Shown here: positions 1 to 64,000 of the stretch, piece by piece
Numbering within the stretch: the first letter of the stretch is position 1
Layout of the letters: every line of letters starts with the position of its first letter
Origin: Oscillospiraceae bacterium
GTDB taxonomy: Bacteria; Bacillota; Clostridia; Oscillospirales; Acutalibacteraceae
Direction of reading: 5' to 3'
Assembly (NCBI GenBank): GCA_009777055.1
Contig: WRMQ01000001.1
Span: 11,141 to 75,140 of the forward strand
Length of the DNA: 64,000 nt
Notes under the pieces: generated by a model
The model's input: the letters and a program-made list of their open reading frames with translations, nothing else
What the model was told of the DNA's origin: nothing
Databases searched by the model: none
Translations under genes and position numbers: made by a program

Positions 1-457
1 ACGGGTCTTTGACATTGGCTGGCTCTGGTACCAACGCGGCGGCGATTTCGTGGGCCTCTTGGGCTGCGTTGTCGCTGTTGTTGAGCAGATAAAACGGGTC
101 AAAGCCCCATGTTTCATAGCTCATGGGGTTGAAGATTTTTCGCTCCCCCGGTTTGTCTGCCGTGGCCGCCGACAGCTCCCCCTTGATGTCGATGGCAAAA
201 ATGGCGCTCTGCCACGCCAGCAGGGACGGAATAGCCAAGCTCGAACTCTTGCCGCTGCCCGCCCCGCCGCAGATTAAAATATGGCCGTCCGAGCTCTCGC
301 TCTTGATGAAATATTTGCTCTTATATGTGCCAAAAATGAAGCCTTGAGGCTTAACATTCAAAAGCTCTCTAGGTGGCTTGGGACTTTGGCGCTGGTCAAG
401 GTGCAGCAGCAAGCCCGCGCCAAATATTATGGTCAGCAGCAGGGAGGCCGGTATCAT
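1..457 (-). CDS. Type IV secretion coupling protein (VirD4/TraG/TcpA-like), N-terminal part; continues beyond left edge
   Basis: Absent from the ORF track because it is open at the window edge. The reverse strand from ATG 457-455 reads MIPASLLLTIIFGAGLLLHLDQ (TM helix) ... HILICGGAGSGKSSSLAIPSLLAWQSAIFAIDIKGEL (Walker A), with no stop down to position 2. Its ATG overlaps the relaxase stop (ATGA). Confidence 0.7.
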   Translation of the reverse strand, partial: MIPASLLLTIIFGAGLLLHLDQRQSPKPPRELLNVKPQGFIFGTYKSKYFIKSESSDGHILICGGAGSGKSSSLAIPSLLAWQSAIFAIDIKGELSAATADKPGERKIFNPMSYETWGFDPFYLLNNSDNAAQEAHEIAAALVPEPANVKDP

Positions 458-1314
458 CGGCCCCTTTCCCGGCCCCGCGACTGCTCCCGCTGGGTGTAGT
501 TGCGCTCATCCAGATTACGCACATGCCGCCCGTGTTCTCGCCGGGCGTTGCGGGCTTCGATTTCGCGGTTTTGGTCGCCCAGATAGGACGGGCGGCCCTC
601 TTTCTCCATCTGTGAGGCCGTGGGGCCGAGGTGCTGGGTCGGCTCCAAGTCAAGGCCCTGCCGCTGAAAGCTGCGATGGTCAACGGGTTCGAGGCCGTGG
701 CGTTCTAGCTCGCGGTTAACGATTTTCGCCCATGCTTCCCGCCAGAGTTCGGCGTTTTCGCCTTTGTCCCAATCCACCGTTGGCACCTTGCGGCTTTTCC
801 ATTCGCCGCTGGGCAGCATGACGCGCTGGCCCTGCCGGTCAAGGATATATTCTTTGGCTGCTTTCGCCGCCCACGTGCCGTCCGGGTTCATGGGCCGGGT
901 AGTCAACAGGATGTGCGCATGGGGGTTGCCATCCCCTTTGTCATGGATATTCAGGTCGGCGCACATCCCCCGGTTGACAAATTGCCCCACATATTCACGT
1001 GCCAGCTTGACATGTTCCTCTCGGTCAAGTTCGGCGGGCAGGGCGATTTCGACCTCGCGGGCAGTGCGGGCGTTCTTCTGCTTCTCGGCGTGTTCCACGC
1101 TGTTCCAGAGGATAGCCCGGTCTTGGTAATGCTCCGGGGCGTGTTCCGGTAGCAGGATTTCAGAATGGACAACCCCGCCTTTTTTCTCGAAGTCGAAGGT
1201 CAAGCCGGTGCGATGGTCATAAATTTTTTCGGCGGCACGATAGGCAGCGGCGGCCACAGATGACCGCCCGCTTCCCCGGCCAATGGTCTTGATACTCATG
1301 TGATAGATCGCCAC
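454..1314 (-). CDS. MOBQ-type relaxase (MobA/MobL family), relaxase domain only
   Basis: Carries the N-terminal family signature (M)AIYHMSIKTIGRGSGRSSVAAAAYRAAEKI and the histidine triad HDKGDGNPHAHILL. Start is set at GTG 1314 (GGAGG 8 nt upstream) because family members begin MAIYH; the track ORF 454..1362 starts further upstream. Confidence 0.85.
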   Translation of the reverse strand: MAIYHMSIKTIGRGSGRSSVAAAAYRAAEKIYDHRTGLTFDFEKKGGVVHSEILLPEHAPEHYQDRAILWNSVEHAEKQKNARTAREVEIALPAELDREEHVKLAREYVGQFVNRGMCADLNIHDKGDGNPHAHILLTTRPMNPDGTWAAKAAKEYILDRQGQRVMLPSGEWKSRKVPTVDWDKGENAELWREAWAKIVNRELERHGLEPVDHRSFQRQGLDLEPTQHLGPTASQMEKEGRPSYLGDQNREIEARNARREHGRHVRNLDERNYTQREQSRGRERGR

Positions 1315-1504
1315 GCTCCCTGCCTCCTTTTTTCTCTGTCCCGCAACGTCTCCCAGCCGCACCCGGGGTCCCCGCGAAGTCCGCAGACTTCGTGGGGTGG
1401 GCGTATGCGGCCCGCCATTTTATACAAATCACGGCGCGGAATAAAGCGGCGGCGGGATGTATAAAATGGAATGCGCGCAGCGCAAAAGCGCCGCAGGCCG
1501 CACG

Positions 1505-1533
1505 TACACCGTGAGCGGTGTGTAAGTGCGCAC
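1505..1533 (+). promoter_or_regulatory. Candidate oriT: short inverted repeat followed by a MOBQ-like nick core
   Basis: ACACCG-tgag-CGGTGT hairpin (1506-1521) is followed directly by TGTAAGTGCGCAC. This resembles the RSF1010-type nick region (..TAAGTGCGCCCT..). It lies in the divergent gap between the relaxase and the 1578 gene. Confidence 0.45.
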
Positions 1534-1577
1534 TTCGTGATTTGGCGGACTACTACAACATATGCGAGAATAAAAGG

Positions 1578-1940
1578 ATGAGTAGCCAAATCACGCTGTT
1601 CGCAGCGCGAACAGGAATAGCCGGGAGGTGGAGGCCAGTGACAAAACCAGATTTTGTGGGGGCCTATACCAAGGAGCAACAGAAAAAGAACCGCGAAATT
1701 AGGGCGGCGGGTCTGCAAAAATCAGCCCAACGCTCAAGAGATACCCGGCGTAAAATCATCCTCGGCGGGATATTGCTAAAGTATTTCCCAGAGCTAAAAG
1801 AGCTTGACCCAGCGGTGGAATCGGACTTTAAGGCTGTGGTCGGGATATTCGCTGCCCTTGCCAGCGACCCGGAATTTTTGAAATGGTGGGCAGGGATGAT
1901 GAAAAAGGGCCAGCGGGAAAGTCCCGCCAGCCCAGATTGA
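1578..1940 (+). CDS. Small basic protein, possible relaxosome accessory factor (TraD/MobC-like)
   Basis: Divergent from the relaxase. The segment RSRDTRRKIILGGILLKYFPEL resembles the Ti-plasmid TraD-type motif (RDTR.KI.LGG). Start codon is uncertain: ATG 1578 has AAGG immediately adjacent. Confidence 0.45.
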   Translation: MSSQITLFAARTGIAGRWRPVTKPDFVGAYTKEQQKKNREIRAAGLQKSAQRSRDTRRKIILGGILLKYFPELKELDPAVESDFKAVVGIFAALASDPEFLKWWAGMMKKGQRESPASPD

Positions 1941-1950
1941 AAGTTAAGCA

Positions 1951-2301
1951 TCACCACACTTCGTTAAATTCTTCATGAAACATCATGGTATAGCGGTCAT
2001 CCTCATCGACAACATAAATTGCGCAGGAGGGTACGGCTATGGTCATCCGAATCGTGCGATGGTATTCCGGCAGGTGTTGCTTTTGTGTGATGCTCACGCC
2101 TCCTTCCTCTGGAAACAGCCAGTAAGCGATGAGGCAATCTGGCTCCACAGGCAACATTTCCAGCATAAGCCACATGCCGTTTTGCACTTTCTGCGGGATT
2201 TCCTGTTTAACTCGTGCGGAAACAAAGCGCGCAGCGATGTATCTCCTGTGGGTTTTGCCCTTAGCTCTTGCCGAGGGTTGGGTGGGGTATGTGTTTTTCA
2301 T
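1951..2301 (-). CDS. Hypothetical ICE protein, paralogue of 3142..3513
   Basis: 116 aa. Shares the pattern IP....MW...E..P...D ... GG ... Q..PEY ... (I/V)YV(V/I)D(E/D)D(D/G)..(T/S)(T)M.. with the 3142..3513 product. Possibly DUF960-like, not verified. Confidence 0.6.
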   Translation of the reverse strand: MKNTYPTQPSARAKGKTHRRYIAARFVSARVKQEIPQKVQNGMWLMLEMLPVEPDCLIAYWLFPEEGGVSITQKQHLPEYHRTIRMTIAVPSCAIYVVDEDDRYTMMFHEEFNEVW

Positions 2302-2467
2302 AATGCCCCTATCGCTACAGATAACGGTTGATTGGTCAAGGGCGCGGCAGCGGCTTGCGAACCCTTGAACGTCAGCCGTTATCTGTTATCTTGAAGGGAA
2401 TAGAAAAACACATATCCCACCCAAGAAAAAGGGCCAGCGGGAAAACCCCGCCAGCCCAGATTGAAAG

Positions 2468-3091
2468 TTAAGCGTCAAGTGTCATAATTTTGTCGCAATG
2501 GTCGCATTTTAGTGTGGCGTCGCGGGTCGTGCGGGCAATCAGCCCGCAGCCGGGACAGACATATTTACGGTAGCTCTGCCGGGTGCGCGTCACGGTTTTT
2601 TCCTTGCCGTCCTCGCCGGGCTTGGTGACTTTGGGCGTGCCGTCCCGGTAGGTTTTCATGCGCTCCAGCTTGAAGCAACCGGCCCGGCAGTGTTTCTTGA
2701 CCAACGCAGTGAATTCCGGCCCAGGTTCAGTGATACACCAGCCGTGGGTTTGGTGCTGCTTGACAATCAGCCCCGCCATCTCTGCTGCCGCCTTAAAATT
2801 GGCGTTGTGATACTGCCCTTTTCGGCTGGTGTCCTGTATGCCCTGCTGCATGTTCCACAGGTGGCTCATCTCATGGCCGAGGGTGGTAATGACCAGTTCT
2901 GGCGGGCGGTTCAGGTATTCAGCGCACAGATTGATTTCGCGGTAATACTGCTGGTCTTTGTCGCTCCACACCTTGCCCACGGTAATCCAGCCATAGGCCC
3001 CGCCGGTGTGATCGGTCAAGATGGTGATGACGGGCCGTTCCAATTCATTGTTGAAATATGTCGCGTTGAGGAGCCTAAACATTCTCTGCAA
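2468..3091 (-). CDS. SprT-like zinc metalloprotease domain protein with C-terminal zinc ribbon
   Basis: HExxH motif in TLGHEMSHLWN. C-terminal CPGC...CDHC pair (YVCPGCGLIARTTRDATLKCDHCD). Confidence 0.75.
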   Translation of the reverse strand: MQRMFRLLNATYFNNELERPVITILTDHTGGAYGWITVGKVWSDKDQQYYREINLCAEYLNRPPELVITTLGHEMSHLWNMQQGIQDTSRKGQYHNANFKAAAEMAGLIVKQHQTHGWCITEPGPEFTALVKKHCRAGCFKLERMKTYRDGTPKVTKPGEDGKEKTVTRTRQSYRKYVCPGCGLIARTTRDATLKCDHCDKIMTLDA

Positions 3092-3141
3092 TTCGTCAAT
3101 TGCGCTTTGGATTGTGACTTGGCCTTTGATTTCCTCACCCC

Positions 3142-3513
3142 CTAATATTCATCTGCCAGAAGCATGGTTGAATGGTCGCCATCATCAATGACATAGACTT
3201 TGGCAGTGACCGGCACAGCGTCAGGCAACAGCAGCGGCGCATATACCTCGCAAGTATACTCCGGCTGCTCTTGATTGTGGGTGATTCGCTGTACACAGCC
3301 GCCCAGCGGGGCAAGGTCAAAGAACTGATAGCGGTCTTTGGGTTCGGGCATAAGCTCAATGGCTATCCACATAGCCGCTATCGCCTCCATCGGGATTTCG
3401 GCCTCAATGCCGCAGGTAAGATAACGCTGGTTAGTAAACAATTCGTATAATTCCCCTTTCTGTTGACACCTAACTTTCAAGGGGATTTTACAGCAACTAA
3501 AGCTCCTGTGCAA
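3142..3513 (-). CDS. Hypothetical ICE protein, paralogue of 1951..2301
   Basis: C-terminal two thirds align by eye with 1951..2301 (EIPMEAIAAMWIAIELMPEPKD..., QPEYTCEVY..., KVYVIDDGDHSTMLLADEY). The true start is probably downstream of the first ATG. Confidence 0.5.
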   Translation of the reverse strand: MHRSFSCCKIPLKVRCQQKGELYELFTNQRYLTCGIEAEIPMEAIAAMWIAIELMPEPKDRYQFFDLAPLGGCVQRITHNQEQPEYTCEVYAPLLLPDAVPVTAKVYVIDDGDHSTMLLADEY

Positions 3514-3880
3514 ATTTCATGCATTGCAGCTTGCCTTGCCTAACGATAAGGACTGTATCGGTGATGGGCCAATCCAGGCAAAAGTAATATGTGCGCCGGT
3601 ATCTGGGCCATTTGACTGTATGCACGATTTTTTGCAAGCCATTTGGTGTAACGGAAAGGCGAAATGCTTGTGTCTTGCTCAGACAATGTCTGTCTGTCTG
3701 GTGCAGGTGAGCCAGCAAAAACAAGGTCGCCTGAAACTCTGGAGATAAATTTTCCTCAATCCAATCGGTTGCGCGGTGGTCGCAAAATCGGAAAACATGG
3801 CCTTGAGCGATAGCGTTCAAAGCCTTGGTAACAGCCGCTATTGCCCCGGCGGCGCGGGGGGTCTGTTTGGTATTTTTCAT
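3497..3880 (-). CDS. Hypothetical ICE protein
   Basis: 127-aa ORF. Its start context GGCATTATGAAAAA is shared with the 2301 and 4878 genes. No family recognised. Confidence 0.5.
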   Translation of the reverse strand: MKNTKQTPRAAGAIAAVTKALNAIAQGHVFRFCDHRATDWIEENLSPEFQATLFLLAHLHQTDRHCLSKTQAFRLSVTPNGLQKIVHTVKWPRYRRTYYFCLDWPITDTVLIVRQGKLQCMKFAQEL

Positions 3881-4055
3881 AATGCCCGCCTCAAAGCAGG
3901 CAGGAACTGTCTGCTATACTGCGAGCAGGTGAAAAATACAAGGCAGGCGCTCCAAGCAGCCGAGGCAATGGCGGCCTTTCGCCGTGAGAAAAAGGGTGAG
4001 GGTTTGGGTGGGGAAAAAATCGATTATCAGGACAAGGGCTAGCTTGAAATTTCTT

Positions 4056-4535
4056 TTAGGCAGCCATTGGTTTTTCTTCTTCTGGATTTCGAAAGCTTTC
4101 AGATAGTTGGGCCATTTTCCTTTGTGCGATTTGCTCAAGTTTGCTGCCTGGGCGGGCACGCCGAAAAACGGTACGCCAGGCATCATAAGTCTGGGTCTGT
4201 TCAAACACTTTTGCCAGCGCGATTTGCGAAGGTCTGCTGTCTTCGGGGGCATAGTCATAAGCAGTGAGCCAGTCATCGGACGTTTTGGCCTGTTCGGACA
4301 TTTTCTCCAACGCGGATTCCCTTAGAAGGCTGCCATAGGGGGCGCGGTCAAAAACCGTGCGCCACTCGTCAAAGGTTCGCGCCTGCTCGGCCAAGCTTTC
4401 CGGCGTTTCCTTTTTAATGTCATTGTTTTCAGGGGCTGCGGCAGTTTCATTTGACGCCGGAGCCCGGAAGCTTTCGGCTTCTGGCGGGATATATGACTGT
4501 CCTTCAAATGGCATGATGACGCTTTCTGTTTGCAA
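4056..4535 (-). CDS. Hypothetical ICE protein with three tandem ~31-aa repeats
   Basis: Repeats are AEQARTFDEWRTVFDRAPYGSLLRESALEKM, SEQAKTSDDWLTAYDYAPEDSRPSQIALAKVF and EQTQTYDAWRTVFRRARPGSKLEQIAQRKM. Confidence 0.55.
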   Translation of the reverse strand: MQTESVIMPFEGQSYIPPEAESFRAPASNETAAAPENNDIKKETPESLAEQARTFDEWRTVFDRAPYGSLLRESALEKMSEQAKTSDDWLTAYDYAPEDSRPSQIALAKVFEQTQTYDAWRTVFRRARPGSKLEQIAQRKMAQLSESFRNPEEEKPMAA

Positions 4536-4701
4536 TATTAACTAGACCTAAATATAACCTGTCCCATAGTTTTGTCAACAGGCGGTTATTCTCCATTTCT
4601 TGCAAAACAGAAAAGCAAAAAACCGCCTGACGGCGGCCAAAATGTTTGCGGGGTAGAGAAAAAAAGGGTGCGTGGTTTGGGTGGGGTTGTCAAGTGAAAT
4701 G

Positions 4702-4878
4702 CTACTCCCAGCGGGAGAGCAGGAGCGCGCCGTTTTTGGTGACGATTTCGAGGCGGCGGCTTTCGTGGGTGCAGCGACCCCAGCGGTCAAACTTGCCACA
4801 TTCCTCCCAGGCACACCTTAGCGTGTCAACGTATTGGCGCGGGTAGATTTGATCTGGGTGTGTGTGATGTTTTTTCAT
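4702..4878 (-). CDS. Small hypothetical ICE protein (58 aa)
   Basis: Internal ATG of track ORF 4702..4974: MKKHHTHPDQIYPRQYVDTLRCAWEECGKFDRWGRCTHESRR... It shares the conserved start context GGCACTATGAAAAA and is preceded by a conserved hairpin. Confidence 0.4.
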   Translation of the reverse strand: MKKHHTHPDQIYPRQYVDTLRCAWEECGKFDRWGRCTHESRRLEIVTKNGALLLSRWE

Positions 4879-5023
4879 AGTGCCGTCATCCGCTGGGGCG
4901 GCCAGCAGGGTCAAGGGCGTGAACACGGCTTGCGAACCCTTGACAATGCTGGGCGGCTCTGCCACTCTCGGCACACTGAAAAAACGAACACGCGGCCAGA
5001 CAAATCACCCGCAGCAAAGACGG

Positions 5024-5956
5024 CTACTGCGATTGCCGCGACCTGAGAGCTACGAGCCAGTCGTTCCAATCCTTGAACCCGGCAGCGGGTTGACGAATCT
5101 TCACGCCAGCGTTGACCGATTGGACGCTGCGCACGAAAGCAGTTCCCGCCTCGTCATTATCGACACACAAAACAGGCCGCGCCTGCTCCCCGAGGGAGTG
5201 CATGGTGTGGTCGAAGATATTTTGCTTCAGGCCCGCGAGGGAGGTCAACCGGCACCCGGCCAGGTCTTTCCCTCTCATGCGGGAAATGTCAACGAAGGAC
5301 AGCAAATCAATGGCGCTTTCAAAGAACAGAGCGTAGGCGGTTTGCTCACCGAAAGACAGATTGTACCCGCAGCCATATTTGGAGCCGGTTTTGATGCCTT
5401 TGAAACGCTGCTGGGGCATGGTTCCATTGAGTTCCGCGCCGACAATCGCGCCGCCGTCATACATGGGAAAAACGGCGTTGTGATATTCTTTGCCGTCATG
5501 GTGTTGGATTTCTTCAAAAAGCTGGCGGCGGCGGATGAGCTGGGTGATGAGTTCTGCCGATAGCCCGCGCTGGTGGTGCAGATAATCAATCACGCGGCCC
5601 ATGTTGGGCGCAAGCTCTAACTTGGCAAAGTCAAAGCGTTCCGGGGCTGCTGGCGGTTGAATAATGGGTTTTTTCTCTACCCCGCCAGCCGTCAAAGCCT
5701 CCACCGCTTCCCGAAAATCCATGCCGTAGTAGCTGCGAAGGAAATCAATCGCGTTACCGCTTTCGCCCCGGCTGTTCCATACGTATTTATTGCCTGTGAT
5801 AAACAGGCTGTTATGCTCGGCCATGCGGAAGCTACCCTGATTACCGGCTGGGATGAGTTTTACACCCTGCGCCATCAGGTAGGCGGGGAGGTCGGCTTGG
5901 CGGGCCGCTAATAGCTGCTCGCGGGGGATGGGTTCAAAATGGGGAGCTTCTTTCAT
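5024..5956 (-). CDS. DUF3991/Toprim domain protein (primase-like ICE protein)
   Basis: C-terminal Toprim-type acidic motif VLCVDNDEAGTAF. The N-terminal part resembles DUF3991 proteins of Firmicutes conjugative elements. ATGA overlap with the integrase gene. Confidence 0.7.
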   Translation of the reverse strand: MKEAPHFEPIPREQLLAARQADLPAYLMAQGVKLIPAGNQGSFRMAEHNSLFITGNKYVWNSRGESGNAIDFLRSYYGMDFREAVEALTAGGVEKKPIIQPPAAPERFDFAKLELAPNMGRVIDYLHHQRGLSAELITQLIRRRQLFEEIQHHDGKEYHNAVFPMYDGGAIVGAELNGTMPQQRFKGIKTGSKYGCGYNLSFGEQTAYALFFESAIDLLSFVDISRMRGKDLAGCRLTSLAGLKQNIFDHTMHSLGEQARPVLCVDNDEAGTAFVRSVQSVNAGVKIRQPAAGFKDWNDWLVALRSRQSQ

Positions 5957-6933
5957 TTGCGACCTTTCAGGGATATTTTATCCTGTCTGGCCCCATTGCC
6001 CAAGTAGTTATCCAGCGGGTTGAAATTATCGAAGTTGTTTTGCAAGTCATCGTTGTACATGTTGACATATTTACGCACCATCTCAAGGCTGGAATGCCCT
6101 AAAATCTTTTGGAGCCGGAACATGTCCCCGCCGTTCAATATCCACTGCTTGGCGAAGGTGTGCCGGAACATGTGCAGTGACGTTTTTTCAACACCGCGTT
6201 TGCGATTGTACCGGGCAATTTCCTTCTCCAAAACGTCTGTGGTCATGGGCTTGCCGTAGGCGGTGCAAAACAGGCTTTCCCCCGGTTCTCCTTTGCGATA
6301 GCCCAAATATTCTCGCAGCACTACCGCCAATGAGCTTGAAATAGGGATGATATACTGTTTGCGGGCCTTGAGCTTCTTGAGGATGATGGTGTTGTTCTCC
6401 AAGTCCACATCCTCAAGGTGAATGCTGACGATTGTCCCGGCCCGGTTGCCTGTGGCAAGCATGTAATTTATCAGCACCCAATTGCGGTATTCTCCAAAGC
6501 GGGCCGTTTTCATGTCGGGTTTCTTGAGCAGCAGCTTGATTTCCGCGTCTGTGTAGGTTTCCTTGACCACCTCGTCAACCTTTGGCAATTGGATGATAAA
6601 CTCCTTGATATAGCCCTTCCTCATGCCGTAGTACAGGATGGCGCGTAAGCCCGTTAAGTAAGACCGCTCCGTGGCCGGGCTTAAATTCGGCTTGTTGTCG
6701 TGCAAAAACTCAATGTAATCATAGTAGGTGTCCTCGGTGATTTGGTCGCACATGGCGGCTTCGCTGAAAAAGTCGGCAAAGAACCGCCCGCAGTCATTGT
6801 AATACTTGATTGTCTGCTCGGACAGGTTGCGCAGCTTCTTAAATCGGATGAACTCGGCTTGGAGTTCCGCGTAGCTGGCCGCGCTCGGCTCCGCTTGCAG
6901 GGTGATGGGGCGGGCGCTTGGTTTTCTCGGCAT
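5953..6933 (-). CDS. Tyrosine-type site-specific integrase
   Basis: Catalytic box HMFRHTFAKQW ... LGHSSLEMVRKYVNMY, with an N-terminal SAM-like core-binding region. Last gene before tRNA-Tyr. Confidence 0.9.
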   Translation of the reverse strand: MPRKPSARPITLQAEPSAASYAELQAEFIRFKKLRNLSEQTIKYYNDCGRFFADFFSEAAMCDQITEDTYYDYIEFLHDNKPNLSPATERSYLTGLRAILYYGMRKGYIKEFIIQLPKVDEVVKETYTDAEIKLLLKKPDMKTARFGEYRNWVLINYMLATGNRAGTIVSIHLEDVDLENNTIILKKLKARKQYIIPISSSLAVVLREYLGYRKGEPGESLFCTAYGKPMTTDVLEKEIARYNRKRGVEKTSLHMFRHTFAKQWILNGGDMFRLQKILGHSSLEMVRKYVNMYNDDLQNNFDNFNPLDNYLGNGARQDKISLKGRK

Positions 6934-7131
6934 GGTGATGTCCTCCCTCTCTTGCGCTATTATAGCGTATTCAGGAAGAACAGAGCCTATGCGGTTTTGT
7001 CCGACAGATTCGTCTGTTGAGCGGGTAAAAATCTGTCGTCAAACTGTCCAATATTTGCCGTTCCGGTCGGTTTGCTCTTGAAAAAGAGAAACCGGACAAG
7101 CCTTGTGCTACAAGGACTTGCCCGGATTTTC

Positions 7132-7216
<85 letters not shown>

Positions 7217-7230
7217 ATAACTACCGTAAC

Positions 7231-7258
7231 ATTATAGCATAGCTGCAAAAAAAGTCAA
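7231..7258 (-). promoter_or_regulatory. Sigma-70-type promoter for tRNA-Tyr
   Basis: Reverse strand has TTGACT, a 16-nt spacer and TATAAT, ending about 15 nt before the tRNA 5' end. Confidence 0.5.
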
Positions 7259-7434
7259 GCATTTTTTCATTTGGGCGCCGCTCTGGCGTCAACTGCGCCT
7301 GTTGACGTCTTTTTAGCGTCTTTTGGGCCAAATTTTTTCTTGCTTTTTCATGATATCTATGCTATACTCCAATTATACAGCTTTTATTTTATATATCGCC
7401 AATTTGTAAGCTTCTAGCAAGGGGGACGTCATTT

Positions 7435-9441
7435 ATGTTGCAGCGTATCATCGGTTGGATTTTATCCGCCCTGTTGTCGTTTTTGCCGCTGTTCGGCCTT
7501 TCCGGCGCGCCCGCGGGGCGGCCCGAGGCCATCAGCTCCGTGCACCGCCTGCGCGCGGCGGCCATCCACGAGACGGCCAAGGCGAAAACAGGCAGAGCCT
7601 TTCAGATTCAGGCGGAGGATCCCATCCTGATCTCTACGCCGCAGCAGCTGGATGATATCCGCGGCAACCTCAGCGGAAGCTACCGGCTCACTAAGAATAT
7701 CAGCCTGAAGCTCTTTGGGGACTTCGAGCCCATCGGTACCCCGGAGCAGCCCTTTACCGGTACCCTGGACGGCAACGGCTTTGCCATCCAGAGCCTTGCG
7801 GTGAATATCACCGCGGACTATCTGGGCCTGGACGACGTGGTATGCGCGGGCCTTTTCGGCGTGAACGAGGGCACACTGACCGATATCTGGCTGGAAAACT
7901 GCGAGATCACCGTGGAGGTGCTCGACGCGGCTCTGCCCGGCATGGAGGAAACGGCCGCCAGCGTATACGCGGGCGGGGTGACGGGCTTCAACGGGGGCAC
8001 CATCGACGGCTGCTATGTCAGCGGCAGCGTGACGGTCCTGGATGCCGGCACGGGCGCCCATTCCGGCGAATACTTCGCGGGGGGCGTTGTGGGATACCAG
8101 TATAACCATATGGGCACCGGCATCTGGAACGCCTATAACGCGGCGGCGGTGGTTATAGAGGGCACGAGGGCGAACAACAGCTGCGGCGGCGGCATCGCTG
8201 GCTATGTCACCAACGGCACCGACATCGTCGGAAGCAGCTACCACTTCCGCGGGTGCGTCAACGCCGGCGGGGTGTCGGTGCGCTCCCACAGCGCCGAAGC
8301 CTCCGCGGTGGGCGCTCTGGCGGGCGGCATTGCCGGCTTCAACGAAACCGGCGGCGGCATGGAGCAGTGCGCGAACTTCGGCCCTGTGTTTTCTGTGTCC
8401 GCCCTGGGCAGCGCCTATTCCGGCGGCATCGCCGGCTATCTGGTGAGCGCGCCCTTCTTCAATGACTGCGTGAATTTCGGCGGGATCACCGCCGAATCCA
8501 GCGCCGTGAACGCTTCCCGCGCCGCTAACGCGGGCGGCCTCATCGGCAGTTGTTTTGAGATCGCCTCCATCGCCTCCTGTTACTCCACCGGCCCGGTGAG
8601 CGGCTCCGGCGCGGGTACGGCGCGCGTCGGCGGCGGAATCGGCCGTGTCGGCGCCTTCTCCTCTATTTTCGACTGTTACTACCTGGAAAGCGCCGCCGCC
8701 GAGGGCATCGGCTCCATTCCCTTGTCCAGCACCGGCACCGTTGACCCCGTCGCCCTGGGCGACCTGGAAAGCATCGGTACCTTCCTGGGCTTCGATATGC
8801 TGATGGTCTGGGAGATGAAGCTCGTTCAGGGCGCGGAGGGTCTGGGAATCACGGCCTATCTCCGCCATATGCCGCAGCCGCGGGGCGAGGCCGGGCCCGA
8901 GCCAAGCGGGCAGCCCAAATTGTATGGCAACAACGTTGTGGGCGTCCATATTGACCATGCCAGAAAGCTGCTCCTCGGCGTGCCGGACCGAACGGAGGAG
9001 GCGGGGCTTTACGCGGCGGACTTCTCCCTCACGGCGGGCAAATGCCTGTGGATCGACGACGTGGGCTCGCTGGAGGTCACGCTCAACGAGAACGCCGATT
9101 ATGTGGGCACGGGCGCGGTGGTCACCCTGCTGGCCTACGACGGCACCCCGCTGGGGGAATATACCGTCGTCGTTTTTGGCGACTGCACGGGCGACGGCCT
9201 CATCAACGAGGACGACGCCGACCTGTGCGGGGAAAACCTCTATCGCCGCTTTATGATGGAGGAGGTGGAGATAGAGCCCTGGATGTACGCGCTGATGCTC
9301 AACGGCGACCCCTATTCCTTCATCAGCCGGGAATACCGCTACAGCATCCTGCGGCACTTCCACGATACCGGCAGAATCCACAACGGGGCGCTGGCCTACA
9401 CGCTCAGCGAGTGGCTGCGGGTTATCCCGGTCCAGGCCTGA
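7435..9441 (+). CDS. Secreted GLUG-motif repeat protein with a C-terminal dockerin/EF-hand-like loop
   Basis: Signal peptide. Repeated motifs GGVTGFNGGTIDGCYVSGSV, AGGVVGY, GGGIAGYVTNG, AGGIAGFNETGG and SGGIAGYL (GLUG-like). Near the C-terminus there is GDCTGDGLINEDDADL. Confidence 0.7.
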   Translation: MLQRIIGWILSALLSFLPLFGLSGAPAGRPEAISSVHRLRAAAIHETAKAKTGRAFQIQAEDPILISTPQQLDDIRGNLSGSYRLTKNISLKLFGDFEPIGTPEQPFTGTLDGNGFAIQSLAVNITADYLGLDDVVCAGLFGVNEGTLTDIWLENCEITVEVLDAALPGMEETAASVYAGGVTGFNGGTIDGCYVSGSVTVLDAGTGAHSGEYFAGGVVGYQYNHMGTGIWNAYNAAAVVIEGTRANNSCGGGIAGYVTNGTDIVGSSYHFRGCVNAGGVSVRSHSAEASAVGALAGGIAGFNETGGGMEQCANFGPVFSVSALGSAYSGGIAGYLVSAPFFNDCVNFGGITAESSAVNASRAANAGGLIGSCFEIASIASCYSTGPVSGSGAGTARVGGGIGRVGAFSSIFDCYYLESAAAEGIGSIPLSSTGTVDPVALGDLESIGTFLGFDMLMVWEMKLVQGAEGLGITAYLRHMPQPRGEAGPEPSGQPKLYGNNVVGVHIDHARKLLLGVPDRTEEAGLYAADFSLTAGKCLWIDDVGSLEVTLNENADYVGTGAVVTLLAYDGTPLGEYTVVVFGDCTGDGLINEDDADLCGENLYRRFMMEEVEIEPWMYALMLNGDPYSFISREYRYSILRHFHDTGRIHNGALAYTLSEWLRVIPVQA

Positions 9442-9472
9442 AGCGAGATTCGTTTTTCAAATTAAAACAAAA

Positions 9473-9510
9473 AATCAGGAGGCGGCGCTTGTCCGGCTCC
9501 TGATTTTTTC
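9473..9510. terminator. Bidirectional rho-independent terminator
   Basis: AATCAGGAG ... CTCCTGATT stem, flanked by an A-run upstream and a T-run downstream. It lies between convergent genes. Confidence 0.7.
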
Positions 9511-9534
9511 GTTTGCGTTGGTGTTTCGCAGGGC

Positions 9535-9705
9535 TTACCCAACGGGCAGCACCGCGAACAGATCACTGAAAAAGTTGATCACGAAGGCAAAGGCGCTGAT
9601 AATCGGCGCCAGAAGATCGTAGACAAAGGTGTTTTTCTCGGTGATCCAGCCAAAGGTCGCGAAAAGATCGCTGAAGATGCCAAGTACTACTTGAATCAGT
9701 TCCAT
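9535..9705 (-). CDS. Small hydrophobic, acidic protein (56 aa)
   Basis: Too short for the ORF track. AAAGGAG lies 7 nt upstream of the ATG. Product is MELIQVVLGIFSDLFATFGWITEKNTFVYDLLAPIISAFAFVINFFSDLFAVLPVG. Confidence 0.5.
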   Translation of the reverse strand: MELIQVVLGIFSDLFATFGWITEKNTFVYDLLAPIISAFAFVINFFSDLFAVLPVG

Positions 9706-9740
9706 ATCCGGGCTCCTTTCATTTGTTGTTTGTTCTTTTA

Positions 9741-9899
9741 GATTTTCTTGCGAAATGGGTGCTTTTTACCAGCGGGCGCACACAGTGCGCCCCTACTATG
9801 AATTCTGCCTCAATTCGATATCAGCCCATCGCGAAGGATCATCGTAGGGGCGCACTGTGTGCGCCCGTTGGCAACCAATATCAATTTCGCAAGAGATCT
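9741..9899. repeat. REPIN-like inverted doublet (GTAGGGG + hairpin)
   Basis: Perfect 23-nt inverted arms: GGGCGCACACAGTGCGCCCCTAC (9774-9796) and GTAGGGGCGCACTGTGTGCGCCC (9844-9866). Imperfect complementarity extends to about 55 nt per arm. Confidence 0.7.
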
Positions 9900-10125
9900 T
9901 TTGTTTTCTTTTATTTTGCTGTGTTTTTATGATCTTATAAATTATAGCAAGCCCGGCGAAAAAGTCAATAGGGAAACGCCAAATTTGCCAAATATTCCTG
10001 AAACTGCCAGGATCAGCCCGAAAAAAGACCAGATTCTACTTTTTAGCCGATTATTCTCTTGACATTGCCCCGGAAGCTTGCTATGCTATAATAGAATAAT
10101 GTGTACATAACGAAAGGTGCGAAAT

Positions 10126-11067
10126 ATGGTATTGGAATGCTTCCGGTCCGCCAACAGCGACGCCTGTGCCCTCACGCTGCGCGACAGGCTCGGCGAGGCG
10201 GATATCCAATGGAATGTGCAGCTGAAAAGTCCGGCCCATATGGTGCTGGCGTTTATGAACGAGGATTGCGGCGAGCTGCTGGCCGAGGAGGAGGACCTGC
10301 GGCGGGTGCAGCAGCTCTATTGGCGCGAAAGCTTTGGAAAGGCGAGCCTGCGCCCGCTGCGGGAGCTCGTGGAGCATGTGCTGCTGTGCAAGCAGGAGAA
10401 GGGCTTTGACCCGATTGTGCGCCTGGCGGCCTACACCTTCGCTGAGGGCCTCTTCGACGTGGACCGGCTGACCCGCTACACGGAAAAAGCCACCCTGGAG
10501 ACCTCGGTGCGGGGCGCCGCCGCCATGGAGAGCATGATGGGCTCCTGGTCGGCGCTGCTGGAGGCCCGCAGCGCCGCCGCCTTGCCGGGGGACCGCGCCG
10601 GGCTCTTCGAAGCCCTGCTGGCCGACGCCGCGGAAAAGCTTTACCCCTTCGAGCTGAGCTTTTGCCAGGAATACTCCTCCCTGACGCACCTGCTCAAGGC
10701 CTTTGTTATCGAGATGATACGTGGCCGCGTGCTGCTCAAGCGCTGCCTGAGCTGTGGGCGCTGTTTTCTTTCCGCCGAAAGCGTGGAGGGCTACTGCGGC
10801 GGGCCCTGTCCCGCGCATCCGGAGATCAGCTGCCGGGAGGCCTGCGGCGCCCCCGCCGCGCCCCTGGTTGAGCTCAGCGACGAGATCGCGCGGCTCTATA
10901 AGCAGATATACAACGTAAAGGCCAACCGCGCCAAGCGAAGCCGCGAAGCGGTGTTCCAGAAGGAGCTGGCGGAATTCAAGGAGGACGCGCAGCGGTGGCG
11001 GCTGCGCCTGCGCAGCGGCGCCGCTACCCAGCGGGAATATCACGACTGGCTGAAGGCAAAGCGATAA
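10126..11067 (+). CDS. Hypothetical protein with a Cys-rich segment
   Basis: ATG 10126 is preceded by GAAAGGTG. An upstream promoter-like TTGACA-17-TATGCT lies at 10059-10087. Cys cluster: CLSCGRCF...YCGGPCPAHPEISCREAC. No family recognised. Confidence 0.6.
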   Translation: MVLECFRSANSDACALTLRDRLGEADIQWNVQLKSPAHMVLAFMNEDCGELLAEEEDLRRVQQLYWRESFGKASLRPLRELVEHVLLCKQEKGFDPIVRLAAYTFAEGLFDVDRLTRYTEKATLETSVRGAAAMESMMGSWSALLEARSAAALPGDRAGLFEALLADAAEKLYPFELSFCQEYSSLTHLLKAFVIEMIRGRVLLKRCLSCGRCFLSAESVEGYCGGPCPAHPEISCREACGAPAAPLVELSDEIARLYKQIYNVKANRAKRSREAVFQKELAEFKEDAQRWRLRLRSGAATQREYHDWLKAKR

Positions 11068-11140
11068 ATCACAAATCAAATAAATCAAATAAATAAATCA
11101 AAGAACTCAAATAAATCAAATAGCCCAAATAAATCAATCC

Positions 11141-11169
11141 TTGACATAGCCGCGTTTTCGCGGTAGAAT
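11141..11169 (+). promoter_or_regulatory. Sigma-70-type promoter with overlapping palindromes
   Basis: TTGACA, a 17-nt spacer and TAGAAT. The spacer contains CCGCG-tttt-CGCGG. GACATAGC/GCTATGTC flank the promoter. Four AAATAAATCA copies lie upstream. Confidence 0.6.
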
Positions 11170-11211
11170 AGCTATGTCCAAAATATCAAATACAAAAAAA
11201 CGGAGGCTGCT

Positions 11212-11772
11212 ATGGTAATCGCTGCGGTTGGCAAAAACGGAACCGGCAAGGACTTCTTTCTGGAGTATATCGCGAAAAAATATGATCTGCCCATGACGTC
11301 TATCGGCGACATTGTGCGGGAGCTGGCGGCCGGGGACGGCCTGGAGCTCAGCCGCGAAAATCTGCACAAGACCTCGCGGAAATATATGGACGCGTTTGGG
11401 CAGACCTTCTTTCCCGAGCAGATCGTGAAAAAAATCCGCGAAAGCGGCGCGCCGGTCTACCTGGTCAGCGGTGTACGCCCGCTTTCTGACGTGATGTTCC
11501 TCAAGGAGCAGTTCGGCGATGAGTTCCTGCTGGTGGATATCGTTATCAGCGACGACGATGTACGCTACGCCCGGATGCTGGCGCGGGGCTCCGACCGGGA
11601 CGGCGGCAGCGTGGAAAAGCTGCGGGAATACGACGCGGGCGAGGAGAAGATTTTTCACACCTCCGAAAGCGAGAAGCTGGCGGATATCACGATTTTCAAC
11701 GACGGCGGCGTGGAGGATTTCCACGCGGCCATCGAAAGCTTTTATGAAAAATATATCGTTGGGACCAAATAA
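11212..11772 (+). CDS. P-loop nucleotide/nucleoside kinase-like protein
   Basis: N-terminal Walker A in MVIAAVGKNGTGKD. Size and layout match small AAA/dNMP-kinase-like proteins. Confidence 0.6.
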   Translation: MVIAAVGKNGTGKDFFLEYIAKKYDLPMTSIGDIVRELAAGDGLELSRENLHKTSRKYMDAFGQTFFPEQIVKKIRESGAPVYLVSGVRPLSDVMFLKEQFGDEFLLVDIVISDDDVRYARMLARGSDRDGGSVEKLREYDAGEEKIFHTSESEKLADITIFNDGGVEDFHAAIESFYEKYIVGTK

Positions 11773-13070
11773 TGTTGGATAATATGCAAAACCTGAACCC
11801 CGAGCGCGCCGTATTGGCCGCCGTGGATACCGGCGCCTATGACGCTGAGGAGTCCCTGGAGGAGCTTTCCGAGCTCGCGCGCACGGCGGGGGCCGAGGTG
11901 GTCTTTACCGTGGTGCAAAAGCGCGGCGCGCCCGACCGCGCGGGCTATCTGGGCGCGGGCAAGCTGGAGGAGCTCAAGGAGCTCTGCGGGGCGCAGGAGG
12001 CCAACCTCCTTGTCTGCGACGACGAGCTCAGCCCCAGCCAGCTGCGCTTTTTGGTGGACCAGCTGAACCCCGATCACAAGCTGAACCCCGAGGACAAGCT
12101 GAATATCCGGGTGATCGACCGCACCATGCTGATCCTCGACATCTTTGCCGCGCGGGCAAAGAGCAGCGAGGGCAAGCTTCAGGTGGAGCTTGCCCAGCTC
12201 AAGTATAACCTGCCGCGGCTGCGCGGGCAGTGGATGGGGCTTTCGCGGCAGGGCGGCGGCATCGGCACCCGGGGCCCCGGCGAAACGAACCTGGAAACTG
12301 ACCGCCGCGTCATGCGCGCGCGCATCCGCCGCCTGGAGGAGGACCTGGAAAGGCTGCGCCGGCGGCGGGAGCTGCAGCGGGCGCGGCGGCGTAAGAACGG
12401 CGTGGAGTCCGTGGCGATCGTGGGCTACACCAATGTGGGAAAATCTACGCTGATGAACGCGCTCACCGACGCGGGTGTGCTGGCCGAGGACAAGCTCTTC
12501 GCTACGCTGGACCCCACGGCCCGGGCGCTGCGCCTTCCCGACGGCCGGGAGGTCATGCTCATCGACACCGTAGGCCTCGTGCGACGCCTGCCCCACCATC
12601 TGGTGGAGGCCTTCCACTCCACCCTGGAGGAGGCCCTCAACGCCGCGCTGATTTTGAATGTCTGCGACATCTCGCACCCCGAATGCGCCGAGCAGATGCG
12701 CGTGACCACCGAGCTGCTGCACCAATTGGGCTGCGACGAGGCGGGGATTCCCGTGCTGCACGTGCTCAACAAATGCGATCTCGTCCCCCCCGAGGTGCTG
12801 TCGATGCCCGTTATCGGCGGGGGCGTGCATGTTTCCGCCCTGGAAAACCGGGGGCTGGAGGAGCTGCTCGTCAAAATTTCCGCGCTGCTGCCCCCCGGCA
12901 GGCGGCGGGTCAGCTTGCTGCTGCCCTATGCCCTTTCCGGCCAAAGCGCGCGTATCCGCGCCGAGGGCGCCCTGGAGCTCGAGGAGTTCCGCATGAACGG
13001 CCTCTATATCGAAGCCGTGCTGCCCTTCCGGATGATCGAGGAGCTGGGGGAATATGTGATAAGAGATTGA
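11772..13070 (+). CDS. hflX: GTPase HflX
   Basis: HflX N-domain (DRTMLILDIFAARAKSSEGKLQVELAQLKYNLPRL, GPGETNLETDRR) and G1 motif VAIVGYTNVGKSTLMNALT. Confidence 0.9.
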   Translation: MLDNMQNLNPERAVLAAVDTGAYDAEESLEELSELARTAGAEVVFTVVQKRGAPDRAGYLGAGKLEELKELCGAQEANLLVCDDELSPSQLRFLVDQLNPDHKLNPEDKLNIRVIDRTMLILDIFAARAKSSEGKLQVELAQLKYNLPRLRGQWMGLSRQGGGIGTRGPGETNLETDRRVMRARIRRLEEDLERLRRRRELQRARRRKNGVESVAIVGYTNVGKSTLMNALTDAGVLAEDKLFATLDPTARALRLPDGREVMLIDTVGLVRRLPHHLVEAFHSTLEEALNAALILNVCDISHPECAEQMRVTTELLHQLGCDEAGIPVLHVLNKCDLVPPEVLSMPVIGGGVHVSALENRGLEELLVKISALLPPGRRRVSLLLPYALSGQSARIRAEGALELEEFRMNGLYIEAVLPFRMIEELGEYVIRD

Positions 13071-13114
13071 GCCGGGAATGGCCTTGCGCTTCGTGATTTA
13101 CCCGGCGCGGGGAA

Positions 13115-13444
13115 TCACAGCAGAGCCCGTACGGCCTCCACAATTTCGTCTTTTCCCGTGACGCCGACGCTGCGCCAGCGGGCCTGTCCGCCCCGCGCCG
13201 CAACAATCGTCGGGATGCTCATCACGCCATAGGAGGCGGCCAGCTCCGGCTGCGCCTCAATATCCACCTTATAAAACGCCGCCTGCCCGCCCAGCGCCGC
13301 CTCGGCCTGGGCAAACAGCGGCCCCTGAATCCGGCACGGGCCGCACCAGTCCGCGTAAAAATCCAGCACAACCGGCATTTTGTCCGATTGCAGCATGGTC
13401 TCGAGTTCCTTCGTCAGCTCTTTTGTCAACAGCTTCATTGTCAT
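13115..13444 (-). CDS. trxA: Thioredoxin
   Basis: WCGPC active site, 109 aa. Confidence 0.9.
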   Translation of the reverse strand: MTMKLLTKELTKELETMLQSDKMPVVLDFYADWCGPCRIQGPLFAQAEAALGGQAAFYKVDIEAQPELAASYGVMSIPTIVAARGGQARWRSVGVTGKDEIVEAVRALL

Positions 13445-13507
13445 TTGCCTCCTGCTATTTATTTTGTCTTTTATTTATATTCGATAGATATTTATTTTGA
13501 TAGATAT

Positions 13508-14887
13508 TCATCTATGCGCCGCCGCCAGCCATATCGCGCACTCCATCCGCTTGCGGAACAGCTCGCAGCCCTCCTCGTGCAGCCCGTGGATCGAACCGCC
13601 CGCGTGGTACGCGTTGGCCGCGCAGCCGCCGGAGCAGTAGAACCGCGCCCAGCACGCCCGGCATTCCGGGCGGGAAAACAACGTGCAGCGGCGAAATTCA
13701 TCGCAAATTTCGGGCCTGGTGACGCCTTTCCACACGTTGCCCAGACGAAAAGCCTCCTCCCCCACAAACTGGTGGCAGGGATACAGCTCTCCCGCCGGGG
13801 TGACGGCCAGGTACTCCGTGCCGGAGCCGCAGCCGGTGACGCGCTTATACAAGCAGGGCCCGTGGGAGAGATCCAGCATATAATGATAAAAATCGAAGCT
13901 CTCCCTGGTACCCCGCCGCCGGGCCATTTCCAGGGCAAGGGCCTCGTATTCTTTTTTGACGAGCTCCAGGTCGCCGGCGCGCAGGGCGTGGGGGCTGTCC
14001 GGGTCGCAGACCACGGGCTCCATCGAAAGCGAGCGGAAGCCCAGCGCCGCCATGTGATACAGATCTTTTGTGAAATCGGGATTCGCGTGGGTAAAGGTTC
14101 CGCGCATATAATATGACTTCAGATGATGGGGGCTGCGCTCCCGCTGTTCCGCGAAGCGCTGGAATTTCGGTACGACAACATCGTAGCTGCCGCGGCCCAG
14201 GGTGTCCCGGCGCAGGGCGTCGTGGATCTCCCGCCTGCCGTCCAGGCTCAGCACCACGTTGGACATTTCCCGGTTGCAGAATGCCGTGACCTCGTCGTCT
14301 AATAGCATACCGTTCGTCGTCAGCGTGAAGCGAAAAATTTTGCCTGTCTCCCGCTCCTGCTCCCGGGCGTAACCGACCAGGGCTTTGACAACCTCCCAGT
14401 TCATCAGGGGCTCGCCGCCGAAGAAATCCACCTCCAGGTTTTTGCGCGTTCCGGAATGGGCAATGAGGAAATCCAGGGCCTGCCTGCCCACCTCGAAGGG
14501 CATGAGCGCCGCTGCGCCGTGATATCTCCCGGCCTTCGCGAAGCAATAGTCACAGGTAAGATTGCAGCTGTGGGAAACGTGCAGGCACAGCGCCTTCACA
14601 ATTCCGCGATTGCGCTCCCGGGTACGCGCCGCCAGGGCTTCATAGTCTTCCCCCGGGGAAAAAAGCCTGCCCGCCGCGATCAGCGCCTCAATATCGGCAA
14701 AGAGCTGATTCAGCTCTTCCTCCGTGACAGAAAATCTTTCTTTTAATATGCTCTTATTTAATTGAGAATTGAGAATTGAGAATTGAGAATTGATCACGGC
14801 GTAGGCCAGGGGGTCAACAACATGCACTGACCCGCTGTTGATGTCCAGTATGATGTTTTTTCCGTGCAATTGATAGGCGTGTATCAC
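13508..14887 (-). CDS. ScfB/CteB-type SPASM radical SAM enzyme (SCIFF-maturase-like)
   Basis: The N-terminus (M)IHAYQLHGKNIILDINSGSVHVVD matches the ScfB/CteB N-terminal domain. Further matches: CLHVSHSCNLTCDYCFA, LEVDFFGGEPLMNW, FRFTLTTNGMLL, GCGSGTEYLAVTPAGELYPCHQFVG, CWARFYCSGGCAANAY. The GTG start overlaps the sulfatase stop (GTGA). Confidence 0.8.
   Translation of the reverse strand: MIHAYQLHGKNIILDINSGSVHVVDPLAYAVINSQFSILNSQLNKSILKERFSVTEEELNQLFADIEALIAAGRLFSPGEDYEALAARTRERNRGIVKALCLHVSHSCNLTCDYCFAKAGRYHGAAALMPFEVGRQALDFLIAHSGTRKNLEVDFFGGEPLMNWEVVKALVGYAREQERETGKIFRFTLTTNGMLLDDEVTAFCNREMSNVVLSLDGRREIHDALRRDTLGRGSYDVVVPKFQRFAEQRERSPHHLKSYYMRGTFTHANPDFTKDLYHMAALGFRSLSMEPVVCDPDSPHALRAGDLELVKKEYEALALEMARRRGTRESFDFYHYMLDLSHGPCLYKRVTGCGSGTEYLAVTPAGELYPCHQFVGEEAFRLGNVWKGVTRPEICDEFRRCTLFSRPECRACWARFYCSGGCAANAYHAGGSIHGLHEEGCELFRKRMECAIWLAAAHR
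14761..14795. repeat. Heptanucleotide tandem array (ATTGAGA x4 + ATTGATC) inside the scfB-like CDS
   Basis: Plus strand reads attgaga attgaga attgaga attgaga attgatc. On the coding strand this encodes VINSQFSILNSQL. Confidence 0.9.
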
Positions 14888-16497
14888 TTTTTTCTAACGC
14901 TCCGTTCCAGTTTATCCAGGAATTGCGACGGCCCCTGCCGGGTGATCCGCAGCCAGAGCCCCACGAAGCCCCCCAAAAACGCGGGCAGGCCCAGGGACGA
15001 CAGCCCGCCCTTGATGTAGGCCAGGGTATGCCGGGAATCCTGCTCCATGGGCACCACGTCGCAGGTCTGAATCAGCCAGTCCAGCATCCGCCGCTCCATC
15101 CGGTCGATTTGCTCCCGGCAGGCCGGGTCGTCAATCCGGTTCAGCCGCTCGCCCTTCGCGAGCTCGTAGAACTCGTCGGGCTCCTCCATGCGCCGGATAT
15201 ATTTGTATTGACCGTCGCGCAGCATGACGGCCTTGCAGTGTGTGCCGTCCTCCCGGCCCTGGAGCTCCATGCGGGGCGCGTAATGATTTTCGGGATAGTG
15301 GTTTGCCGGGTCGTATTCCATGGCCTGGGTTTCCCCCGGCAAGCGCCCGCCCTCGCAGCAGACGAAGTCCCGGTGGGGCGCGTTTTTGTCGGCCATGGCG
15401 GGCAGCAGGCTGCGGGAGAAATGCGGGCGCTCTATCGTGATTCCCGCCAGCCCGGCCACGGTGGCGCAGACATCCGTGAGCTCCGCCAGCTGATGGTGCA
15501 CGCCGGGCTCCAGGGGGACGCCCTTGGGCGGCTTGATGAGAAAGGGCACGTTCACCAGGCAGTCCGGAAAGCAGTTTTGGGATTTTTCCACCAGGCCGTA
15601 ATCCGTGGTGTAATCCCCGTGGTCCGAAAAGAACAGCACCGCCGTGTTGTCGTAGACGCCGGCCTCCTTCAGCGCGCGCAGCAGGCGGCCCACCTGGTTG
15701 TCCACCTTCGCGCACATGGCCAGATAGATCGCGCGGATCTCGTCCAGGCGCTCCTCGCTCCAGTCACCCACCCGCAGGGCGTCCCGGAGCCCCCGCTCCA
15801 TCCCGGGCTTGCCGTCGGCGTCCTGAATCGTGGGAACGCGCGGCGGCAGCTTTGCTTTGTCGATGAGATCATAGTATTTCCGCTCGATCTGATAGGGCGG
15901 GTGGGGCCGGTTCAGGCCCACGAACAGGAAGAAGGGCTTTGGGCTTTTCGCGCGGCGCCTGATGGTTCGGACCGCGCCCTCTACCATGAGGTCGTCGATC
16001 TCGGTATACTCCTCCTCCGGCGAGGCCGTGGGCTGAGTTCCGCCCAGAAAGGAATAATAGCTATCGCTCCCCGGCGCGCCGCGCTCCGCCTGAAAGGGCA
16101 GGGCGCGTTTTTTTGGCCTGGCCACCGGCAGATATTGATCCACCATCGCTTTATGATACTTCGGGTACTGCCCGGCCATGAGGTCGTCGCGGATGGTCGC
16201 GGCGGTGAAATAGCCGGCTTTTTTCATGTCGCCGAAAAGATTGCCCTCATGGGGCTGCTGCAAAAAGCCCATGCTGCGGTGCCCGTGCACATGAGGATAC
16301 AGGCCCGTCATGAACGAGCAGCGGCTGGGCACGCACACGGGATTTTGGCAAAATGCCCTGGCAAAGGAGACGCCCTCCTCCGCCAGGCGGTCAAGGTGGG
16401 GGGTGTGGGCCGCGGCGTTGCCCAGATGCCCCATGGCGTCCGCGCGCATCTGGTCGGGGTTGATGATGAGAATGTTGGTTTTTGTATGTTTTTTCAT
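14884..16497 (-). CDS. Cys-type sulfatase (formylglycine-dependent), no signal peptide
   Basis: NILIINPDQMRAD and the FGly motif in NPVCVPSRCSFMTGLYPHVHG (C-x-P-x-R). Start taken at MKKHTKTN. Confidence 0.85.
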   Translation of the reverse strand: MKKHTKTNILIINPDQMRADAMGHLGNAAAHTPHLDRLAEEGVSFARAFCQNPVCVPSRCSFMTGLYPHVHGHRSMGFLQQPHEGNLFGDMKKAGYFTAATIRDDLMAGQYPKYHKAMVDQYLPVARPKKRALPFQAERGAPGSDSYYSFLGGTQPTASPEEEYTEIDDLMVEGAVRTIRRRAKSPKPFFLFVGLNRPHPPYQIERKYYDLIDKAKLPPRVPTIQDADGKPGMERGLRDALRVGDWSEERLDEIRAIYLAMCAKVDNQVGRLLRALKEAGVYDNTAVLFFSDHGDYTTDYGLVEKSQNCFPDCLVNVPFLIKPPKGVPLEPGVHHQLAELTDVCATVAGLAGITIERPHFSRSLLPAMADKNAPHRDFVCCEGGRLPGETQAMEYDPANHYPENHYAPRMELQGREDGTHCKAVMLRDGQYKYIRRMEEPDEFYELAKGERLNRIDDPACREQIDRMERRMLDWLIQTCDVVPMEQDSRHTLAYIKGGLSSLGLPAFLGGFVGLWLRITRQGPSQFLDKLERSVRKK

Positions 16498-16827
16498 ACC
16501 GTTATCGTACCACAACTGGCGGAATATTGCAAGCGTGTTTTTGAGGAAGAAAGCAATTTTATGATAAAACCGGCGGCGGCAGGATTTGAGAAGCGCCTGA
16601 CAATATCTGCGTGCAATTCAAGCAATGTATTCCCGCTTATTGTGAATTAAGAAAAATAAAGATATATTTCAGGAAAAAAATGAAAAAACAGCCGGAATTT
16701 CGCTTGACAATGAGCGGATTTTCGTGTTATCGTTCCATAGCTTTAACGCGCAAAACACCAATTCGTAAAAGCCCTGCCAGGCAGGATGTCAAGCAACAAG
16801 CCTTTCAAAGCTTAAGGAGGACGAAAA

Positions 16828-19800
16828 ATGAAACTGCGTAGAAGCATAGCCATGCTGATGGCGGGGCTGGTGGTTTCGCTGCTCATACTGCCGATCGCGG
16901 GGACGCAGGCCCAGGAGCCGGACGCGTCGAGCATTTCCGGCGCGCTGTGGGTGGACGGCAACGGCATGCTGCCCACGGACTGGAACGGCCTGCGCGACGA
17001 GGGCGAGCCCCCGCTGGCCGGGTACAGCGTCGCCCTTTACGCGTTCGACGACCGGGAGGAGCCCATTGACTCCACCGTGACAGACGAGCAGGGCGAATAC
17101 ATATTTGAAGGCGTGGCCTCCGGCAGCTATGTGCTGGGTCTTGTGTCGGGCTTCGCGGGCGGCAACGAATATCTGCTTCCCATGGCCGTCACGCAGGAGA
17201 GTGTCTTCGCCATCGACTGGCAGAGCGAGCCGCTGACCGCCTGGTCGGCGGAAATCGTGATCGCCGGGGACGACGAGGCTGTTACCGGCATGGACGCCGG
17301 CATGCGCCTGCCCATGGGGATTGTGCCCCTGGCGGGTGAATTCGTGGTTTCGGGCGCGGCCTCGGGCGTGTATGACAGCCTGGCCGACGCCATAAGCGCG
17401 GTCAACGCCGGGCCCGCGGGCACTTATACCGTTACAGTGGGCAAGAACGAGACCATGGCGGCCGGGCCGCTGGTCATCGACGCGGGCCGGAACGTGACGC
17501 TGCAGTCCTCCGGCGGGCCCTGGACCGTTATGTACGCGGGCTCGGGCAAGCACATCAAGGTGGAGGGGCAGCTGACGCTGAAGAACCTCACGCTGGATGG
17601 CGCGAACAACGCCGGCGGCATAGAGGTTTCATACGGCGGCGCGCAGCTGACCATGGAGGCCGGCGCTGTCATCACGCACTGCAGAGTTGGCGTCAACTGT
17701 TACGGCAACTTCGTTATGAACGACGGCCTGATCACCGAAAACGTTGGCTTCAACGGCTTGGGTGTAAGCATAAACAACGGGGCATCCTTCACCATGTATG
17801 ACGGCGAGATTTCACGCAACGTCAGCAATGACGCCGGCAACGGCGGCGGCGTGTATAACAACTACGGCATGTTCACCATGCATGGCGGAAGGATTATTGA
17901 GAACCAGAACGAATTCGGCGGCGGCGTGTATTCCGCTTTAAGTGGAAGCGTAGGCTTTATCATGCATGGCGGCGAAATTTCCGACAATGTAGCCTTTTCG
18001 TCGGGCGGCGGCGTGAGAATTGGTCTCGGCGGGTTTGAGATGCACGGCGGCGAGATTTCCAGAAACCAGACTGGCGGCGGGATGTATGATAGCACAGGTG
18101 GCGGTATATACTTTAGCTCTATTTCTTCATTCACCATGACCGACGGCGAGATTACCGGCAACAATGCGATTGGTGGCTATGGCGGCGGCTTTGCTGTCAA
18201 CGGCTCCTGCGCGGCCACCCTGTCAGGCGGGGCGATTTATGGCAACGAGGCGACAGCCGGCGGCGGCATTCGATTTTCCGGCAGTTACCCGCTCAACCTG
18301 GATGGCGTTGAGATCTACGGCAATAAGGCCGAGCAGAGCGGCGGCGGCATACTCAACAACAGCTCATCCCCATCTATCATGAGCGCCGGCCGGATTTACG
18401 ACAATGAGGCCGTCCGGGGCGGCGGGCTGCTCAACGGCATGTTCAGCTCATTCACCATGAACGGCGGCGAAATTTCCGAAAACAGGGCGCAGGGAACGGT
18501 CGTCATGTATGGAACTGTTGAATTAGCCGCGGGCGGCGGGGTGTATAACGAACAAAGAGGCTCGTTCACCATGAACGGCGGCGAGATTACCCGCAACGAG
18601 AGCGGCGGCGACGGCGGCGGCGTGTACAATAAAGCGACCTTTGATTTGTACAGCGGCGGCAAGATTACCGATAACACGGCCGCGGGCAGCGGCGGCGGCG
18701 TCTACGCCGGCTACGATGATGATTTCTCTACCAGTAGCACCTTTACGATGCATGGCGGCGAGATTTCCGGAAACATCGCCGGCAGCGACGGCGGCGGCGT
18801 GTACGCGGAGCGCTACAATTCCAGCTCCTTCGGCTATTTCTTTATGGACGGCGGGCTTATCACCGGCAATACAGCCGGGGGTGACGGCGGCGCGATTTTC
18901 TCGGGGGACTACGACTACGGCGACCCCTCTGACCCGCAGAGATACTCGAATATCGGCGTCGCACCCTCCGCTGTGGTCAGCGGAAACACGGCCCAAAGGG
19001 GCTTCCTGCCGCCCATCAACGCGGTGGACTTCACCAACCGAAGCACCAACCCCTTCGACGGCGACCTGATGACGAACCACGAAATCAACTATCGCATCCC
19101 CTCGATAAAGATCACTTATAAGGCCAACGGCGGCGGCGGCCTGGATGTCATACAGGACACGGGCGTTTTGATCACCGACGCGCCCGCGGTCGGGCTGACG
19201 ATCAAAACACAGGCGGAAACCGGCTTTACCGCCCCCATGGGCAGCGGCGCGGCCTTTTTGGGCTGGAACACGCAGTCAAACGGCCTGGGCACGCATTATG
19301 ACGAGGGTCAGACCCCCGTGAGCCTCAACAGCAGCATTATCCTGTATGCCCAGTGGGATTTTGCCTATCGCTATGTGGTCACGAAGGACAGCGACGGCTC
19401 ACCCGCCGGCAGCTACCACTGGCTGCAGGACGCCGTGGACGCCTGCGGCACTGACGGGGCCTATACCATCACCCTGACAGGCGAGAACGACGACGATATG
19501 ACCGACAGGTACAATAGTGCCGGCTCGCCCGGGGTTCCGGTGTTCGTCGGCACGCCCACCAGCGGCAATTCCGTGTATGTGGCCATTCCTTCGGGCAAAA
19601 GCGTCACGCTCACCTCAGACGAATACGGACCCTATTACATCAGGCAGCAGTGCATGAATATGCGGCACTTTGTGGTGGAAGGCGATTTGACGCTGGCGAA
19701 TATTGAGCTGGCGGGGGTCGGGCAATATAGCATGCCGCTTGGCGGCGTGGACATCGCGGCGAACGCCTCGCTGACCATGGAGGCGGGCTCCGCCATCCGC

Positions 19801-22800
19801 GACTGCAACGGCGTCGTCTCAATGTCCTCCTCCTCCTCCTTTTATGGGGGATATGGCGGCGGCGTGTTTGTGGAAAGCGGCGGCGCCTTCACGATGAACG
19901 GCGGCGAGATCAAGAACTGTATGGCCCAGGCCGATGGCGGCGGTGTGTTCCTGAAGCCCAACGCCATTGGCGCGATGACCGGCGGCGTCATCCGCGATAC
20001 GAGGACTTACGGCAGCGGCGGCGGTATATATCTGTCGTACCAAAGCGTTTTCGTGATGGATGGCGGCGAAATCAACGATACCCACGCCTACGGCGGCAGC
20101 GGCGGCGGCGTGAACAGCCAGGAAGGCTCCTTCAGCATGAACGGCGGCCTGATTTCCGAAAGCTATGCCTACGGCGGGCCCGGCGGCGGCGTGTATGTCT
20201 ACAACACAGATTTCGTGATGACCGGCGGCACAATTACCGACAACTGCTCCTATGGAGGGCCCGGCGGCGGCGTGAGCATGACAAATGGCGACTTCAGCAT
20301 GAGCGGCGGCGAGGTTTCCAACAACATTACCTACAACGGCGGCGGCGGCGTGTATCTGTATGAGGGCGATTTCGCCATAAGCGGCAGCGCGAAAATTTCC
20401 GATAACTATACCACCGATGACGGCGGCGGCGTGTTTGTATCGTACGGCGACGCGGACATCAGCGGAAACGCCGTCATCAGCGGCAACACTGCGGAAGCGG
20501 AATATGGCCATTACGGCGGCGGCGGTGTGTATCTGTTTGAAGGCGACCTCAGCATGAGCGGCGGCACCGTCAGCGGCAACACCGTGGGACAGGGCTTCAG
20601 AGGCGGCGGCGGCATATTGGTGCGCAACAGCTGGATCGTCAGAAGCAGTGTCACCATGACCGGCGGCACGATCAGCGGCAATACCGTAGGTGAAAACGCC
20701 TGGGGCGGCGGCGGCATATACGTCGAAAACAGCGATTTTGTGATGAGCGGCGGCTCCATCACCGGCAACAGCGCCTCCGAAGCCTGGGGCGAAGGCGGCG
20801 GCGTGCTGCTGGATGAGGGCTCCTTCCTGATGCAGGGCGACGCGGATATCTCCGGCAACGATGCGGCCTGCGGCGGCGGCGGGCTGTACGCCTGCAACAC
20901 CATCATTGATATGCAGGGCGGCACGATCTCCGGCAACAGCGAGGGCGGTGTTGACGAATGGGGCAATGGCACCAGCTGGGGCGGCGGCGGCGTGATGCTC
21001 GACGGAGCCGTGATGACCATGTCCGGCGGCTCCATCACCGGCAACAGCACCCAGGCCGACGGCGGCGGCGTATATGCAGCTCACAACTACGGCGGCGAGC
21101 TGATCATGACCGGCGGCTCCATCACCGGCAACTCGGCGCCTGACGGATACGGCGGCGGCATCTATACGGGGGACTATTGGGACAGCTCCTCGAACGCCTA
21201 CGCTAACCCCGTGAACGCGGACGAAATGTACCGAAACATCACAATTGGCCCCGGAGCCACCGTCAGCGGGAACTCGGCCTTCAGCCGCTTCCTGGTGCCG
21301 TCGGGCATTGTGCCCGGCACGGGCCCCCTGGGCTTTGACCTGAACCTGCTGAACAACGACAATATCAACTGGGAGGGCGACGTGGACCCGAGCCGCTACC
21401 TGGTGTATAAGGACGCGGGCTGGGTTTTCATCGGCGATTATTTCTGGCTGGCCGACGCCATGGACCATTGCGGCACAGACGGGCCCTACACCATCGTCGC
21501 CACCCAGAACGACCAGGATCTGTCTGACACCTACGGGGGCGCCGGCGATTATCTGCCCCCCTTCCTTCAGACGCCCGCGCCGCCCACGATTCCGCCCAGC
21601 GGCGTATGGGCGGTGACGGTTCCCTCGAACAAGACCGTTACCTTCACCTCTGACGCGAACGGGACTTATGTCATCACGCAGCGGAAAACCTTTCACTTTA
21701 TTGTGAACGGCGGCCTGACCCTGGACGGCATCGTGCTCAGCGGCGGCTCCGGGACGGCCGGCAGTGTCACCGTGAACACCGGCGCGTCTCTGACCATGGA
21801 GCCCGGCGCGGTCATCCGCGATTGCCTTAACGTATATGGCGGCGGCGTGATGCTGTCAGCGGGCGGCGATTTCGTCATGAACGGCGGCGAAATCAAGAAT
21901 TGTACGGCGGGCTCCTACGGCGGCGGTGTGTATGCAAACGGCGGCACGTTCACGATGTATGCCGGTGTGATCAGCGGCAACTTTTCAAACGGCCTGGGCG
22001 GCGGCGTATACATGGATCATGGCTCTGTGTTCAACATGCATGGCGGTGCGATTACGGGCAATGAGGCGCCCTACTGGCATGGCGGCGGGGTTTCCGTGAA
22101 CGATACTCTCAACCAGGGCACCACCTTCACCATGACGGGCGGCAGCATCGACAACAACTGGGCCTACGGCTATGGCGGCGGTGTATACAACAATAGCGGG
22201 GATTTCAACGCCAGCGACAGCTTTATCGACAATAATATCTCGGCCAGCCATGGCGGCGGTGTGTATAATTACGCCAGCGAAAGCGGCACGATTACCCTGA
22301 CCCGCACCAGCGTCAGCGGCAATGAGATGCTGTATTACGGCCACGGCGGCGGCATATACAACGAAAGCACCGACATGCAAATAACCGACTGCGTCGTCAA
22401 CAACAACATCACGCCATACCAGGAAGGCGGCGGCATATACGCGGTGAACTGCGCCCTGGAAATCACCGACGGCGAAATCAAGGGCAACAGCGCGCAAAAC
22501 CTGAACGGCGGCGGCATATCAGCGATGTATTGCGACTTGGAGATCGCCGGCACCGAAATCAGCGGCAACTCCGCGCCGGTCGAATACGGCAGCGGCAGCG
22601 GCGCCGGCGGCGGCGGCGGCATATACGCGCTGTACTGCGACATTGAGATAAGAAGCGGCAGCACGATCAGCAACAACGCGGCGGGCGACAGAGGCGGCGG
22701 CGTATGCTCAATCTATTCCGACATTGATATCAGCGACAGCTTCATCGACAACAACACGGCGGTCAACAACGGCGGCGGCGTGTTCAACGCCAACGGCTCC

Positions 22801-24054
22801 GTCGGCATGATCGCCATCACCCGCAGCAGCGTCAGCGGCAATGAAGCGGGCGGAGATGGCGGCGGCGTGAACAACAGCTCAAACGAATTCCGCCTGACCG
22901 ACAGCGTCATCAACGGCAACAAGGCGGACAGCAACGGCGGCGGCCTGTACAACAATGTCTGCGATCTGTACCTGAACAATTGCACGATCACCGGCAACAC
23001 GGCGGGCGTTGACGGCGGCGGCCTGTGGGATTACTACAAGGATACCGTGGTCAGCGGAGGCACGATTTCGGGCAACAGGGCGGGCAACCATGGCGGCGGC
23101 GTGGAGCATGCGGCTTATTCCTTCACCCTGCGGGACGGCGCGGCGGTCACCGGCAATACGGCGGCGGCCGACGGCGGCGGCATATACAACCGGGGTCCCC
23201 TGACGATGCTCGACGGCGATGTTTCCGGCAACGAGGCGGGCGGCCACGGCGGCGGCATGTACGTGCGCTATGACGATTTCATCATGACCGGCGGCTCCAT
23301 CACCGGCAACAGCGCGCCCAACGGCGACGGCGGCGGCATCTTCGCCGAGGATTACGACTACAACGACCCGGTGGACGCCAGCCTGGGCTACACCAACCTG
23401 AGCATCAACTATGGCGGCGGCACGGGCCTGGTCAGCGGAAACACCTCCAGACAGAGAACCATGCCCCCGCAGGTGATCAACGGGCCGCTGAAGTTCAACA
23501 AAAACCTGCTGGATAACCACGAGATCAACCACACCAACGGCGCCGAGCCCACCACGCTGACCGTCACGAAAACGGCGGAAGGCCTCTTCGCGGACTTGTT
23601 CCGGGTATTCCCCTTCACGATATACCTCACGGACGGGGACGACCTGCCGCTCAGCGCGGGCAAGGAGCTGCCCTACACCGGCAGCGCCACGGGCACGCTG
23701 GTGCTCGACGGCGACGGCAAGGCGGCGTTCGGGCTTGCCCACGGGCAGAGCATCATCTTCGACCTGGTGCCGCTGGACGGCAAGGTGCGCATTGTGGAGT
23801 TCGACGACCCGAGCTACGCGGAGTCCTTCATTGACAGCGAGGACGGCATAAGCGTTCCGGGCAGCGACACGGGCCTGCTGGAGATGACCGCGGACCGAAG
23901 CTTCGCCTTCCATAACCAGAGCACCATCATCGTCGGCGGCATAGAAGCCGGCAGCCTGGCGGCCCTGTTCCCGCTGGTCCTGATTCTCTTGGCGGGCGCG
24001 GCGGTAATCATGTGGCAGGCGGCGCGGCGGCGCCGCGGGAGGGCCGCGGCATGA
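16828..24054 (+). CDS. Giant (2408 aa) cell-surface beta-helix repeat adhesin, probable pilus tip protein
   Basis: Signal peptide MKLRRSIAMLMAGLVVSLLILPIAGTQA. N-terminal SdrD/CnaB-like domain. Dozens of GGG(V/I)(Y/F)...F(T/S)M.GG.I..N repeats in three modules. One Listeria-Bacteroides-type repeat. C-terminal CnaB-like domain, hydrophobic helix and RRRRG tail. Confidence 0.85.
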   Translation: MKLRRSIAMLMAGLVVSLLILPIAGTQAQEPDASSISGALWVDGNGMLPTDWNGLRDEGEPPLAGYSVALYAFDDREEPIDSTVTDEQGEYIFEGVASGSYVLGLVSGFAGGNEYLLPMAVTQESVFAIDWQSEPLTAWSAEIVIAGDDEAVTGMDAGMRLPMGIVPLAGEFVVSGAASGVYDSLADAISAVNAGPAGTYTVTVGKNETMAAGPLVIDAGRNVTLQSSGGPWTVMYAGSGKHIKVEGQLTLKNLTLDGANNAGGIEVSYGGAQLTMEAGAVITHCRVGVNCYGNFVMNDGLITENVGFNGLGVSINNGASFTMYDGEISRNVSNDAGNGGGVYNNYGMFTMHGGRIIENQNEFGGGVYSALSGSVGFIMHGGEISDNVAFSSGGGVRIGLGGFEMHGGEISRNQTGGGMYDSTGGGIYFSSISSFTMTDGEITGNNAIGGYGGGFAVNGSCAATLSGGAIYGNEATAGGGIRFSGSYPLNLDGVEIYGNKAEQSGGGILNNSSSPSIMSAGRIYDNEAVRGGGLLNGMFSSFTMNGGEISENRAQGTVVMYGTVELAAGGGVYNEQRGSFTMNGGEITRNESGGDGGGVYNKATFDLYSGGKITDNTAAGSGGGVYAGYDDDFSTSSTFTMHGGEISGNIAGSDGGGVYAERYNSSSFGYFFMDGGLITGNTAGGDGGAIFSGDYDYGDPSDPQRYSNIGVAPSAVVSGNTAQRGFLPPINAVDFTNRSTNPFDGDLMTNHEINYRIPSIKITYKANGGGGLDVIQDTGVLITDAPAVGLTIKTQAETGFTAPMGSGAAFLGWNTQSNGLGTHYDEGQTPVSLNSSIILYAQWDFAYRYVVTKDSDGSPAGSYHWLQDAVDACGTDGAYTITLTGENDDDMTDRYNSAGSPGVPVFVGTPTSGNSVYVAIPSGKSVTLTSDEYGPYYIRQQCMNMRHFVVEGDLTLANIELAGVGQYSMPLGGVDIAANASLTMEAGSAIRDCNGVVSMSSSSSFYGGYGGGVFVESGGAFTMNGGEIKNCMAQADGGGVFLKPNAIGAMTGGVIRDTRTYGSGGGIYLSYQSVFVMDGGEINDTHAYGGSGGGVNSQEGSFSMNGGLISESYAYGGPGGGVYVYNTDFVMTGGTITDNCSYGGPGGGVSMTNGDFSMSGGEVSNNITYNGGGGVYLYEGDFAISGSAKISDNYTTDDGGGVFVSYGDADISGNAVISGNTAEAEYGHYGGGGVYLFEGDLSMSGGTVSGNTVGQGFRGGGGILVRNSWIVRSSVTMTGGTISGNTVGENAWGGGGIYVENSDFVMSGGSITGNSASEAWGEGGGVLLDEGSFLMQGDADISGNDAACGGGGLYACNTIIDMQGGTISGNSEGGVDEWGNGTSWGGGGVMLDGAVMTMSGGSITGNSTQADGGGVYAAHNYGGELIMTGGSITGNSAPDGYGGGIYTGDYWDSSSNAYANPVNADEMYRNITIGPGATVSGNSAFSRFLVPSGIVPGTGPLGFDLNLLNNDNINWEGDVDPSRYLVYKDAGWVFIGDYFWLADAMDHCGTDGPYTIVATQNDQDLSDTYGGAGDYLPPFLQTPAPPTIPPSGVWAVTVPSNKTVTFTSDANGTYVITQRKTFHFIVNGGLTLDGIVLSGGSGTAGSVTVNTGASLTMEPGAVIRDCLNVYGGGVMLSAGGDFVMNGGEIKNCTAGSYGGGVYANGGTFTMYAGVISGNFSNGLGGGVYMDHGSVFNMHGGAITGNEAPYWHGGGVSVNDTLNQGTTFTMTGGSIDNNWAYGYGGGVYNNSGDFNASDSFIDNNISASHGGGVYNYASESGTITLTRTSVSGNEMLYYGHGGGIYNESTDMQITDCVVNNNITPYQEGGGIYAVNCALEITDGEIKGNSAQNLNGGGISAMYCDLEIAGTEISGNSAPVEYGSGSGAGGGGGIYALYCDIEIRSGSTISNNAAGDRGGGVCSIYSDIDISDSFIDNNTAVNNGGGVFNANGSVGMIAITRSSVSGNEAGGDGGGVNNSSNEFRLTDSVINGNKADSNGGGLYNNVCDLYLNNCTITGNTAGVDGGGLWDYYKDTVVSGGTISGNRAGNHGGGVEHAAYSFTLRDGAAVTGNTAAADGGGIYNRGPLTMLDGDVSGNEAGGHGGGMYVRYDDFIMTGGSITGNSAPNGDGGGIFAEDYDYNDPVDASLGYTNLSINYGGGTGLVSGNTSRQRTMPPQVINGPLKFNKNLLDNHEINHTNGAEPTTLTVTKTAEGLFADLFRVFPFTIYLTDGDDLPLSAGKELPYTGSATGTLVLDGDGKAAFGLAHGQSIIFDLVPLDGKVRIVEFDDPSYAESFIDSEDGISVPGSDTGLLEMTADRSFAFHNQSTIIVGGIEAGSLAALFPLVLILLAGAAVIMWQAARRRRGRAAA

Positions 24055-24602
24055 CGCGGGAAGACCAGGCGGACCAGGTCCGCGAGCGGCCGGCCGGCGG
24101 CCCGCCCCCCCCAACGCTTTGGCGCGAGCTGAGAACCTTTGCCATCAAAATCGCGGCGATCGCGGGCATCGGGATGCTGCTGCTGACCTTCGTTTACGGG
24201 CTGCACTACAACCGGGAAGCCGGCATGAGCCCCTCGCTCAAGGACGGCGATCTGGTGGTGTATTACCGCCTGGACAAGGACTACCGTGCCGGAGACCTTC
24301 TCCTGCTGGTTTTCCAGGGAGAAAAGCAGCTGCGCCGGGTCATCGCCTGCGCGGGCGACACGGTGGATATTACCAGCGAGGGGCTCGTGATCAACGGCGC
24401 GCTCCAGCAGGAGCGGGAGATCTACCGGAGAACCGAGCGCTACGCGGAGGGCATCGAATTCCCCCTGACCCTGAACGAGGGCGAGGTCTTCGTTCTCGGC
24501 GACGCGCGCGACAATGTCACCGACAGCCGCGTCTATGGCCCGGTAAAAACGGGCGACACCCTGGGAACCGTGATCGCGGCCCTCAGGCGCAGAAATCTGT
24601 AG
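24051..24602 (+). CDS. Signal peptidase I homologue lacking the Ser/Lys dyad (SipA/LepA-like pilus accessory protein)
   Basis: S26 fold boxes are present (GDLVVY, GDARDNVTDSRVYG). However, box B reads AGMSPSL (Gly where the catalytic Ser sits) and box D reads RRVIACAGD (Arg where the Lys sits). ATGA overlap with the adhesin stop. Confidence 0.75.
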   Translation: MTREDQADQVRERPAGGPPPPTLWRELRTFAIKIAAIAGIGMLLLTFVYGLHYNREAGMSPSLKDGDLVVYYRLDKDYRAGDLLLLVFQGEKQLRRVIACAGDTVDITSEGLVINGALQQEREIYRRTERYAEGIEFPLTLNEGEVFVLGDARDNVTDSRVYGPVKTGDTLGTVIAALRRRNL

Positions 24603-24668
24603 CGATATAGACATGCTCCCCCAAAAGATCATGTTTGTATAAATTCAAAAAAACAGGAGAGACAAGAA

Positions 24669-25973
24669 ATGAAAAAGACCAAAATCCTGCTGGCAATGCT
24701 GCTGGCGCTCACCCTGGCCCTCAGCGCGGGCCTGATGACCGCGTTCGCGGACGAGCCCGACCCCAACATCCCCTTTGGCACACTCAGCGATCCCGCCCAG
24801 GCGGCCATCACCAAGATCCTGCAAATGCCGGAAGGCACGAACCTCCCCACCGCGAACTTCCTGTTCAACGTGGCCTCCCAGAGCGCGCCCACCGGTGTGG
24901 CGTCGCAGGACATTCCCATGCCCGGCACCGCCGGCGTGGTCACCATCAGCTTTGACCCCTCCAGCCTCACAAACGTTACCGTGAACACGGCAGGCGGCGT
25001 TACCCGGTACATCAAAGAGTCGGCGAGCCTGTTCGCGGGCAAATCCTGGCCGGTCCCCGGCGAGTACGTGTACACCATCACTGAGGACGACAGCGCCAGC
25101 TACACCGCCGGCACGAACGAGACAGTGATCTATTCCGGAGCCTCCTACCAGCTCACCGTGTATGTCAAGCAGGACAGCGACAGCGGCACCAATTATATCT
25201 TTGCCATCGGCATGATCAGCATCACAGAGGATGACGGCGAACCGGGCGACCCGGCGCTTAAGAAAGACCCGACCCCCGGCAGCATCAGCCTGACCAATGA
25301 TTACAGCCAGATGATCTTCACCAACAGCTTCATGAAGGTGAATGGCGACAGCGAAACCGACGTGAAAAACCTGAGCATCGAAAAGCTGACCGACGGCGAC
25401 TTCAGAGACGTGACCGAATACTTCAACTTCACCCTGACCATCACCCTTCCCCCCATGGCTGTCGCCGCGGGCCTGGGCGCAGCCTCCTACGAAGCGGTCG
25501 TTCTGGACGACCAGGATGACAACGTGACGGTGGAGCTCAACGGCGCCGCCGACGACGCCGACGGCTTCATCACGGTTGTGCCCGGCACCCCGCTGAACTT
25601 CAGCCTCAAGCATGGCGAGCGCCTGGTGATCCCCGAGCTGCCCATCGGCACCACCTATGCCATTTCGGAAATCAGCCCCACCAACTACATCCCCACCCTG
25701 ACCGTCCTTTCCGGCGGCACTGCGGTTAGCGGCCTTCCGGCCGGCGCGCTGAGCTCGACCCTTACCGCCTCCGGGCTGATCGTGGCCGACACGGCGCCGA
25801 CGACCAACGGCGCGAACAGCGCGCTGTTCACCAACCTGCGCAATGATATCAACATCACGGGCCTGAACATCAACGACCTGCCCTTTATCGGCATGATCGC
25901 CCTGGCGCTGGCCGCCGGCCTGTTCCTCCTGGCGGCGAAAGCCCGCAAGGCGAAGAAGGGCTACAGCTGCTAA
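24669..25973 (+). CDS. Spy0128/FctA-type pilin (probable backbone subunit)
   Basis: Signal peptide. Pilin isopeptide-domain hallmark PGEYVYTITEDD. C-terminal hydrophobic helix plus KARKAKK tail, preceded by DLPFIG. Confidence 0.7.
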   Translation: MKKTKILLAMLLALTLALSAGLMTAFADEPDPNIPFGTLSDPAQAAITKILQMPEGTNLPTANFLFNVASQSAPTGVASQDIPMPGTAGVVTISFDPSSLTNVTVNTAGGVTRYIKESASLFAGKSWPVPGEYVYTITEDDSASYTAGTNETVIYSGASYQLTVYVKQDSDSGTNYIFAIGMISITEDDGEPGDPALKKDPTPGSISLTNDYSQMIFTNSFMKVNGDSETDVKNLSIEKLTDGDFRDVTEYFNFTLTITLPPMAVAAGLGAASYEAVVLDDQDDNVTVELNGAADDADGFITVVPGTPLNFSLKHGERLVIPELPIGTTYAISEISPTNYIPTLTVLSGGTAVSGLPAGALSSTLTASGLIVADTAPTTNGANSALFTNLRNDINITGLNINDLPFIGMIALALAAGLFLLAAKARKAKKGYSC

Positions 25974-26031
25974 GCAAAAGCGAACACTGACTGAATGAGC
26001 GCGCAGGCGCTCTGAAAGGAGAGACCCGCAC

Positions 26032-27036
26032 ATGGGCGTAGCGGCCAAAACCGGCATAAAAGCGATACGGCTGGCAAACGGAGCCCTTGATACGGCAGTC
26101 CTGGCCATCGTACTGCTGCTGATCGCCATTGGCTGCTACGCCATGTGGGACTCGAAGCAATTATTTGACGCGGCAACCGCTGAGAAGTTCGCGGTTTATA
26201 AGCCCGGCGCCGAGGAGGACAGCCCCTCCTTCGAGCAGCTGCGGGCCATGAACCCGGAGGTGTTCGCCTGGCTTACGGTATACGGCACGAACATCGATTA
26301 CCCGGTTGTGCACAGCCCGGACGAAAGCCAGAAGTATGTCAGCGCCGACGCTCTGGGACGATATTCGCTTTCCGGCTCGATATTCCTCGGAAGCGAGCAC
26401 AGCCCCGGCTTCGCGGACTTCAGCAGCATCCTCTATGGCCACCACATGGAAAAGCAGGCCATGTTCGGAGAAATCGGACTCTTTGTCGAAAAAAGCTATT
26501 TCGACGCGCGGCAATACGGCATGCTGTACTTCGGCGGGCGGGCGCACGGGCTGGAATTTTTCGCCTTCCTCCACACCGACGCCTACGACGGCACGATATA
26601 CAGAGCTGGCATCAATGGGCGGGAAGAGCGCGGCGCGTACCTGGATTTGCTGCTTGCCCGGTCGATTCATACCCGCGGCGTCCCGGTGACGGCGGACGAC
26701 AAAATCGTTCTGCTTTCCACCTGCTCGGGCGCATCGACCAACGGACGGGATATTCTCGTCGGAAAAATCACGGATGAGCCCCGCGAAGACCCGTTTGAAA
26801 CGGAAAAACCGGACAACGCGATGGCGCTGGCGGTAGACAGGCTGCCCGGATTGTGGGCGCGGAGCCCGCGATGGGTTAAAATCAGCCTGATTTGCCTGCC
26901 GCTGTTTATCCTGCTGTTGCTGCTGTCCTTGATCATACGAAACACCAGGCAAAAAAATAATAATAAGCAAAAAAACGAGCAAAAACGCACCAATCGAAAA
27001 CAAACCAAAAAGTTACCCGACAAGGGGGGCACATGA
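26032..27036 (+). CDS. Class B sortase
   Basis: NIDYPVVH, ILYGHHM, VLLSTCSG. N-terminal TM helix plus an extra C-terminal TM and basic tail. Confidence 0.8.
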   Translation: MGVAAKTGIKAIRLANGALDTAVLAIVLLLIAIGCYAMWDSKQLFDAATAEKFAVYKPGAEEDSPSFEQLRAMNPEVFAWLTVYGTNIDYPVVHSPDESQKYVSADALGRYSLSGSIFLGSEHSPGFADFSSILYGHHMEKQAMFGEIGLFVEKSYFDARQYGMLYFGGRAHGLEFFAFLHTDAYDGTIYRAGINGREERGAYLDLLLARSIHTRGVPVTADDKIVLLSTCSGASTNGRDILVGKITDEPREDPFETEKPDNAMALAVDRLPGLWARSPRWVKISLICLPLFILLLLLSLIIRNTRQKNNNKQKNEQKRTNRKQTKKLPDKGGT

Positions 27037-28250
27037 AAATGAAATTGCAAAAGCGAACCGGAAAGATTTTGCTGAGCGGCCTGATTCTATCCTGCCTGCT
27101 TTGCCTGCTGATGCCCATGGCGTCCGCCGCGCCGGCGGCGGTTACGCTGACGGTGAATCAGGTGTTTGCCAAGCCGGCCGCGGCCGGGCCGCTGGCGGAA
27201 ACTTTTCAATACCGGCTGGAGCCCATACAGGCCACCAACCCCATGGTCATGGGGACGGTTGCCGGTGTCTATGCCTTTTCCATTACGGGAAACTCTGAAT
27301 TTGACATAGGTCCGATCGCGTTCCCGTCGCCGGGCAAATACAGCTATAGGCTGCTCCATGCCACGGAACCGGCGGCAGGCTATGTCTATGACGAGACGGT
27401 CTATACGCTGGAGGTTCTCGTGAAAGCCGACGGGACATACAGCGTTGTGGCCTCCAAAGAGGGGGGCGACAAGCAGGAGGCTCTGGAGTACAGGCATTCC
27501 TACCAGACCAATGCCAGCGACCCTCTCGTGATGGTGGACCCGCCTGTGGTGAAGACCGTGATCGGTATCCCCCGAAGCCCCGCGCTCTTCAGCTTTGAGC
27601 TGGTGGCGGGCAGCCCCGGCAACCCCATGCCGGCCGGCTCGGTCGACGGCGTGAAAACCGTGTGGATCACGGGCTCCGGCAGCGCGGAGTTCGGCGTGTG
27701 GGCCTATACGCAGCCGGGTGTGTATTATTACACGGTCTCGGAGGTCAATACCGGCGCGAGAGACTATAACTATGACACAACCGTATACACTATCACCGAC
27801 ACGGTGAGTGCCGTGGACGGGGAGCTTGAGGTATCGCGGGTGGTGACCAACGGCGCGAACCGGCAGGTGACGTCGCTGTCGTTCATCAACATCTACAAAG
27901 GCTCCGCGCAGATCCCGGCGATCCCCATTCCGGTGCCGGTCCCGCTGCCGCTGCCGGTGCCTGTTCCGCTGCCGGTTCCGGGGGCGACAGGGCCGGGGGA
28001 TCCGGGAGATCCAGGCGCTCCGGGCGTTCCGGGCGTTCCGGGCGCAGCCGGGCCCAATGATCCCGTGCCGGCGGGCACAGGCGGAACTGGTTCGAATAAC
28101 GCCAAGCTGCCCGGCAAGGGACCTAAAACCGGCGACGAGTCTCAGACCCTGCTGTTCACCTTCCTTTTCTGCGCCGGAACCGCGGCGGCGCTGTTCAGCG
28201 CGGGCTACCTGGTGATACCCGGGAGGCGCAGGGCGAATAAGAGAGGATAG
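27033..28250 (+). CDS. Spy0128-type pilin with proline-rich stalk (probable basal/minor subunit)
   Basis: Two domains with PGKYSYRLLHATE and PGVYYYTVSEVN. Stalk IPAIPIPVPVPLPLPVPVPLPVPG...GDPGDPGAPGVPGVPG. Sorting signal GPKTGD, then hydrophobic helix and RRRANKRG. Confidence 0.75.
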   Translation: MKMKLQKRTGKILLSGLILSCLLCLLMPMASAAPAAVTLTVNQVFAKPAAAGPLAETFQYRLEPIQATNPMVMGTVAGVYAFSITGNSEFDIGPIAFPSPGKYSYRLLHATEPAAGYVYDETVYTLEVLVKADGTYSVVASKEGGDKQEALEYRHSYQTNASDPLVMVDPPVVKTVIGIPRSPALFSFELVAGSPGNPMPAGSVDGVKTVWITGSGSAEFGVWAYTQPGVYYYTVSEVNTGARDYNYDTTVYTITDTVSAVDGELEVSRVVTNGANRQVTSLSFINIYKGSAQIPAIPIPVPVPLPLPVPVPLPVPGATGPGDPGDPGAPGVPGVPGAAGPNDPVPAGTGGTGSNNAKLPGKGPKTGDESQTLLFTFLFCAGTAAALFSAGYLVIPGRRRANKRG

Positions 28251-28252
28251 AT

Positions 28253-29002
28253 ATGCGCAAAAAAAAGGGCCGAAGAATCGCCGCGTGTCTGGTTTTGACG
28301 CTGTCTGTGCCTGTCATGGCGCTGGCCGGCTGGCGTCTGGCGGGCATATGGCAATCCAACCGGGAGGGCAGGGACAGCTATGCGCGCCTGGCCGATTCGG
28401 TGCGCCGCGAATTGCCCGCGCGGGATACGGACGCGGGCGGCAGGGTCATTGATTTCGCGGCGCTGCAAGCGGTCAGCCCGGACGCCGTGGCCTGGCTGGA
28501 ATGCCCGGGCACCGTCATCGATTATCCGGTGATGCGCGCGGCGGATTACAACCACTACCTGCACCGCCTGCCGGATGGCAGCTATAACGCCAACGGCTCC
28601 CTGTTCATTGATTTCAACTGCGCGCCCGATTTCACGGACCAGCTGACGGTTGTCTACGGACACAACATGAAATCGGGGCAGATGTTCGGCTCGCTTACCA
28701 AATACAAGGACCAGGCATATTACCGGGAGCACCCGTATTTTCTGCTCTACACCGCGGGCGGCGGCGCGGCACAGCGCATTGACCTGCTGTACGGCTGCGT
28801 GATCGACGCGGCGCAGTGGCGGGAGCGGGCCTTCTCCTACCAGGTGAATCTGGAGGCGCTGCTGGCCTATGCCGCCTACAACACCACGTTCGACAGCCAG
28901 ACGCAATACAGCCCGGAAGACAGGGTTGTGGCTTTGTCCACCTGCTCCTATGAGTTTGAAGGCGCCCGCTATGTGGTGCTCGGTGTGCTGCGAAGCCAAT
29001 GA
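28253..29002 (+). CDS. Class B sortase
   Basis: VIDYPVMR, VVYGHNMKSGQMFG, VALSTCSY. N-terminal TM helix. Confidence 0.8.
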   Translation: MRKKKGRRIAACLVLTLSVPVMALAGWRLAGIWQSNREGRDSYARLADSVRRELPARDTDAGGRVIDFAALQAVSPDAVAWLECPGTVIDYPVMRAADYNHYLHRLPDGSYNANGSLFIDFNCAPDFTDQLTVVYGHNMKSGQMFGSLTKYKDQAYYREHPYFLLYTAGGGAAQRIDLLYGCVIDAAQWRERAFSYQVNLEALLAYAAYNTTFDSQTQYSPEDRVVALSTCSYEFEGARYVVLGVLRSQ

Positions 29003-29041
29003 AGAAACATAAAATCAAACAAGCTCCCGCTTTCATCCACA

Positions 29042-29076
29042 AGGGCCAGCTGAAATGCTTTCATTTCAACTGGCCC
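29042..29076. terminator. Bidirectional terminator hairpin between convergent operons
   Basis: GGGCCAGCTGAAATG-ctt-CATTTCAACTGGCCC, followed by a T-rich tract. Confidence 0.6.
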
Positions 29077-29112
29077 TCTTTCGGTTTTGTTTTTATATTC
29101 TATTTCTATTCT

Positions 29113-31743
29113 CTATGCCGTAAACGCTACCTTGAAGCAGTGCGACCTGAGCTTTCCCTGGAAAAGCTTGAAGCGTACATCGCCGCCGGTGAGGGTTTTG
29201 TCGCCAACCGTGATGGAGATCACATAACCCGCGCTGTCGGTGACGGGCTTGCCAAACCATTTTGAGGGGTCGCTGCCCAGGGTAATCTTCTTTTCGGGAT
29301 ATTTCTTGTTGTATTCATTCACAAGGGCGCGCAGTTCTTCCACGGTGAACACGGGGCTCGATACGTCTACCTTCTCGATGCTGGCGCGCCCGCCGGCGAG
29401 GTAGGGCGCGGGGTCGCCGCCCCAGACGTACTTCGGGCTGGTGGTTTGTCCGGCGCAGGAGGCGAAATAGAGCGTTTCGGCCACGCCGCTGTTGTAGGCG
29501 AGGTATTCGCCCAGCACGGCATCCACCAGCGCGTAGGCCTTGGCGTGCAGCTTTTTCGCGTAGTCAGTGTTCCAGCTGCTGGTGCTGGCCATGTGCTGGT
29601 TGTTCGTCGTGGTCTTGAAGCTGTTGCGCTTGGCGATGGTGTAGGCGCAGATCACCTGTGCCTTAAAGGCCTCGTCGGCCACGTTGTTGGGATAGCCGAT
29701 TTCGCCGCAGCTTACCCGCGCGAGGTATTCCTTCAGTGTGTATGTAGCGCCATCGTGGGTGACCAGCGCGGGCGGTATGGCGTCGCGTTTAACGGCGATG
29801 CCCGTGGCGTTGTAGTAGTGCAGCAGGATTTGCTTGTAGGTCCAGCCCCTTTGGGTGGCGTAGGCCTTCGCGCCCTCCTGGCTGAGCCCGACGCCGTGGC
29901 CGTAGCCCTGCACGGTGAAGGTAAATATCTGTTTTACGGCGGGAGACAATGTCGTTGCCGGCGCCTTGGTGGTCGTTGGTGCCTTGGATGTCGTTGGGGC
30001 TTTGGATGTCGTTGGCGCCTTGGTTGTTGTGGCGCGCGCCGTCGTCGTCGCCATGGCGTCGCTGATGGCCTCCGCCGCCGACTGGGCAAGCCTTGCCGCC
30101 AGCGCGAGCAGCTGCCGCAGGTAATCCATCACAACGGAAACCACTTGCCGTGTCAGGCGAGGCAGATCAACCAGGGAGTCGTCCTTGAGACTGGCCAGGG
30201 CCGAAAGCGCGCCGCGCAGCAGGCTGTCGCTTTGCCCCGAAGCCAGCGCGGGAGCCTCCAAGCGCGCGGCCGCGGAGGCCGGCTCAGCCACAGGCTGTGA
30301 GATCTGATGTCCGGAGGTGCCGGCCGGGTCTGTTTCCGTTGCCTCAAGCAGCAGGGTGCCGTCTGCGTTATCCGCCAGGATGGCCGCGGTTTTCGTGATC
30401 GTGAGATCCTCCGTTTCGGCGGCGCTGCCGCGCTGGGCCTGGAAGGTGAGCACCAGGCAGGCGAGCACGGAGATCAGCGCCAGGCAGGATGTGGCGATGG
30501 CGCGGCGCCTGGGCCGGTCCTTTTCGTCCTCCTCCGCGGGCAGGGGCAGGGGAATCAGCTCCGCGCCGCGCGGCGGCAGCCCTTGCGTATCCAGGTAATC
30601 GCAGATGAGGCTAAACAGTGCCTCGGCGATGCCGGCCAGGCAGTCCCGCGGCAATTCGCCCGGCTCCAGCTCCAGCTGGCGGACCTGGGCATAGTCCTTG
30701 TCGTGGCACACGGCCAGATGCAGCAGCCGCCCTCCGCCCCGCGTTTTCATGGGCGCGGAGATCACGCCGCAGATATAGCTGTTTGTGCGCGCGCGCAGCT
30801 GCCGCGCGGCTTTTACGATCTTGTCCGATGTGACGGGCTGCAGGCTTTGCTCCAAAACGACAGGGAGGATCGTTTCCGGGATGCTGATTTCCCGCAGCAG
30901 GTCCTGGATGCCGTTTAATTCATGGGGCAGCGCCAGAGCGCAGATATCTCCTCTTTCCGCCAGGAGGGCGATTCGTTTCCGCAGCCGCAGCGTGGCCTGG
31001 GCGTTGTCCTCCCTGCGGCGCGTGAAGCTCTTGATTTCAGCCGTTGTGGGCGCGGCGGGCTCCGGCAGGGGATCGTTCCGCTTTGCCTTGGCCTGAATGG
31101 CTTCCCCGGCCTTTTCTGAAGCGAAGTATTCTGCCCTGGCGTCCGGGAAGGGGACAATTTCCGCCAGGGGCTCAATGCTTTCCGGGCCGATGGGCTCCAG
31201 GCTCAGAGGGGGGACGCTGATCTTTTCGAGCATGCGCTCAATGTTGTTTGACTGGATTTCCGCCTGGGCCTCCGGGGACGCGCCCTCCAAGGCCGCGAGA
31301 TAGGTCAGAACATCCATGCGGATGCCGGCCAGCAGCTGGAGCTCCAGGGGAGTGAACAGCAAGCACTGCGGGCCTTGCCGCAGGGCAAAGCCGTGATACG
31401 CGTTTTCTGTTGTGGGAAAGATTTCGGCCCCCTCGGGAAAGCAGCTGTCCTCTGGCTGTGCGGCGGCTGTGCCGGAAAACTTGACCAGCGGAATCTGCAG
31501 CGCGGCGAAGAGGCTGCGCTTCAGTGCGTGATATTGCCCGGGCTCCGCGGCGATGACGATCAGGTCGCAGAATTCCAGCTGCGGCTTCAGCAGACGCTTG
31601 AGCTGCTCCGGGCTTTTGGCCGTGAATGGTTCCGGCGTGCCGGGAAAGGCACGGTTGATCAGAGCGAGGAGCTCCTGTCGCTCCGGTGACGCCTGGGGAT
31701 CGGCGCACAGGGCGAAGATTCTTGCGTTTTTCATGATTAACAT
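29113..31743 (-). CDS. Membrane protein with C-terminal SpoIID/LytB domain and a large N-terminal cytoplasmic region
   Basis: SpoIID signature FTVQGYGHGVGLSQEGAKAYA. Single TM helix (IATSCLALISVLACLVLTF) around residue 440. APTTSKAPTTSKAPTTTKAP linker. Confidence 0.7.
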   Translation of the reverse strand: MLIMKNARIFALCADPQASPERQELLALINRAFPGTPEPFTAKSPEQLKRLLKPQLEFCDLIVIAAEPGQYHALKRSLFAALQIPLVKFSGTAAAQPEDSCFPEGAEIFPTTENAYHGFALRQGPQCLLFTPLELQLLAGIRMDVLTYLAALEGASPEAQAEIQSNNIERMLEKISVPPLSLEPIGPESIEPLAEIVPFPDARAEYFASEKAGEAIQAKAKRNDPLPEPAAPTTAEIKSFTRRREDNAQATLRLRKRIALLAERGDICALALPHELNGIQDLLREISIPETILPVVLEQSLQPVTSDKIVKAARQLRARTNSYICGVISAPMKTRGGGRLLHLAVCHDKDYAQVRQLELEPGELPRDCLAGIAEALFSLICDYLDTQGLPPRGAELIPLPLPAEEDEKDRPRRRAIATSCLALISVLACLVLTFQAQRGSAAETEDLTITKTAAILADNADGTLLLEATETDPAGTSGHQISQPVAEPASAAARLEAPALASGQSDSLLRGALSALASLKDDSLVDLPRLTRQVVSVVMDYLRQLLALAARLAQSAAEAISDAMATTTARATTTKAPTTSKAPTTSKAPTTTKAPATTLSPAVKQIFTFTVQGYGHGVGLSQEGAKAYATQRGWTYKQILLHYYNATGIAVKRDAIPPALVTHDGATYTLKEYLARVSCGEIGYPNNVADEAFKAQVICAYTIAKRNSFKTTTNNQHMASTSSWNTDYAKKLHAKAYALVDAVLGEYLAYNSGVAETLYFASCAGQTTSPKYVWGGDPAPYLAGGRASIEKVDVSSPVFTVEELRALVNEYNKKYPEKKITLGSDPSKWFGKPVTDSAGYVISITVGDKTLTGGDVRFKLFQGKLRSHCFKVAFTA

Positions 31744-31873
31744 TCCTTTTTGCTTTTTTAACTTCTTTATCTTTTCCGCATGGATGCCAGGTTATGCCGG
31801 CCCATACGGCAAAGTGCTGCCATTCCCCTTTATATGATTCTCCCCATTGCTCGCCGGCTCGCCGGATCTCTGC

Positions 31874-32905
31874 CTACTGCGCCGGCGGGTACCAAAGCTC
31901 GGCGTCCCTGAAGGGATTTCTGCCGCCGTTGAACCTGTCGTACCAGGCCTGCGGATATCGCGGATTGGGATTTTTTTGCACGAGATTCGTGTCGATTTCC
32001 AGGCCCTCGCCCTCCCGCACCCTGCGCGCGACCAATACCAGGAACTCATCCTTAAAATCGTAGAGGCAGGTTTGCACGCTCAACAGATGATCGCCGTACT
32101 GCACATCCACACCTGTGTTGATCAGCGTACGCTGGCGCAGCTGTTTGACGAAGCCGTCGAAGTCCTCTTTCTTGGGAATACGCGGGGTATCGAAATGGAA
32201 GACGTAGTTCCGGTCCTCGCCGGGCGCGCCGTTGACGTTGAGCACCGCGATGACCTTATAATAATACGTCGCTTCGGGGGTTTCCAGGGTGATGATGGGG
32301 TTGTTGGCGACCACGTCGCGCTTTTCGTACTCCTTGAGCCGCCCGAAGATGGTGCCGTCCTTCATATGATGGCCATAGATGATCAGATTCGTGTCCATGG
32401 GCTCAAGCTTATTGCGCCAGTCCATGAAGGGGTTGCCGTAGCGGGATGGCTTGCACTTGAAGTCGCGCTTGAGGTAATACACGTTGTCGAGGGTCTGCAC
32501 AATGGGCAGGTCGACCTTCGCCCCGGGAATCTTAAGCCAGCAGACCACCTCGGGGTTGAGCGCCTTAAGCCCGGCCCAGTCGATCACGCGAATCTCCCGG
32601 ATCTCCGTGCTTCCCTCCGGCGTGGTGTACGATTCGGTCCTTGACTCAGGAGGCGGAGGCGGTGCGCTGACCCATTTGTCAATCACAAAGTACCACAGCA
32701 GCACTAAGATGCAGACAAAGATGACAAACAGACAAAAGTTGACCATTGCCTTGCGGAGCTTTTCTTTTTTGGAATCGCCCCTGACGGGAACGAAGTTCCG
32801 CTGCAAAAAGTTTTTTTTGCGCCGTTTGGGCGCGGCGGCAAAAACCTCCTCGAGCGCGTGCAGGGCGTCCTCGGATTCTTTGTACCGCCTGGGTTCTCTG
32901 TCCAT
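31874..32905 (-). CDS. Class B sortase (third copy)
   Basis: KVDLPIVQ, IIYGHHMKDGTIFG, LSVQTCLY. N-terminal cytoplasmic tail plus TM helix. Confidence 0.75.
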   Translation of the reverse strand: MDREPRRYKESEDALHALEEVFAAAPKRRKKNFLQRNFVPVRGDSKKEKLRKAMVNFCLFVIFVCILVLLWYFVIDKWVSAPPPPPESRTESYTTPEGSTEIREIRVIDWAGLKALNPEVVCWLKIPGAKVDLPIVQTLDNVYYLKRDFKCKPSRYGNPFMDWRNKLEPMDTNLIIYGHHMKDGTIFGRLKEYEKRDVVANNPIITLETPEATYYYKVIAVLNVNGAPGEDRNYVFHFDTPRIPKKEDFDGFVKQLRQRTLINTGVDVQYGDHLLSVQTCLYDFKDEFLVLVARRVREGEGLEIDTNLVQKNPNPRYPQAWYDRFNGGRNPFRDAELWYPPAQ

Positions 32906-32942
32906 ATCGCTGTTTTCCCCTTTTCGTTTCGCTTCAGTCGCT

Positions 32943-34190
32943 TCAGTTCGCTTCAGTTCGCTTCGCGAGCAGCTTGCGCAGCAGGTTGAGGGCCTGCTTC
33001 GTGGCGTAATCGCGGTTGTAGCCGCGGTCGCCGCGGCCGGTTTCTATGCGCTCCTCCAGGGTGGTCTCCCCATCTGTGGCCGCGAGGTAGATGAGGCCTA
33101 CCGGCTTTGCCGTGCCGTCGCTGCCGGGCCCCGCGATGCCGGTGACCGCCAGCCCGATATCCGCGCCGGAGCGTTTTTTGATGCCCTCGGCCATGGAAAA
33201 CGCGCATTCGGCGCTGACGGCGCCGTAGCGCTCCAGTACATACGCCGGCACATCCAGCAGCGCGCGCTTGCAGTCGTTGGAATAGCTTACCACACCCCAG
33301 CCGAAAACCGCCGAAGCGCCGGGCGCCTGCGTGAGCTTGGCGGCGATGCCGCCTCCCGTACAGGATTCGGCGATGGCGACGGTCTTTTTTGCTTCAACAA
33401 GACAATCAATGACGGCCGCCTCCAGTTCTTTGTCGACGGAATAGGCGTAAAATCCTAAAATTTCTTTTAATTTTTTTATGATTGGCTTGCAAAGGGCCTC
33501 CGCCTCCTCCTCGGTGGCCGCCGCGGCGCAGACCCGAAGAAAGGCCTCGCCCTGTTTGGCGTAGGGCGCGATGGTGGGATTCGCCAGGTCGAGGTAGTCC
33601 TGCGCCAGATCGGCCATGCGGCTTTCGCCGATGCCGATGGTGCGCAGATAATGGGATAAAATCACACCGGAGGAGAAGGGCATGAGCAGCGGCTTGAGCT
33701 GCTCCTGGAACATGGGCCGCAGCTCGCCGGGTGGGCCGGGCAGGAGGGCGACCCTCTTGTCGCCTTTGGCGATCCAGCAGCCGGGGGCGGTGCCGTTCCC
33801 GTTGTATAGAACCTGGCAGCCCTCCGGCACCAGGGCCTGCTTGCGGTTGCTTTCGCTCATCGCGAGGCCCCGCGTACGAAAGAAGTCCTCTATACGGCTG
33901 AGCTGGAGCTCATCGAGCACCAGGGGCAGCTCCAGGGCTTCGCAGACCACCTCCTTGGTGATGTCGTCCGCCGTGGGGCCCAGCCCGCCGGTAAGCAGCA
34001 CGATATCGCCGCGGTCCAAAGCGGAAAGGAAGGCCTCCCGCAGCCTTGCGGGGTTATCGCCCACGGTGCAGTGGCGCTCCACCGCGATGCCGGTTTCGGC
34101 CAGGCGCTGGGACAAAAACTGCAGGTTCGTGTTCAGAATCTCGCCCAGAAGCAGCTCTGTTCCAACGGTTATAATTTCACATCTGTGCAA
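32943..34190 (-). CDS. cinA: CinA family protein (competence/damage-inducible; NMN amidohydrolase domain)
   Basis: CEIITVGTELLLGEILNTN N-terminus, with a C-terminal PncC-like domain (ESCTGGGIA). Start is set at TTG 34190 (AGGAG 8 nt upstream). The upstream ATG 34223 lies inside the heptamer array. Confidence 0.85.
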   Translation of the reverse strand: MHRCEIITVGTELLLGEILNTNLQFLSQRLAETGIAVERHCTVGDNPARLREAFLSALDRGDIVLLTGGLGPTADDITKEVVCEALELPLVLDELQLSRIEDFFRTRGLAMSESNRKQALVPEGCQVLYNGNGTAPGCWIAKGDKRVALLPGPPGELRPMFQEQLKPLLMPFSSGVILSHYLRTIGIGESRMADLAQDYLDLANPTIAPYAKQGEAFLRVCAAAATEEEAEALCKPIIKKLKEILGFYAYSVDKELEAAVIDCLVEAKKTVAIAESCTGGGIAAKLTQAPGASAVFGWGVVSYSNDCKRALLDVPAYVLERYGAVSAECAFSMAEGIKKRSGADIGLAVTGIAGPGSDGTAKPVGLIYLAATDGETTLEERIETGRGDRGYNRDYATKQALNLLRKLLAKRTEAN

Positions 34191-34207
34191 TGGCGTCACT
34201 CCTTTCC

Positions 34208-34270
34208 AATTCTCAATTCTCAATGCTCAATTCTCAATTTTCAATGCTTAATGCTCAATGCTTAATCTCA
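34208..34270. repeat. Degenerate heptanucleotide array (about 9 units, ATTRAGN on the minus strand) between thiI and cinA
   Basis: Minus strand reads aattgag attaagc attgagc attaagc attgaaa attgaga attgagc attgaga attgaga, running directly into GGAAAGGAG (the cinA SD). Confidence 0.85.
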
Positions 34271-34275
34271 ATTAT

Positions 34276-35445
34276 TTATTCGATCCAGTGGCTCTGCGTG
34301 TTTTCGAGCGCTTCCCGGATGAGCTCGTCCGCGTCCAGGGCTGCCTCGGCCTGTTCCACGAAATGGAGCTTGGGCCGGGTCCGCGGATGCCTGGGGGTGA
34401 ACACGGTACAGCAATCCTCAAAAGGCAAAATGGAGATTTCATAGGTGCCGATCTGTCTTGCCAGGCGCACGGTGTCCTCCTTGTCCATGCCGATGAGGGG
34501 GCGGAAGACCGGCAGGCCGGTCGCGGCGTCGGTGCAGACCAGAGCCTGAAGGGTCTGGCTGGCCACCTGGCCAAGCTGCTCCCCCGTGATGAGGGCGTGG
34601 CAATTGTTTTCCCGGGCGATCTGTTCCGCGATGCGCATCATAAAGCGCCGCATGACCAGCGTGAACAGCTCCTCGGGGCACTTTTGCCGGATCTCCTCCT
34701 GGATTTTGGTGAAGCCCACCACGTGCAGCCGCACGCGGCCGCTGTATTTTGCCACCTGGCGCAGGAGCTTATGCACCTTTTCCTCGGCCCGGGCGCTGGT
34801 ATAGGGCGGCGAGGCGAAGTGAACCGCCGTGAGCCGCAGACCGCGCCTTGCCATCATCCAGGCGGCGGCGGGGCTGTCGATTCCCCCGGAGATCAGTACG
34901 GCGGCGTCCCCCGCCGAGCCGGTGGGAAGCCCGCCCGCGCCCTTGACCTGGTCGGCGTGGAGAAAGGCGAATTGCTCGCGCACCTCCACCATGACGGTGA
35001 CCTCGGGCCTATGGACGTCAACGCGCAGATGGGGAAAGCGTTCGAGCAGGTACCCGCCCGCGGTTTCGCAGATCTGCGGGGATTTCAGCGGGAAGGTTTT
35101 ATCGGAGCGTTTGGCCTCAACCTTGAAGGTTTGGGCGTATCGCAGCACCGGGGCTAAGTACTCCGCGCAGCCCTCCAGGATCGCGCGGATGTCCTTGGGA
35201 ACGCGGGCGGCGCGGGCATAGGCGGAGATGCCGAACACCCGGCCGGCTCTTCTGGCGGCCTCCTCCATATCCATGCCCGCCGAAAGCGGAATGGCCTGGA
35301 TGGTGGATTGCGCCAGTATGAACTGCCATTCGCCCAGGGGCCGCAGCCGCCGGCGCAGGGTGCCGATGAGCTGCTGCTCAAAGCCGCTGCGGTTTTGACC
35401 CTTCAAGGCGAGTTCGCCGGATTTGATGAGCAGGACTTCGTTCAT
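34276..35445 (-). CDS. thiI: tRNA 4-thiouridine synthase ThiI
   Basis: MNEVLLIKSGELALKGQNR N-terminus. PP-loop LISGGIDSPAAAWMM. Confidence 0.9.
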   Translation of the reverse strand: MNEVLLIKSGELALKGQNRSGFEQQLIGTLRRRLRPLGEWQFILAQSTIQAIPLSAGMDMEEAARRAGRVFGISAYARAARVPKDIRAILEGCAEYLAPVLRYAQTFKVEAKRSDKTFPLKSPQICETAGGYLLERFPHLRVDVHRPEVTVMVEVREQFAFLHADQVKGAGGLPTGSAGDAAVLISGGIDSPAAAWMMARRGLRLTAVHFASPPYTSARAEEKVHKLLRQVAKYSGRVRLHVVGFTKIQEEIRQKCPEELFTLVMRRFMMRIAEQIARENNCHALITGEQLGQVASQTLQALVCTDAATGLPVFRPLIGMDKEDTVRLARQIGTYEISILPFEDCCTVFTPRHPRTRPKLHFVEQAEAALDADELIREALENTQSHWIE

Positions 35446-35543
35446 ATGCTTTACCTTAATAAAAATAAAAAATAGTGAAAAACAAAAAACAGTGCAAGCG
35501 AATAAAAAAATAAAAAATAGTGCAAGCGAATAAAAACGGGCGC

Positions 35544-36674
35544 TTATTTTCTGGCCAGGGTCAGGCGGGCCTCGTTGAGCGCGTAGAGGAAGGCGTCGAT
35601 CTCCTCCCATGTGGTGAAGCGCGAAAGGCTGATCCGCAGCGCGCCCGCGATATCCGCGTCGCCCAGGCCCATAGCGCGCAGCACGCGGCTCTTTTTCCCC
35701 TTAGCGCAGGCCGATCCCGACGAGACGCAGATCCCGCGCTCCGAAAGGAAATTGAGCATGGTCTCCGATTGGAGCCCGGGTACGGAAAGGTTGGTCAGAT
35801 AGGGCAGGGCGTCGGGCGGGGAGTTGAGCTTTACGCCCTCCATTGAGGCGGCGCCGGCCACGAGGCGGTCCCGCAGGGAGCTGACATAATCCATAATAGC
35901 CATGGGGTTCGGCAGCGCGCGCACGGCGGCGGAAAATCCGGCGATGGCGGGCATGCCCTCTGTGCCGGGCCGCAGGCGGTTTTCCTGCGAGCCTCCGTAG
36001 ACCAGCGGGTTAAGCTTCACGCCCCGGCGCACATAGAGCGCGCCCGCGCCCTTTGGGCCATGAATTTTGTGGGAGCTTACGGTCATGAGATCAACACCGA
36101 GGCGCGCGGGCTGCATAGGCAGCTTGCCAAAGGCCTGCACCGCGTCGCAGTGGATGAGTGCCGGCGCGCGGTGATACTGCACCACGCGGCGGATGACCTC
36201 CACCGGCTGCAGGGAGCCCACCTCGTTGTTCACTGCCATGAGGCTGACGAGAATGGTCTCGGCATTGATGGCCTGCATGAGCTCCTGCTCCGAAACCCGT
36301 CCGCCGCGGTCGACACTGAGATAAACCACCTCAAAGCCGCGTGAGGCGAGCTCCTTCACGCTTTCGGCGATGCTGGAGTGCTCCACGGCCGAGGTCACGA
36401 CCCGGCGGCCGCGCCGCCGCAGGGCGTTGGCCGCGCCGAAGATGGCGAGGTTATTGCTTTCCGTGCCTCCGCTGGTGAAGGTCACCTCGGCGGGCTCGCA
36501 GCCAAACAGCTCCGCCAGCGATTCCCGGCTTTGCGCCAGCAGGCGCTCGGCGTTCAGGCCGGCCCAGTGAAGAGAGGAGGGATTGCCCCAAACCGTGGTG
36601 AGCGCCTCGCGCATGGCCGCGATGGCTTCGGGGCAGGGTGGGGTAGTCGCAGAATTGTCAAGATAGGCTTCCAC
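35544..36674 (-). CDS. iscS: Cysteine desulfurase (NifS/IscS type)
   Basis: PLP lysine motif SSHKIHGPKGAGALY. C-terminal active-site Cys in VSSGSAC. GTG start. Confidence 0.85.
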   Translation of the reverse strand: MEAYLDNSATTPPCPEAIAAMREALTTVWGNPSSLHWAGLNAERLLAQSRESLAELFGCEPAEVTFTSGGTESNNLAIFGAANALRRRGRRVVTSAVEHSSIAESVKELASRGFEVVYLSVDRGGRVSEQELMQAINAETILVSLMAVNNEVGSLQPVEVIRRVVQYHRAPALIHCDAVQAFGKLPMQPARLGVDLMTVSSHKIHGPKGAGALYVRRGVKLNPLVYGGSQENRLRPGTEGMPAIAGFSAAVRALPNPMAIMDYVSSLRDRLVAGAASMEGVKLNSPPDALPYLTNLSVPGLQSETMLNFLSERGICVSSGSACAKGKKSRVLRAMGLGDADIAGALRISLSRFTTWEEIDAFLYALNEARLTLARK

Positions 36675-37152
36675 GATGACGCGACCCCCAAATGCGGCGA
36701 ATCCCCCGCGGGCGAATTCCAGTCAGATGAAATCCGCTCCGCGGGCCGTTCGCGGAATTAATGCTATTGTACATCATGATTCCCTCATTTGTAAAGTACA
36801 TATTGACAGAAAAATGCAAATAATTTTATCGCGCGGAAACGATTACTTAAAATTCCCTTTCTTGGGCGGCGCGATTTCCAGAAACAGGGAGGAAATGGCG
36901 CCGCGAACGCTTGCGCAACAGCGCGGGAAAACATTTATAACGAAAGCAAAGGGCAAAATTCCGGCACTTTTCGGCGCTTTACACCGGCGCTTTGCCTTCG
37001 CGCTGCAGATGGTGAAAGCGAAAAGCCTTCGTTCCAGTATATGCGCGAGCCGCGTTTCGGGCAATGGCGGGTATCGCTATTAGCATGCCCCGAAAGAAAC
37101 CGCCCGCACGGAGCGGACGGCGACTGTGGTATGATTGCGGCGGAAAAGCAAG

Positions 37153-37449
37153 TCAGCCCGGCAGCAGCCTGCCCTGATCGTCCTCTTCGTCCAGCAGCCA
37201 GTTGACGCTGACCTCCAGCACCTGCGCCAGATATTTCAGCTCAATGTCAGACACGAAGCGATATTGCCCCTCCAATTTCGATAAGCCGGAGGCGTTCAGA
37301 TCGACGCCCTTGATCTGCAGCTGCGTGAGCAGATCTTTTTGCTTCATGTGCAGTTCTTTGCGGCGCTGCTCAATGCGCGCGCCAACGATGTTTCGGTTTC
37401 CCAATGCTTGCTGCCTGGTTCTCAATGTCCTTCCCCCTTTTTGCTTCAT
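37153..37449 (-). CDS. XRE-family helix-turn-helix regulator
   Basis: HTH segment MKQKDLLTQLQIKGVDLNASGLSKLEGQYRFVSDIELKYLAQVLEVSVNWLL. Divergent from scfA. Start codon is uncertain (track ORF extends to 37506). Confidence 0.7.
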   Translation of the reverse strand: MKQKGGRTLRTRQQALGNRNIVGARIEQRRKELHMKQKDLLTQLQIKGVDLNASGLSKLEGQYRFVSDIELKYLAQVLEVSVNWLLDEEDDQGRLLPG

Positions 37450-37572
37450 TTGCTTCAACATGCCTATTATAGCAAACTTTCGGTGATTTTGCAAGGGTTT
37501 TTCCAAAAAAATGCAGGATATGGATCCAAAAAATGCAGGCCGCGGAGGCGTATGCTTCTTGCGAACACGCTC

Positions 37573-37601
37573 TTGACATTTTGTCCGGCATGCGCTATAC
37601 T
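37573..37601 (+). promoter_or_regulatory. Sigma-70-type promoter of the scfA operon
   Basis: TTGACA, a 17-nt spacer and TATACT, about 95 nt upstream of the scfA ATG. Confidence 0.6.
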
Positions 37602-37697
37602 ATATATCAAGCGAAGTATCAAGCCAAAAGATCACAGATCATCGTTAGATAAGCTGCAAAACAAAAAGATCAGAAATCAGAAAGGGGAGCACGATAC

Positions 37698-37847
37698 ATG
37701 GAACGGATTATCACCCTCGAAACCCGCGATCTGGCGGCCAGCTGCGCCGGCGGCGGCTGCGGTGAGTGCCAAACCTCCTGCCAGTCGGCCTGCAAAACCT
37801 CCTGCGGCCTGGCCAACCAGTGCTGCGAGCAGACGGAGGAGGCCTAG
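37698..37847 (+). CDS. scfA: SCIFF (six-cysteines-in-forty-five) ribosomal peptide precursor
   Basis: Not in the ORF track (49 aa). RBS GAAAGGGGAG lies 8 nt before the ATG. Product is MERIITLETRDLAASCAGGGCGECQTSCQSACKTSCGLANQCCEQTEEA, which contains the SCIFF core GGCGECQTSCQSACKTSC. Confidence 0.9.
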   Translation: MERIITLETRDLAASCAGGGCGECQTSCQSACKTSCGLANQCCEQTEEA

Positions 37848-37878
37848 GCGTCATCTTAAGCGTCAATCAATGAGAAAA

Positions 37879-37913
37879 ACGGCAAGTGGCAGTATGCACC
37901 GCTTGCCGTTTTT
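37879..37913 (+). terminator. Intra-operon hairpin + T-run (attenuator) between scfA and the radical SAM gene
   Basis: ACGGCAAGTGG ... CCGCTTGCCGT followed by TTTTT. The next gene's ATG is 14 nt downstream. Confidence 0.6.
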
Positions 37914-37926
37914 ATTGGGGGTCCAT

Positions 37927-39045
37927 ATGACCACAGTCAGCGTATTGATCAAGCCTGCCAGCGGCCAGTGCAACCTGCGCTGCCGCTACTGCTTCTATCG
38001 CGACGAAACCGAAAAGCGCGCCGCGGCCAGCTTTGGCGTCATGAGCGAGGAGACGCTGCGGGCTGTGCTGCAAAAGCTCCTCGCGGCGGCGGAGGATAGC
38101 TGCGCCATCGTCTTCCAGGGCGGGGAGCCGACCCTGGCGGGACTGGACTTTTTTCGCAGGGCCGTGTGCCTGGCGGAAGCGCTGAACGTCAACGGCTGCG
38201 AGCTGCGCTTTGCCCTGCAGAGCAACGGCCTGCTCCTGGACGAGGCCTGGTGCGCTTTTCTGGCGGAGCGGAAATTTCTTGTGGGGCTCTCTCTGGACGG
38301 CCCCCGGGCCCTGCATGACCGCAACCGGGTTGACACGAAGGGGCAGGGCAGCTACGCGCGGGCGAGACGGGCCCTGGGGCTGCTGAAAAAGCACGGTGTG
38401 GATGTGAATATCCTGAGCGTGATCACGGCGCAGACCTGCGGCGAGGTCCGGCGGACCAACGCGTTCTTTTCGGAGGCCGGGCTGCGCTGGCGGCAGGGGA
38501 TCCCCTGCCTGGACCCCCTGGGGGAGACGCGGGGCCAAAAGCCCTGGGCACTGACGCCGGAGGCCTATGAGCGCTACCTGAAAACGGCCTTCGACTGCTG
38601 GTACGAGGATGAAACGCGGGGCCGTCCGACCTATCACCGCAGCTTTGAAAATCTGTTGATGCTGCTGGCCGGGCAAGCGCCCGAGGCCTGCGGCATGCTG
38701 GGCGTATGCGGCCCGCAATATGTTGTGGAGGCCGACGGCGGCGTGTATCCCTGCGATTTTTATGTGCTGGACGCGTACCGCCTGGGCAGTCTGGTCACGG
38801 ACAGCCTGGCGCGGATCGATGCCAGACGCGCTGCGCTGGGCTTTATTGAGGAAAGCCCCTGCCGGGATCCGGAATGCCGCGCGTGCCGGTGGCATCCCCT
38901 GTGCCGCGGCGGCTGCAGGCGGGACAGGGACTACTTCGAAGCCGGCCTGGGCCGGAATTATTACTGCCGGGCATACCGCGGCTTCTTCGAATACGCCTAT
39001 GAGCGGCTGGAGGAAATATATCGGAGGAGGCTTGCCCATGCTTGA
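37927..39045 (+). CDS. anSME-type SPASM radical SAM enzyme
   Basis: Starts directly at the cluster motif MTTVSVLIKPASGQCNLRCRYCFY. FQGGEPTLAGL, FLVGLSLDGP, GGVYPCDFYVLD, CRGGCRR and NYYCRAYRGFFEYA match C. perfringens-type anaerobic sulfatase maturases. No ScfB-type N-terminal domain. The track ORF 37339..39045 is an artefactual N-terminal extension. Confidence 0.8.
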   Translation: MTTVSVLIKPASGQCNLRCRYCFYRDETEKRAAASFGVMSEETLRAVLQKLLAAAEDSCAIVFQGGEPTLAGLDFFRRAVCLAEALNVNGCELRFALQSNGLLLDEAWCAFLAERKFLVGLSLDGPRALHDRNRVDTKGQGSYARARRALGLLKKHGVDVNILSVITAQTCGEVRRTNAFFSEAGLRWRQGIPCLDPLGETRGQKPWALTPEAYERYLKTAFDCWYEDETRGRPTYHRSFENLLMLLAGQAPEACGMLGVCGPQYVVEADGGVYPCDFYVLDAYRLGSLVTDSLARIDARRAALGFIEESPCRDPECRACRWHPLCRGGCRRDRDYFEAGLGRNYYCRAYRGFFEYAYERLEEIYRRRLAHA

Positions 39046-39868
39046 TTTTACGCAATCTCTCGTTCCCTCTCTCCTCTTTTTTCTCGTGGGCCTCATTGCC
39101 TCCGCCCTGGGCGCCGTGAGCGGCCTGGGCGGCGGGGTTATCATCAAGCCCGCGCTGGACATCCTGGGCCTGGCGGACGCCGCGGTCTCCAGCCTCTTTT
39201 CTGGCTGCACCGTGCTGGTTATGTGCGTCTACACCACTGTCAATGCGCAATGCGCAGTGCGCAGCGCGCGAGTATCCGGCGAGGCCAGGGAAAAGGGGAT
39301 TGACTGGCGCGTCGTTCTTCCCCTGGCGGGGGGCGCGGTAATTGGCGGCGCGGCGGGAAAATGGCTGTTTCAGCGGCTGGCCGGGGCGCTCTCGGTGCCG
39401 GCGGCGGGGCGCGCGCAGGCGATATGCCTGGCGGCTGTTATGGGCCTCCTGCTGCTGTTTATGCTGTGCAGGAAGCGGATCAAAACGCATGAGATACGGC
39501 ACCCGGCCCTGTGTGTTCCCGTGGGGGCCGTGCTGGGGGCATGCGCGGGCTTTTTAGGCATCGGCGGCGGGCCGCTGAACATGATCGCGCTGCTGTGGCT
39601 GTTTGGCATGGAAACGAAATCCGCCGCGAAGAGCTCTTTGGCGGTGATGATCTTCAGCCAGGGCTCCGCGCTGGCGATGCTGCTGCTCGCCGGGGACCTG
39701 CCGGTTTTTCCGCCCTGGGCCCTGGCGCTGATGCTCCTGGGGGGCTTTTTGGGTGGCGAGACAGGCCGCAGGATACGAAAGAGGCTCAGCAACGCGGCGG
39801 TGGACCACCTGCTGGCGGCCATGATCGCGGTAATCATCATGATCAGTGCGTACAACGCAATGAAGTAA
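39038..39868 (+). CDS. TSUP (TauE/SafE) family membrane permease
   Basis: Polytopic membrane protein with LGGGVIIKPALDILG and FLGIGGGPLNMIAL motifs. The ATG overlaps the radical SAM gene end by 8 nt. Confidence 0.75.
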   Translation: MLDFTQSLVPSLLFFLVGLIASALGAVSGLGGGVIIKPALDILGLADAAVSSLFSGCTVLVMCVYTTVNAQCAVRSARVSGEAREKGIDWRVVLPLAGGAVIGGAAGKWLFQRLAGALSVPAAGRAQAICLAAVMGLLLLFMLCRKRIKTHEIRHPALCVPVGAVLGACAGFLGIGGGPLNMIALLWLFGMETKSAAKSSLAVMIFSQGSALAMLLLAGDLPVFPPWALALMLLGGFLGGETGRRIRKRLSNAAVDHLLAAMIAVIIMISAYNAMK

Positions 39869-40783
39869 TTATTCCAACGCAAAAGCACGTGCGCCGTTCT
39901 TCCAAAAAAACGCCTCGCATATTTCCTCCGGAAGTCCCATTTTCAGAAGCGACTGCCGGAGGTGTTCCATTTTTTCGATTCCCGCCAATGCGGGGTGCAG
40001 CGTGCAGCCGTCAAAGTCGCTGCCCAGGGCGATGCTTTCCGCCGCGCCCAGGGCGATGAGATGGAGGATATGCCCCATGACCTCGCGGGCGGCGCCCTCG
40101 CCCCCCAGGAATTCCGGATAGAGGTTCAGGCCGATGAGCCCGCCGGCGGCCACAATGGCGCGGATCTGGTCGTCCGTCAAATTGCGGGGATGGGGGCACA
40201 GCGCCGCGCAGCTGCTGTGGCTGGCGATGAAGGGTACGCGGGCGTCGGCGCGCCGCTCCTCCCAGAGCCGCGCGACTTCCCAAAACCCCGCTTCGTTGAG
40301 GTGGGACACATCCGGCAAAATACCAAGCTCAAGCATGCGGCGCACGCAGGCCTTCCCGGCGGGGGTGAGGCCCGGGACGGGGCCCTGTGCCGCGCCGTAA
40401 CCCAGCTCGTTGGCGCCGTTCCAGGTGATACCGATGATGCGCAGGCCCTCCTTTGCCATGCGGTCCACCTGGCCGGGGTCGCCCATCAGCGCGCTGCCGT
40501 TTTCCAGCGCAAGAATGGCGTCAAAGCGCTGCCGCCGCTGTTCCGCGCGGTAAAACGCGAGGACCGTATCGAAATAGTCCGCCGCCGCCCGCCCATGCAG
40601 AGTATCCGGCACGAAGATGGCAAAGACCTGCATCCATTGCTGAAGCCGCCGCCCCCGCGCCAGCGAGACGTGGCCGTCATAGTTCTCGAGATGCTGGTTT
40701 TTTCGCAGGCATTCGGTCAGAGTGTCGCAGTGAAGGTCGAACAGCCGCAAATTTTTCACTCCCCGCGAAAAAAGTTCTTGCAT
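39869..40783 (-). CDS. Membrane dipeptidase (peptidase M19)
   Basis: FDLHCDT N-terminal metal site, ALENG, DVSHLN, SDFDG. Confidence 0.8.
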   Translation of the reverse strand: MQELFSRGVKNLRLFDLHCDTLTECLRKNQHLENYDGHVSLARGRRLQQWMQVFAIFVPDTLHGRAAADYFDTVLAFYRAEQRRQRFDAILALENGSALMGDPGQVDRMAKEGLRIIGITWNGANELGYGAAQGPVPGLTPAGKACVRRMLELGILPDVSHLNEAGFWEVARLWEERRADARVPFIASHSSCAALCPHPRNLTDDQIRAIVAAGGLIGLNLYPEFLGGEGAAREVMGHILHLIALGAAESIALGSDFDGCTLHPALAGIEKMEHLRQSLLKMGLPEEICEAFFWKNGARAFALE

Positions 40784-40806
40784 TCCAAAGCGCGCTGTGT
40801 TATACT
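40778..40806 (+). promoter_or_regulatory. Candidate rplS promoter
   Basis: TTGCAT, a 17-nt spacer and TATACT with an upstream TG. Followed by a leader of about 125 nt. Confidence 0.4.
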
Positions 40807-40938
40807 AATCCAGTATTATGCGTTTTGCGCGTACTTCTATGTGTGTTTTTGTTGTCTGTTATTTCTTTTGCCACTTTTGTTCCTCTGTACGGATCACGTG
40901 CATGAACAATCGAATATATTTTTGAAAGGCAAGCCCTT

Positions 40939-41334
40939 ATGAACATCCAAAAAGCGGAACAGCTCATTCAACTGCAGCCCAACAGCGCGTACGCCGACCT
41001 GCTGCGCGTTTCGAAGGACTCCCTCAAGGAAACCCCGCCCGAAATCCAAATCGGCTCCACCGTGCGCGTCCACGTGAAAATCCGCGAGGGCGAGCGGGAG
41101 CGCGTGCAGGTGTTTGAGGGCACCGTCATCGCCCGCAGGGGCTCTGGCATCTCCGAAACCTTCACCGTGCGCCGCCTTTCCTACGGCGTGGGCGTGGAGC
41201 GCGTGTTCCCGCTGCATTCCCCCAACGTGGCGAAGGTGGAAACCGTGCGCCTGGGCAGGGTGCGCCGGGCGAAGCTCTATTATCTCCGCGGCCGCGTGGG
41301 CAAGGCCGCCAAGGTCAAGCAAAAGCTCCGCTGA
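40939..41334 (+). CDS. rplS: 50S ribosomal protein L19
   Basis: [41 protein letters not shown]...[10 protein letters not shown]. Confidence 0.95.
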
Positions 41335-41445
41335 TTAAAAATCAGTAATTTGCGATTATATTTTCCTGGGCTGAATGACTGCCTTTCTAGTGTATTTAGC
41401 TAGGAAGGCGGTTATTTTCTTTGCCGGAACGGCCCTGACAATGTC

Positions 41446-41480
41446 ATTGAGCATTGAGCATTGAGAATTGAGAATTGAAA
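41446..41480 (+). repeat. Heptanucleotide array (ATTGAGN x5) abutting the lepB SD
   Basis: attgagc attgagc attgaga attgaga attgaaa, followed by GAAAGGAGG, 8 nt and TTG. Confidence 0.85.
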
Positions 41481-41497
41481 GAAAGGAGGTTGGGCGC

Positions 41498-42094
41498 TTG
41501 CGGGTTACGAAGGAGCATTGGGTTCCTCTGCGCACGCAAAACGACAGAATTCCTCCGCCGCGGCCCGCGCTGCGCATCGCGTTTGAGGCCGCGTCGTCGC
41601 TTATGGGGGCGCTGCTTCTCGTCTTCGTGCTGTTCAGCTTCCTGTGCCGCCCCATCCGCGTGGATGGAAGCTCCATGCTGCCCAGCCTCACCGACGGCGA
41701 CTGGCTGATTATGACCGCGTTTTGCGTGGAGCCGGAGCGCGGGCGCATCGCCGTGATATCCGAAGACACGGGTCTGCACAAGCCTCTGGTCAAGCGGGTG
41801 ATCGCCCTGCCCGGCGACACGGTGGACATTGATTTTACGCGGGGCGTGGTCTCCGTGAACGGCGTGGAGCTCGACGAGCCCTACACCGCCGGGCCCACGA
41901 CTCGTTCCATGGATGTGAAATTCCCTCTCACGGTGGCGGAGGGCGCCTGCTTCGTGCTGGGCGACAACCGCAACGCCTCCGCCGACAGCCGCAGCTCCAG
42001 CGTCGGCATGGTGGACCTGCGCTGCGTGATCGGGCAGGCGCTGGTCCATATCCCCGTGCAAACTATCAAAGAAAGACTCGGCCTTGCCGGCTGA
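41498..42094 (+). CDS. lepB: Signal peptidase I
   Basis: Catalytic boxes are intact: DGSSMLPSL, VKRVIALPGD, GDNRNASADSR. TTG start after AAAGGAGG. Confidence 0.85.
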   Translation: MRVTKEHWVPLRTQNDRIPPPRPALRIAFEAASSLMGALLLVFVLFSFLCRPIRVDGSSMLPSLTDGDWLIMTAFCVEPERGRIAVISEDTGLHKPLVKRVIALPGDTVDIDFTRGVVSVNGVELDEPYTAGPTTRSMDVKFPLTVAEGACFVLGDNRNASADSRSSSVGMVDLRCVIGQALVHIPVQTIKERLGLAG

Positions 42095-42107
42095 GAAGGT
42101 GGCTCCC

Positions 42108-42674
42108 ATGGCAAACGAAACCGCGGAAGAACGCGGCAAGCCAAAATTGCTGGGTTCCGTTTATGAATTGGCCGAAATCCTGGTCAGCGCCGTGCTGGCC
42201 ATCGCGGTGATGTTTTTGTTCCTGTTCCGTTTCGCGGGCGTGGTGGGCACCTCCATGACGCCCACGCTGCAGCACAAGGACTGGCTGGCCGTGGGCGCTT
42301 TCGCGCGCAGCCCCAAGCGGGGGGATATCATCATCATCGCGCAGCCCAACGACCACAACGAGCCTTTGGTTAAGCGCGTTATCGCCACCGGGGGCCAGGT
42401 CGTGGATATCGCGGAGGGCCGGGTGCTGGTGGACGGCGCGGTCATCGAGGAGCCCTACCTTCCTTCGGGTGTCGTCACCAGCAAGGCGCCGCCGTCCCAG
42501 GCCTCGGTGGAATTCCCCGTCACCGTGCCGGAGGGCTTCGTTTTCGTGATGGGCGATAACCGCGGCGGCTCCTCCGACAGCCGCTACAAAGAAGTAGGTT
42601 TTATCCAGGAAGATTATATTCTTGGAAAGGTCCATCTGCGGCTAGTGCCCTTCGGACAGTTTATAGTAAAATAG
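42108..42674 (+). CDS. lepB: Signal peptidase I (tandem paralogue)
   Basis: VGTSMTPTL, VKRVIATGGQ, GDNRGGSSDSR. Confidence 0.85.
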   Translation: MANETAEERGKPKLLGSVYELAEILVSAVLAIAVMFLFLFRFAGVVGTSMTPTLQHKDWLAVGAFARSPKRGDIIIIAQPNDHNEPLVKRVIATGGQVVDIAEGRVLVDGAVIEEPYLPSGVVTSKAPPSQASVEFPVTVPEGFVFVMGDNRGGSSDSRYKEVGFIQEDYILGKVHLRLVPFGQFIVK

Positions 42675-42696
42675 TAAAGTAGAGATTAAGAATCAA

Positions 42697-43674
42697 ATGC
42701 AAAACCAGTCAAATGGCGCGAAGCGGGGAGCCGCACCGCAGGTGCCGCAGGTGCAGTGGTTCCCCGGGCATATGGCCCGCACGCGGCGGCAGATTAAAGA
42801 GAGCCTGCCCCTGGTGGACGCCGTGGCGGAGCTGCGCGACGCCCGCGCCCCGGAAAGCAGCAGGAACCCTGAGCTGGACAAGCTCATCGGCGGCAAGCCG
42901 CGGATTGTCCTGTTGAACAAATGCGACCTGGCCGACCCAGGCGCCACCGCGTGCTGGCTGCGCCGTTTGCGGCGGGAGGGCTGCTTTGCCCTTGCCGTGG
43001 ACTGCCGCTCCGGCAAAGGCCTGCAGGAATTTCCCGCCGAAGTGCGCAAGGCTCTGGCGGCGCTTTTGCTTGCCCGGGAGGCCCGGGGCATGGCCGGCAA
43101 GTCCGTGCGCCTGATGGTGGTGGGCATCCCCAACACCGGCAAATCCTCCTTCATCAACCGCATGGCCGGGCGAAGCCGCGCCGAGGCGGCGGACAGGCCC
43201 GGCGTCACGCGGCGCAGCCAGTGGTTCGCGGCGGGCAGGATTCCGGACGGCAAGGGCGGCGGTATCACGCTGGAGCTCCTGGACACCCCCGGCGTGCTCT
43301 GGCCCAAGTTCGACGACCCCGCCGTGGGGGACCGGCTGGCCTTTCTGGGCTCCGTGAAGGAGGAGATACTGGACGGCGAGGCCCTGGCGCTTCGCCTGCT
43401 GGAAATCCTGCGGGACGCCTATCCCGCGCGCCTGCGCGAGCGCTACCGCCTGGCGGAGGACGAAGAGGCCCTCGCTTTATGGGAGCCCTGGCGGCTCCTC
43501 GAGCAAATCGCCCGGCGGCGCGGCATGCTGATATCCGGCGGCGAAGCGGATTTAGCGCGCGCGAGCAGTGCCCTGATGGACGACCTGCGCTCCGGAAAAT
43601 TGGGCAAAATCACATTTGACGCCTGCGGCGCGCCATCGCCCCGCGCGGCTGGCGGGGAAGCAGAAGGAGCCTGA
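42697..43674 (+). CDS. rbgA: Ribosome biogenesis GTPase A (YlqF/RbgA)
   Basis: VQWFPGHMARTRR, circularly permuted GTPase motifs LLNKCDL ... VVGIPNTGKSSFINR. Confidence 0.9.
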   Translation: MQNQSNGAKRGAAPQVPQVQWFPGHMARTRRQIKESLPLVDAVAELRDARAPESSRNPELDKLIGGKPRIVLLNKCDLADPGATACWLRRLRREGCFALAVDCRSGKGLQEFPAEVRKALAALLLAREARGMAGKSVRLMVVGIPNTGKSSFINRMAGRSRAEAADRPGVTRRSQWFAAGRIPDGKGGGITLELLDTPGVLWPKFDDPAVGDRLAFLGSVKEEILDGEALALRLLEILRDAYPARLRERYRLAEDEEALALWEPWRLLEQIARRRGMLISGGEADLARASSALMDDLRSGKLGKITFDACGAPSPRAAGGEAEGA

Positions 43675-43676
43675 TT

Positions 43677-45410
43677 ATGCCCATCTACGCCATTGCCGAC
43701 CCCCACCTGTCCTTTGGCAGCGCAAAGCCCATGGATCTCTTTCCGGGCTGGGAAAACCATGCCCGGCGGCTGGAAAAGCAGTGGCGCGCGGTGGTGGGCG
43801 GGGGCGACACCGTTGTGCTGCCGGGGGATATCTCCTGGGCGATGACCCTGGAGCAGGCCCTGCCGGACTTTCGTTTTTTGCACGAGCTGCCGGGCACGAA
43901 GGTGATCCTCAAGGGCAATCACGACTACTGGTGGAGCACCCGCAAAAAAATAGAGGATTTCTGGGCGCTGCATGGCCTTGATTCCCTGCGGCTGCTCCAC
44001 AACAACGCCATCCTGGTGGAGGACACGGCCATCTGCGGCAGCCGGGGCTGGTTTTTTGACTGCGGGGAGGCCGGGGACCAAAAGGTTTTGCGGAGGGAGG
44101 CCGGACGGCTGCGGGCCTCCATTCAAGCCGGAAAGAAGCTTTGCGGCAGCGTTACGGTGTTTCTGCACTATCCGCCCGTGTCTGTTGACCGCGTATGCGG
44201 GGAGATCTGTCAGGTGCTGGCGGAGGAGGGCGTGCCGCTGTGTTATTACGGCCACCTGCACGGCGACGCGCGGCGCTGGGCCTTTCAAGGCTCGCGGGAG
44301 GGCATTCATTTCGAATTGATTTCGGCGGACGCGCTGCGTTTTTGCCCGAAGCGCGTGCGGCCGCTCCCTCTGCGCGCGTGCAGGCTGAGCATCATTACCG
44401 CGTTCCTCAACGAGGAGGCGGGCCTTGCCGCCGCCGTGGACTCCGTGCTGGCCCAGAGCTGTCCGGATTGGGAGCTGATTCTGGTGGACGACGGTTCCAC
44501 GGACGGAAGCGGACGCGCCGCCGACGAATACGCCCGGCGGGACGCGCGGATCCGGGTGATCCATCAGCCCAACGGGGGCCTCAGCGCCGCGCGCAACGCC
44601 GGCATGGCTATCGCCCGGGGGGAATACATCGGCTTTCTCGACGCGGACGATACCCTGGACCCGGCTTTTGTACGGACGATGCTGGACGCCGCGCTTGTGG
44701 ATTCCCGGGCGATGGACGCCGTCCACGCGCCGCTGCGCCGCGTTCCGCTGGAGGGTCCGGTCATGGAAGCCGCCCCTCCGCCGGAGCAGCTGGGCGTGCT
44801 GAGGCACGAGGACATTCTCCAGCTCGCGCTGCGGATGCAGGAGAACTCCTTCTTCATCTACAGCTGCCGCAGCGTCTTCCGCCGCGCTTTTTTGGAGGCT
44901 CACGGGCTCCGCTTCCGGGAGGAGCTGCGTTTTGCCGAGGACGGGCCCTTTCAATTGGAGGCCTTCTGTCTCGCGGAGCGAGTGCACGCCATCGCGCAGG
45001 CGCATTACAACTACCGCGAAAAGCCCGGCAGCATGACGAACGCCTTCTGGCGGCGCACCGACGCCCTGGAACGCTTCGAGGCCCTTGACAGCGCAAAAAA
45101 AGAGCTGCTCGCGCGTTTTATCACAGAGCCCGCGCGGCTGGAGGCCGCGCAGCGCTCCTACGCGCTGTATGGGCTGCGGGTGTTCATGCCGCTGCTGCTG
45201 CGCGGGGCGGCGGAAAATGGCCTGACATATGTGGGAGTGCGGAAAATCCTGTCCTCCGGCTTTGCGCGCTTTTTTTATGCCAACTGCGGCATCCGTTCCC
45301 ATGTGAACCGCCGCGCGCTGGATTGGCTGGTCTATTGGCTGGCGGCGCGCAGGCTCTATTTTCCGGCCTGGTTCATCTGCAAATATATTTGGTTCCGGAA
45401 TAAAAAATAA
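43677..45410 (+). CDS. Fusion protein: N-terminal metallophosphoesterase + C-terminal family 2 glycosyltransferase
   Basis: N-terminal part: IADPHLSF, LPGDISW, GNHDYWW. C-terminal part: LSIITAFLNEE...LILVDDGSTDGS...GGLSAARNAG...FLDADD. Single uninterrupted frame. Confidence 0.75.
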   Translation: MPIYAIADPHLSFGSAKPMDLFPGWENHARRLEKQWRAVVGGGDTVVLPGDISWAMTLEQALPDFRFLHELPGTKVILKGNHDYWWSTRKKIEDFWALHGLDSLRLLHNNAILVEDTAICGSRGWFFDCGEAGDQKVLRREAGRLRASIQAGKKLCGSVTVFLHYPPVSVDRVCGEICQVLAEEGVPLCYYGHLHGDARRWAFQGSREGIHFELISADALRFCPKRVRPLPLRACRLSIITAFLNEEAGLAAAVDSVLAQSCPDWELILVDDGSTDGSGRAADEYARRDARIRVIHQPNGGLSAARNAGMAIARGEYIGFLDADDTLDPAFVRTMLDAALVDSRAMDAVHAPLRRVPLEGPVMEAAPPPEQLGVLRHEDILQLALRMQENSFFIYSCRSVFRRAFLEAHGLRFREELRFAEDGPFQLEAFCLAERVHAIAQAHYNYREKPGSMTNAFWRRTDALERFEALDSAKKELLARFITEPARLEAAQRSYALYGLRVFMPLLLRGAAENGLTYVGVRKILSSGFARFFYANCGIRSHVNRRALDWLVYWLAARRLYFPAWFICKYIWFRNKK

Positions 45411-45473
45411 TTCTTGTGCTTTTTCGCTGAAACAGGTATAATAGAATTAGACATACAGAGGAGGTTGATTGGC

Positions 45474-45617
45474 ATGACCGCTTTTCTCATGGAGCATTGG
45501 ATGCCCCTGGCCGGCATTGGGCTGGGCTTTGTTTCGCTGATCCTGTCCATTGTCGCGCTGGCGCGTTCCGGCAGCGGCGCCCCCAAGCGCCGCAAAACAT
45601 ATAATTCCTATTTTTAG
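45474..45617 (+). CDS. Small membrane protein (47 aa)
   Basis: GGAGGAGG RBS 8 nt before the ATG. Promoter-like TTGTGC-17-TATAAT upstream. One TM helix plus a basic tail. Confidence 0.5.
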   Translation: MTAFLMEHWMPLAGIGLGFVSLILSIVALARSGSGAPKRRKTYNSYF

Positions 45618-45642
45618 CCGCGTTGAAAATTTTTCACAAAGA

Positions 45643-45669
45643 CCCGGGTGGCTTGCCAGCCACCCCTAC
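45643..45669 (-). repeat. Single REP-like unit (GTAGGGG + hairpin)
   Basis: Reverse strand reads GTAGGGGTGGCTGGCAAGCCACCCGGG. The stem is GGGTGGCT/AGCCACCC. Confidence 0.5.
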
Positions 45670-45700
45670 AGGCCGCGAGATTCTTATGTGAGGTGAAAGA

Positions 45701-46024
45701 ATGAAGCTGCTCATCGCGATTGTCAACAAAGACGACAGCCCCGGCGTGCTGGATCAGCTGGCGGCGCAGAACCTGCCCGTGACGCGCCTTTCCACCACCG
45801 GCGGTTTTCTGCGCGCGGGCAATGATACCCTGCTGCTGGGCCTGGAGGATGAGCGCGTGCCCGAGGTCCTCGCGCTGCTGCGGGAATGCTGCAGTGTGCG
45901 CAGGCAGCTCGTCGACGTGCAGCAGGCCCCCTTCCTGAGCACGCTCCTGCACGCGCCGGTGGAGGTCACCGTGGGCGGCGCGACCGTGTTCGTGCTGGAT
46001 GTGGAGCAATTTCATAAAATATAG
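45701..46024 (+). CDS. darA: Cyclic-di-AMP receptor DarA (YaaQ/PstA family)
   Basis: MKLLIAIVNKDDS...VTRLSTTGGFLRAGNDTLL...VGGATVFVLDVEQFHKI closely parallels B. subtilis YaaQ. Confidence 0.85.
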   Translation: MKLLIAIVNKDDSPGVLDQLAAQNLPVTRLSTTGGFLRAGNDTLLLGLEDERVPEVLALLRECCSVRRQLVDVQQAPFLSTLLHAPVEVTVGGATVFVLDVEQFHKI

Positions 46025-46033
46025 GTGACAGCT

Positions 46034-46954
46034 ATGTCTTTTTCCATCGCATCGCCCGCCCTTGCGCCGGCAGCCGCTTTGCTGTGCGCCATGCTGGAGA
46101 CGGATTCCGTGCCACACGCGCTGCTGATCGAGGGCGGCGCCTCCGCCGGGCGGAAGGAAGCGGCCCTCGCTCTGGCCAGGATTTTGCTCTGTGCCGCGCC
46201 GCGTTCCGCCGCGCCGGAAGCGGACGATGAGGCATCCATGTTCGGCGGCATGTCGCTGTTCGGCGGGCCGGAGGAAGCGCGGGAGCCGGAGCCCAACCAA
46301 ACACTGCCCTGCGGGGAATGCGCCCACTGCGTCAAAAGCGCGGCGGCGCACCCCGATTTTCGGCTTATCGAAGGCGGAACCGGCGCGAAAAGCTTTCACA
46401 TCGACGCCATCCGTGCCCTGCGGCAGGACGCCTATGTGCTGCCCAACGAGGCGGAGCGCAAGGTCTGCGTGCTCCACAACGCCCAGTCCATGACCACAGA
46501 GGCGCAAAACGCCCTCCTGAAGCTGCTGGAGGAGCCGCCCTCCCACGCCTGCCTGATTCTGACGGTACCGGCGCGGCGCATGCTGCTGCCTACGGTGCTT
46601 TCCCGGGCAACGGCGATTTCCCTTGGCGAGGCGGTGGAGGAGGCCCCCGATCCGGAGCGCGGGGCGCTCATACAGCGGCACGCGGAGGCCATCGCGGAGG
46701 CGATGCTGCGCCGCGGCGACGACTTCGCGCTGCTGGAGGCCACCGCCCCGCTGGAAGCCGAAAAGGGTCTGGCCCGGGAGGTTTTGCCCGCGCTGCGCCG
46801 CGCGCTGCACAAGCGGCTGACAGCCCCGGAGGAGGATCCGGAGCGCGTCATACGCTTGATTGACGGCATAAAAGAGCTGGAATTTTCCATAGAACGCAAC
46901 GCGAACAACAATCTGCTGCTGACAAGATTGGCGGCGAAAGGACTGGAGTCATAA
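46034..46954 (+). CDS. holB: DNA polymerase III delta-prime subunit
   Basis: PHALLIEG, Zn module CGECAHC, and a clamp-loader-like SRA motif (VLSRAT). Synteny darA-holB-ricT. Confidence 0.8.
   Translation: MSFSIASPALAPAAALLCAMLETDSVPHALLIEGGASAGRKEAALALARILLCAAPRSAAPEADDEASMFGGMSLFGGPEEAREPEPNQTLPCGECAHCVKSAAAHPDFRLIEGGTGAKSFHIDAIRALRQDAYVLPNEAERKVCVLHNAQSMTTEAQNALLKLLEEPPSHACLILTVPARRMLLPTVLSRATAISLGEAVEEAPDPERGALIQRHAEAIAEAMLRRGDDFALLEATAPLEAEKGLAREVLPALRRALHKRLTAPEEDPERVIRLIDGIKELEFSIERNANNNLLLTRLAAKGLES
46888..46942 (+). repeat. 55-bp direct repeat, copy 1 (inside holB 3' end)
   Basis: CATAGAACGCAACGCGAACAACAATCTGCTGCTGACAAGATTGGCGGCGAAAGGA is identical to 47467-47521. Confidence 0.9.
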
Positions 46955-47466
46955 TCCATTCTTTGGCACACGTTTGATATTTGCCCCGGCGTGCCAAAGG
47001 CGCGCCCTACCCAAGTTCGGCCAAAGGCCGTTGCCGGAAGGTGCTTTATGATATTTAGCGATGAGCTGCCAAGCAGAAAAGTGAATCGGGTGGATGCGGA
47101 TGATTACAGAAAAAGCGGACGCATCAGTTGTTGTAGACGCGTTTGTCGTGATGCCCAATCATGTGCATCTTCTTATCCTGATGTTGGATGACCATGAAAA
47201 TCCGCACCTCAGCCGTATTATACAGCAATGGAAGGGTTCAATATCCAAAAAAGCCGGTTTTCCGCTTTGGCAGCATAGGTTTCATGATCGTCTGATGCGC
47301 CGCGCGGACGAATACAGAAAAGCTAAGAATTATATCAGAAGTAATCCGGAAAGATGGAAGGGAGACTGCTTTTTCATATCGGAACAGGAACGGCCTTTGG
47401 CCGAACTTGGGTAGGGCGCGCCTTTGGCACGCCGGGACAAGAACAGTTCATTGCACATCGTTTATT
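46943..47466. mobile_element. RAYT/REP-type insertion: 48-bp perfect terminal inverted repeats around a truncated Y1-transposase gene
   Basis: IR-L 46985-47032 and IR-R 47389-47436 are exact reverse complements. Each contains GTAGGG next to a GC hairpin. The element is bracketed by the 55-bp direct repeats. Confidence 0.75.
47094..47414 (+). pseudogene. N-terminally truncated REP-associated tyrosine transposase (IS200/Y1 HUH family)
   Basis: HUH motif in DAFVVMPNHVHLLILM and Tyr motif in RKAKNYIRSNPERW. An in-frame TGA at 47082-47084 leaves only about 20 residues before HUH. Confidence 0.65.
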
Positions 47467-47521
47467 CATAGAACGCAACGCGAACAACAATCTGCTGCTG
47501 ACAAGATTGGCGGCGAAAGGA
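47467..47521 (+). repeat. 55-bp direct repeat, copy 2 (probable ancestral holB 3' end)
   Basis: Identical to 46888-46942. In the holB frame it would read IERNANNNLLLTRLAAKGF-stop. Confidence 0.9.
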
Positions 47522-47524
47522 TTT

Positions 47525-47607
47525 TAGATTTTAGACGTCAGACTTTAGACATTAGATGCTTGTTGGGCAGCAAAGTCTAAAGTCTAAAGTCTAAAGTCTA
47601 AAATCTA
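47525..47607 (+). repeat. Heptanucleotide array (AAGTCTA x4 + AAATCTA) forming a long hairpin with an upstream complement, abutting the ricT SD
   Basis: Array at 47573-47607. TAGATTTTAGAC (47525-36) pairs with GTCTAAAATCTA (47596-607), and GACTTTAGAC (47541-50) pairs with GTCTAAAGTC. SD GAAAGGA follows at 47608. Confidence 0.85.
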
Positions 47608-47620
47608 GAAAGGAAACTGC

Positions 47621-49024
47621 ATGGCAACAGTAATCGGCGTCCGGTTCCGTGAGGTGGGACGCGTCTATCATTTTGATCCGGGAGAAGCGCAGGTTAAAAA
47701 GGGGGACCGCGTGATCGTTGAAACCGCGCGGGGCGTGGAATGCGGCGAGGTGATCCAGGAGAATACCGAAATCCCCGATGAGCAGGTCACCCGTCCGCTG
47801 AAAATGATGATCCGCGTGGCCGGCCCGGAGGACCTGCAGGCCCTGGAAAACAAGGCCCAAAAAGAGGCCGAGGCGTTTCGCGTATGCGAGGGGAAGATCG
47901 CGCAGCACGGCCTGGACATGAAGCTGGTCAATGTGGAATACACCTTCGACGCCAGCAAAATCGTCTTTCATTTCACAGCGGATCAGCGCGTGGATTTTCG
48001 CGCGCTGGTGCGGGATCTGGCCGGGGTGTTCCGTACGCGCATTGAGCTGCGGCAAATCGGCGTGCGCGACGAGGCCAAGCTCCTGGGCGGGCTGGGCATT
48101 TGCGGCAGACCCTTCTGCTGCAGCCTTTTTATGGGAGACTTTCATCCCGTATCGATCAAGATGGCGAAGGAGCAGAATTTGTCGCTGAATCCCACGAAAA
48201 TCAGCGGCACCTGCGGCCGCTTGATGTGCTGCCTCAAGTATGAGGAGGCGGCGTATGAGGACGCGCTCAAGGCCCTGCCCAAGGTGGGAAGCTGCGTGGA
48301 AACCCCGGAGGGCCGCGGCGTGGTCACGGAGGTCAACGCCGTGTCCGAGATGATCAAGGTGCGGCTGGACCGCCGCGCGGAGGCGGCGCCGCAGCTGTTT
48401 CACTTTGACCGCGAGAAGGGCGTGGAGCGCAAAGCGCCGAATCCCGCGGCCAGTGAGTTCGGCATACTGCGCGGCTCCATGGGCCGCCTGGGCCTGGAGG
48501 ATCCTTCCATGGAGATAGAGGACACCATCGCGGATGAGGCCGACAGGCCCTCGCCGCAGCAGCAGGGGAATGCGCAGCAGCAAAAGCCCAATTGGCGCGA
48601 ACGGCATACGCCGCGCAACAAGCGCGAGCAGCGCCCGCAGCAGCAGGGCGGCGGCCATCCCGGCAAGAATGAGCCCCGCAAGCAGCATCCGCAGAATTCG
48701 CAGCGAAAGCCTCAGCAGCAGCAAAACGCCCAGCAGCAGCAAAAGAACCAGCCGCCGCGGCAAAATCACCAGCCGAAGCAGCAGGCTCAGCCGAAGCAGC
48801 AGCAGGCCCAGCGCCCGGCGGCGCAGGATGCCAAGAATCTGCCGCGCTACGGCGAGGTGCCGCGTTACGACGACGCCATGGCGCCCCGCCGCGCGACGGC
48901 ACAGCCCAGCAACAAGGAGCAAAAAGAAGGGCAGGGCCGTCACCGCAAGCCGCCGTGGCAAAAGCACAGAACAAACCAAAAGCAGCCGCGCGGCCAGCGC
49001 CCCCCACAGGAGAAGGACGGATAA
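47621..49024 (+). CDS. ricT: PSP1-domain protein RicT/YaaT with a long Q/P/K-rich C-terminal tail
   Basis: MATVIGVRFREVGRVYHFDP..., PSP1 core with CCSLFMGDF...CGRLMCCLKYE. About 170 low-complexity residues at the C-terminus. Confidence 0.85.
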   Translation: MATVIGVRFREVGRVYHFDPGEAQVKKGDRVIVETARGVECGEVIQENTEIPDEQVTRPLKMMIRVAGPEDLQALENKAQKEAEAFRVCEGKIAQHGLDMKLVNVEYTFDASKIVFHFTADQRVDFRALVRDLAGVFRTRIELRQIGVRDEAKLLGGLGICGRPFCCSLFMGDFHPVSIKMAKEQNLSLNPTKISGTCGRLMCCLKYEEAAYEDALKALPKVGSCVETPEGRGVVTEVNAVSEMIKVRLDRRAEAAPQLFHFDREKGVERKAPNPAASEFGILRGSMGRLGLEDPSMEIEDTIADEADRPSPQQQGNAQQQKPNWRERHTPRNKREQRPQQQGGGHPGKNEPRKQHPQNSQRKPQQQQNAQQQQKNQPPRQNHQPKQQAQPKQQQAQRPAAQDAKNLPRYGEVPRYDDAMAPRRATAQPSNKEQKEGQGRHRKPPWQKHRTNQKQPRGQRPPQEKDG

Positions 49025-49063
49025 CGCGCCGCAGGTATACAAAATTTGGCGATCCGTAGGGAT

Positions 49064-49141
49064 GTAGGGGTTCAAAAATTTGAACCCTCGAATACCAGCT
49101 TTTGTAAATTATCGCATGGGTTCAAATTTTTGAACCCCTAC
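49064..49141. repeat. REPIN-like inverted doublet (GTAGGGG + AT-rich hairpin)
   Basis: GTAGGGGTTCAAAAATTTGAACCC (49064-87) and its exact reverse complement (49118-41). Confidence 0.75.
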
Positions 49142-49284
49142 CCAACCCAATACGTTCCCGCAGGTGTGAACGATTTGTAAATCCTGCTCCGGCATCTTGA
49201 TTTTTCAAAAGGCCTGTGCTACAATACAACAAACCCGCACCAATAACCTGCACAAATAACCTGCGAGGAAGGAGGAAATCAAAC

Positions 49285-49455
49285 ATGGCTTATGTGATCA
49301 ATGGCGACTGCATTTCCTGCGGCGCGTGCGAAGCGGAATGCCCGGTGGAAGCCATCCGCGCCGGGGACGAGCTCTACATCATCGACCCCGACCTGTGCAT
49401 TGACTGTGGCGCCTGCGTGGCGGTTTGTCCCGTGGCCGCGCCGGTTCCGGCGTGA
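49285..49455 (+). CDS. 2x[4Fe-4S] ferredoxin
   Basis: CISCGACEAECP and CIDCGACVAVCP. GGAAGGAGG RBS. Promoter-like TTGATT-17-TACAAT at 49197-49225. Confidence 0.9.
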   Translation: MAYVINGDCISCGACEAECPVEAIRAGDELYIIDPDLCIDCGACVAVCPVAAPVPA

Positions 49456-49468
49456 ATTCAAGCTATAA

Positions 49469-49500
49469 AACAGCGTCCGCTTGCGCGGGCGTTGTTTTTT
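49469..49500 (+). terminator. Rho-independent terminator
   Basis: 12-bp stem AACAGCGTCCGC/GCGGGCGTTGTT, loop TTGC, then a T-run. Confidence 0.75.
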
Positions 49501-49567
49501 GCGTCTTGCTATTTTTTGCGCTATCATGTATAATATCAAGCGAGGATACAAGAATGGGGGAAAGTAT

Positions 49568-50314
49568 ATGTCACTGGTTATTTCGCACCGGGGCGCGAAC
49601 CGCGAAGCGCCGGAAAACACCCTGCCCGCCTACGAGCGCGCGCTGGCTTACGGCGTGGACGGCTTTGAAACGGATGTGCACCTCACGAGAGACGGCCGCC
49701 TGGTGGTCTGCCACGACGACACGGTCGACCGCACCTCCAACGGCTGCGGGCGCATTATGGACCACAGCCTGGAGGAGCTGCGCGGGCTGGACTTCGGCGC
49801 CTGGTTTTCACCCGATTTCGCGGGCACGAAAATCCCGACCCTGGAGGAGTGGTTCGCCCTGTGCGATCCGCTGAAGATCATCAATGTGGAGCTCAAGCAG
49901 GCGCCCGACGGCTCCACGGAAAGCGCCGCCGCCGTGATCCGCATGGCAAAGGAGCGCCGGCTTTTTGACAGGCTGATCATCTCAAGCTTTGACCTGGAGA
50001 TGCTCCTGGCCTGCAAGCGCGAGGATCCCGGCACGCGGGTGGCTATGCTCTATCAGGTGATGTCGCCCCTGTGCGGCGAGATCTGCGACGACCTGGCCGC
50101 CTTCGCGAAGAAGTATGATCTGGACGCCTACCACCCGCTGGTGCTGTTTATCGACCGGGATTACGTGGAGGAATGCCATAATATCGGCCTGATGGTAAAC
50201 CCCTGGGTGGTGAACCAGGAGCACGGCCTCATTCTTGCGCGGGACTGGGGCTGCGACGCCGTGATCACCGACGTGCCGGAGCTGGCCGTGAGGATCAACC
50301 ATGGCGGCGGATAA
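49568..50314 (+). CDS. Glycerophosphodiester phosphodiesterase
   Basis: ISHRGANREAPENTLPAY...GFETDVHLTRDGRLVVCHDDTVDRTSNG. Promoter-like TTGCTA-17-TATAAT at 49506-49534. Confidence 0.85.
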   Translation: MSLVISHRGANREAPENTLPAYERALAYGVDGFETDVHLTRDGRLVVCHDDTVDRTSNGCGRIMDHSLEELRGLDFGAWFSPDFAGTKIPTLEEWFALCDPLKIINVELKQAPDGSTESAAAVIRMAKERRLFDRLIISSFDLEMLLACKREDPGTRVAMLYQVMSPLCGEICDDLAAFAKKYDLDAYHPLVLFIDRDYVEECHNIGLMVNPWVVNQEHGLILARDWGCDAVITDVPELAVRINHGGG

Positions 50315-50660
50315 AAAGCGCGCCGGGGATTTTGGCGAGAACTATGCCGCGCGTTATCTGGAGGCCCTGGGATATGGTATTATCGCGCGGAATTACCGCA
50401 GCCGCTTCGGCGAAATTGACCTGATCGCGGAGAACGACCGCTTTCTTCTGTTTGTTGAGGTAAAAACGCGCCGGCGCGGCGCCATGGTGCGCGGCGAAGA
50501 GGCCGTGGACGCCCGCAAGCAGGAGAAGCTGCGCCTTACGGCGGAATACTATCTTTCGCGGGAAGAGACCCGCCTGCAGCCACGCTTTGACGTGATCTGC
50601 ATCGAGCTCTGGCCAAACGGAGCTGTATATAACGTAAATCATTATGAAAACGCGTTTTAA
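50301..50660 (+). CDS. YraN family endonuclease (UPF0102)
   Basis: GENYAARYLEALGYGIIARNYRSRFGEIDLIA...LLFVEVKTRR. Confidence 0.8.
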   Translation: MAADKKRAGDFGENYAARYLEALGYGIIARNYRSRFGEIDLIAENDRFLLFVEVKTRRRGAMVRGEEAVDARKQEKLRLTAEYYLSREETRLQPRFDVICIELWPNGAVYNVNHYENAF

Positions 50661-50711
50661 TTCGCTTCGCGCGTTTTTTATGTTAAAGCGCTTTTTTTAA
50701 ATGGAGAAGCA

Positions 50712-52616
50712 ATGTCTATTTTAAGTATTCAGAATGTAACGATGGGCTTTGAGGACCGGGTGCTGTTTTCGGGCGTCAGCCTGATGATGCAGCCCGGCGA
50801 GCGCGTCGCCCTGGTGGGGCCCAACGGCTGCGGCAAGACCACCCTCATGCGCCTGATCATGGGCGAGCTGCAGCCGGAGGAGGGCGCGGTGGTGCTGGGC
50901 CGCGCTGTGAGATTAGGCTATTCCCAGCAAGAAAGCGGCAGCGACCGCGGCGCGGAGAATCGAACGGTCTATGAGGAGGCCCTGGCGGTATTCGAGCCCC
51001 TTCTGCGCATGGAGGCCGAGCTGGAGCGGCTCAATGACGCGCTGCGCCACGCGCACAGCGACGACCTGCTGCACCGGCAAAGCGAATTGCACGATGTCTT
51101 CGTCCGCGAGGGCGGCCTGACGTTCCGGGCGCGCGCCAGATCGACGCTGCTTGGGCTGGGCTTTGCCGAGGCGGAGCATACGATGTGGGCTTCCAGGCTC
51201 AGCGGCGGGCAGCAGGCAAAGCTGCGGCTGGGACGGCTGCTGCTTTCCGGCGCGGATTTGCTCCTGCTGGATGAGCCGACGAACCACCTGGATATCAAGG
51301 CCATTGTTTGGCTGGAGGGCTTTTTGGCGGATTATCCCGGCGCGGTGCTGCTGGTTTCCCATGACCGCTGGTTTTTGGATCAGACAGCCACCCGCACCGC
51401 GGAGCTCAGCCATGGCCGCATGACGGTCTGGAAGGGCGGCTACTCCGAGGCGCGGCGGCAAAAGGAGCTCCAGGCCGAGCAGGACCGCAGGCACTACGAG
51501 AACCAGATGGAGGAAATCCAGCGCATTGAGGGCATCATCGAGCAGCAGCGGCGCTTTGGGCAAAAGCGGAACTTTATCACCATCGCCAGCAAGCAAAAGC
51601 AGATTGACCGCCTCAGGGCCGATGTCGTCGTGCCGGAGGCCTGCCAGCGCGGGCTGCGCTTTCAATTTCCCGAGGTGCCCCCCACAGGGCAGGAGGTGCT
51701 GCGGCTGAAGGGCCTTTCGAAATCCTTTGGGGAAAAGCGGCTGTTTTCGAATGTGAGCACACTGATCGAAAAAGGCGACCGCGTGTTTCTGCTGGGGGCC
51801 AACGGCTGCGGAAAAACAACCCTCCTGCGCATCCTCCGCCGCCAGCTGCGGCCGGACGACGGCGCGGTGATTCCCGGCGCGAACGTTAAGCTGGGCAGCT
51901 ATGACCAGGATGTTGCGCTGCTTCGCAGCGGCAAAACGGTGCTGGACGAGATCTGGGATAATCACCGCGCGCTGAACCAGACCGAAGTGCGCAGTCTTCT
52001 GGGCGCGTTCCTGTTTTCCGGGGATGTCGTGTTCCAGCGGGCGGATACCCTCAGCGGCGGGGAGCGGGCGCGTCTCGCGCTGCTGAAGCTGATGATGTCG
52101 GGGGCCAACCTTCTGCTCCTGGACGAGCCGACAAACCACCTGGACGCGGCCTCCCGGGAGGCCCTGGAGACCGCCCTGGCACAATTCGGCGGCACGGTCA
52201 TCGCGGTATCTCATGACCGGTATTTCATCAAGAAGCTGGCCACAAAGATCTATCGGCTTCATCCGGGAGGGCTGGAGTTCTGCGGGAATTCCTATGAGGA
52301 ATACCAGGCCAGAGCGGCGGAAGAGACGAAGGCCGGGCTGAAGAAAGAACCCGACAGCCCGAACAAGCGGGATAGAATCAACAAGAAGGAGGCCGCCGCC
52401 GGCGAACGAAAGCGCCGTGCCGCGCTTTCCCGCTGCGAAGGGGAGATCGCGCGGCTGGAGGAGGAAAGCGAAGGCCTCCGGCTCCGGCTGGAGGACCCGG
52501 CCGCGGCGGCGGATTACGAGGCGCTGGTAGAATTGACCGCTCAGCTGGAGGCCGCGCAGACGGTCTTGGAGGAGCGGCTCGCGGAATGGGAAGAGCTTCA
52601 GGAGTGTATGGAATGA
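50712..52616 (+). CDS. ABC-F family ATPase (two ABC domains, C-terminal coiled coil)
   Basis: Two Walker A sites (GPNGCGKTT, GANGCGKTT), two signature motifs (LSGGQQ, LSGGER) and no TM segments. Confidence 0.85.
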   Translation: MSILSIQNVTMGFEDRVLFSGVSLMMQPGERVALVGPNGCGKTTLMRLIMGELQPEEGAVVLGRAVRLGYSQQESGSDRGAENRTVYEEALAVFEPLLRMEAELERLNDALRHAHSDDLLHRQSELHDVFVREGGLTFRARARSTLLGLGFAEAEHTMWASRLSGGQQAKLRLGRLLLSGADLLLLDEPTNHLDIKAIVWLEGFLADYPGAVLLVSHDRWFLDQTATRTAELSHGRMTVWKGGYSEARRQKELQAEQDRRHYENQMEEIQRIEGIIEQQRRFGQKRNFITIASKQKQIDRLRADVVVPEACQRGLRFQFPEVPPTGQEVLRLKGLSKSFGEKRLFSNVSTLIEKGDRVFLLGANGCGKTTLLRILRRQLRPDDGAVIPGANVKLGSYDQDVALLRSGKTVLDEIWDNHRALNQTEVRSLLGAFLFSGDVVFQRADTLSGGERARLALLKLMMSGANLLLLDEPTNHLDAASREALETALAQFGGTVIAVSHDRYFIKKLATKIYRLHPGGLEFCGNSYEEYQARAAEETKAGLKKEPDSPNKRDRINKKEAAAGERKRRAALSRCEGEIARLEEESEGLRLRLEDPAAAADYEALVELTAQLEAAQTVLEERLAEWEELQECME

Positions 52617-53467
52617 CCTTATTTATCTCTGATCTGGACGGCACATTGCTGAACAACCATGCGGCATTGTCGGAATATGCCGCCGCGTCACTGCGCAAAA
52701 TGCTAGGGGAGGGGCTGTGCTTCACCATCGCCACGGCGCGCACAAACGACTCCGCCTCGCGTATTTTGAGCGTTTTGCCGCCGCTGCCGCTGCCCATGGT
52801 GCTGATGAACGGCGCGGTGATTCTCTCTGCCGCGGAACAGCGGATCGTAAAAAAAGAACGGATTCCGCCCGATACCGTGCGCGCGCTGCTGGAGCGGGTG
52901 CGGGCGCATAACCAGCAGGGCTTTCTCTACAGTCTGCCGGAGCGGGAAATCCGGGTGTATCATGAGCCGCTGACCCGTCCCAGCCTGCGGACGTTTTATG
53001 ATTACCGGGCGCGGGTTTACGGCAAACGCTTTCTTGAAACCCAGAACATGGCGGAACACGCGGCGGAGGACATCGTTTATTTCACGACACAGGATCAAAT
53101 TGATAACCTGGTGAAGCTCCACGCGGAGCTGAAGGCGATTCCGGGGCTGGACTGCGTGCTTTATCCGGATACCTATATGGAGAACACCTGCTACCTGGAG
53201 TGCTTCAGTGTGTTGGCGTCAAAGAAAAACGCCCTGCGCTGGCTGCGGGAGAGCTATGGCTTCCGCCGTATCGTGGGCTTTGGCGACAATCTCAATGACC
53301 TGACGATGCTCCAGGCCTGCGACGAGGGCTACGCCGTGGCCAACGCCCGGGAGGAAATCAAAGCCGTGGCGACGGGGATCATCGGCTCTAATCAGGAAGA
53401 GGGCGTGATCAAATTTTTGGAGAAAGCGTGGTATGAAGATGGATACCGAAAGGAACGCGTTAAATGA
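52613..53467 (+). CDS. Cof-type HAD-IIB hydrolase
   Basis: MTLFISDLDGTLL...GFGDNLNDLTM. ATGA overlap with the ABC-F stop. Confidence 0.8.
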   Translation: MTLFISDLDGTLLNNHAALSEYAAASLRKMLGEGLCFTIATARTNDSASRILSVLPPLPLPMVLMNGAVILSAAEQRIVKKERIPPDTVRALLERVRAHNQQGFLYSLPEREIRVYHEPLTRPSLRTFYDYRARVYGKRFLETQNMAEHAAEDIVYFTTQDQIDNLVKLHAELKAIPGLDCVLYPDTYMENTCYLECFSVLASKKNALRWLRESYGFRRIVGFGDNLNDLTMLQACDEGYAVANAREEIKAVATGIIGSNQEEGVIKFLEKAWYEDGYRKERVK

Positions 53468-54347
53468 TAAAATAAAAGAAAATATATTTTATAATATAGA
53501 TTATAAAATATACGAGAAAGCCGCGGCTTTTGTGAGAGAACGTGTGGCCTGGCTCGGCCAGACGCACGAAGCGGACGCCGCGCCACAGGTCCTTGGATTA
53601 ATATTGGGCTCCGGCCTGGGCGAGCTGGGCGAGCGCATGGAGGATGTGACGCGCATTCCCTACGGCGAGATTCCGGGCTTCGCGGCTTCCGGCGCGCCGG
53701 GACACAAGGGCTGCCTGCTGGCGGGGACTTTGGCGGGCCGGTACGTGCTGTGCATGCAGGGCCGGCTGCACCGCTATGAGGGCCACGACTTCGCGCGGGT
53801 CACTTTCCCCATCCGCGTGCTGCGCCTGCTGGGCGTGGAGACCCTGATCGTGACCAACGCCGCGGGCGGCATCGACCTGGAGTATCAAATAGGCGACATC
53901 ATGCTGATCTCGGATCACATCAACCTCATGGGCGGAAACCCCCTGATCGGACTGCATGAGCCGCGCTTCGGCGAGCGCTTTTTCGATATGGGCACAGCCT
54001 ATACCCCGGCTCTGCGCGCCGCCGCGAGGGAGGCCGCCGCACGGCTGGGCCTTTCGCCCTCGCTGCGGGAGGGCGTCTATATCGCCGTGACCGGGCCAAG
54101 CTACGAAACCCCCGCCGAAATCCGCGCGTTCCGTGTGCTGGGCGCTAGCGCCGTAGGCATGTCCACCGTGCCGGAGGTCATCGCCGCGCGCCATTGCGGT
54201 ATGCGGGTGCTGGGCATTTCGCTCATCACCAACCTGGCCGCCGGCGTCAGCAACGCCGTGCTTTGCGGCGAGGAGGTCATCGAAATCGGAAAACAGTGCG
54301 CGAAGAAGATGGAAGCGCTGGTGACGGAGGTCGTACGGGAGCTATGA
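53433..54347 (+). CDS. Purine nucleoside phosphorylase (PNP family 2)
   Basis: GLILGSGLGELG...GHKGCLLAGTLAG..MQGRLHRYEG...GPSYETPAE..MSTVPE. Exact start is uncertain. Confidence 0.85.
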   Translation: MKMDTERNALNDKIKENIFYNIDYKIYEKAAAFVRERVAWLGQTHEADAAPQVLGLILGSGLGELGERMEDVTRIPYGEIPGFAASGAPGHKGCLLAGTLAGRYVLCMQGRLHRYEGHDFARVTFPIRVLRLLGVETLIVTNAAGGIDLEYQIGDIMLISDHINLMGGNPLIGLHEPRFGERFFDMGTAYTPALRAAAREAAARLGLSPSLREGVYIAVTGPSYETPAEIRAFRVLGASAVGMSTVPEVIAARHCGMRVLGISLITNLAAGVSNAVLCGEEVIEIGKQCAKKMEALVTEVVREL

Positions 54348-55324
54348 TACCATACGCGGTGATTGGCACGGGCTGGATTTCAGGCTCGTTTATCCGGGCC
54401 GCGCGGGACACGGAGCTTGCGCTGGCCGGCATATGCTCCCGCACCCGGGCGCGGGGCATGGCCTTCGCGCGGGAGCAGGCGCTGGACGAGCTGCCGGTTT
54501 ATCAGAGCGTTGAGGCGCTTGCGCGGGACAGCGCGATAAAGGCCTGCTATGTGGCGAGCCCGAACCGATTTCACGCGGCGCAGTGCGAGATTCTCCTGGA
54601 GGCCGGAAAGCATGTGCTCTGCGAGAAGCCTGTCACGGTCACGCCCGGGGAGCTGGAGCGGCTGCAAAAGCTGGCCGCGCGCCGGGGCCTCATCTTTCAG
54701 GAGGCGATCATGTACCTGCACACGCCGGAGCGCCGCGCCGTGCGGGAGCTTCTGCCGCGCCTGGGCGGCATGCAGGGAGCTATGCTGGATTTCTCGCAGC
54801 GCTCGTCGAAATACGACAGCCTGCTGGCCGGGGAGCTGCCGAACGTCTTCAACCCCGCCATGGCGGCCGGAGCATGGATGGATCTGGGTATCTACTGCCT
54901 CTATCCCGCCCTGGATTTCTTCGGCGAGCCGGAGCGGGCCTTCGCCCACGCGCGGTTTTTAAAATCCGGGGCGGATGGCGCGGGCGCGGCGGTTTTTCAG
55001 TACCGTGATTTTCCCGTGACGCTGAGCTGGTGCAAAACCGGGCAGAGCCGCGGCGTTTCCCAGATTATCGGCGACGAGGGAACGCTTACGCTTGCTTCTA
55101 TATCGCAGTTTCAGGGTGTCGCGCATTATAACAACGAAGGCTATGGCAGCTTTATTGATGTGCCGCGAAAGAAGCATGAGGTGATGCAATGGGAGGCGCG
55201 GGCCTTCTGCGACTATATCCTGGGGAGGCCCTCCATGGTCCCCTATGAGGAGGCCTCGGCTCTCGCGCTGCGGGTTTCGAAATGGATGGAGCAAATACGC
55301 GCGCTGGCGGGCATATCTTTATAA
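54344..55324 (+). CDS. Gfo/Idh/MocA family oxidoreductase
   Basis: MIPYAVIGTGWISGSF Rossmann N-terminus and EKP motif (VLCEKPVTV). ATGA overlap with the upstream stop. Confidence 0.75.
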   Translation: MIPYAVIGTGWISGSFIRAARDTELALAGICSRTRARGMAFAREQALDELPVYQSVEALARDSAIKACYVASPNRFHAAQCEILLEAGKHVLCEKPVTVTPGELERLQKLAARRGLIFQEAIMYLHTPERRAVRELLPRLGGMQGAMLDFSQRSSKYDSLLAGELPNVFNPAMAAGAWMDLGIYCLYPALDFFGEPERAFAHARFLKSGADGAGAAVFQYRDFPVTLSWCKTGQSRGVSQIIGDEGTLTLASISQFQGVAHYNNEGYGSFIDVPRKKHEVMQWEARAFCDYILGRPSMVPYEEASALALRVSKWMEQIRALAGISL

Positions 55325-55386
55325 TTTCAAATCATTTTAAAATAATTCTGATTAAAATAATTCTTAAATGGCAGGAGTGCGAAGCA

Positions 55387-56352
55387 ATGAAAATCGTCAT
55401 TTTAGATGGCCACACAACGAACCCGGGCGATCTTTCCTGGGAGGGCCTTGCCGCGCTGGGCCAGCTGACGGTGTATGAGCACACTCTGGCGGAGCAAACC
55501 GTGGAACGGGCGCGGGAGGCGGAGATTGTTCTCAGCAACAAGACCCTGCTGGGGGCGCAGCTGCTCGCGCGGCTGCCCAGGCTCAAGTATATCGGGCTGT
55601 TATCCACCGGCGTCAACGTTGTGGACCTGGAAGCGGCCCGCGCCCGGAATATCCCGGTGACGAATATTCCCGCCTATTCCACGTCAAGCGTGGCGCAGCT
55701 GGTGTTCGCGCTGCTGCTGGAGCTGTGCCTGCACGTGACAGACCACAGCCGTGCGGTGCGCGGCGGCGACTGGGCGCGCTCCCGGGACTTTTGCTTTTGG
55801 AGCTATCCCTTAACGGAGCTCGCCGGCAAGACGATGGGGATCGTGGGCTATGGCCGAATCGGGCGGGAGGTGGCGAAAATCGCGCGGGCCTTCGGTATGA
55901 AAATCCTGGCCTGCGGGCGTCCGGCGCGCGGCGCGGCAAGCAACAAAGAAGGGGAGGAAGGCGGGCTTGTTTCGTTTGAGGAGGTGCTGCGCGGCGCTGA
56001 CGCGATAACGCTTCACTGTCCATTGACCGCAGAGACCACCGCGCTGATAAACAAAAGCACTCTCGCGATGATGAAGCCCGGCGCGCTGCTGATCAACACT
56101 TCCCGGGGTGCTGTGCTGCATGAGCGGGATGTCGCGGACGCGCTGGTATCCGGGCAGCTGGGGGGCGCGGGGCTCGATGTGCTTTCTACGGAGCCGCCGT
56201 CCCCGGATAACCCGCTGCTCAGCGCGCCCAATTGCCTGATTACGCCCCACATCGCCTGGGCTACCGTGGAGGCGCGCGCCCGGCTGATTGAGGTCGCGGC
56301 GGAAAATGTCAGGGCTTTTTTGCGCGGTCAGCCATTTAACGTAGTAAACTAA
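55387..56352 (+). CDS. D-2-hydroxyacid dehydrogenase (glycerate dehydrogenase-like)
   Basis: GIVGYGRIGREVA NAD site, INTSRG, and TPHIAWAT catalytic His region. Confidence 0.8.
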   Translation: MKIVILDGHTTNPGDLSWEGLAALGQLTVYEHTLAEQTVERAREAEIVLSNKTLLGAQLLARLPRLKYIGLLSTGVNVVDLEAARARNIPVTNIPAYSTSSVAQLVFALLLELCLHVTDHSRAVRGGDWARSRDFCFWSYPLTELAGKTMGIVGYGRIGREVAKIARAFGMKILACGRPARGAASNKEGEEGGLVSFEEVLRGADAITLHCPLTAETTALINKSTLAMMKPGALLINTSRGAVLHERDVADALVSGQLGGAGLDVLSTEPPSPDNPLLSAPNCLITPHIAWATVEARARLIEVAAENVRAFLRGQPFNVVN

Positions 56353-56425
56353 TTTTTACAATCCCGCGAATGTGACATTATTTACCGCTGATCTTCGCTA
56401 TAATCTCCATGAAGGAGATGAGAGC

Positions 56426-58978
56426 ATGACGGCGCAAAAAAGACAGGACAAGCAGGTTTTGCCACCGGCCAAGGCTCCGGCAAAACAGCAAAGCAATTCG
56501 GCGGAAAAAAACAGGCTATCCAAAATGAGGTCAGTTGTTTCGGGCAGGCACGCGGTACTGGTTCGTTTGCTCGCGCAGCAAAGCGCGGCGGTTATGGCAG
56601 GCTTTCTGTTGGCGCGCTCCAGCTCCATAGGCGGGCTGATGCTGGCCAGCGCCCCCTTCGCGATTGCCCTGGCGGCGGCGGGGCCGATCCGCTTTCTGGG
56701 CTCCCAGGTGCTGGGCAGCGCGATCGGCTGCCTTTTGCTTTTGCCCTATCCGCAAGGGGTCGCGGCTATGGCGGCGGTGGCGCTTGCGGGCTTGGGGAAT
56801 CTGGCCCTTCAACGGCTGGGGCTTCGGCGGGCGGCGCCGTTTTGTGCCTTTATATGCGCGCTGGCATCGGGCTTTCCCGGCCTGGCGGAGGACGCCCTCC
56901 TGGCCCGGAGCTTCCCGGTGCCGCCTTGGCTTTTCGTGCTTTGCGGCGGCATCCTTTCCGGGTGCTGCGCCTATTTTATCTATGCTGTCTGTGGCATCCG
57001 CGCTCTGCCCGCGGGCGCCGCGCCTCGCCGCGGATGGAAGATCAACCGGCAGCAGTGCGCGGCGATGCTGATCTGCGCGGCCATATTTTTGACGACGCTG
57101 GGCGGTATTTCCATCGGCCCCTTTGCCCCGGCGCGCGTGATCGGGGCACTGATTGTGCTGGCGGCGGCTTATTGCTGGCAGGAAAGCGGCGGCGCGGCGG
57201 CGGGAGCCTGCGTGGGCGCGGCGATGGCTCTGGCCGGCGGAGATCTCGCGCAGGCGGGCGTGTTTGCCTTTGGCGGGCTGCTGGCCGGCGTATTCAGCCA
57301 GCGGCGCGGGGAAGCGCCGGAAAGGCAGCGCGCCAACGCGTCCTGGCACAAATCGAAGGATCTGTTTTTGCCGTTTCTGACCTTCTCCGTGGCAGGGGGC
57401 TTCGCCCTGGTTTGCGTTCTTTTCGCGGTGCTGCGCTCCGCGGCGGAGGAGGACGCCATAGCGGCTGTTGTGTTTACGCTGGAATGCACCACGGCAATTT
57501 TACTCTTTATCGCGGTGCCGAGCCGTGTGTGGGATCTGCTGCGGCAGCGCTTTGTCTTTTCATACGCGGCGCTGGTGCCCCCCGCGGGGCTGGAGGCGGG
57601 GCTCCGGCTGACAGAAACCTCTGACGCGGTGCGGCGGATTTCCGCCTATGTGGAGGAGGTGGCGAGGGGCCTGGAGCAGCTTTGCGCGCCGTTGGAGCAC
57701 GGCGTATGCGCCCGGACAGAAGCGGCGGTATGCGCGGATTGCCCCGAACACAGCTATTGCTGGCGGGAGAAGGCGGCCCAGACCGCCGACTTCTTTTCCG
57801 AGCTTCTGCGCCGCCTGCGGGAGACGAATGCCATGAGCGTCGCGGAAACGAGGAAAATCAGGGAGCAGTGCGGCTTTGGCCAAAGCTGCCGCCGTGTGGA
57901 CGCCCTCTGCGAATCCCTGGAGCGCGCGTATTTCAGCTATACCGCCCGGGCGGACTGCCATCAAAAGGCGGCGCAGCTGCGGCAATCCGCGGCGGAGCAA
58001 TTTAACGCGCTGGCGGATCTGCTGGACGATCTGTGTGATCAGTTGACGCAAAGCGAAAGCTGCGAATCGGAGACCGCCGAGGCCGCCGCGCGGGCTCTGG
58101 AGGAGTTCGGCCACCGGGTGAACGCCGTGAGCTGCGTCCGCGACGCTTCGGGAATCGCGGTGCTCACGGCGCGGCTGTTGCCCGCGGAGGAGTATATCCG
58201 CCGGGAAACCCTGACCAGCGCTGTACGGCGCGCCACCGGCCTGCGCTTTGATCTGCCGTCCTCCAGCGCCCTGGAAAAGGAGGGCGGCGAGATAATCCTG
58301 CACTTTAAACAGCAGCCGCAGTATCATATTACCCTGGGCGCGGTGCAGATGAGCTCCAGCTCTTCGGTTTACTGCGGCGATTATTTCGACTGCTTCAGCG
58401 ATGGGCGGGGCCATGAAATGATGATTCTCAGCGACGGCATGGGAACCGGCGGCCGCGCGGCGGTGGATTCCGCCCTGGCCACGGAGATTTTCAGCGCCCT
58501 TACCCGCAGCGGCCTCCGCTTTGCCTGCGCGATGCGGATCGTCAACGCCGCTTTGCTGGTGAAAAGCTGCGATGAAACCCTGGCGACTTTAGACGCCGCC
58601 GGCATTGATCTTTACACCGGCGAGGTGGAGTTCTGCAAGGCGGGCGGGGCGGCGTCTTTCCTGCGCCGCGGCGGCAGGGCGACGCAGATGGAGCTCAGCG
58701 CGCTCCCGGCGGGGATTTTGCGGCAGATCCGGCCGGCCGAGGAGGTGGCCCGCCTGGACGCGGAGGATATTGTGGTGCTGGTGTCTGACGGAATGCTCAG
58801 CGACGAGGACAGCTGGCTCTGCGGGGAGCTGGAGCTGTGGACGGACGGGGCGGGGGATATGCAGGCCTTGGCGGAGCACCTCGCCGCCACGGCGGTGCAG
58901 CGCAGGGCGGAGCGGCAGGACGGCAACGAAAGGGAGGACGACCTGACGGTGATCTGCGCGCAGCTGCACGCGTTATAA
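56426..58978 (+). CDS. spoIIE: Stage II sporulation protein E (membrane PP2C phosphatase)
   Basis: Multi-TM N-terminal half. C-terminal PP2C domain: GDYFDCF...MMILSDGMGTGGRAA...VLVSDGM. Confidence 0.85.
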   Translation: MTAQKRQDKQVLPPAKAPAKQQSNSAEKNRLSKMRSVVSGRHAVLVRLLAQQSAAVMAGFLLARSSSIGGLMLASAPFAIALAAAGPIRFLGSQVLGSAIGCLLLLPYPQGVAAMAAVALAGLGNLALQRLGLRRAAPFCAFICALASGFPGLAEDALLARSFPVPPWLFVLCGGILSGCCAYFIYAVCGIRALPAGAAPRRGWKINRQQCAAMLICAAIFLTTLGGISIGPFAPARVIGALIVLAAAYCWQESGGAAAGACVGAAMALAGGDLAQAGVFAFGGLLAGVFSQRRGEAPERQRANASWHKSKDLFLPFLTFSVAGGFALVCVLFAVLRSAAEEDAIAAVVFTLECTTAILLFIAVPSRVWDLLRQRFVFSYAALVPPAGLEAGLRLTETSDAVRRISAYVEEVARGLEQLCAPLEHGVCARTEAAVCADCPEHSYCWREKAAQTADFFSELLRRLRETNAMSVAETRKIREQCGFGQSCRRVDALCESLERAYFSYTARADCHQKAAQLRQSAAEQFNALADLLDDLCDQLTQSESCESETAEAAARALEEFGHRVNAVSCVRDASGIAVLTARLLPAEEYIRRETLTSAVRRATGLRFDLPSSSALEKEGGEIILHFKQQPQYHITLGAVQMSSSSSVYCGDYFDCFSDGRGHEMMILSDGMGTGGRAAVDSALATEIFSALTRSGLRFACAMRIVNAALLVKSCDETLATLDAAGIDLYTGEVEFCKAGGAASFLRRGGRATQMELSALPAGILRQIRPAEEVARLDAEDIVVLVSDGMLSDEDSWLCGELELWTDGAGDMQALAEHLAATAVQRRAERQDGNEREDDLTVICAQLHAL

Positions 58979-59082
58979 TGTTACCTTACGCAAAAAAACG
59001 AGTTCAAAATCAGCGGCCCAAGGCTAAATGCTTTGAGCCGCTTTCGTCATCGGCGAAGATGGGGCAAAAATAAAGGAGAGTT

Positions 59083-59111
59083 TTGACAAATAGATAGCAA
59101 TACGATATAAT
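59083..59111 (+). promoter_or_regulatory. Sigma-70-type promoter
   Basis: TTGACA, a 17-nt spacer and TATAAT, about 85 nt upstream of ATG 59197. Confidence 0.6.
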
Positions 59112-59196
59112 AGAAGCAATGAAAAAGCAAACTACACTGTCCTGCTGGCTGGGACGTATTACAGCCAGCTGCAAACAAAATACGCAGGAGGTTCCC

Positions 59197-61410
59197 ATGA
59201 TGAAACACGCACAACGCGGCGCGGCAGCGGCCCTGAGCATTTTGCTGCTTTTCGGCGGCTTTCCTGTTACCGGCTCGGCGGCGCTTTACGCGCCCCTGCC
59301 CCAGGAACCCCGTATCGTCACCACCCTTTATCCGACGGACGACGTGGTGGTAGCGGACATCGTGCTGACTGAAGCGCCCTACGCAGCCGTTAATGACGGC
59401 CTGGCCGACTGCACGCAAATCATGCAGCAGGCCCTCGATGACTGCTATGCCGCCGGGGGCGGCACGGTCTTTTTGCCCGCCGGCAAATACCTCGTGCGCG
59501 GCCCGATTAAAATCCCCGCCTTCGTGACTCTGCGGGGCGACTGGCAGGATCCGGATACGGGCAATGCCTACGGCACAATCATCCTCGCCGACGTGCCCAG
59601 TGTCGACGCGCCCACGCCCGCCCTCTTTACCGTGGGCGGCAGCTCGGGCGCGATGGGCCTGACCGTGTACTACTCCAACCAAAGCCTCGCGGACCCGAAG
59701 CCTTATCCCTTCACCTTCTATGTGGAGGGCACGTATTACGAGGATTTGATGCTGCAATCCATCGTGAACTGCACCGTGATCAACGGCTACCGGGGGCTGG
59801 GGGTCTGCGTGGGGGTCGGCGGGCACGAGATGATGACGGCGGAGAACTTCAAGGGAACCTTCCTTCACATTGGCGCGGAGGCCTACAGCCAGTCCGACGT
59901 GGGCACCTGGAAGAACGTCAGTATTTCCAATAAATACTGGGCCGAAGCGGGCGCGGGCCTTGCTCCCGCGGACCGCGCTATGTTGGACAGCTACACGAAA
60001 AGCCATGCCACAGGGCTGATCCTGGGCGATCTGGAGTGGACGGAATTTGCCAACCTCTCCGTCTCCGGCTGTAAGACCGGCGTACGCATTGTCAAGGGCA
60101 GCCGCATCAACTTCGCTGGCTCCATGTACGGCGTCAATATCGCGGACTGCGTCACCGGCCTGCTGGTGGAGGACATCGACGACCGTTGGGGCATGGCTGT
60201 CGCCTCCGGCTCTATCGCGGGCAGCAGGGCCGCCATCGAGAACAACTCCGGCGGCTATGTCAAGCTCACGGACGTAAAGCTGGACGGCAAAATCCAGGGC
60301 TGCGGCAAGGTAGTGCAATATAAGGCCGACCTTTCCGGCCTGAACGTGGATTATAAGCGCGCCCCCATAAATTGCGCCGCGCGGCTCTTCGTGGTGCGGG
60401 CGGATAACAACCGCGAAAGCGACATTGGCGCGGCGCTGCAGGAGGCGCTGGATGAGGCCGGGAGACAGGGCGGGGGAGTGGTTTACTTGCCCGCGGGGCG
60501 CTACCTGCTGAACAGGCCCGTCACCGTTCCGGCGGGAGTGGAGCTGCGCGGCAGCGGAAGCGTCGCTGCCCGGGAGCAGTTTCTTACCTCCCGGGGGACG
60601 CTGATTTACGCCGACTGGGGCGAGGCCGCCTCCGATGAAGCCGCAAACACCGGGCAGGCCCTCATCACCCTTGCGGGCGAAAACGCCGGGCTGCGGGGCA
60701 TTCGCTTCGTGTACCCCAACAACATCTTCATCAATGGGGTAAAGCCCTATAACTACACCGTTCGCGGCGCGGCAAGGGGCGTTTACGCCATTAACACCTG
60801 TTATGTGGCCAGCTACAACGGCGTGGATTTCCGTGGCTGCGACGATCATTTCATCAAAAAGCTGGTGGGTGTATGCTACAGCAACACCATGGCGCTGGGC
60901 GGCAAAAACGGCATGGTGGAGGGTTGTTTGCAAAACGCTAACATCGCTTTCCGCAACGATTTCCAGATCGAGGGCTGGCCCGTTGGCGAAGGGGAATTTT
61001 TATTTCCCACGCTGATCAACCCCATCACGCGCCAGATGTCAAAGATCATCCTGGCCGAGGGCGCGAAAGATCAGATGGTGCTGAACACCTTCGCCTACGG
61101 CGCGAAGCATTTCCTCATCAGCGAAGGCAGTGAAAACCTGTGCCTGGTCAACATCGGTGCGGACAACCTCCTGGAGGATTCCTCCATGCTGCGTGTTGCG
61201 GGCGGCAGCGTCACAGCCGTGAACATGATGCGCTACAACGGCTGTTCCTACAAAAACAGCGGTACGGATCTGACGCTCCATAACCGCATGACTGTCGATC
61301 TGAAATACGAACCAACGCTGGACAGCGGCTTTTGGGCGCGATTCATGAACTGGCTGGCGTCAATTTTGAATCCTATCGCGTCCTTTCTGAAGCGCATCAA
61401 TCCGTTTTGA
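59197..61410 (+). CDS. Secreted tandem beta-helix protein (pectate-lyase-3/GH55-like)
   Basis: Signal peptide. Two copies of the motif D.T.A(L/I)Q.ALD.....GGG.V(F/Y)LPAG.YL...P(I/V).(I/V)P..V.LRG. Confidence 0.6.
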   Translation: MMKHAQRGAAAALSILLLFGGFPVTGSAALYAPLPQEPRIVTTLYPTDDVVVADIVLTEAPYAAVNDGLADCTQIMQQALDDCYAAGGGTVFLPAGKYLVRGPIKIPAFVTLRGDWQDPDTGNAYGTIILADVPSVDAPTPALFTVGGSSGAMGLTVYYSNQSLADPKPYPFTFYVEGTYYEDLMLQSIVNCTVINGYRGLGVCVGVGGHEMMTAENFKGTFLHIGAEAYSQSDVGTWKNVSISNKYWAEAGAGLAPADRAMLDSYTKSHATGLILGDLEWTEFANLSVSGCKTGVRIVKGSRINFAGSMYGVNIADCVTGLLVEDIDDRWGMAVASGSIAGSRAAIENNSGGYVKLTDVKLDGKIQGCGKVVQYKADLSGLNVDYKRAPINCAARLFVVRADNNRESDIGAALQEALDEAGRQGGGVVYLPAGRYLLNRPVTVPAGVELRGSGSVAAREQFLTSRGTLIYADWGEAASDEAANTGQALITLAGENAGLRGIRFVYPNNIFINGVKPYNYTVRGAARGVYAINTCYVASYNGVDFRGCDDHFIKKLVGVCYSNTMALGGKNGMVEGCLQNANIAFRNDFQIEGWPVGEGEFLFPTLINPITRQMSKIILAEGAKDQMVLNTFAYGAKHFLISEGSENLCLVNIGADNLLEDSSMLRVAGGSVTAVNMMRYNGCSYKNSGTDLTLHNRMTVDLKYEPTLDSGFWARFMNWLASILNPIASFLKRINPF

Positions 61411-61436
61411 GCGGCATCAGACCTGCAAATTCACGC

Positions 61437-61465
61437 TTGCAATTTCGAGGCGAGCATAGTATAAT
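61437..61465 (+). promoter_or_regulatory. Sigma-70-type promoter
   Basis: TTGCAA, a 17-nt spacer and TATAAT upstream of the 61512 gene. Confidence 0.55.
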
Positions 61466-61511
61466 ATTTTCAGCGATATCATATCAATAAAACACGTTCA
61501 GGGAGGTTCGT

Positions 61512-63542
61512 ATGATGAAGAAGCTCTTCGCCATTCTTCTCACGGCTATGCTTATGATTGGTGTCTTGTCTGTCGCCGCGGGCGCGGCAATGGTCATCCG
61601 ACTGGACAAGCAAGGCGGCACAGGAGGGCCGGACAGCATTACGCCGGTGTATCAGCAATGGCTGCCCGAGATTGATATGCCTGCGCGCAAAGGCTATGTT
61701 TTCCATGGCTATTACGACACGAAAGAGGTCTTCAATTACAGCACCTGCTATTATACCCAAACCGGCGCTCCGGCACTCCAGTGGCCCTACAACCTGAGTT
61801 CTTACAATAGTATTATTTATGCTGCGTGGTCCTCGAAAAGCTACACAGTCACGCTTGACAAGCAAAACGGCACAGGCGGCTCCAATACCGTTATGGCAGT
61901 GTACGACTCAGACAATCACACGGTGATTCCGCCAACGCGTGACGGGCACGACTTTGCCGGTTACTATGACGCGGTTGATGGCGGAACGATGTATATCAAA
62001 GCAAACGGGGATGTGGCGCGTATATGGGATATCGACGATGAGAGTTGTGTGTTGTACGCCAGATGGAAACAAGTCGTTTTTTCCGTGACATTTGACAAGC
62101 AAGACGGCACGGGCGGATCGGACGGCGTTGTGGCAGCACTGGATGCGGACATGCCCGCCATCGCCCTGCCCATGCGCAGCGGCTATGTTTTTGCCGGATA
62201 TTTTGACGCGGTCAGCGGCGGCACAGAGTATTACACTGTTACCGGCCAGTCGGCGCGCACATGGAATAAAGAGTATGACGCGGTTCTATATGCCCGCTGG
62301 ACAGCAAGAACGTACAGCGTGACGTTTGACAAGCAAAACGGCTCAGACGGCTCCGACGGCGTTACCGCGCAATTTGATAAAGCCATGCCCGCGATCACGC
62401 TCCCTCTGCGCGGCGGCTATACCTTTGACGGATATGTTGACAATAAGGGCGTTGTGTATTACACCGCCGCCGGCGCGGCCGCCAAAGCATGGGACAAAAC
62501 GGAAGCCGCGGTTCTGTATGCCTGCTGGGTCGCCAATACCTATCTTATTACCTTCGATCAGCAGAGCGGCACCGGCGGGTCAGACAGCGTCACAGTAACC
62601 TTTGACGCGGCAATGCCCTCGGTCACCGTGCCCGTACGCACAAATTATCAATTCACAGGCTATTATGACGCGGTCGACGGCGGCAGCCAGTATTATGACG
62701 CGAATGGCACATCCCTGCGCAATTGGGACAAGCCGAATGCTATGACACTGTATGCCCGCTGGCAAGGCAACGCGTTCACCGTAACTCTCGACAAGCAGGG
62801 TGGTTCTGGCGGGCCGGACAGCGTCACGGCGCTGTACACCGGGAGCTTGCCCGCGGTCACCATACCCGTTCGTACAGGCTACAGCTTTACCGGTTACTTT
62901 GATGAGGTCAGCGGCGGAGTTCAATACTATGCCGCTAGTGGCGTGTCATTGCGGACCTGGGATAAGACGGACGCCGCTACACTCTACGCGCGCTGGACAG
63001 CGAACACCTACACTGTGCGCTACAACGCCAACGGCGGCAGCGGCACGATGGCGAACTCCTCGCACAGCTACGACGCGGCGAAGGCCCTGACCGCCAACGC
63101 GTTCACCGTGGCCGAGGGCTACTTCACCGGCTGGGCGGCCAGCGCGGGCGGCGCGGCTGTGTACACCAACGGTCAGAGCGTGAGCAATCTGTCGGCTGTC
63201 AACGGCGCCGTGGTTGACCTGTACGCGGTATGGATGGTCGCGGACAAAGCGCAGTTGAATGCCCGCGTCGCCGCCCTTGCCGGTACGCAGAAGGGCAACT
63301 ACACCGACGCCACGTGGAGCACCTTCCAAATCGCGCTAACCAGCGCGCGGTCGGCCGCGAACAATCCCAATGCCACACAGGAGCAAGTCAACAATGCCTT
63401 AAGCTCCCTCAACACGGCATTCTCCGGGCTGCGGGAAAACCCGCCCCAGCAGGGCGTTTTCGGCACCAAGCCCCAATATAACAAATGGTATCATTACATC
63501 CTGTTCTTCCTCGCGTTCGGGTTTATCTGGATGTGGTTCTAG
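61512..63542 (+). CDS. Surface protein with about 8 Listeria-Bacteroides (Flg_new) repeats and a C-terminal TM helix
   Basis: Signal peptide. Repeating (Y/F)(T/S)VT(F/L)DKQ.G(T/S).G(S/P)....(A/V)......P....P.R.GY.F.GY(Y/F)D...GG..YY......R.W......LYARW units. Confidence 0.8.
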   Translation: MMKKLFAILLTAMLMIGVLSVAAGAAMVIRLDKQGGTGGPDSITPVYQQWLPEIDMPARKGYVFHGYYDTKEVFNYSTCYYTQTGAPALQWPYNLSSYNSIIYAAWSSKSYTVTLDKQNGTGGSNTVMAVYDSDNHTVIPPTRDGHDFAGYYDAVDGGTMYIKANGDVARIWDIDDESCVLYARWKQVVFSVTFDKQDGTGGSDGVVAALDADMPAIALPMRSGYVFAGYFDAVSGGTEYYTVTGQSARTWNKEYDAVLYARWTARTYSVTFDKQNGSDGSDGVTAQFDKAMPAITLPLRGGYTFDGYVDNKGVVYYTAAGAAAKAWDKTEAAVLYACWVANTYLITFDQQSGTGGSDSVTVTFDAAMPSVTVPVRTNYQFTGYYDAVDGGSQYYDANGTSLRNWDKPNAMTLYARWQGNAFTVTLDKQGGSGGPDSVTALYTGSLPAVTIPVRTGYSFTGYFDEVSGGVQYYAASGVSLRTWDKTDAATLYARWTANTYTVRYNANGGSGTMANSSHSYDAAKALTANAFTVAEGYFTGWAASAGGAAVYTNGQSVSNLSAVNGAVVDLYAVWMVADKAQLNARVAALAGTQKGNYTDATWSTFQIALTSARSAANNPNATQEQVNNALSSLNTAFSGLRENPPQQGVFGTKPQYNKWYHYILFFLAFGFIWMWF

Positions 63543-63554
63543 GCGAGCTGTTCG

Positions 63555-64000
63555 TCAGGACCAGTCGTCCACGGCGGCGGGGATACGGATATCCGGCAGC
63601 AGCCCGTGGTGCTCCCACAGAAACCACTGGCTCGTGCTGGGCTTGAGCCGCATCATAATGAAGCGCGGGCCATCCGCCCCGGAGGACTGCATCAGCAGCC
63701 GGGCGTACTGCACGGGCCCGCCGGAGGACTGCGAGCTGTCCTCGCTGAGCCAGCTGTGGGGGTTATCGAACACCGTGACGCGGTAGGGCGGAGCGGGCGT
63801 GTAATTATTCTGGGCCGTGGCGCCCTCAAAATAAGAGAAGGTTTTATAGCCCTTGCCCTGCAGCCGCTCCCGCAGGAACTGCACATCGGCGTTGTTCAGG
63901 GGGCGCGGCCCGCGCAGGAAGTTCAGCATATCTATCACGGCCTGAGGGCTCTGCTCATAGGCGCACAGGGCCGCGATGGCCAGAGCCGCCGTGCCGTAGG
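63555..64000 (-). CDS. Hypothetical protein, N-terminus beyond right edge
   Basis: Track ORF 63555..63938. The same frame stays open upstream to the window end (..YGTAALAIAALCAYEQSPQAVIDMLNF..). No family recognised. Confidence 0.5.
   Translation of the reverse strand, partial: YGTAALAIAALCAYEQSPQAVIDMLNFLRGPRPLNNADVQFLRERLQGKGYKTFSYFEGATAQNNYTPAPPYRVTVFDNPHSWLSEDSSQSSGGPVQYARLLMQSSGADGPRFIMMRLKPSTSQWFLWEHHGLLPDIRIPAAVDDWS

Follow-up and report, generated by a model that had tools for sequence, protein, structure and literature searches.

A probable REPIN population and its RAYT-type genes in an Oscillospiraceae-like genome of the Clostridia

REPINs are small non-coding repeats thought to be copied by a domesticated transposase, the RAYT, and REPIN-RAYT systems are the best-studied example of a repeat population that persists in a lineage together with such an enzyme. 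To our knowledge, almost all of the work on these systems concerns the Gammaproteobacteria. TnpA-REP subclass 2.4 (equivalent to RAYT group 4) has been described from Cyanobacteria, Bacteroidetes 'and various phyla' (Quentin, Siguier, Chandler & Fichant 2018, PMC6006769). The REPs of this subclass are 'long', with three G-C pairs at the foot of the stem and with 'double foot' forms, the proteins carry the motifs NH[IVF]H, WQ and YIxNNP, and REPs are found inserted in frame inside the tnpA-REP genes (PMC6006769). Group 1 RAYTs have been mentioned in Clostridia (Bertels et al. 2017, PMC5581495), and a survey of > 80 species from 8 phyla makes no mention of Firmicutes or Clostridia (Di Nocera, De Gregorio & Rocco 2013, PMC3733652). 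The original prediction for the locus described here, which held that the REP-RAYT system is known mainly from Proteobacteria, is thus fair but incomplete, as subclass 2.4 occurs in other phyla (PMC6006769) and group 1 RAYTs occur in Clostridia (PMC5581495). In the literature searched, no description of a REPIN population from Clostridia was found.

The locus lies in a metagenome-assembled genome (MAG) of 2.53 Mb in 151 contigs, with 58.7% G+C, within a stretch of 64,000 nucleotides (contig C1:11141-75140) that is referred to as the window and to which all positions given without a contig name belong. The REPINs of this genome are a known kind of system found in a little-studied lineage of Clostridia. 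The element at 9741-9899 is very probably a REPIN, that is, a non-autonomous REP doublet that forms a long hairpin and is present in about 25 full copies plus deletion derivatives, with the RAYT-type HUH/Y1 nuclease encoded on contig C44 as its likely partner. The element is built as follows:

9741-9899, no strand: whole REPIN-type element, a family A copy, including the outer inverted arms; 25 full-length relatives at 84-91% identity (BLAST/nhmmer)
9745-9773, no strand: left outer arm, pairs with the right outer arm; 76-82% column conservation
9774-9796, minus strand: left REP, allele A1, with a GTAG foot, an 8-bp stem and a 3-nt loop; exact 23-mer, hairpin fold of -10.6 kcal/mol
9797-9843, no strand: 47-nt spacer separating the two GTAG feet; columns 94% conserved
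9844-9866, plus strand: right REP, allele A1; exact 23-mer, with a CT dinucleotide 2 nt 3′ of the hairpin
9867-9895, no strand: right outer arm, pairs with the left outer arm

The two perfect inverted 23-nt arms of the original prediction, one on the minus strand at 9774-9796 and the other on the plus strand at 9844-9866, match each other exactly as reverse complements, and no such pair of 23-mers arose in 100 shuffles of the window. The flanking complementarity, put at about 55 nt in the original prediction, extends over inverted arms of 56 nt (9746-9801 and 9839-9894) that are 84% complementary and separated by 37 nt. The predicted unit of a 5-bp stem with a 4-nt loop gave way to a different fold, in which each REP of the window element consists of GTAG, an 8-bp stem (GGGCGCAC/GTGCGCCC) and a 3-nt loop. 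Folded as single-stranded DNA, the 159-nt element forms a single long hairpin of -53.5 kcal/mol, with a z-score of -11.35 against 200 shuffles. A chance palindrome at 9741-9899 was ruled out by copy number, the 23-mer being present in 27 exact copies genome-wide.

BLAST with the element as query recovered about 60 loci including fragments, and several family A loci are found at contig ends, indicating that the repeat breaks the assembly. Aligned copies share a layout of about 160 nt that runs from an outer arm through a REP on the minus strand, CTAC, the 47-nt spacer, GTAG and a second REP to the other outer arm. The core of 93 nt is made up of REP, 47-nt spacer and REP, with both GTAGs pointing inward. 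Among the 25 full-length copies, the two feet (GTAG/CTAC) are 100% conserved, the hairpins 95-98%, the spacer 94%, the outer arms 76-82% and the flanks 43-48%; this fall from core to flanks makes the boundaries of the element clear and identifies the core as its constrained part. The inverted arrangement that had been noticed at a single locus is a fixed property of the family, since a spacing of 47-48 nt and the same polarity are found in 18 of 18 intact doublets.

Family A REPs occur as two alleles that differ by compensatory changes, A2 with the stem top ACC/GGT and A1 with CAC/GTG. Stem tops across the family were CAC/GTG in 27 cases, ACC/GGT in 24 and ACC/GGG in 2, and there were no hybrids. 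Both A1 and A2 hairpins are followed 2 nt 3′ by a CT dinucleotide that lies within a conserved GCTGG/ACTGG. Of the 18 intact doublets, 15 combine A2 with A1, always in the same polarity, and two are A2/A2, leaving the window element as the sole A1/A1 doublet. The window copy is atypical of its family in this respect, and its perfect 23-nt arms are the exception rather than the rule; it probably became a perfect A1/A1 palindrome through conversion of one arm on the other.

No two cores of family A are identical: pairwise identity averages 92.6% (range 84-99%, maximum 98.9%), which implies an old population without a recent burst, and any movement of the family appears to have been slow. Derivatives of family A include REP-less shells, single hybrid hairpins, half elements, and tandem arrays in which another linker replaces the outer arms. 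The shells, which are about 67 nt long and consist of outer arms only, are found at six or more loci, among them C73:948-1011, C131:2093-2148, C22:18410-18477, C29:20897-20928 and C25:24757-24789, and may either have formed by deletion or represent the ancestral carrier of the doublet. At C63:9867-10121 a family A doublet lies between two facing family C REPs, an arrangement that may be a nested insertion. Arrays of TTAGAT/TTAGAC adjoin the ends of several family A copies (on contigs C6, C25, C48 and C84).

The immediate surroundings of the window copy contain three further features:

9535-9705, minus strand: 56-aa ORF with a ribosome-binding site (RBS), directly downstream of the element; called as a gene in another assembly
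9726-9740 (left) and 9899-9913 (right), plus strand: imperfect 15-nt direct repeat abutting the element, 80% identical
9941-9968, minus strand: promoter-like site upstream of the element, matching 11/12 consensus positions, with an extended -10 TG

If the promoter-like site is functional, the element would probably sit in the 5′ leader of the 56-aa gene. Pfam gave no match for the 56-aa ORF or for any of four flanking proteins. No terminator-like site or T-tract follows the hairpins at the element, and a tRNA was the sole Rfam match in the window at gathering thresholds, with no Rfam family for the element. An 8-nt core of the 15-nt flanking repeat is exact, and its register is that of a 12-nt repeat beside the family A copy on C57.

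The GTAG-hairpin arrangement extends well beyond family A. Perfect hairpins with a stem of at least 7 bp next to GTAG number 205 in the genome as opposed to 3-13 in composition-matched genomes simulated with Markov models of order 1, 3 and 5, an over-representation that bears out the REP-type reading of the original prediction. Under slightly narrower settings, 1852 perfect hairpins (stem of at least 7 bp; 3704 feet) were scored for the 4-mer at the foot; GTAG, with a background frequency of about 0.18% in the genome, ranked first with 182 occurrences, the next 4-mer reaching 66, and the stem opens with GGG in 177 of these 182 hairpins. In all there are about 240 GTAG-footed hairpins (REPs) in the genome, a lower bound because the bulged stems of one family are missed by scans for perfect hairpins. 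These REPs are mostly extragenic, with 32% in stop-to-stop ORFs of at least 600 nt (a crude proxy for genes) as against 87% of random sites. At least five families have the GTAGGG(G)...CCC grammar in common, with compensatory changes in their stems:

Family A1 and A2: 27 and 27 copies (54 REPs); the family of the window element
Family B: 3 copies
Family C: 11 copies
Family D: about 145 copies (132 exact to a degenerate pattern); GTAG feet mostly outward, spacing variable, some 'double foot' single hairpins
Family E: 22 exact copies, about 30 in all; bulged stem

The reversed control of the family D pattern had no match in the genome. Covariation in family D is pronounced, with T-A in 85 copies, C-G in 52 and a mismatch in 5 (137 paired vs 5 unpaired), and no RAYT gene adjoins family D in this fragmented assembly. 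Three further sites in the window at which the same grammar had been predicted proved to belong to three other families. One is the decayed family B structure described below, with REPs at 46988-47010 and 47411-47433, and the other two are:

45646-45669, minus strand: solitary family C REP with a GTAGGGG foot and a different stem (fold)
49064-49141: family D REP doublet, 49064-49087 (plus strand) and 49118-49141 (minus strand), GTAG feet outward

A search of the genome with Pfam PF01797 (Y1_Tnp) gave four matches, three of them over the cut-off. The intact RAYT-like gene that the original prediction had suggested seeking elsewhere in the genome is present three times (on contigs C44, C107 and C85), the C44 gene being joined to family A, and a fourth, decayed gene lies inside the window. 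All four match NF047646 (REP-associated tyrosine transposase) with E-values from 2e-19 to 2.4e-13, far better than they match the IS200 model; the best has E 2e-19 against NF047646 vs 1.5e-3 against NF033573 (IS200). None of the four reaches the NCBIfam equivalog cut-off of 80 bits (69.9, 58.2, 50.2 and 53.7 bits), and to judge by these profile scores they are distant members of the family, not equivalogs of the proteobacterial enzyme. The four paralogues are divergent, with no identical duplicates, and their closest relatives are encoded in MAGs of Clostridia (Oscillospiraceae and Acutalibacteraceae; termite, rumen and gut bins) at 34-51% identity.

The C44 protein is 158 aa long, and its only significant sequence match in the PDB is E. 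coli TnpA-REP (4ER8). An AlphaFold (AF2) model built from 41 homologues (pLDDT 88.9) likewise has 4ER8 as its top Foldseek match (E 1.1e-8, TM 0.62), followed by the ISDra2 and IS608 transposases. The HUH motif (NHIH), the WQ motif and a Tyr aligned with E. coli Y115 are all kept, and H81, H83 and Y139 are invariant across the 41 homologues. The GTAG contacts of E. coli TnpA-REP are W94, Q95, E100, H101 and R104 (PMC6006769); at the five aligned positions, the C44 protein has W, Q, D, H and R. Two of the five contact residues are missing from the C107 protein, and likewise two from the C85 protein. The Tyr motifs of the RAYTs in this genome read YIEMNP, YINTNP and YIRSNP.

On C44 the stop codon of the RAYT gene leads directly into 44 nt of family A spacer, beyond which come a GTAG-A2 REP, an array of four tandem 61-nt units and an entire doublet. 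On the 5′ side of the gene no more than 10 nt of the outer arm can be recognised, and a family A REP is therefore present on one side only. The spacer and REP joined to the 3′ side of the gene indicate that the gene occupies the place of one REPIN arm. In the array itself (L001:1886-2110, 3′ of the RAYT), each 61-nt unit runs from the loop of an A2 hairpin into the array linker, which places every array junction inside a hairpin; the array could be a product of replication slippage at the hairpin or a footprint of the nuclease. The C107 RAYT has 55-nt inverted repeats with a degenerate foot, and just upstream of the C85 RAYT, which is next to dnaA, there is a perfect 33-nt inverted pair of family E (L003:1050-1318).

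The fourth gene lies within a REPtron, here a RAYT gene between inward-facing REPs, that has decayed:

46981-47032: left inverted-repeat arm of the decayed REPtron, containing a family B REP at 46988-47010 (minus strand)
47094-47414, plus strand: decayed RAYT gene; NF047646 E 2.1e-14, profile positions 42-133
47389-47440: right inverted-repeat arm of the decayed REPtron, containing a family B REP at 47411-47433 (plus strand)

The two arms are 52 nt long and 98% complementary, with the family B GTAG feet facing inward. The HUH, WQ and Tyr motifs are still present in the gene, but some 45 residues ahead of the HUH strand are gone and the frame is broken upstream; 47094-47414 is a pseudogene. The original prediction had listed the surrounding inverted repeats as a further site, with no mention of the ORF between them. 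A species of the same genus has an intact RAYT between inward-facing REPs, in the same layout as the decayed copy (L093). The decayed RAYT element lies between two 60-nt direct copies (46883-46942 and 47462-47521; 97% identical) of the 3′ end of a holB-like gene, and on the upstream side this gene keeps its complete C-terminus. Directly after the duplicated holB end, at 47522-47610, there is an inverted pair of heptamer arrays with units like TTTAGAC and AGTCTAA. Such heptamer arrays could be a preferred target or part of the element termini.

By analogy with the TnpA-REP proteins of E. coli, S. maltophilia and Marinomonas (PMC8266576, PMC3479197), the RAYT would bind the folded REP on single-stranded DNA, the GTAG foot being read for recognition and for the choice of cleavage site. 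The enzyme would cut the CT dinucleotide beside the hairpin to form a 5′-phosphotyrosine link, and strand transfer would then copy the whole doublet to new extragenic sites at a low rate. Family A itself may be a RAYT-less deletion derivative of a REPtron; its doublets have the inward layout of REPtrons, which fits an origin by loss of the gene.

Target duplications are not expected from HUH/ssDNA transposition. Direct repeats of 5-12 nt, in one register, flank three of the 11 family A copies with both ends intact (8 nt at the window copy on C1, 12 nt on C57 and 5 nt on C28), and an 11-nt repeat flanks the REP-less shell on C131. These repeats, together with the shells at six or more loci and the terminal inverted repeats of at least 17 nt that the outer arms make, would suit a classical MITE mobilised by a DDE transposase, with the outer arms as its binding sites, the direct repeats as target-site duplications and the REP hairpins as passengers. 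However, most copies have no flanking repeats, those that do occur are of variable length, and repeats of at least 8 nt arise in 4.5% of mismatched flank pairs examined as a control. The outer arms are also the least conserved part of the element (76-82%) and are replaced in some array copies, whereas conservation of the REP-spacer-REP core is 94-100%. The shells are explained equally well by deletion between short direct homologies, and with no pair of terminal repeats 300-6000 nt apart in the genome, no autonomous parent is visible. Movement by a DDE transposase is thus very unlikely. The variable-length duplications at REPIN copies and at the decayed REPtron, along with the C44 RAYT and its 61-nt array, might alternatively be footprints of replicative RAYT/REP insertion through template switching or fill-in of a fork gap. 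We know of no description of such a target-duplicating route for HUH/ssDNA elements and consider it doubtful; if it were true, the birth of a REPIN from a REPtron would have been caught in one genome.

An origin from an IS200/IS605-type insertion sequence, with the REPs as its ends and a conventional TnpA-IS200 instead of a RAYT as its transposase, draws on the common fold, on the IS608 and ISDra2 transposases as the next Foldseek matches and on Pfam PF01797, which spans both groups. It is extremely improbable, since for all four genes the RAYT model outscores the IS200 model by far and 4ER8 is the top match in sequence as well as in fold. The genes also diverge from one another and occur once each, unlike the identical copies of an IS, and a GTAG foot directly at the hairpin is a hallmark of RAYT/REP systems (PMC8266576). 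The age of the family A copies (mean core identity of 92.6%, none identical) would also fit a now-immobile structural or regulatory element, for example an mRNA leader or trailer hairpin, that is kept by the host and whose RAYTs are inactive relics. The position of the window copy between a strong promoter-like site and a small ORF is in keeping with such a role, as are the published REPs reported to affect mRNA stability and termination (PMC3733652) and the two intact RAYTs that are each without two of the five GTAG-contact positions. Yet the hairpins have neither a terminator-like T-tract nor an Rfam match, and the intact C44 RAYT retains every catalytic and contact residue. That the GTAG foot is 100% conserved although it does not pair speaks for recognition by a protein rather than a mere role in RNA stability. 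Retention by the host, unlikely on these grounds, is moreover compatible with a RAYT origin and hence provides no alternative origin for the element.

The REPIN population appears to be narrowly distributed. Searches of 40 related genomes, among them those of 15 congeneric species, recovered no copy of the family A element or of the family D REP, and the matches that did occur, in three genomes, were REP-sized only. RAYT-like genes are patchy, present in 13 of 41 genomes and in 7 of 15 within the genus. A metagenome scan with the REP plus 5 nt returned a single contig, JAEIGA010296422.1, from another organism, on which A2-like and A1 hairpins are adjacent with their GTAG feet outward (L092:805-855); the allele pair is thus not confined to the source species. 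At RAYT loci of other genomes, from Clostridia and other phyla (L005-L084), GTAGGG hairpins are present at 71 of 80. An in-frame plus/minus pair of GTAGGG hairpins that flanks the HUH motif lies inside the RAYT ORF in 42 of 56 homologous ORFs (e.g. L011:1498-2010), and its sequence varies from species to species. None of the four RAYT genes of this genome contains internal REPs. At the window copy, the identity of the neighbouring 335-aa protein to its counterparts in congeneric species does not exceed 41%, which makes an intergenic comparison with their empty sites meaningless. The only other assembly recovered, ERZ27257348, matches the window at 99.99% identity, with both the REPIN and the decayed RAYT in place; it represents the same strain and is uninformative on insertion polymorphism.

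This genome provides a compact example, from uncultured Oscillospiraceae-like Clostridia, of five co-resident REP families with one common foot. Its four RAYT paralogues are in different states, with one intact and joined to a REPIN family, two with altered GTAG contacts and one decayed. The genome is thus a natural system for questions such as which hairpin each enzyme serves and how a REPtron gives rise to REPINs. These repeats also explain many of the contig breaks in this MAG.

The REPIN-RAYT system of P. fluorescens SBW25 (Bertels & Rainey 2011, PMC3116915; PMC3337134) resembles the one described here in that inverted REPs with a short spacer form one long hairpin, extragenic copies number from tens to hundreds, and the family is restricted to one species. 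In both, the partner RAYT is joined to the same REPs and the copies form a diverged 'population' and not a set of identical copies. Unlike SBW25, the host here is an Oscillospiraceae-like MAG of the Clostridia with a RAYT of a different subclass, the family A doublet is larger (a 93-nt core, about 160 nt with the outer arms), and its arms are normally two different co-varying alleles in fixed polarity.

By their motifs, the RAYTs and REPs of this genome are like those of TnpA-REP subclass 2.4. The likeness comprises the NH[IVF]H form of the HUH motif, WQ, long REPs with three G-C foot pairs, and the double foot GTAG...CTAC (here in family D), and extends to homologues in other Clostridia that have in-frame REPs inside the gene. 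In contrast to subclass 2.4 REPtrons, the four genes here are without internal REPs, and their Tyr motif departs from YIxNNP at one position and also resembles that of subclass 2.7 (Table 1, PMC6006769), so that the subclass assignment is a matter of motifs only. E. coli REP/BIME and its TnpA-REP (RayT/YafM, 4ER8; PMC3479197; PMC8266576) provide the best PDB match by sequence and fold, the conserved catalytic HUH/Tyr and GTAG-contact residues, and a GTAG foot 5′ of the hairpin. Protein identity to E. coli TnpA-REP is only 26%, however, and the E. coli REP stem is bulged, with the bulge needed for activity, whereas family A stems are perfect over 8 bp (family E is bulged here). The REP-Sm/TnpA-Sm system of Stenotrophomonas maltophilia (group 3; PMC8266576) has an identical REP format of 23 nt, with GTAG, a perfect 8-bp stem and a 3-nt loop, but differs in RAYT subclass (2.5) and phylum. 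TnpA-Sm cleaves CT next to the hairpin, and the CT located 2 nt 3′ of both alleles here is the predicted cleavage site. Finally, the genome fits the GTAG-tagged REP superfamily (PMC3733652), as family A doublets are of the TT type (GTAG termini inside) and family D doublets of the HH type (outside), and several families occur side by side in the genome, as they do in that superfamily, where each has its own REPtron.

Follow-up and report, generated by a model that had tools for sequence, protein, structure and literature searches.

The sortase-assembled pili closest to the locus described here are those of streptococci. In the FCT-2/3/4 regions of Streptococcus pyogenes, the genes are ordered cpa-sipA/lepA-fctA-srtC(Spy0129)-fctB. 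The SipA protein of this pilus has no Ser-Lys dyad, the shaft pilin is built of two domains with Lys-Asn bonds and has a lysine in the loop that leads into the final strand of its first domain, the polymerase is a class B sortase, and FctB consists of an Ig-like domain followed by a polyproline tail (PMC7900414, PMC4049620). FctB is a single-domain protein with an LPXTG signal for SrtA; it has no natural isopeptide bond, and one has been engineered into it by the substitutions Q67E and P117N (PMC7900414). The PI-2 locus of S. pneumoniae and S. oralis has the order pitA-sipA-pitB-srtG1-srtG2. To our knowledge, detailed work on SipA-dependent class-B-sortase pili is confined to streptococci.

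The window, a 64,000-nucleotide stretch from an Oscillospiraceae bacterium, contains six co-oriented genes (16828-29002, plus strand; Table 1), which very probably encode a three-component, sortase-assembled pilus of this SipA-dependent type. The genes encode, in order, an adhesin, a SipA-like protein, a first pilin, a first sortase, a second pilin and a second sortase. All six reading frames are intact, including the 7.2-kb frame of the adhesin, and an independent gene caller (ENA contig) predicted the same six genes. Their positions and domain content agree with the initial annotation. A Shine-Dalgarno-like GGAG(G/A) lies 5' of every one of them. Two junctions show ATGA overlaps, the adhesin stop with the SipA-like start (GGCATGACG, 24051-24054) and the sortase 1 stop with the basal pilin start (CACATGAAA, 27033-27036); both had been reported in that annotation and are real. 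A promoter-like site is located 95 nt 5' of the adhesin start, inside a 312-bp intergenic region in which no Rfam riboswitch was found. At the other end, a terminator hairpin is placed between the sortase 2 gene and a convergent gene of 876 aa. These two signals bracket the six genes, which is consistent with the single transcription unit proposed earlier. An 88-aa open reading frame (28999-29265), which the ENA gene caller did not call, crosses the terminator.

The locus had also been described as an island. The pilus genes do not differ from their flanks in GC content (0.58-0.63), and their neighbours on either side have housekeeping functions, so horizontal acquisition is unproven. No RofA/Nra-type regulator adjoins the operon, in which it differs from the FCT loci.

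Table 1. Features of the pilus locus, with positions in the window.
Feature	Position	Strand	Basis and remarks
Promoter-like site	16704..16733	+	TTGACA, 18 nt, TATCGT; TG before second hexamer; 10/12 matches; consensus match only
Tip adhesin gene, 2408 aa	16828..24054	+	ORF; Pfam domains; repeat motifs
Adhesin sorting signal	23926..24054	+	IIVGG aa 2367-2371; hydrophobic helix aa 2377-2396; RRRRGR tail
SipA/LepA-like pseudo-signal-peptidase, 183 aa from ATG	24051..24602	+	Peptidase_S26; SipA match
Shaft (backbone) pilin, PitB/FctA type, 434 aa	24669..25973	+	Pfam FctA + DUF7601 domains
Class B sortase 1, probable pilin polymerase, 334 aa	26032..27036	+	TIGR03064; PDB matches
Basal pilin, FctB-like, 405 aa	27033..28250	+	Two FctA-type domains; FctB similarity
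Class B sortase 2, probable anchoring/termination sortase for basal pilin, 249 aa	28253..29002	+	TIGR03064; PDB matches; adjacency
Intrinsic-terminator hairpin and T-rich tract	29042..29095	+	Hairpin 29042-29077; dG -23 kcal/mol; z = -5.9
Third sortase, class B	31874-32905	-	TIGR03064, 154.8 bits; 2.9 kb away

The best PDB match of the SipA-like protein is S. pyogenes SipA (4N31, 1.7e-17, versus 6e-6 for true signal peptidases). Both catalytic residues are gone, the box B serine being replaced by Gly58 and the box D lysine by Arg95, which bears out the earlier SipA/LepA-like assignment and agrees with the dead SipA of PI-2 and the dyad-less SipA of the FCT loci. The catalytic lysine is lost from all 14 readable copies in related loci (Arg in 12, Leu and Gly in one each) and from all 150 of the best family representatives, while true signal peptidase paralogues in three related loci retain both Ser and Lys. 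The family is large, with at least 121 clusters at 50% identity and E <= 1e-30.

The shaft pilin confidently models as two CnaB-type domains of the PitB/FctA fold (AF2 model, pLDDT 85.6). The top sequence matches in the PDB are to the PitB proteins of S. pneumoniae and S. oralis (1e-8), and PitB is also the top Foldseek match (E 3e-24, TM 0.71), followed by Spy0128; PitB (4S3L, 7F7Y, 7W7I) is thus its closest solved relative by sequence and by fold. Each domain holds a Lys/Glu/Asn triad, K49/E139/N219 in domain 1 and K239/E334/N389 in the DUF7601 domain, invariant or at least 90% conserved in the family. In a sequence alignment, the first triad matches residue for residue Lys52/Glu139/Asn213 of S. 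oralis PitB 7W7I, listed as its isopeptide triad in PMC12617251. The residues for Lys-Asn isopeptide bonds are therefore present, and the bonds themselves would be expected to form. K49, E139, N219 and K198 are invariant among 20 shaft-pilin homologues; K198 belongs to a K-x-DPTPG loop that leads into the final strand of domain 1, like the loop lysine of the FCT shaft pilin. The C-terminus is made of the sorting signal INITG (aa 394-398), a transmembrane helix and a KARKAKK tail. The family-consensus signal is [VT]TPTG, the same as the VTPTG of PitB, and INITG is without its proline. The position, the invariant glycine, the helix, the basic tail and a downstream LxxNDLPF box are all kept.

The sortase encoded after this pilin is about 50% identical over 210 residues to PDB 4Y4Q (1.3e-58), an entry labelled "Sortase, SrtB family" that we take to be SrtG1. 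Spy0129 (3PSQ) follows at 1.7e-32, and housekeeping SrtBs score lower, at about 1e-18 to 1e-23. Sortase 1 matches specifically the pilus-polymerase subgroup. Sortase 2 matches PDB class B sortases at 7.5e-27 to 1e-14. The identities of the sortase structures are confirmed by PMC11987632. All PDB matches of both enzymes are class B, and both have the catalytic residues H137 (YGH) and C231 (STC), aligned with 4Y4Q. Their TIGR03064 scores, 149.0 bits for sortase 1 and 139.0 bits for sortase 2, lie just below the trusted cut-off of 153.75, and this is still by far their best family; both thus match class B best, in line with the earlier assignment. Sortase 1 has an extra C-terminal transmembrane helix (aa 281-302), conserved in its homologues and different from PI-2; such a helix is a feature of class C polymerases (PMC7900414). 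A third class B sortase alone exceeds the TIGR03064 cut-off, and its best PDB matches are the housekeeping SrtBs of Listeria, C. perfringens, B. anthracis, S. aureus and C. difficile. It is encoded in a different, convergent transcription unit together with a SpoIID/LytB-domain protein. Housekeeping class B sortases resemble sortase 2 and the third sortase to much the same degree.

The basal pilin matches FctB (3KLQ and 8K6T) at 4e-6, in an alignment that runs into its Pro-rich tail of 53 residues (aa 294-346). Its model (pLDDT 81.7) gives Foldseek matches to Spy0128 (E 2.5e-11) and FctB (TM 0.76, rmsd 3.2 A). Both pilins thus model as CnaB-type pilin folds, and the Lys/Glu/Asn triads that the initial annotation proposed to look for are there, invariant or almost so in the two families. 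In the basal pilin, the candidate triad is K174/E237/N286, and K147 is invariant in the family alignment. As we read the alignment, E237 and N286 stand opposite a Gln and a Pro of FctB, the residue types that were replaced in the engineered protein (Q67E, P117N), while K174, which lies before the FctB-aligned region, is assigned from family conservation. The basal pilin differs from FctB in having two domains, a natural triad, a PKTGD signal and a dedicated SrtB encoded next to it. The signal GPKTGD (aa 363-368) is followed by a transmembrane helix and an RRRANKRG tail, and P364, T366, G367 and D368 are invariant in 41 homologues. The basal pilin does not carry the LPXTG signal of a housekeeping class A sortase substrate; GPKTGD is invariant in the family. 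The srtB_target model matches it weakly (16.5 bits versus a cut-off of 18.15). PKTGD resembles the SrtB substrates NPKTGDE of B. anthracis and PPKTGDS of C. difficile, and the longer GPKTGDES is closely similar to the substrates of the housekeeping class B systems (B. anthracis SrtB-IsdC, NPKTGDE; C. difficile SrtB, (S/P)PXTG). Those systems anchor monomeric proteins, whereas the substrate here is an FctB-like pilus base within a pilus operon.

The tip adhesin begins with a signal peptide and an SdrD_B/CnaB-like domain (aa 50-106), followed by beta-helix module 1 (~aa 160-760), a Flg_new domain (aa 761-842), module 2 (~aa 845-1520) and module 3 (~aa 1520-2240). A DUF7601 CnaB-like domain (aa 2243-2331) precedes the sorting signal. 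The motif GGG[VILFM] occurs 49 times, 48 of them within the three modules (13, 16 and 19) with a period of ~27 aa, and the modules are paralogous to each other (blastp 1e-36 to 2.5e-85). Chlam_PMP (PF02415) is matched in module 3 only, in six stretches (36 bits versus a cut-off of 20.6). The repeats resemble in this respect the chlamydial Pmp and PbH1 beta-helix adhesins. Unlike in Pmp, no Pfam match to an autotransporter beta-barrel was found at the C-terminus, and the adhesin would instead be attached by a sorting signal of Gram-positive type that follows a pilin-type DUF7601 domain. The C-terminal domain has weak similarity to PitA and Cpa, with a match to NCBIfam pilus_ancill_1 (positions 586-727). 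No thioester or vWFA domain was matched in Pfam, even at E <= 5 on segments, unlike in Cpa, with its thioester domains, and PitA, which has a vWFA domain by its PDB name. The tip is thus built of PMP-type beta-helix repeats and not of Cpa-type domains, as had been proposed. It is less exceptional in size than was thought, since relatives with the same C-terminal domain reach 2181, 2357 and 2960 aa; the tip proteins of related loci are ~900-1270 aa long. Homologues bear Beta_helix, NosD and Chlam_PMP domains.

At the position of IIVGG, adhesin homologues have EVPTG, VPETG, IVPTG, PPPTG, APESG, VVISG or IPPGG. The signal in the window is without the proline of the family consensus x-[VP]-P-[TAS]-G and without the threonine at the cleavage position, but it keeps its place in the protein, the invariant glycine, the helix and the basic tail. 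Since neither IIVGG nor INITG has the proline, and the adhesin signal also has no threonine, processing is not assured. The occurrence of A, S or G in place of threonine among relatives indicates that the cleavage position of the adhesin is naturally variable, and the IPPGG of the nearest relative points to a trait of the lineage and not to decay.

Sixteen genome loci show the order adhesin, sipA, pilin, srtB, pilin, srtB in full or for the most part; this arrangement was found in genomes of Oscillospiraceae, Lacrimispora, Hungatella and Coriobacteriia. The gut setting suggested earlier fits the origin of the relatives and has no other basis. Directly after the basal pilin gene, sortase 2 is found in six related loci. 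It is absent from two (L005 and L015) whose basal pilin has no PKTGD sorting signal, while three others (L002, L007 and L010) have a PKTGD basal pilin and no adjacent second sortase.

With PI-2, the locus shares the order of tip pilin, sipA, shaft pilin and sortase as well as two class-B-type sortases. PI-2 has no FctB-like basal pilin between its sortases, its shaft and tip signals differ from INITG and IIVGG, and its hosts are streptococci, whereas the host here is a high-GC spore-former. With FCT-2/3/4, the locus shares components and order up to the basal pilin, including the two-domain shaft pilin, the class B polymerase and the polyproline-tailed FctB-like protein. The parallel with FCT drawn in the initial annotation thus stands for components and order, and all the in-silico checks that it suggested turned out in its favour; by sequence and fold, the nearer relatives of the shaft pilin and sortase 1 are those of pneumococcal/S. 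oralis PI-2 (PitB, 4Y4Q), and the signal of the base is PKTGD instead of LPXTG. The covalent tip-shaft-base design with isopeptide-stabilised CnaB/CnaA domains, here predicted from the genes, is also that of class C pili (Corynebacterium SpaA, L. rhamnosus SpaCBA, C. perfringens). However, the window has no class C sortase, YPKN pilin motif or LPXTG, class C systems have no SipA, and SpaA-type pilins are only distant fold matches of the window pilins (Foldseek E > 1e-4).

In the proposed assembly, the tip, shaft and base proteins would be Sec-exported and retained in the membrane through a C-terminal hydrophobic helix and a positively charged tail, elements read directly from the sequences. 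Sortase 1, aided by the catalytically dead SipA-like protein, would cleave before the invariant glycine (IIVG|G in the tip, INIT|G in the shaft) and join the new C-terminus to the invariant lysine of the next shaft pilin, for which K198 is the best candidate. This cleavage and joining step is modelled on the homologous enzymes Spy0129 and SrtG1. Internal K49-N219 (with E139) and K239-N389 (with E334) bonds would stiffen the shaft subunits. Addition of the FctB-like basal pilin through an invariant lysine, for which K147 is a candidate, would end growth, and the polyproline tail of this protein would span the wall. The adjacent sortase 2 would then cleave GPKTGD, a typical class B signal, and attach it to peptidoglycan, a role suggested by gene pairing; the nearby third SrtB is an alternative anchoring enzyme. 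The ~48 coils of PMP-type beta-helix in the three modules of the tip are the putative adhesive surface.

The division of labour between the sortases is the part of this model for which a competing arrangement deserves most weight. Sortase 2 might be an accessory enzyme that adds the tip or the base to the shaft, a role that additional pilus sortases may have in PI-1 and PI-2, with GPKTGD anchoring left to the third sortase. The housekeeping-like profile of the third sortase would suit such a role, as PKTGD is the classic signal of housekeeping SrtBs, and so would the three loci in which a PKTGD base is found without an adjacent second sortase. SrtG2 is moreover dispensable in S. pneumoniae PI-2 (PMC10548224). 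We nevertheless consider this arrangement rather unlikely, because sortase 2 directly follows the basal pilin gene in six related loci, is missing from exactly the two loci where the basal pilin does not carry a sorting signal, and the third sortase belongs to another, convergent transcription unit. By this gene adjacency, sortase 2 probably anchors or terminates the basal pilin.

More radical readings deny the fibre itself. The adhesin and the two pilin-like proteins could be monomers, each anchored separately to the wall by dedicated class B sortases like the SrtB substrates of C. difficile. Class B sortases of Clostridia are best known for wall anchoring, the shaft and tip signals in the window are atypical, and adhesins that are not part of pili can also have pilin-like CnaB domains. 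Such monomers are improbable, as they would leave unexplained the conserved dead SipA-like gene (streptococcal SipA is required specifically for polymerisation; PMC4049620), the specific similarity of sortase 1 to pilus polymerases, the invariant surface-loop lysines K198 and K147, the FctB-like stalk protein and the conserved tip-shaft-base gene order. Even less probable is a decaying or silent copy, in which the loss of proline, and of threonine in the adhesin, uncouples the substrates from sortase 1 and this strain makes no functional pilus. The departure of IIVGG and INITG from their family consensus would fit such a copy; the six intact frames, the catalytic His and Cys motifs of sortases 1 and 2, the retained motif glycine and LxxNDLPF box and the IPPGG of the nearest adhesin relative all speak against it.

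Taking the three-component pilus as the preferred reading, the locus may belong to a large clade of SipA/SrtB pili of anaerobic Clostridia and Coriobacteriia that provide their own anchoring. A second class B sortase would attach a two-domain, isopeptide-stabilised FctB-like base via PKTGD, replacing the streptococcal class A sortase; the polymerase would tolerate T, A, S or G at the cleavage position; and PMP-type beta-helix tips would replace thioester or vWFA tips. In this genome, such a polymerase would cut Gly-Gly in the tip and accept Pro-less signals. These propositions are put forward tentatively and jointly, and we lean slightly against all of them holding at once.

The locus extends a known pilus system; it does not reveal a new principle and is not surprising in kind. 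It differs from the streptococcal systems in its three-module PMP tip, its two-domain GPKTGD base with a second class B sortase, the transmembrane helix of sortase 1 and its Pro-less signals. In streptococci, it is still unclear why a SipA-type pilus depends on an inactive signal peptidase and on an enzyme of class B (PMC7900414). The same core module is present in distant anaerobes, namely in this locus and its relatives, which vary naturally in their sorting-signal residues, in a polymerase with a C-terminal transmembrane helix, in a base with or without a sortase signal and in the presence of the second sortase. This variation offers a comparative handle on SipA recognition and on the coupling of pilus termination to anchoring. 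The pilin domains could serve as new isopeptide scaffolds, and the loci suggest that adhesion through beta-helix tip proteins is common among anaerobes of the gut and the termite gut.

The pilus locus is built by six closely spaced ORFs on the plus strand (16828-29002), coding for a tip adhesin (2408 aa), a SipA-like protein (183 aa), a shaft pilin (434 aa), sortase 1 (334 aa), a basal pilin (405 aa) and sortase 2 (249 aa). The same six genes were found by an independent gene caller on an ENA contig. The start of the SipA-like gene overlaps the adhesin stop codon in an ATGA (24051-24054), the basal pilin start overlaps the stop of sortase 1 in the same way (27033-27036), and the gap between the basal pilin and sortase 2 genes is 2 nt. 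GGAG-type ribosome-binding sites are located 5' of the starts that do not overlap. Because of these ORFs, overlaps and ribosome-binding sites, together with a promoter-like site and a terminal hairpin, the initial annotation is accurate in its six-gene content and both ATGA junctions, and the six genes appear to form a single operon, as it had claimed. An 88-aa ORF (28999-29265, +) overlaps the stop codon of sortase 2. It was considered as a seventh gene and rejected: it has no family match, spans the terminator hairpin and was missed by the independent caller, and it is probably spurious. Riboswitches, responding to c-di-GMP or other ligands, are common upstream of clostridial surface-protein genes; no Rfam riboswitch was detected at the gathering threshold in the window, nor at E ≤ 1 in 16450-16900.

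Features of the window and of three related loci (L008, L011 and L016, each in its own coordinates)
Feature	Sequence	Coordinates	Strand	Remarks
MobA/MobL relaxase	window	454-1362	-	part of 454-7216 element
DUF3991/Toprim primase-like protein	window	5024-5956	-	part of 454-7216 element
Tyrosine integrase	window	5953-6933	-	part of 454-7216 element
tRNA-Tyr	window	7132-7216	-	adjoins integrase element
Sulfatase gene, then radical-SAM/SPASM enzyme (anaerobic sulfatase-maturase type)	window	13508-16515	-	divergent from pilus operon
Promoter-like site	window	16704-16733	+	TTGACA-18-TATCGT
Shaft pilin (pilin 1)	window	24669-25973	+	signal peptide, FctA domain, DUF7601 domain
Basal pilin (pilin 2)	window	27033-28250	+	two FctA-type domains, 53-residue Pro-rich segment, GPKTGD signal
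Strong hairpin and T-tract	window	29042-29095	+	3' of sortase 2; dG -23 kcal/mol, z = -5.9
876-aa SpoIID/LytB-domain protein gene	window	29113-31743	-	without sorting signal; third SrtB directly upstream
Third SrtB	window	31874-32905	-	154.8 bits, sole one of three above TIGR03064 cut-off; housekeeping-like PDB matches
SpoIIE	window	56372-58978
Two putative surface proteins	window	59119-63542	+	pectate-lyase-like beta-helix (763 aa); Flg_new + FIVAR (676 aa)
Intact signal peptidase I	L008	5621-6031		alongside dead SipA-like gene
Intact signal peptidase I	L011	5763-6212		alongside dead SipA-like gene
Intact signal peptidase I	L016	483-851		alongside dead SipA-like gene

Sixteen genome loci with shaft-pilin relatives, from MAGs and isolates, were found in Oscillospiraceae, Lacrimispora, Hungatella, Eubacteriales and Coriobacteriia. 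All come from one scan of a genome collection with the pattern [YF]S[QDK]MxFTNxY; the window pilin (YSQMIFTNSF) falls outside this pattern, so the scan returned only relatives. Many of the sixteen carry names that we take to be those of termite-gut bins. The comparison across related Clostridia proposed with the initial annotation is in its favor, the gene order being the same wherever the contigs are long enough. One of the loci (L005) has two tandem shaft-pilin paralogues. Another, from Coriobacteriia (L002, 1-3133), encodes the C-terminal end of a tip protein (VVISG), a shaft pilin and a short basal pilin with PKTGD; no SipA-like gene lies between those genes, and the next 9 kb downstream contain no sortase. 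The proteins of the window itself are singletons at 90% identity. Its SpoIIE and SpoIID-domain protein, a GC content of about 60% and best matches named Oscillospiraceae are consistent with a spore-forming host within the Clostridia, for example one of the Oscillospiraceae.

The SipA-like protein is called signal peptidase I (SPase I) by Pfam and NCBIfam. Its closest solved relative is S. pyogenes SipA/LepA (4N31, 1.7e-17), real SPases following at 6e-6. In the alignment, the position of the nucleophile Ser is occupied by Gly58 (AGMSPSL vs SMMPTL) and that of the general-base Lys by Arg95 (LRRVI vs VKRII). Loss of this Ser-Lys dyad defines SipA, which is needed for polymerization of the FCT pilus of S. 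pyogenes (PMC4049620). The proposed SipA-like identity is supported by the 4N31 match and by both substitutions. Arg takes the Lys position in 12 of the 14 readable copies from related loci, the other two having Leu and Gly, and the Ser position is variable. An exhaustive search returned at least 121 SipA-like representatives (50% identity) at E ≤ 1e-30, and the catalytic Lys was found in none of the best 150. In three related loci (Hungatella, Lacrimispora), a separate SPase I with Ser and Lys intact lies directly upstream of the tip adhesin, which indicates that the dyad loss, as predicted from these alignments, is specific to the pilus-linked SPase paralogue.

The two domains of the shaft pilin, FctA and DUF7601, are both CnaB-like isopeptide domains (PMC12617251). 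The pilin's top PDB sequence matches come from S. pneumoniae and S. oralis PitB, the shaft pilin of PI-2-type pili. An AF2 model made with a 20-sequence alignment reached a pLDDT of 85.6, and Foldseek placed PitB first (E 3e-24, TM 0.71 on target), with the S. pyogenes T-antigens next. Lys-Asn pairing in both pilins was judged by residue-by-residue alignment to PitB and FctB. Counted through the HMMER alignment, K49/E139/N219 align with Lys52/Glu139/Asn213 of PitB 7W7I, its crystallographic isopeptide triad (PMC12617251); the corresponding triad of domain 2 would be K239/E334/N389. Across the 20-sequence alignment, conservation of these six residues is complete or no lower than 90%. The isopeptide-domain fold and triads looked for in this pilin are thus present, the bonds themselves being predicted. 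In addition, domain 1 has an invariant lysine, K198 (K-x-DPTPG), on the long loop that leads into its last strand. This lysine shares its topological place with Lys161, the inter-subunit lysine of the FCT shaft pilin Spy0128 (PMC7900414), and is a candidate polymerization nucleophile.

Class B (TIGR03064) is the best family for both operon sortases, which score 149 bits (sortase 1) and 139 bits (sortase 2), slightly short of the cut-off of 153.75. Sortase 1 is closest to 4Y4Q, presumably SrtG1, with ~50% identity (1.3e-58). Spy0129/3PSQ is next (1.7e-32) and the housekeeping SrtBs are well below both, which places sortase 1 nearest to the pilus polymerases, as an assembly role requires, and not to housekeeping enzymes. 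Apart from 4Y4Q, the identities of the PDB matches are from PMC11987632. Sortase 1 ends in a conserved C-terminal TM helix and then a basic tail; such a helix is a feature of class C polymerases and is not seen in Spy0129 (PMC7900414). Among its PDB matches, sortase 2 is about as close to 4Y4Q as to the housekeeping enzymes.

Domain 2 and the tail of the basal pilin match FctB by sequence and by fold (TM 0.76, rmsd 3.2 Å), so the FctB-like base with a polyproline tail is retained. Native FctB has no isopeptide bond, but one is created by the engineered changes Q67E and P117N, with N13K as third position (PMC7900414). K174, E237 and N286 are conserved in the basal pilin family, and in our reading of the alignment, the engineered Gln and Pro positions correspond to E237 and N286. 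K174 may be equivalent to N13K; because it is upstream of the aligned region, we infer this from family conservation. Domain 1 probably forms no Lys-Asn bond. Its invariant K147, on the loop leading into the last strand, is the strongest candidate for the residue joined to the shaft. An invariant Gln (Q43) stands at the isopeptide-Lys position of FctA domains in domain 1 (27033-27500), and the window copy has an Arg in place of the usual Glu.

The PKTGD signal is invariant in the basal pilin homologues (n = 41). It resembles the SrtB substrates of B. anthracis and C. difficile (PMC11987632), unlike the LPXTG signal of FctB. In six loci the sortase 2 gene comes directly after that of the basal pilin, and three have PKTGD with no second sortase nearby. 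In two others (L005, 13971-15302; L015, 2738-4342), sortase 2 is missing; the basal pilin there has no PKTGD and ends in an acidic stretch and two hydrophobic (TM) helices, an ending that suggests a membrane-anchored pilus base and not a wall-linked one. This co-occurrence lends weak support to a partnership of sortase 2 and PKTGD. Anchoring of PKTGD substrates may also fall to the third SrtB, outside the operon.

The tip adhesin starts with a signal peptide and an SdrD_B-like domain, followed by three paralogous modules, with one Flg_new domain between modules 1 and 2. The modules contain 13, 16 and 19 repeats of ~27 residues around GGG[VI]; module 3 matches Chlam_PMP (36 bits), and adhesin homologues bear Beta_helix, NosD and Chlam_PMP domains. 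From this periodicity and the Pfam matches, the modules likely adopt a right-handed beta-helix fold, and no thioester or vWFA domain was detected in the adhesin. Beta-helix repeats instead of Cpa-type domains, as initially described, are therefore upheld as a predicted fold. DUF7601, the last folded domain, has weak matches to PitA and Cpa in their C-terminal domains and also to the end of NCBIfam pilus_ancill_1; it would be expected to dock onto the shaft. Tip proteins of related loci include one-module versions of 900-1270 aa, and relatives of 2181-2960 aa exist too; the adhesin, once called exceptionally large, is therefore large for its family and not unique.

Sorting signals of the relatives are EVPTG, VPETG, IVPTG, PPPTG, APESG, VVISG and IPPGG in tip proteins and [VT]TPTG in shaft pilins, the latter matching VTPTG of PitB (PMC10548224). 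The window signals are IIVGG (adhesin) and INITG (shaft pilin): the Gly is invariant, the Pro is lost and the adhesin has also lost the Thr. The closest adhesin relative has Gly at this Thr position, and others have A, S or G. In our reading, IIVGG and INITG probably reflect a cleavage position that naturally tolerates variation, and not decay; they are the weakest link in the pilus model.

The term "island" is not supported: no compositional shift accompanies the operon and the integrase/relaxase element at 454-7216 is separate, so a genomic or mobile island was rejected, gene content giving no sign of one either. The latter is an integrative mobilizable element at tRNA-Tyr (454-7216), set apart from the operon by HflX and the sulfatase/anSME pair.

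Public annotation already gives generic labels to parts of the operon, and a limited literature search found no description of a SipA/SrtB pilus in Clostridia or outside streptococci. In comparison with FCT and PI-2 pili, the Cpa/PitA-type tip and the literal xxPTG signals of tip and shaft are absent, as is the LPXTG base of FCT, all three being peripheral features, and a second, base-linked SrtB is added. The FCT parallel nonetheless stands, with a SipA-like protein, a PitB/FctA-type shaft, a class B polymerase relative and an FctB-like base in order, and a polymer that is itself predicted. The defining core of FCT/PI-2 pili is common to this predicted SipA-dependent class-B-sortase pilus operon, which would work like them.

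Follow-up and report, generated by a model that had tools for sequence, protein, structure and literature searches.

A SipA/LepA-like pseudo-signal-peptidase in a pilus gene cluster of a Clostridia bacterium

Introduction

SipA, also named LepA, is essential for pilus polymerization in Streptococcus pyogenes, pneumococcal PI-2, and GBS PI-2b, and its occurrence is tied specifically to pilus sortases of class B (PMC7900414). The S. pyogenes protein (Spy0127; structures 4n31 and 4k8w), an assembly factor of FCT-2/3/4 pili, lacks the Ser/Lys pair, has no peptidase activity, retains the peptide cleft, and is essential for polymerization; its loss abolishes polymerization of the backbone pilin itself, and mutants of its candidate residues showed no effect (PMC4049620). 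In the pull-downs of Young 2014, recombinant S. pyogenes SipA is reported to have bound neither pilins, sorting-signal peptides, nor the sortase detectably (PMC7900414). [quoted passage not shown]

Here, we describe a SipA-like gene in a 64,000-nucleotide stretch of DNA (the window), whose host is a high-GC Clostridia bacterium (Oscillospiraceae-like) rather than a streptococcus. An earlier note on this DNA had described the gene as an island-encoded paralog of signal peptidase I in which both catalytic residues are replaced, as in SipA/LepA.

Results

A pilus locus of the streptococcal type

The SipA-like gene lies within a run of pilus-related genes, which are listed here with their principal domain matches.

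16704..16733, plus strand: promoter-like site (consensus scan), TTGACA-18-TATCGT with TG, upstream of the first pilus operon gene
16828..24054, plus strand: giant surface protein, putative tip adhesin, 2,408 amino acids (aa); DUF7601 (1.9e-09), Flg_new, CarboxypepD_reg
24051..24602, plus strand: SipA/LepA-like pseudo-signal-peptidase, the subject of this report, 183 aa, S26 fold
24669..25973, plus strand: putative backbone pilin, 434 aa; FctA and DUF7601 domains
26032..27036, plus strand: class B sortase SrtB1, putative pilus polymerase, 334 aa; TIGR03064 (1.3e-43)
27033..28250, plus strand: putative basal pilin, 405 aa; FctA (1.5e-19), strep_pil_rpt (8e-19), srtB_target (weak)
28253..29002, plus strand: class B sortase SrtB2, the second in the locus, putatively anchoring the basal pilin, 249 aa; TIGR03064 (1.5e-40)

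The order of these genes (adhesin, SipA-like protein, PitB/FctA-type pilin, class B sortase, FctB-like basal pilin, and second class B sortase) mirrors that of the streptococcal FCT-2/3 and PI-2 loci. The S. pyogenes FCT order matches from the adhesin through sipA, the backbone pilin, and the class B sortase to the basal pilin, such that sipA, like the window gene, follows the tip adhesin gene and precedes those of the backbone pilin and a class B sortase. In the window, however, the basal pilin bears a signal of the sortase-B type and the locus includes a second sortase of class B, whereas S. pyogenes relies on SrtA. Pilus islet 2 of Streptococcus pneumoniae, with the order pitA-sipA-pitB-srtG1-srtG2, shares the succession of adhesin, sipA, backbone pilin, sortase, (pilin), and sortase, including the presence of two sortases; PitB is the protein closest to the window's backbone pilin, and SrtB1 is closest to the SrtB-family structure 4y4q. 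The window differs from PI-2 in its additional FctB-like basal pilin gene between the two sortase genes, in its far larger adhesin with beta-helix repeats, and in its lineage. By its description, the C. perfringens VR-10B locus resembles the window locus in being a Clostridia pilus operon that encodes three pilins, a class B sortase, and a protein akin to signal peptidases; its basal pilin likewise bears a sorting signal for sortase B, and there is another SrtB nearby.

The locus is a pilus gene cluster but not a demonstrably foreign island. The term "island-encoded" in the earlier note is without compositional support, with a GC content of 0.58 to 0.63 in the locus versus 0.52 to 0.65 elsewhere in the window. 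The promoter-like site counts as weak evidence only, because the 7 such sites found in the region are not clearly above the 4.6 expected in shuffled sequences.

In the 2,408-aa adhesin, a signal peptide is combined with beta-helix repeats of the GGGxY type and, toward the C terminus, a pilin-type DUF7601 domain and a tail that is hydrophobic and then basic. The sorting motif of the adhesin is unusual, reading IIVGG compared to PITG or SVTG in relatives; because Gly replaces the expected Thr, the system may depart in some respects from the way FCT pili work. Homologs of the adhesin are present in the related loci L001, L002, and L004. The signal peptide of the 434-aa backbone pilin ends in AFA, and its INITG sorting signal is followed by NINDLPF, a hydrophobic stretch, and KARKAKK. 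This sorting signal is conserved in six loci, with ITPTG, VTPTG, or FPVTG in the relatives, and the best solved relatives of the pilin are pneumococcal PI-2 PitB (7f7y and 4s3l; 1e-08) and the S. pyogenes T-antigens.

The sortase SrtB1 possesses an N-terminal transmembrane segment (TM), a C-terminal TM, and a basic tail. Its TIGR03064 score of 149 is slightly under the trusted cutoff of 153.75, and the solved proteins most similar to it are 4y4q (1.3e-58) and Spy0129/3psq, the pilus sortase of S. pyogenes (1.7e-32). The 405-aa pilin, which would anchor the fiber, consists of two FctA-type isopeptide domains and a long Pro-rich linker, followed by a GPKTGD sorting signal of the sortase-B type; its solved relatives include FctB (3klq and 8k6t; 4e-06). 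The solved relatives of SrtB2 are generic SrtB enzymes, e.g., Listeria Lmo2181 and Bacillus anthracis SrtB, and an ortholog of SrtB2 was found in only one (L001) of 17 related loci.

Loss of signal peptidase active-site residues

The ATG of the SipA-like open reading frame at 24051 overlaps the stop codon of the adhesin gene (ATGA), a GGGAGGG ribosome-binding site is located ∼8 nt upstream of the start, and the stop codon ends at 24602. An independent gene call on the same contig yielded an identical 183-aa product. The match to the S26 family is far beyond chance, as judged from the Pfam Peptidase_S26 profile (PF10502; E value, 4e-20), TIGR02227 (E value, 3.6e-22), and 1,067 database homologs. 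The features of the protein, and the two housekeeping signal peptidases of the window with which it was compared, are as follows.

24138..24194, plus strand: predicted N-terminal membrane anchor, residues 30 to 48 (hydropathy of 2.26 over 19 residues)
24222..24224, plus strand: Gly58 codon, catalytic-Ser column (box B, AGMSPSL), aligned with SipA Asp48
24333..24335, plus strand: Arg95 codon, catalytic-Lys column (box D, RRVIA), aligned with SipA Gly85
24498..24530, plus strand: box E, GDARDNVTDSR; structural D, R, and DSR kept, Val156 in the Ser278-equivalent column
41468..42094, plus strand: housekeeping signal peptidase I, copy 1 (SSMLPSL, KRVIA, GDNRNASADSR); TIGR02227 (9e-32); exact start uncertain
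42084..42674, plus strand: housekeeping signal peptidase I, copy 2 (TSMTPTL, KRVIA, GDNRGGSSDSR); TIGR02227 (6e-39)

The earlier note had placed Gly at the nucleophile position and Arg at the general-base position, and alignment with S26 peptidases and SipA proteins bears this out. With both MAFFT and HMMER, Gly58 (motif AGMSPSL at 24219) and Arg95 (motif RRVIA at 24333) share columns with the Ser and Lys of LepB and with Asp48 and Gly85 of S. pyogenes SipA, the replacements thus being different ones in the two proteins. Two further statements of that note proved accurate: both housekeeping LepB copies keep Ser and Lys (SSMLPSL/KRVIA and TSMTPTL/KRVIA), and the fold-defining boxes GDLVVY and GDARDNVTDSR are retained in the SipA-like protein. 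The active type I signal peptidases of MEROPS S26A (LepB, SipS, and SpsB, as well as the window pair) have the fold, the membrane anchor, boxes C to E, and the Met and Pro of box B in common with the SipA-like protein. The latter, however, lacks the nucleophile Ser of SM-x-P-x-L, the general-base Lys of K-R-(V/I)-(I/V), and the box E Ser, all of which mark active S26A members. The genomic contexts also differ, namely, rplS-lepB-ylqF for the active enzymes (copy 1 is located between rplS and ylqF) versus a pilus operon for the SipA-like gene. Copy 1 presumably processes the pilin signal peptides.

In Escherichia coli, Ser278 in box E (GDNRxxSxDSR) hydrogen-bonds the catalytic Lys. Val156 of the SipA-like protein occupies the equivalent position, an active-site loss additional to the two described earlier.

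Helix 23-56 of the AlphaFold model spans the predicted anchor, and the protein is predicted to have a single N-terminal membrane anchor and an extracytoplasmic domain. A structural model had been proposed as a means of confirming the catalytic positions. The fold nearest to the model is that of SipA/LepA, but the side-chain positions are left unconfirmed because the model is of moderate quality (pLDDT of 76.7), with the box B loop (residues 54 to 65) below 50.

Kinship with SipA

Among solved proteins, phmmer ranked SipA (1.7e-17) and LepA (1e-16) far ahead of signal peptidases (6e-06 or worse). Reciprocally, BLASTP with SipA gave 76.6 bits to the SipA-like protein versus 35 to 47 bits to signal peptidases, and the family HMM scored SipA at 98 bits versus 61 to 69 bits for the genome's own LepBs. 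The best Foldseek match of the model was 4n31 (SipA), with SpsB and LepB also matched. By these sequence comparisons, the protein is closer to characterized SipA than to catalytic signal peptidases, in agreement with the SipA/LepA-type pattern proposed in the earlier note and with the PitB/FctA-type pilins and class B sortases that adjoin the gene. The NCBIfam equivalog for signal peptidase I (TIGR02227) nevertheless scores the protein at 79 against a cutoff of 47, and the source names attached to its homologs all read "signal peptidase I."

The window protein and S. pyogenes SipA are 35% identical over 136 aa and share the S26 fold, the N-terminal anchor, the loss of both dyad residues, and the MSPxL and LYYR motifs. 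They differ at SipA Lys83, which is Gln in the window protein, and at the Gly272-equivalent position, where Gly is kept in the window protein (Gly150) but replaced by Asn140 in SipA. In addition, the base-position Arg is invariant in the close clade of the window protein, whereas SipA has Gly.

Residue pattern across the family

The family comprises 121 clusters at 50% identity below 1e-30 and 1,218 below 1e-10. Among 119 close homologs (56% identity or more), the base position is Arg in all 119, while the nucleophile position is variable (58 Gly, 35 Ser, 22 Asp, 2 Ala, 1 Asn, and 1 Thr). None of 150 diverse representatives, taken at 50% identity, has Lys at the base position (77 Arg, 21 Gly, 15 Leu, 12 Ala, and others). 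Residues of structural importance are near invariant in the same set: the Met at +1 in 148/150, the Pro at +3 in 140/150, the Arg at +1 in 149/150, and, in box E, the Asp in 149/150, the Arg in 144/150, and DSR in 145 to 147 of 150. The complete absence of the base Lys and the free variation at the nucleophile position argue that the catalytic loss is old and family-wide. Because Ser is kept at the nucleophile position in about a third of family members, residual chemistry is conceivable in those members.

These data bear on whether the protein could still be a peptidase that uses unconventional residues, i.e., another Ser or Thr with Arg95 or another base, to process the pilins or the adhesin. 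This idea was weighed for SipA by Young 2014 (PMC4049620), and it draws on the retained S26 fold and cleft-forming motifs, the invariance of Arg95 in close relatives, and the many relatives whose nucleophile position holds Ser or Thr, among them 51 of the 63 sortase fusions described below. We regard it as very unlikely. The nucleophile position is Gly in the window protein and interchanges among Gly, Ser, Asp, Ala, Asn, and Thr in close homologs; the Ser278 equivalent is Val; and a search across the family for a displaced, conserved Ser or Lys that could replace the catalytic pair found none (position 60, A/S/D/N/Q; position 62, A/S/N/M; position 92, R/T/L/K). Moreover, the signal-peptide sites of the pilins are of the ordinary AxA type, and the window encodes two intact LepBs. 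SipA itself has neither peptidase activity nor a mutational phenotype at its candidate residues (PMC4049620).

Linkage to, and fusion with, a class B sortase

Of 17 related loci from diverse Bacillota, 15 have, downstream of the SipA-like gene, a class B sortase gene that SrtB1 matches better than SrtB2 does; a pilin match separates the two genes in 9 of the 15. The linkage of SipA-like and pilus-sortase genes is conserved across orders of Bacillota, and the conserved neighbors are the backbone pilin and the SrtB1-type sortase rather than the adhesin or SrtB2.

An SrtB1-type sortase is naturally fused to a SipA-like domain in at least 63 metagenomic proteins, in the order TM, sortase, TM, basic linker, TM, and SipA-like domain. 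This topology is the one that would result from joining the window's SrtB1, with its C-terminal TM and basic tail, to the N-terminal TM of the SipA-like protein. Of the 63 fusions, 62 have an intact sortase Cys motif and none has Lys at the base position; some fusion genes are located directly behind adhesin and pilin genes. The existence of such fusions speaks for a physical partnership between the SipA-like module and the polymerizing class B sortase.

The linkage data also weigh on a noncatalytic role at some other step, such as export or folding of the 2,408-aa adhesin, tip incorporation, or wall anchoring with SrtB2. Such a role would fit the translational coupling of the SipA-like gene to the adhesin gene (ATGA overlap), the atypical sorting motif of the adhesin, and the unresolved molecular role of SipA even in streptococci (PMC7900414). 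It appears improbable, since the partners conserved across loci are the wrong ones for it, all 63 fusions are of the SrtB1 type, and the S. pyogenes backbone pilin does not polymerize without SipA (PMC4049620).

We give the least credence to the gene being a decaying, functionless lepB duplicate that hitchhikes in the operon. Three active-site residues (Ser, Lys, and the Ser278 equivalent) are indeed lost, but the reading frame is intact, with a ribosome-binding site and translational coupling. The family has more than 1,000 homologs, with 26 invariant columns among 60 sequences at 57 to 75% identity; its linkage to the pilus sortase extends across orders; and the module has been repeatedly fused to an intact sortase. 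Streptococcal homologs, finally, are essential for polymerization (PMC4049620).

Discussion

The loss of the catalytic residues, together with the location in a streptococcal-type pilus operon, indicates that the SipA-like protein is most likely a helper of the pilus-building sortase. More fully, it is quite likely to be a membrane-anchored, catalytically inert S26-fold protein of the SipA/LepA type that is cotranscribed with the adhesin, the pilins, SrtB1, and SrtB2 and aids polymerization. We infer its inactivity as a peptidase from the missing dyad and its requirement for pilus polymerization by analogy with the streptococcal proteins, the latter with some indirect backing from the sortase::SipA fusions.

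Under this model, pilin precursors would be exported and their signal peptides cut at canonical AxA-type sites by the two intact LepB enzymes. The SipA-like ectodomain would be positioned next to SrtB1 on the outside of the membrane, where its signal-peptidase-derived peptide cleft would hold or present a pilin segment, most plausibly the C-terminal sorting signal close to the membrane, with xITG and then (D/N)(D/N)LP(F/Y). SrtB1 would thereby form the Thr-Lys isopeptide links that polymerize the shaft. This presentation step is suggested by streptococcal genetics and by the natural sortase::SipA fusions. The basal pilin, with its xPKTG signal, would end polymerization and be attached to the wall by SrtB2.

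A bolder version, which we offer tentatively and consider somewhat doubtful, is that the SipA-like protein is not a loose "chaperone" but the noncatalytic subunit of a two-part sortase holoenzyme, in which the dead cleft, headed by the clade-invariant Arg, docks the TG and (D/N)(D/N)LP(F/Y) of the backbone pilin by the SrtB1 active site. If this is true, the ∼60 SrtB1::SipA fusions that occur naturally would represent a 1:1 sortase-SipA complex in covalent form and a tractable single-chain object for the mechanism of SipA, a question dating from 2008.

The kind of protein described here is already known from SipA/LepA, and the window gene is an ordinary, well-behaved member of its family. The SipA module is not a streptococcal oddity but part of a very large family that includes Clostridia and Erysipelotrichia-type Bacillota and in which the catalytic Lys is lost throughout. 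The name "signal peptidase I," given by the equivalog above its cutoff and by all source names of the homologs, overstates the function of these proteins. The new point is the sortase::SipA fusions, which make an independent and testable case for physical contact between SipA and the polymerizing sortase of class B.

A probable pseudo-signal peptidase gene in a pilus operon

The SipA-like gene lies among the adhesin, pilin, and sortase genes of a high-GC Clostridia bacterium; the nearest homologues to carry a name come from Oscillospiraceae MAGs. Successive genes from the adhesin to the sortase SrtB2 are spaced by −4, 66, 58, −4, and 2 nt and each is preceded by a ribosome-binding site, on which grounds the run was called an operon. 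A single plausible promoter was located 5′ of the adhesin gene; the promoter and terminator scan gave counts not above shuffled expectation and no convincing internal terminator, and a search of sequencing runs for evidence of expression gave nothing.

Pilus operon and flanking genes (strand where noted)
13508-16515, −: SCIFF-type radical SAM peptide maturase (TIGR03974, 680 bits), then an arylsulfatase-like gene
16828-24054: giant adhesin, 2408 aa, with a C-terminal pilin-type DUF7601 domain
24051-24602, +: SipA-like gene
24669-25973: backbone pilin, 434 aa, FctA and DUF7601 domains; best solved relatives pneumococcal PitB and S. pyogenes T-antigens
26032-27036: class B sortase SrtB1; best relatives 4y4q and the S. 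pyogenes pilus sortase Spy0129
27033-28250: basal pilin, 405 aa, two FctA-type domains, long Pro-rich tail, xPKTG signal, FctB similarity
28253-29002: class B sortase SrtB2; generic SrtB relatives
29113-31743, −: 876-aa protein with a C-terminal SpoIID/LytB domain and a Thr/Ala/Pro/Lys-rich linker (KAPTTS repeats)
31874-32905, −: third class B sortase, 343 aa, adjoining cinA (TIGR03064, 154.7 against a trusted cut-off of 153.75)

The same architecture is seen in the FCT-2/3 loci of S. pyogenes and the PI-2 loci of pneumococcus, in which polymerisation needs SipA (PMC7900414, PMC4049620). FCT-2 pili have been reconstituted in a foreign Gram-positive host (PMC4049620). Unlike in S. pyogenes, the basal pilin has a signal of the sortase-B type, and the locus includes a dedicated second sortase of class B. 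The SipA-like gene had earlier been described as island-encoded, a label that the composition profile does not bear out: neither GC content nor skew is anomalous over 16.8-29.0 kb, and a foreign island was rejected for want of any compositional sign across that interval. The maturase/arylsulfatase-like pair is directly 5′ of the operon and divergent from it, and the SpoIID/LytB-domain gene is convergent with its end. The third sortase, the sole one of the three in the window at the TIGR03064 trusted cut-off, is possibly the housekeeping sortase of the organism.

Both catalytic residues are replaced

The SipA-like open reading frame (ORF) encodes a product of 183 aa. Its ATG overlaps the TGA of the adhesin gene (ATGA), a GGGAGGG ribosome-binding site lies ∼8 nt 5′ of the start, and an independent gene call on a public contig carrying the identical protein gives the same product. 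The protein, with a predicted N-terminal cytoplasmic stretch followed by a transmembrane segment (TM), matches Pfam Peptidase_S26 (E = 4e-20) and the NCBIfam equivalog TIGR02227 "signal peptidase I" (79 bits; cut-off, 47). A six-frame motif scan placed AGMSPSL at 24219 and RRVIA at 24333, both within this ORF, and the canonical pairs SSMLPSL/KRVIA and TSMTPTL/KRVIA in two tandem ORFs, 41468-42094 and 42084-42674. The latter ORFs (LepB) are intact, score strongly as signal peptidase I, and have rplS on one side and ylqF on the other; they are therefore regarded as the housekeeping enzymes. They overlap by 11 nt (42084-42094), and their true starts are uncertain.

MAFFT and profile alignments alike set Gly58 and Arg95 against the Ser and Lys of LepB. 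A third loss lies in box E, where Val156 stands at the position equivalent to E. coli Ser278. HMMER alignment to crystallised S. pyogenes SipA puts Gly58 on Asp48 and Arg95 on Gly85, the residues that in the crystal take the spatial places of E. coli Ser90 and Lys145 (PMC4049620). The motifs listed in the earlier note are thus correct in every detail, as is its conclusion that both members of the Ser/Lys dyad have been replaced. It had also named a possible takeover by a nearby Ser and Lys, which the alignments do not support: the columns of Ser60 and Ser62 (of MSPSL) and Lys92 are poorly conserved, and a displaced dyad was rejected on this ground and because the analogous Lys83 of SipA is dispensable (PMC4049620). 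The counterpart of SipA Lys83 in the window protein is Gln.

The structural model that the earlier note had called for bears out the fold but not the side-chain geometry or residue positions. An AlphaFold2 model built from a 60-sequence alignment reached a pLDDT of 76.7 and dropped below 50 in the box-B loop (residues 54-65) and over residues 156-159; its best structural neighbour by Foldseek was SipA (4n31; E = 6e-08, rmsd ∼6 Å). Since the model is moderate and the box-B loop poor, the residue-level claim rests on the alignment to crystallised SipA.

Cryptic peptidase activity is unlikely in the window protein, given the Gly at the nucleophile position, the lack of a conserved substitute, and the negative precedent of SipA.

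A probable member of the SipA/LepA kind

Among PDB sequences, phmmer ranked SipA (1.7e-17) and LepA (1e-16) ahead of the best real signal peptidase (6e-06). In BLASTP, SipA matched the query at 76.6 bits and signal peptidases at 35 to 47 bits, and a profile of the query's family gave 98 bits for SipA and 61 to 69 bits for the LepB proteins of the genome itself. These sequence comparisons bring the window protein and SipA closer to each other than either is to true signal peptidases. Together with the Foldseek match and the FCT-2/3- and PI-2-like locus, they uphold the earlier reading of the gene as SipA/LepA type. It shows every testable feature of that type and lacks those of active S26A peptidases. 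It differs from S. pyogenes SipA in its catalytic positions (Gly/Arg rather than Asp/Gly), in keeping the Gly272 equivalent, in an Arg that is invariant across the clade of its close relatives, and in its clostridial host.

The base position was Arg in all 119 of the closest homologues (56 to 79% identity), with Gly (58), Ser (35), Asp (22), Ala (2), Asn (1), or Thr (1) at the nucleophile position. A HMMER scan of 1.84 billion representatives returned 121 clusters below 1e-30 and 1218 below 1e-10. When the top 150 representatives were aligned to the family profile with hmmalign, none had Lys at the base position (Arg in 77, Gly in 21, Leu in 15, Ala in 12, Ser in 7, and others), and the nucleophile position varied among Ser (51), Gly (28), Asp (28), Ala (13), Thr (9), and Asn (9). 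Nearly invariant were the Met at +1, the Pro at +3, the Arg at +1, and the D/R/DSR of box E. Free variation at the nucleophile, absence of Lys, and strong conservation elsewhere are what would be expected under selection for a noncatalytic function. All homologues with a source name are called "signal peptidase I," and the functional annotation of the whole SipA-like clade is probably wrong.

A class B sortase gene, with SrtB1 as its better match, lies downstream of the SipA-like gene at 15 of the 17 related genome loci, and 9 of these 15 have a pilin match between the two. The linked loci come from taxa including Breznakia, Catenisphaera, Eubacterium, Lachnospiraceae, Enterococcus asini, and Ruminococcus. 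The remaining two loci, both from Lutispora, have SM...KR motifs and look like true signal peptidases. One pilus-linked locus, L006 (Catenisphaera adipataccumulans, 10001-10474), has Met at the nucleophile position and the sole base-position Lys among such loci. In L013 (JAZUMV010000005.1, a Candidatus Nanosyncoccaceae MAG labelled Saccharibacteria-related), a SipA-like gene with Asn/Tyr at the dyad positions immediately precedes a class B sortase gene; this pair could stem from horizontal transfer or from a binning artefact.

Natural fusions of sortase and SipA-like domains

Six representatives, found among unusually long family members, are natural fusions laid out as TM, class B sortase domain, TM, basic linker, TM, and SipA-like (S26) domain. 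A dedicated search brought the count to at least 63 full-length fusions, each 450 aa or longer (P0140, P0195, P0202, P0247, P0248, P0255, and P0268-P0325; fusion loci L019 and L021-L024), none bearing a source name. The sortase half is always closest to SrtB1 (mean, 197 bits; SrtB2, 87; third sortase, 76); the catalytic STC motif is kept in 62/63 and YGH in 63/63, and the S26 base position is Arg in 59 and Lys in none. Several fusion genes lie directly behind adhesin and pilin genes, forming a three-gene operon, and one of these arrangements occurs more than once, in distinct JGI and ENA records. Some fusions are tandem pairs without a pilin nearby. Word searches of the literature did not find sortase-SipA fusions described, which is not proof of absence.

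SrtB1 is unusual in its predicted C-terminal TM and basic tail, and in topology the fusions equal the window SrtB1 with the SipA-like protein placed after it. The pattern, of the Rosetta-stone type, argues for a SipA-like ectodomain that works next to the polymerising sortase on the outer face of the membrane. That the gene is a dead relic is contradicted by the conservation, the linkage, and the fusions.

We propose that the two proteins act side by side, with the retained peptide cleft of the SipA-like protein presenting part of a pilin to SrtB1. The likeliest such part would be the membrane-proximal sorting signal of the backbone pilin. The peptide bound in the cleft of the SipA crystal runs antiparallel to the signal-peptide orientation (PMC4049620), which would suit a C-terminal anchor. 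Signal-peptide removal would presumably fall to the two intact LepB enzymes, given the ordinary cleavage sites (AFA, TQA, and ASA) of the pilins. Soluble SipA gave negative results in published pull-downs (PMC7900414). A noncatalytic function at a different step, for instance in handling of the adhesin or in anchoring, fits less well with the conserved partners, namely SrtB1 and the backbone pilin.

In seven loci (the pilus locus of the window, at 25870-25973, and L001, L002, L003, L005, L006, and L008), the backbone pilins share x(I/P)TG, 4 to 5 residues, and (D/N)(D/N)LP(F/Y). The latter motif, a candidate for recognition by the sortase or the SipA pair, sits at the start of the membrane segment and is missing from adhesins and basal pilins. 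Pairing of Arg95 with an acidic residue of this post-TG motif was considered and rejected, as L005 and L008 carry NN, not D/N-D/N, yet keep the Arg. At the adhesin C terminus (23930-24054), the sorting motif is IIVGG, compared to PITG (L001) and SVTG (L002) in homologous adhesins, with Gly in place of Thr, the usual sortase cleavage residue.

The interest of these results lies more in the family than in the window gene: in the scale of a pseudo-peptidase clade that databases name "signal peptidase I" and in its fusions to sortases, which make the question of the SipA mechanism more testable.
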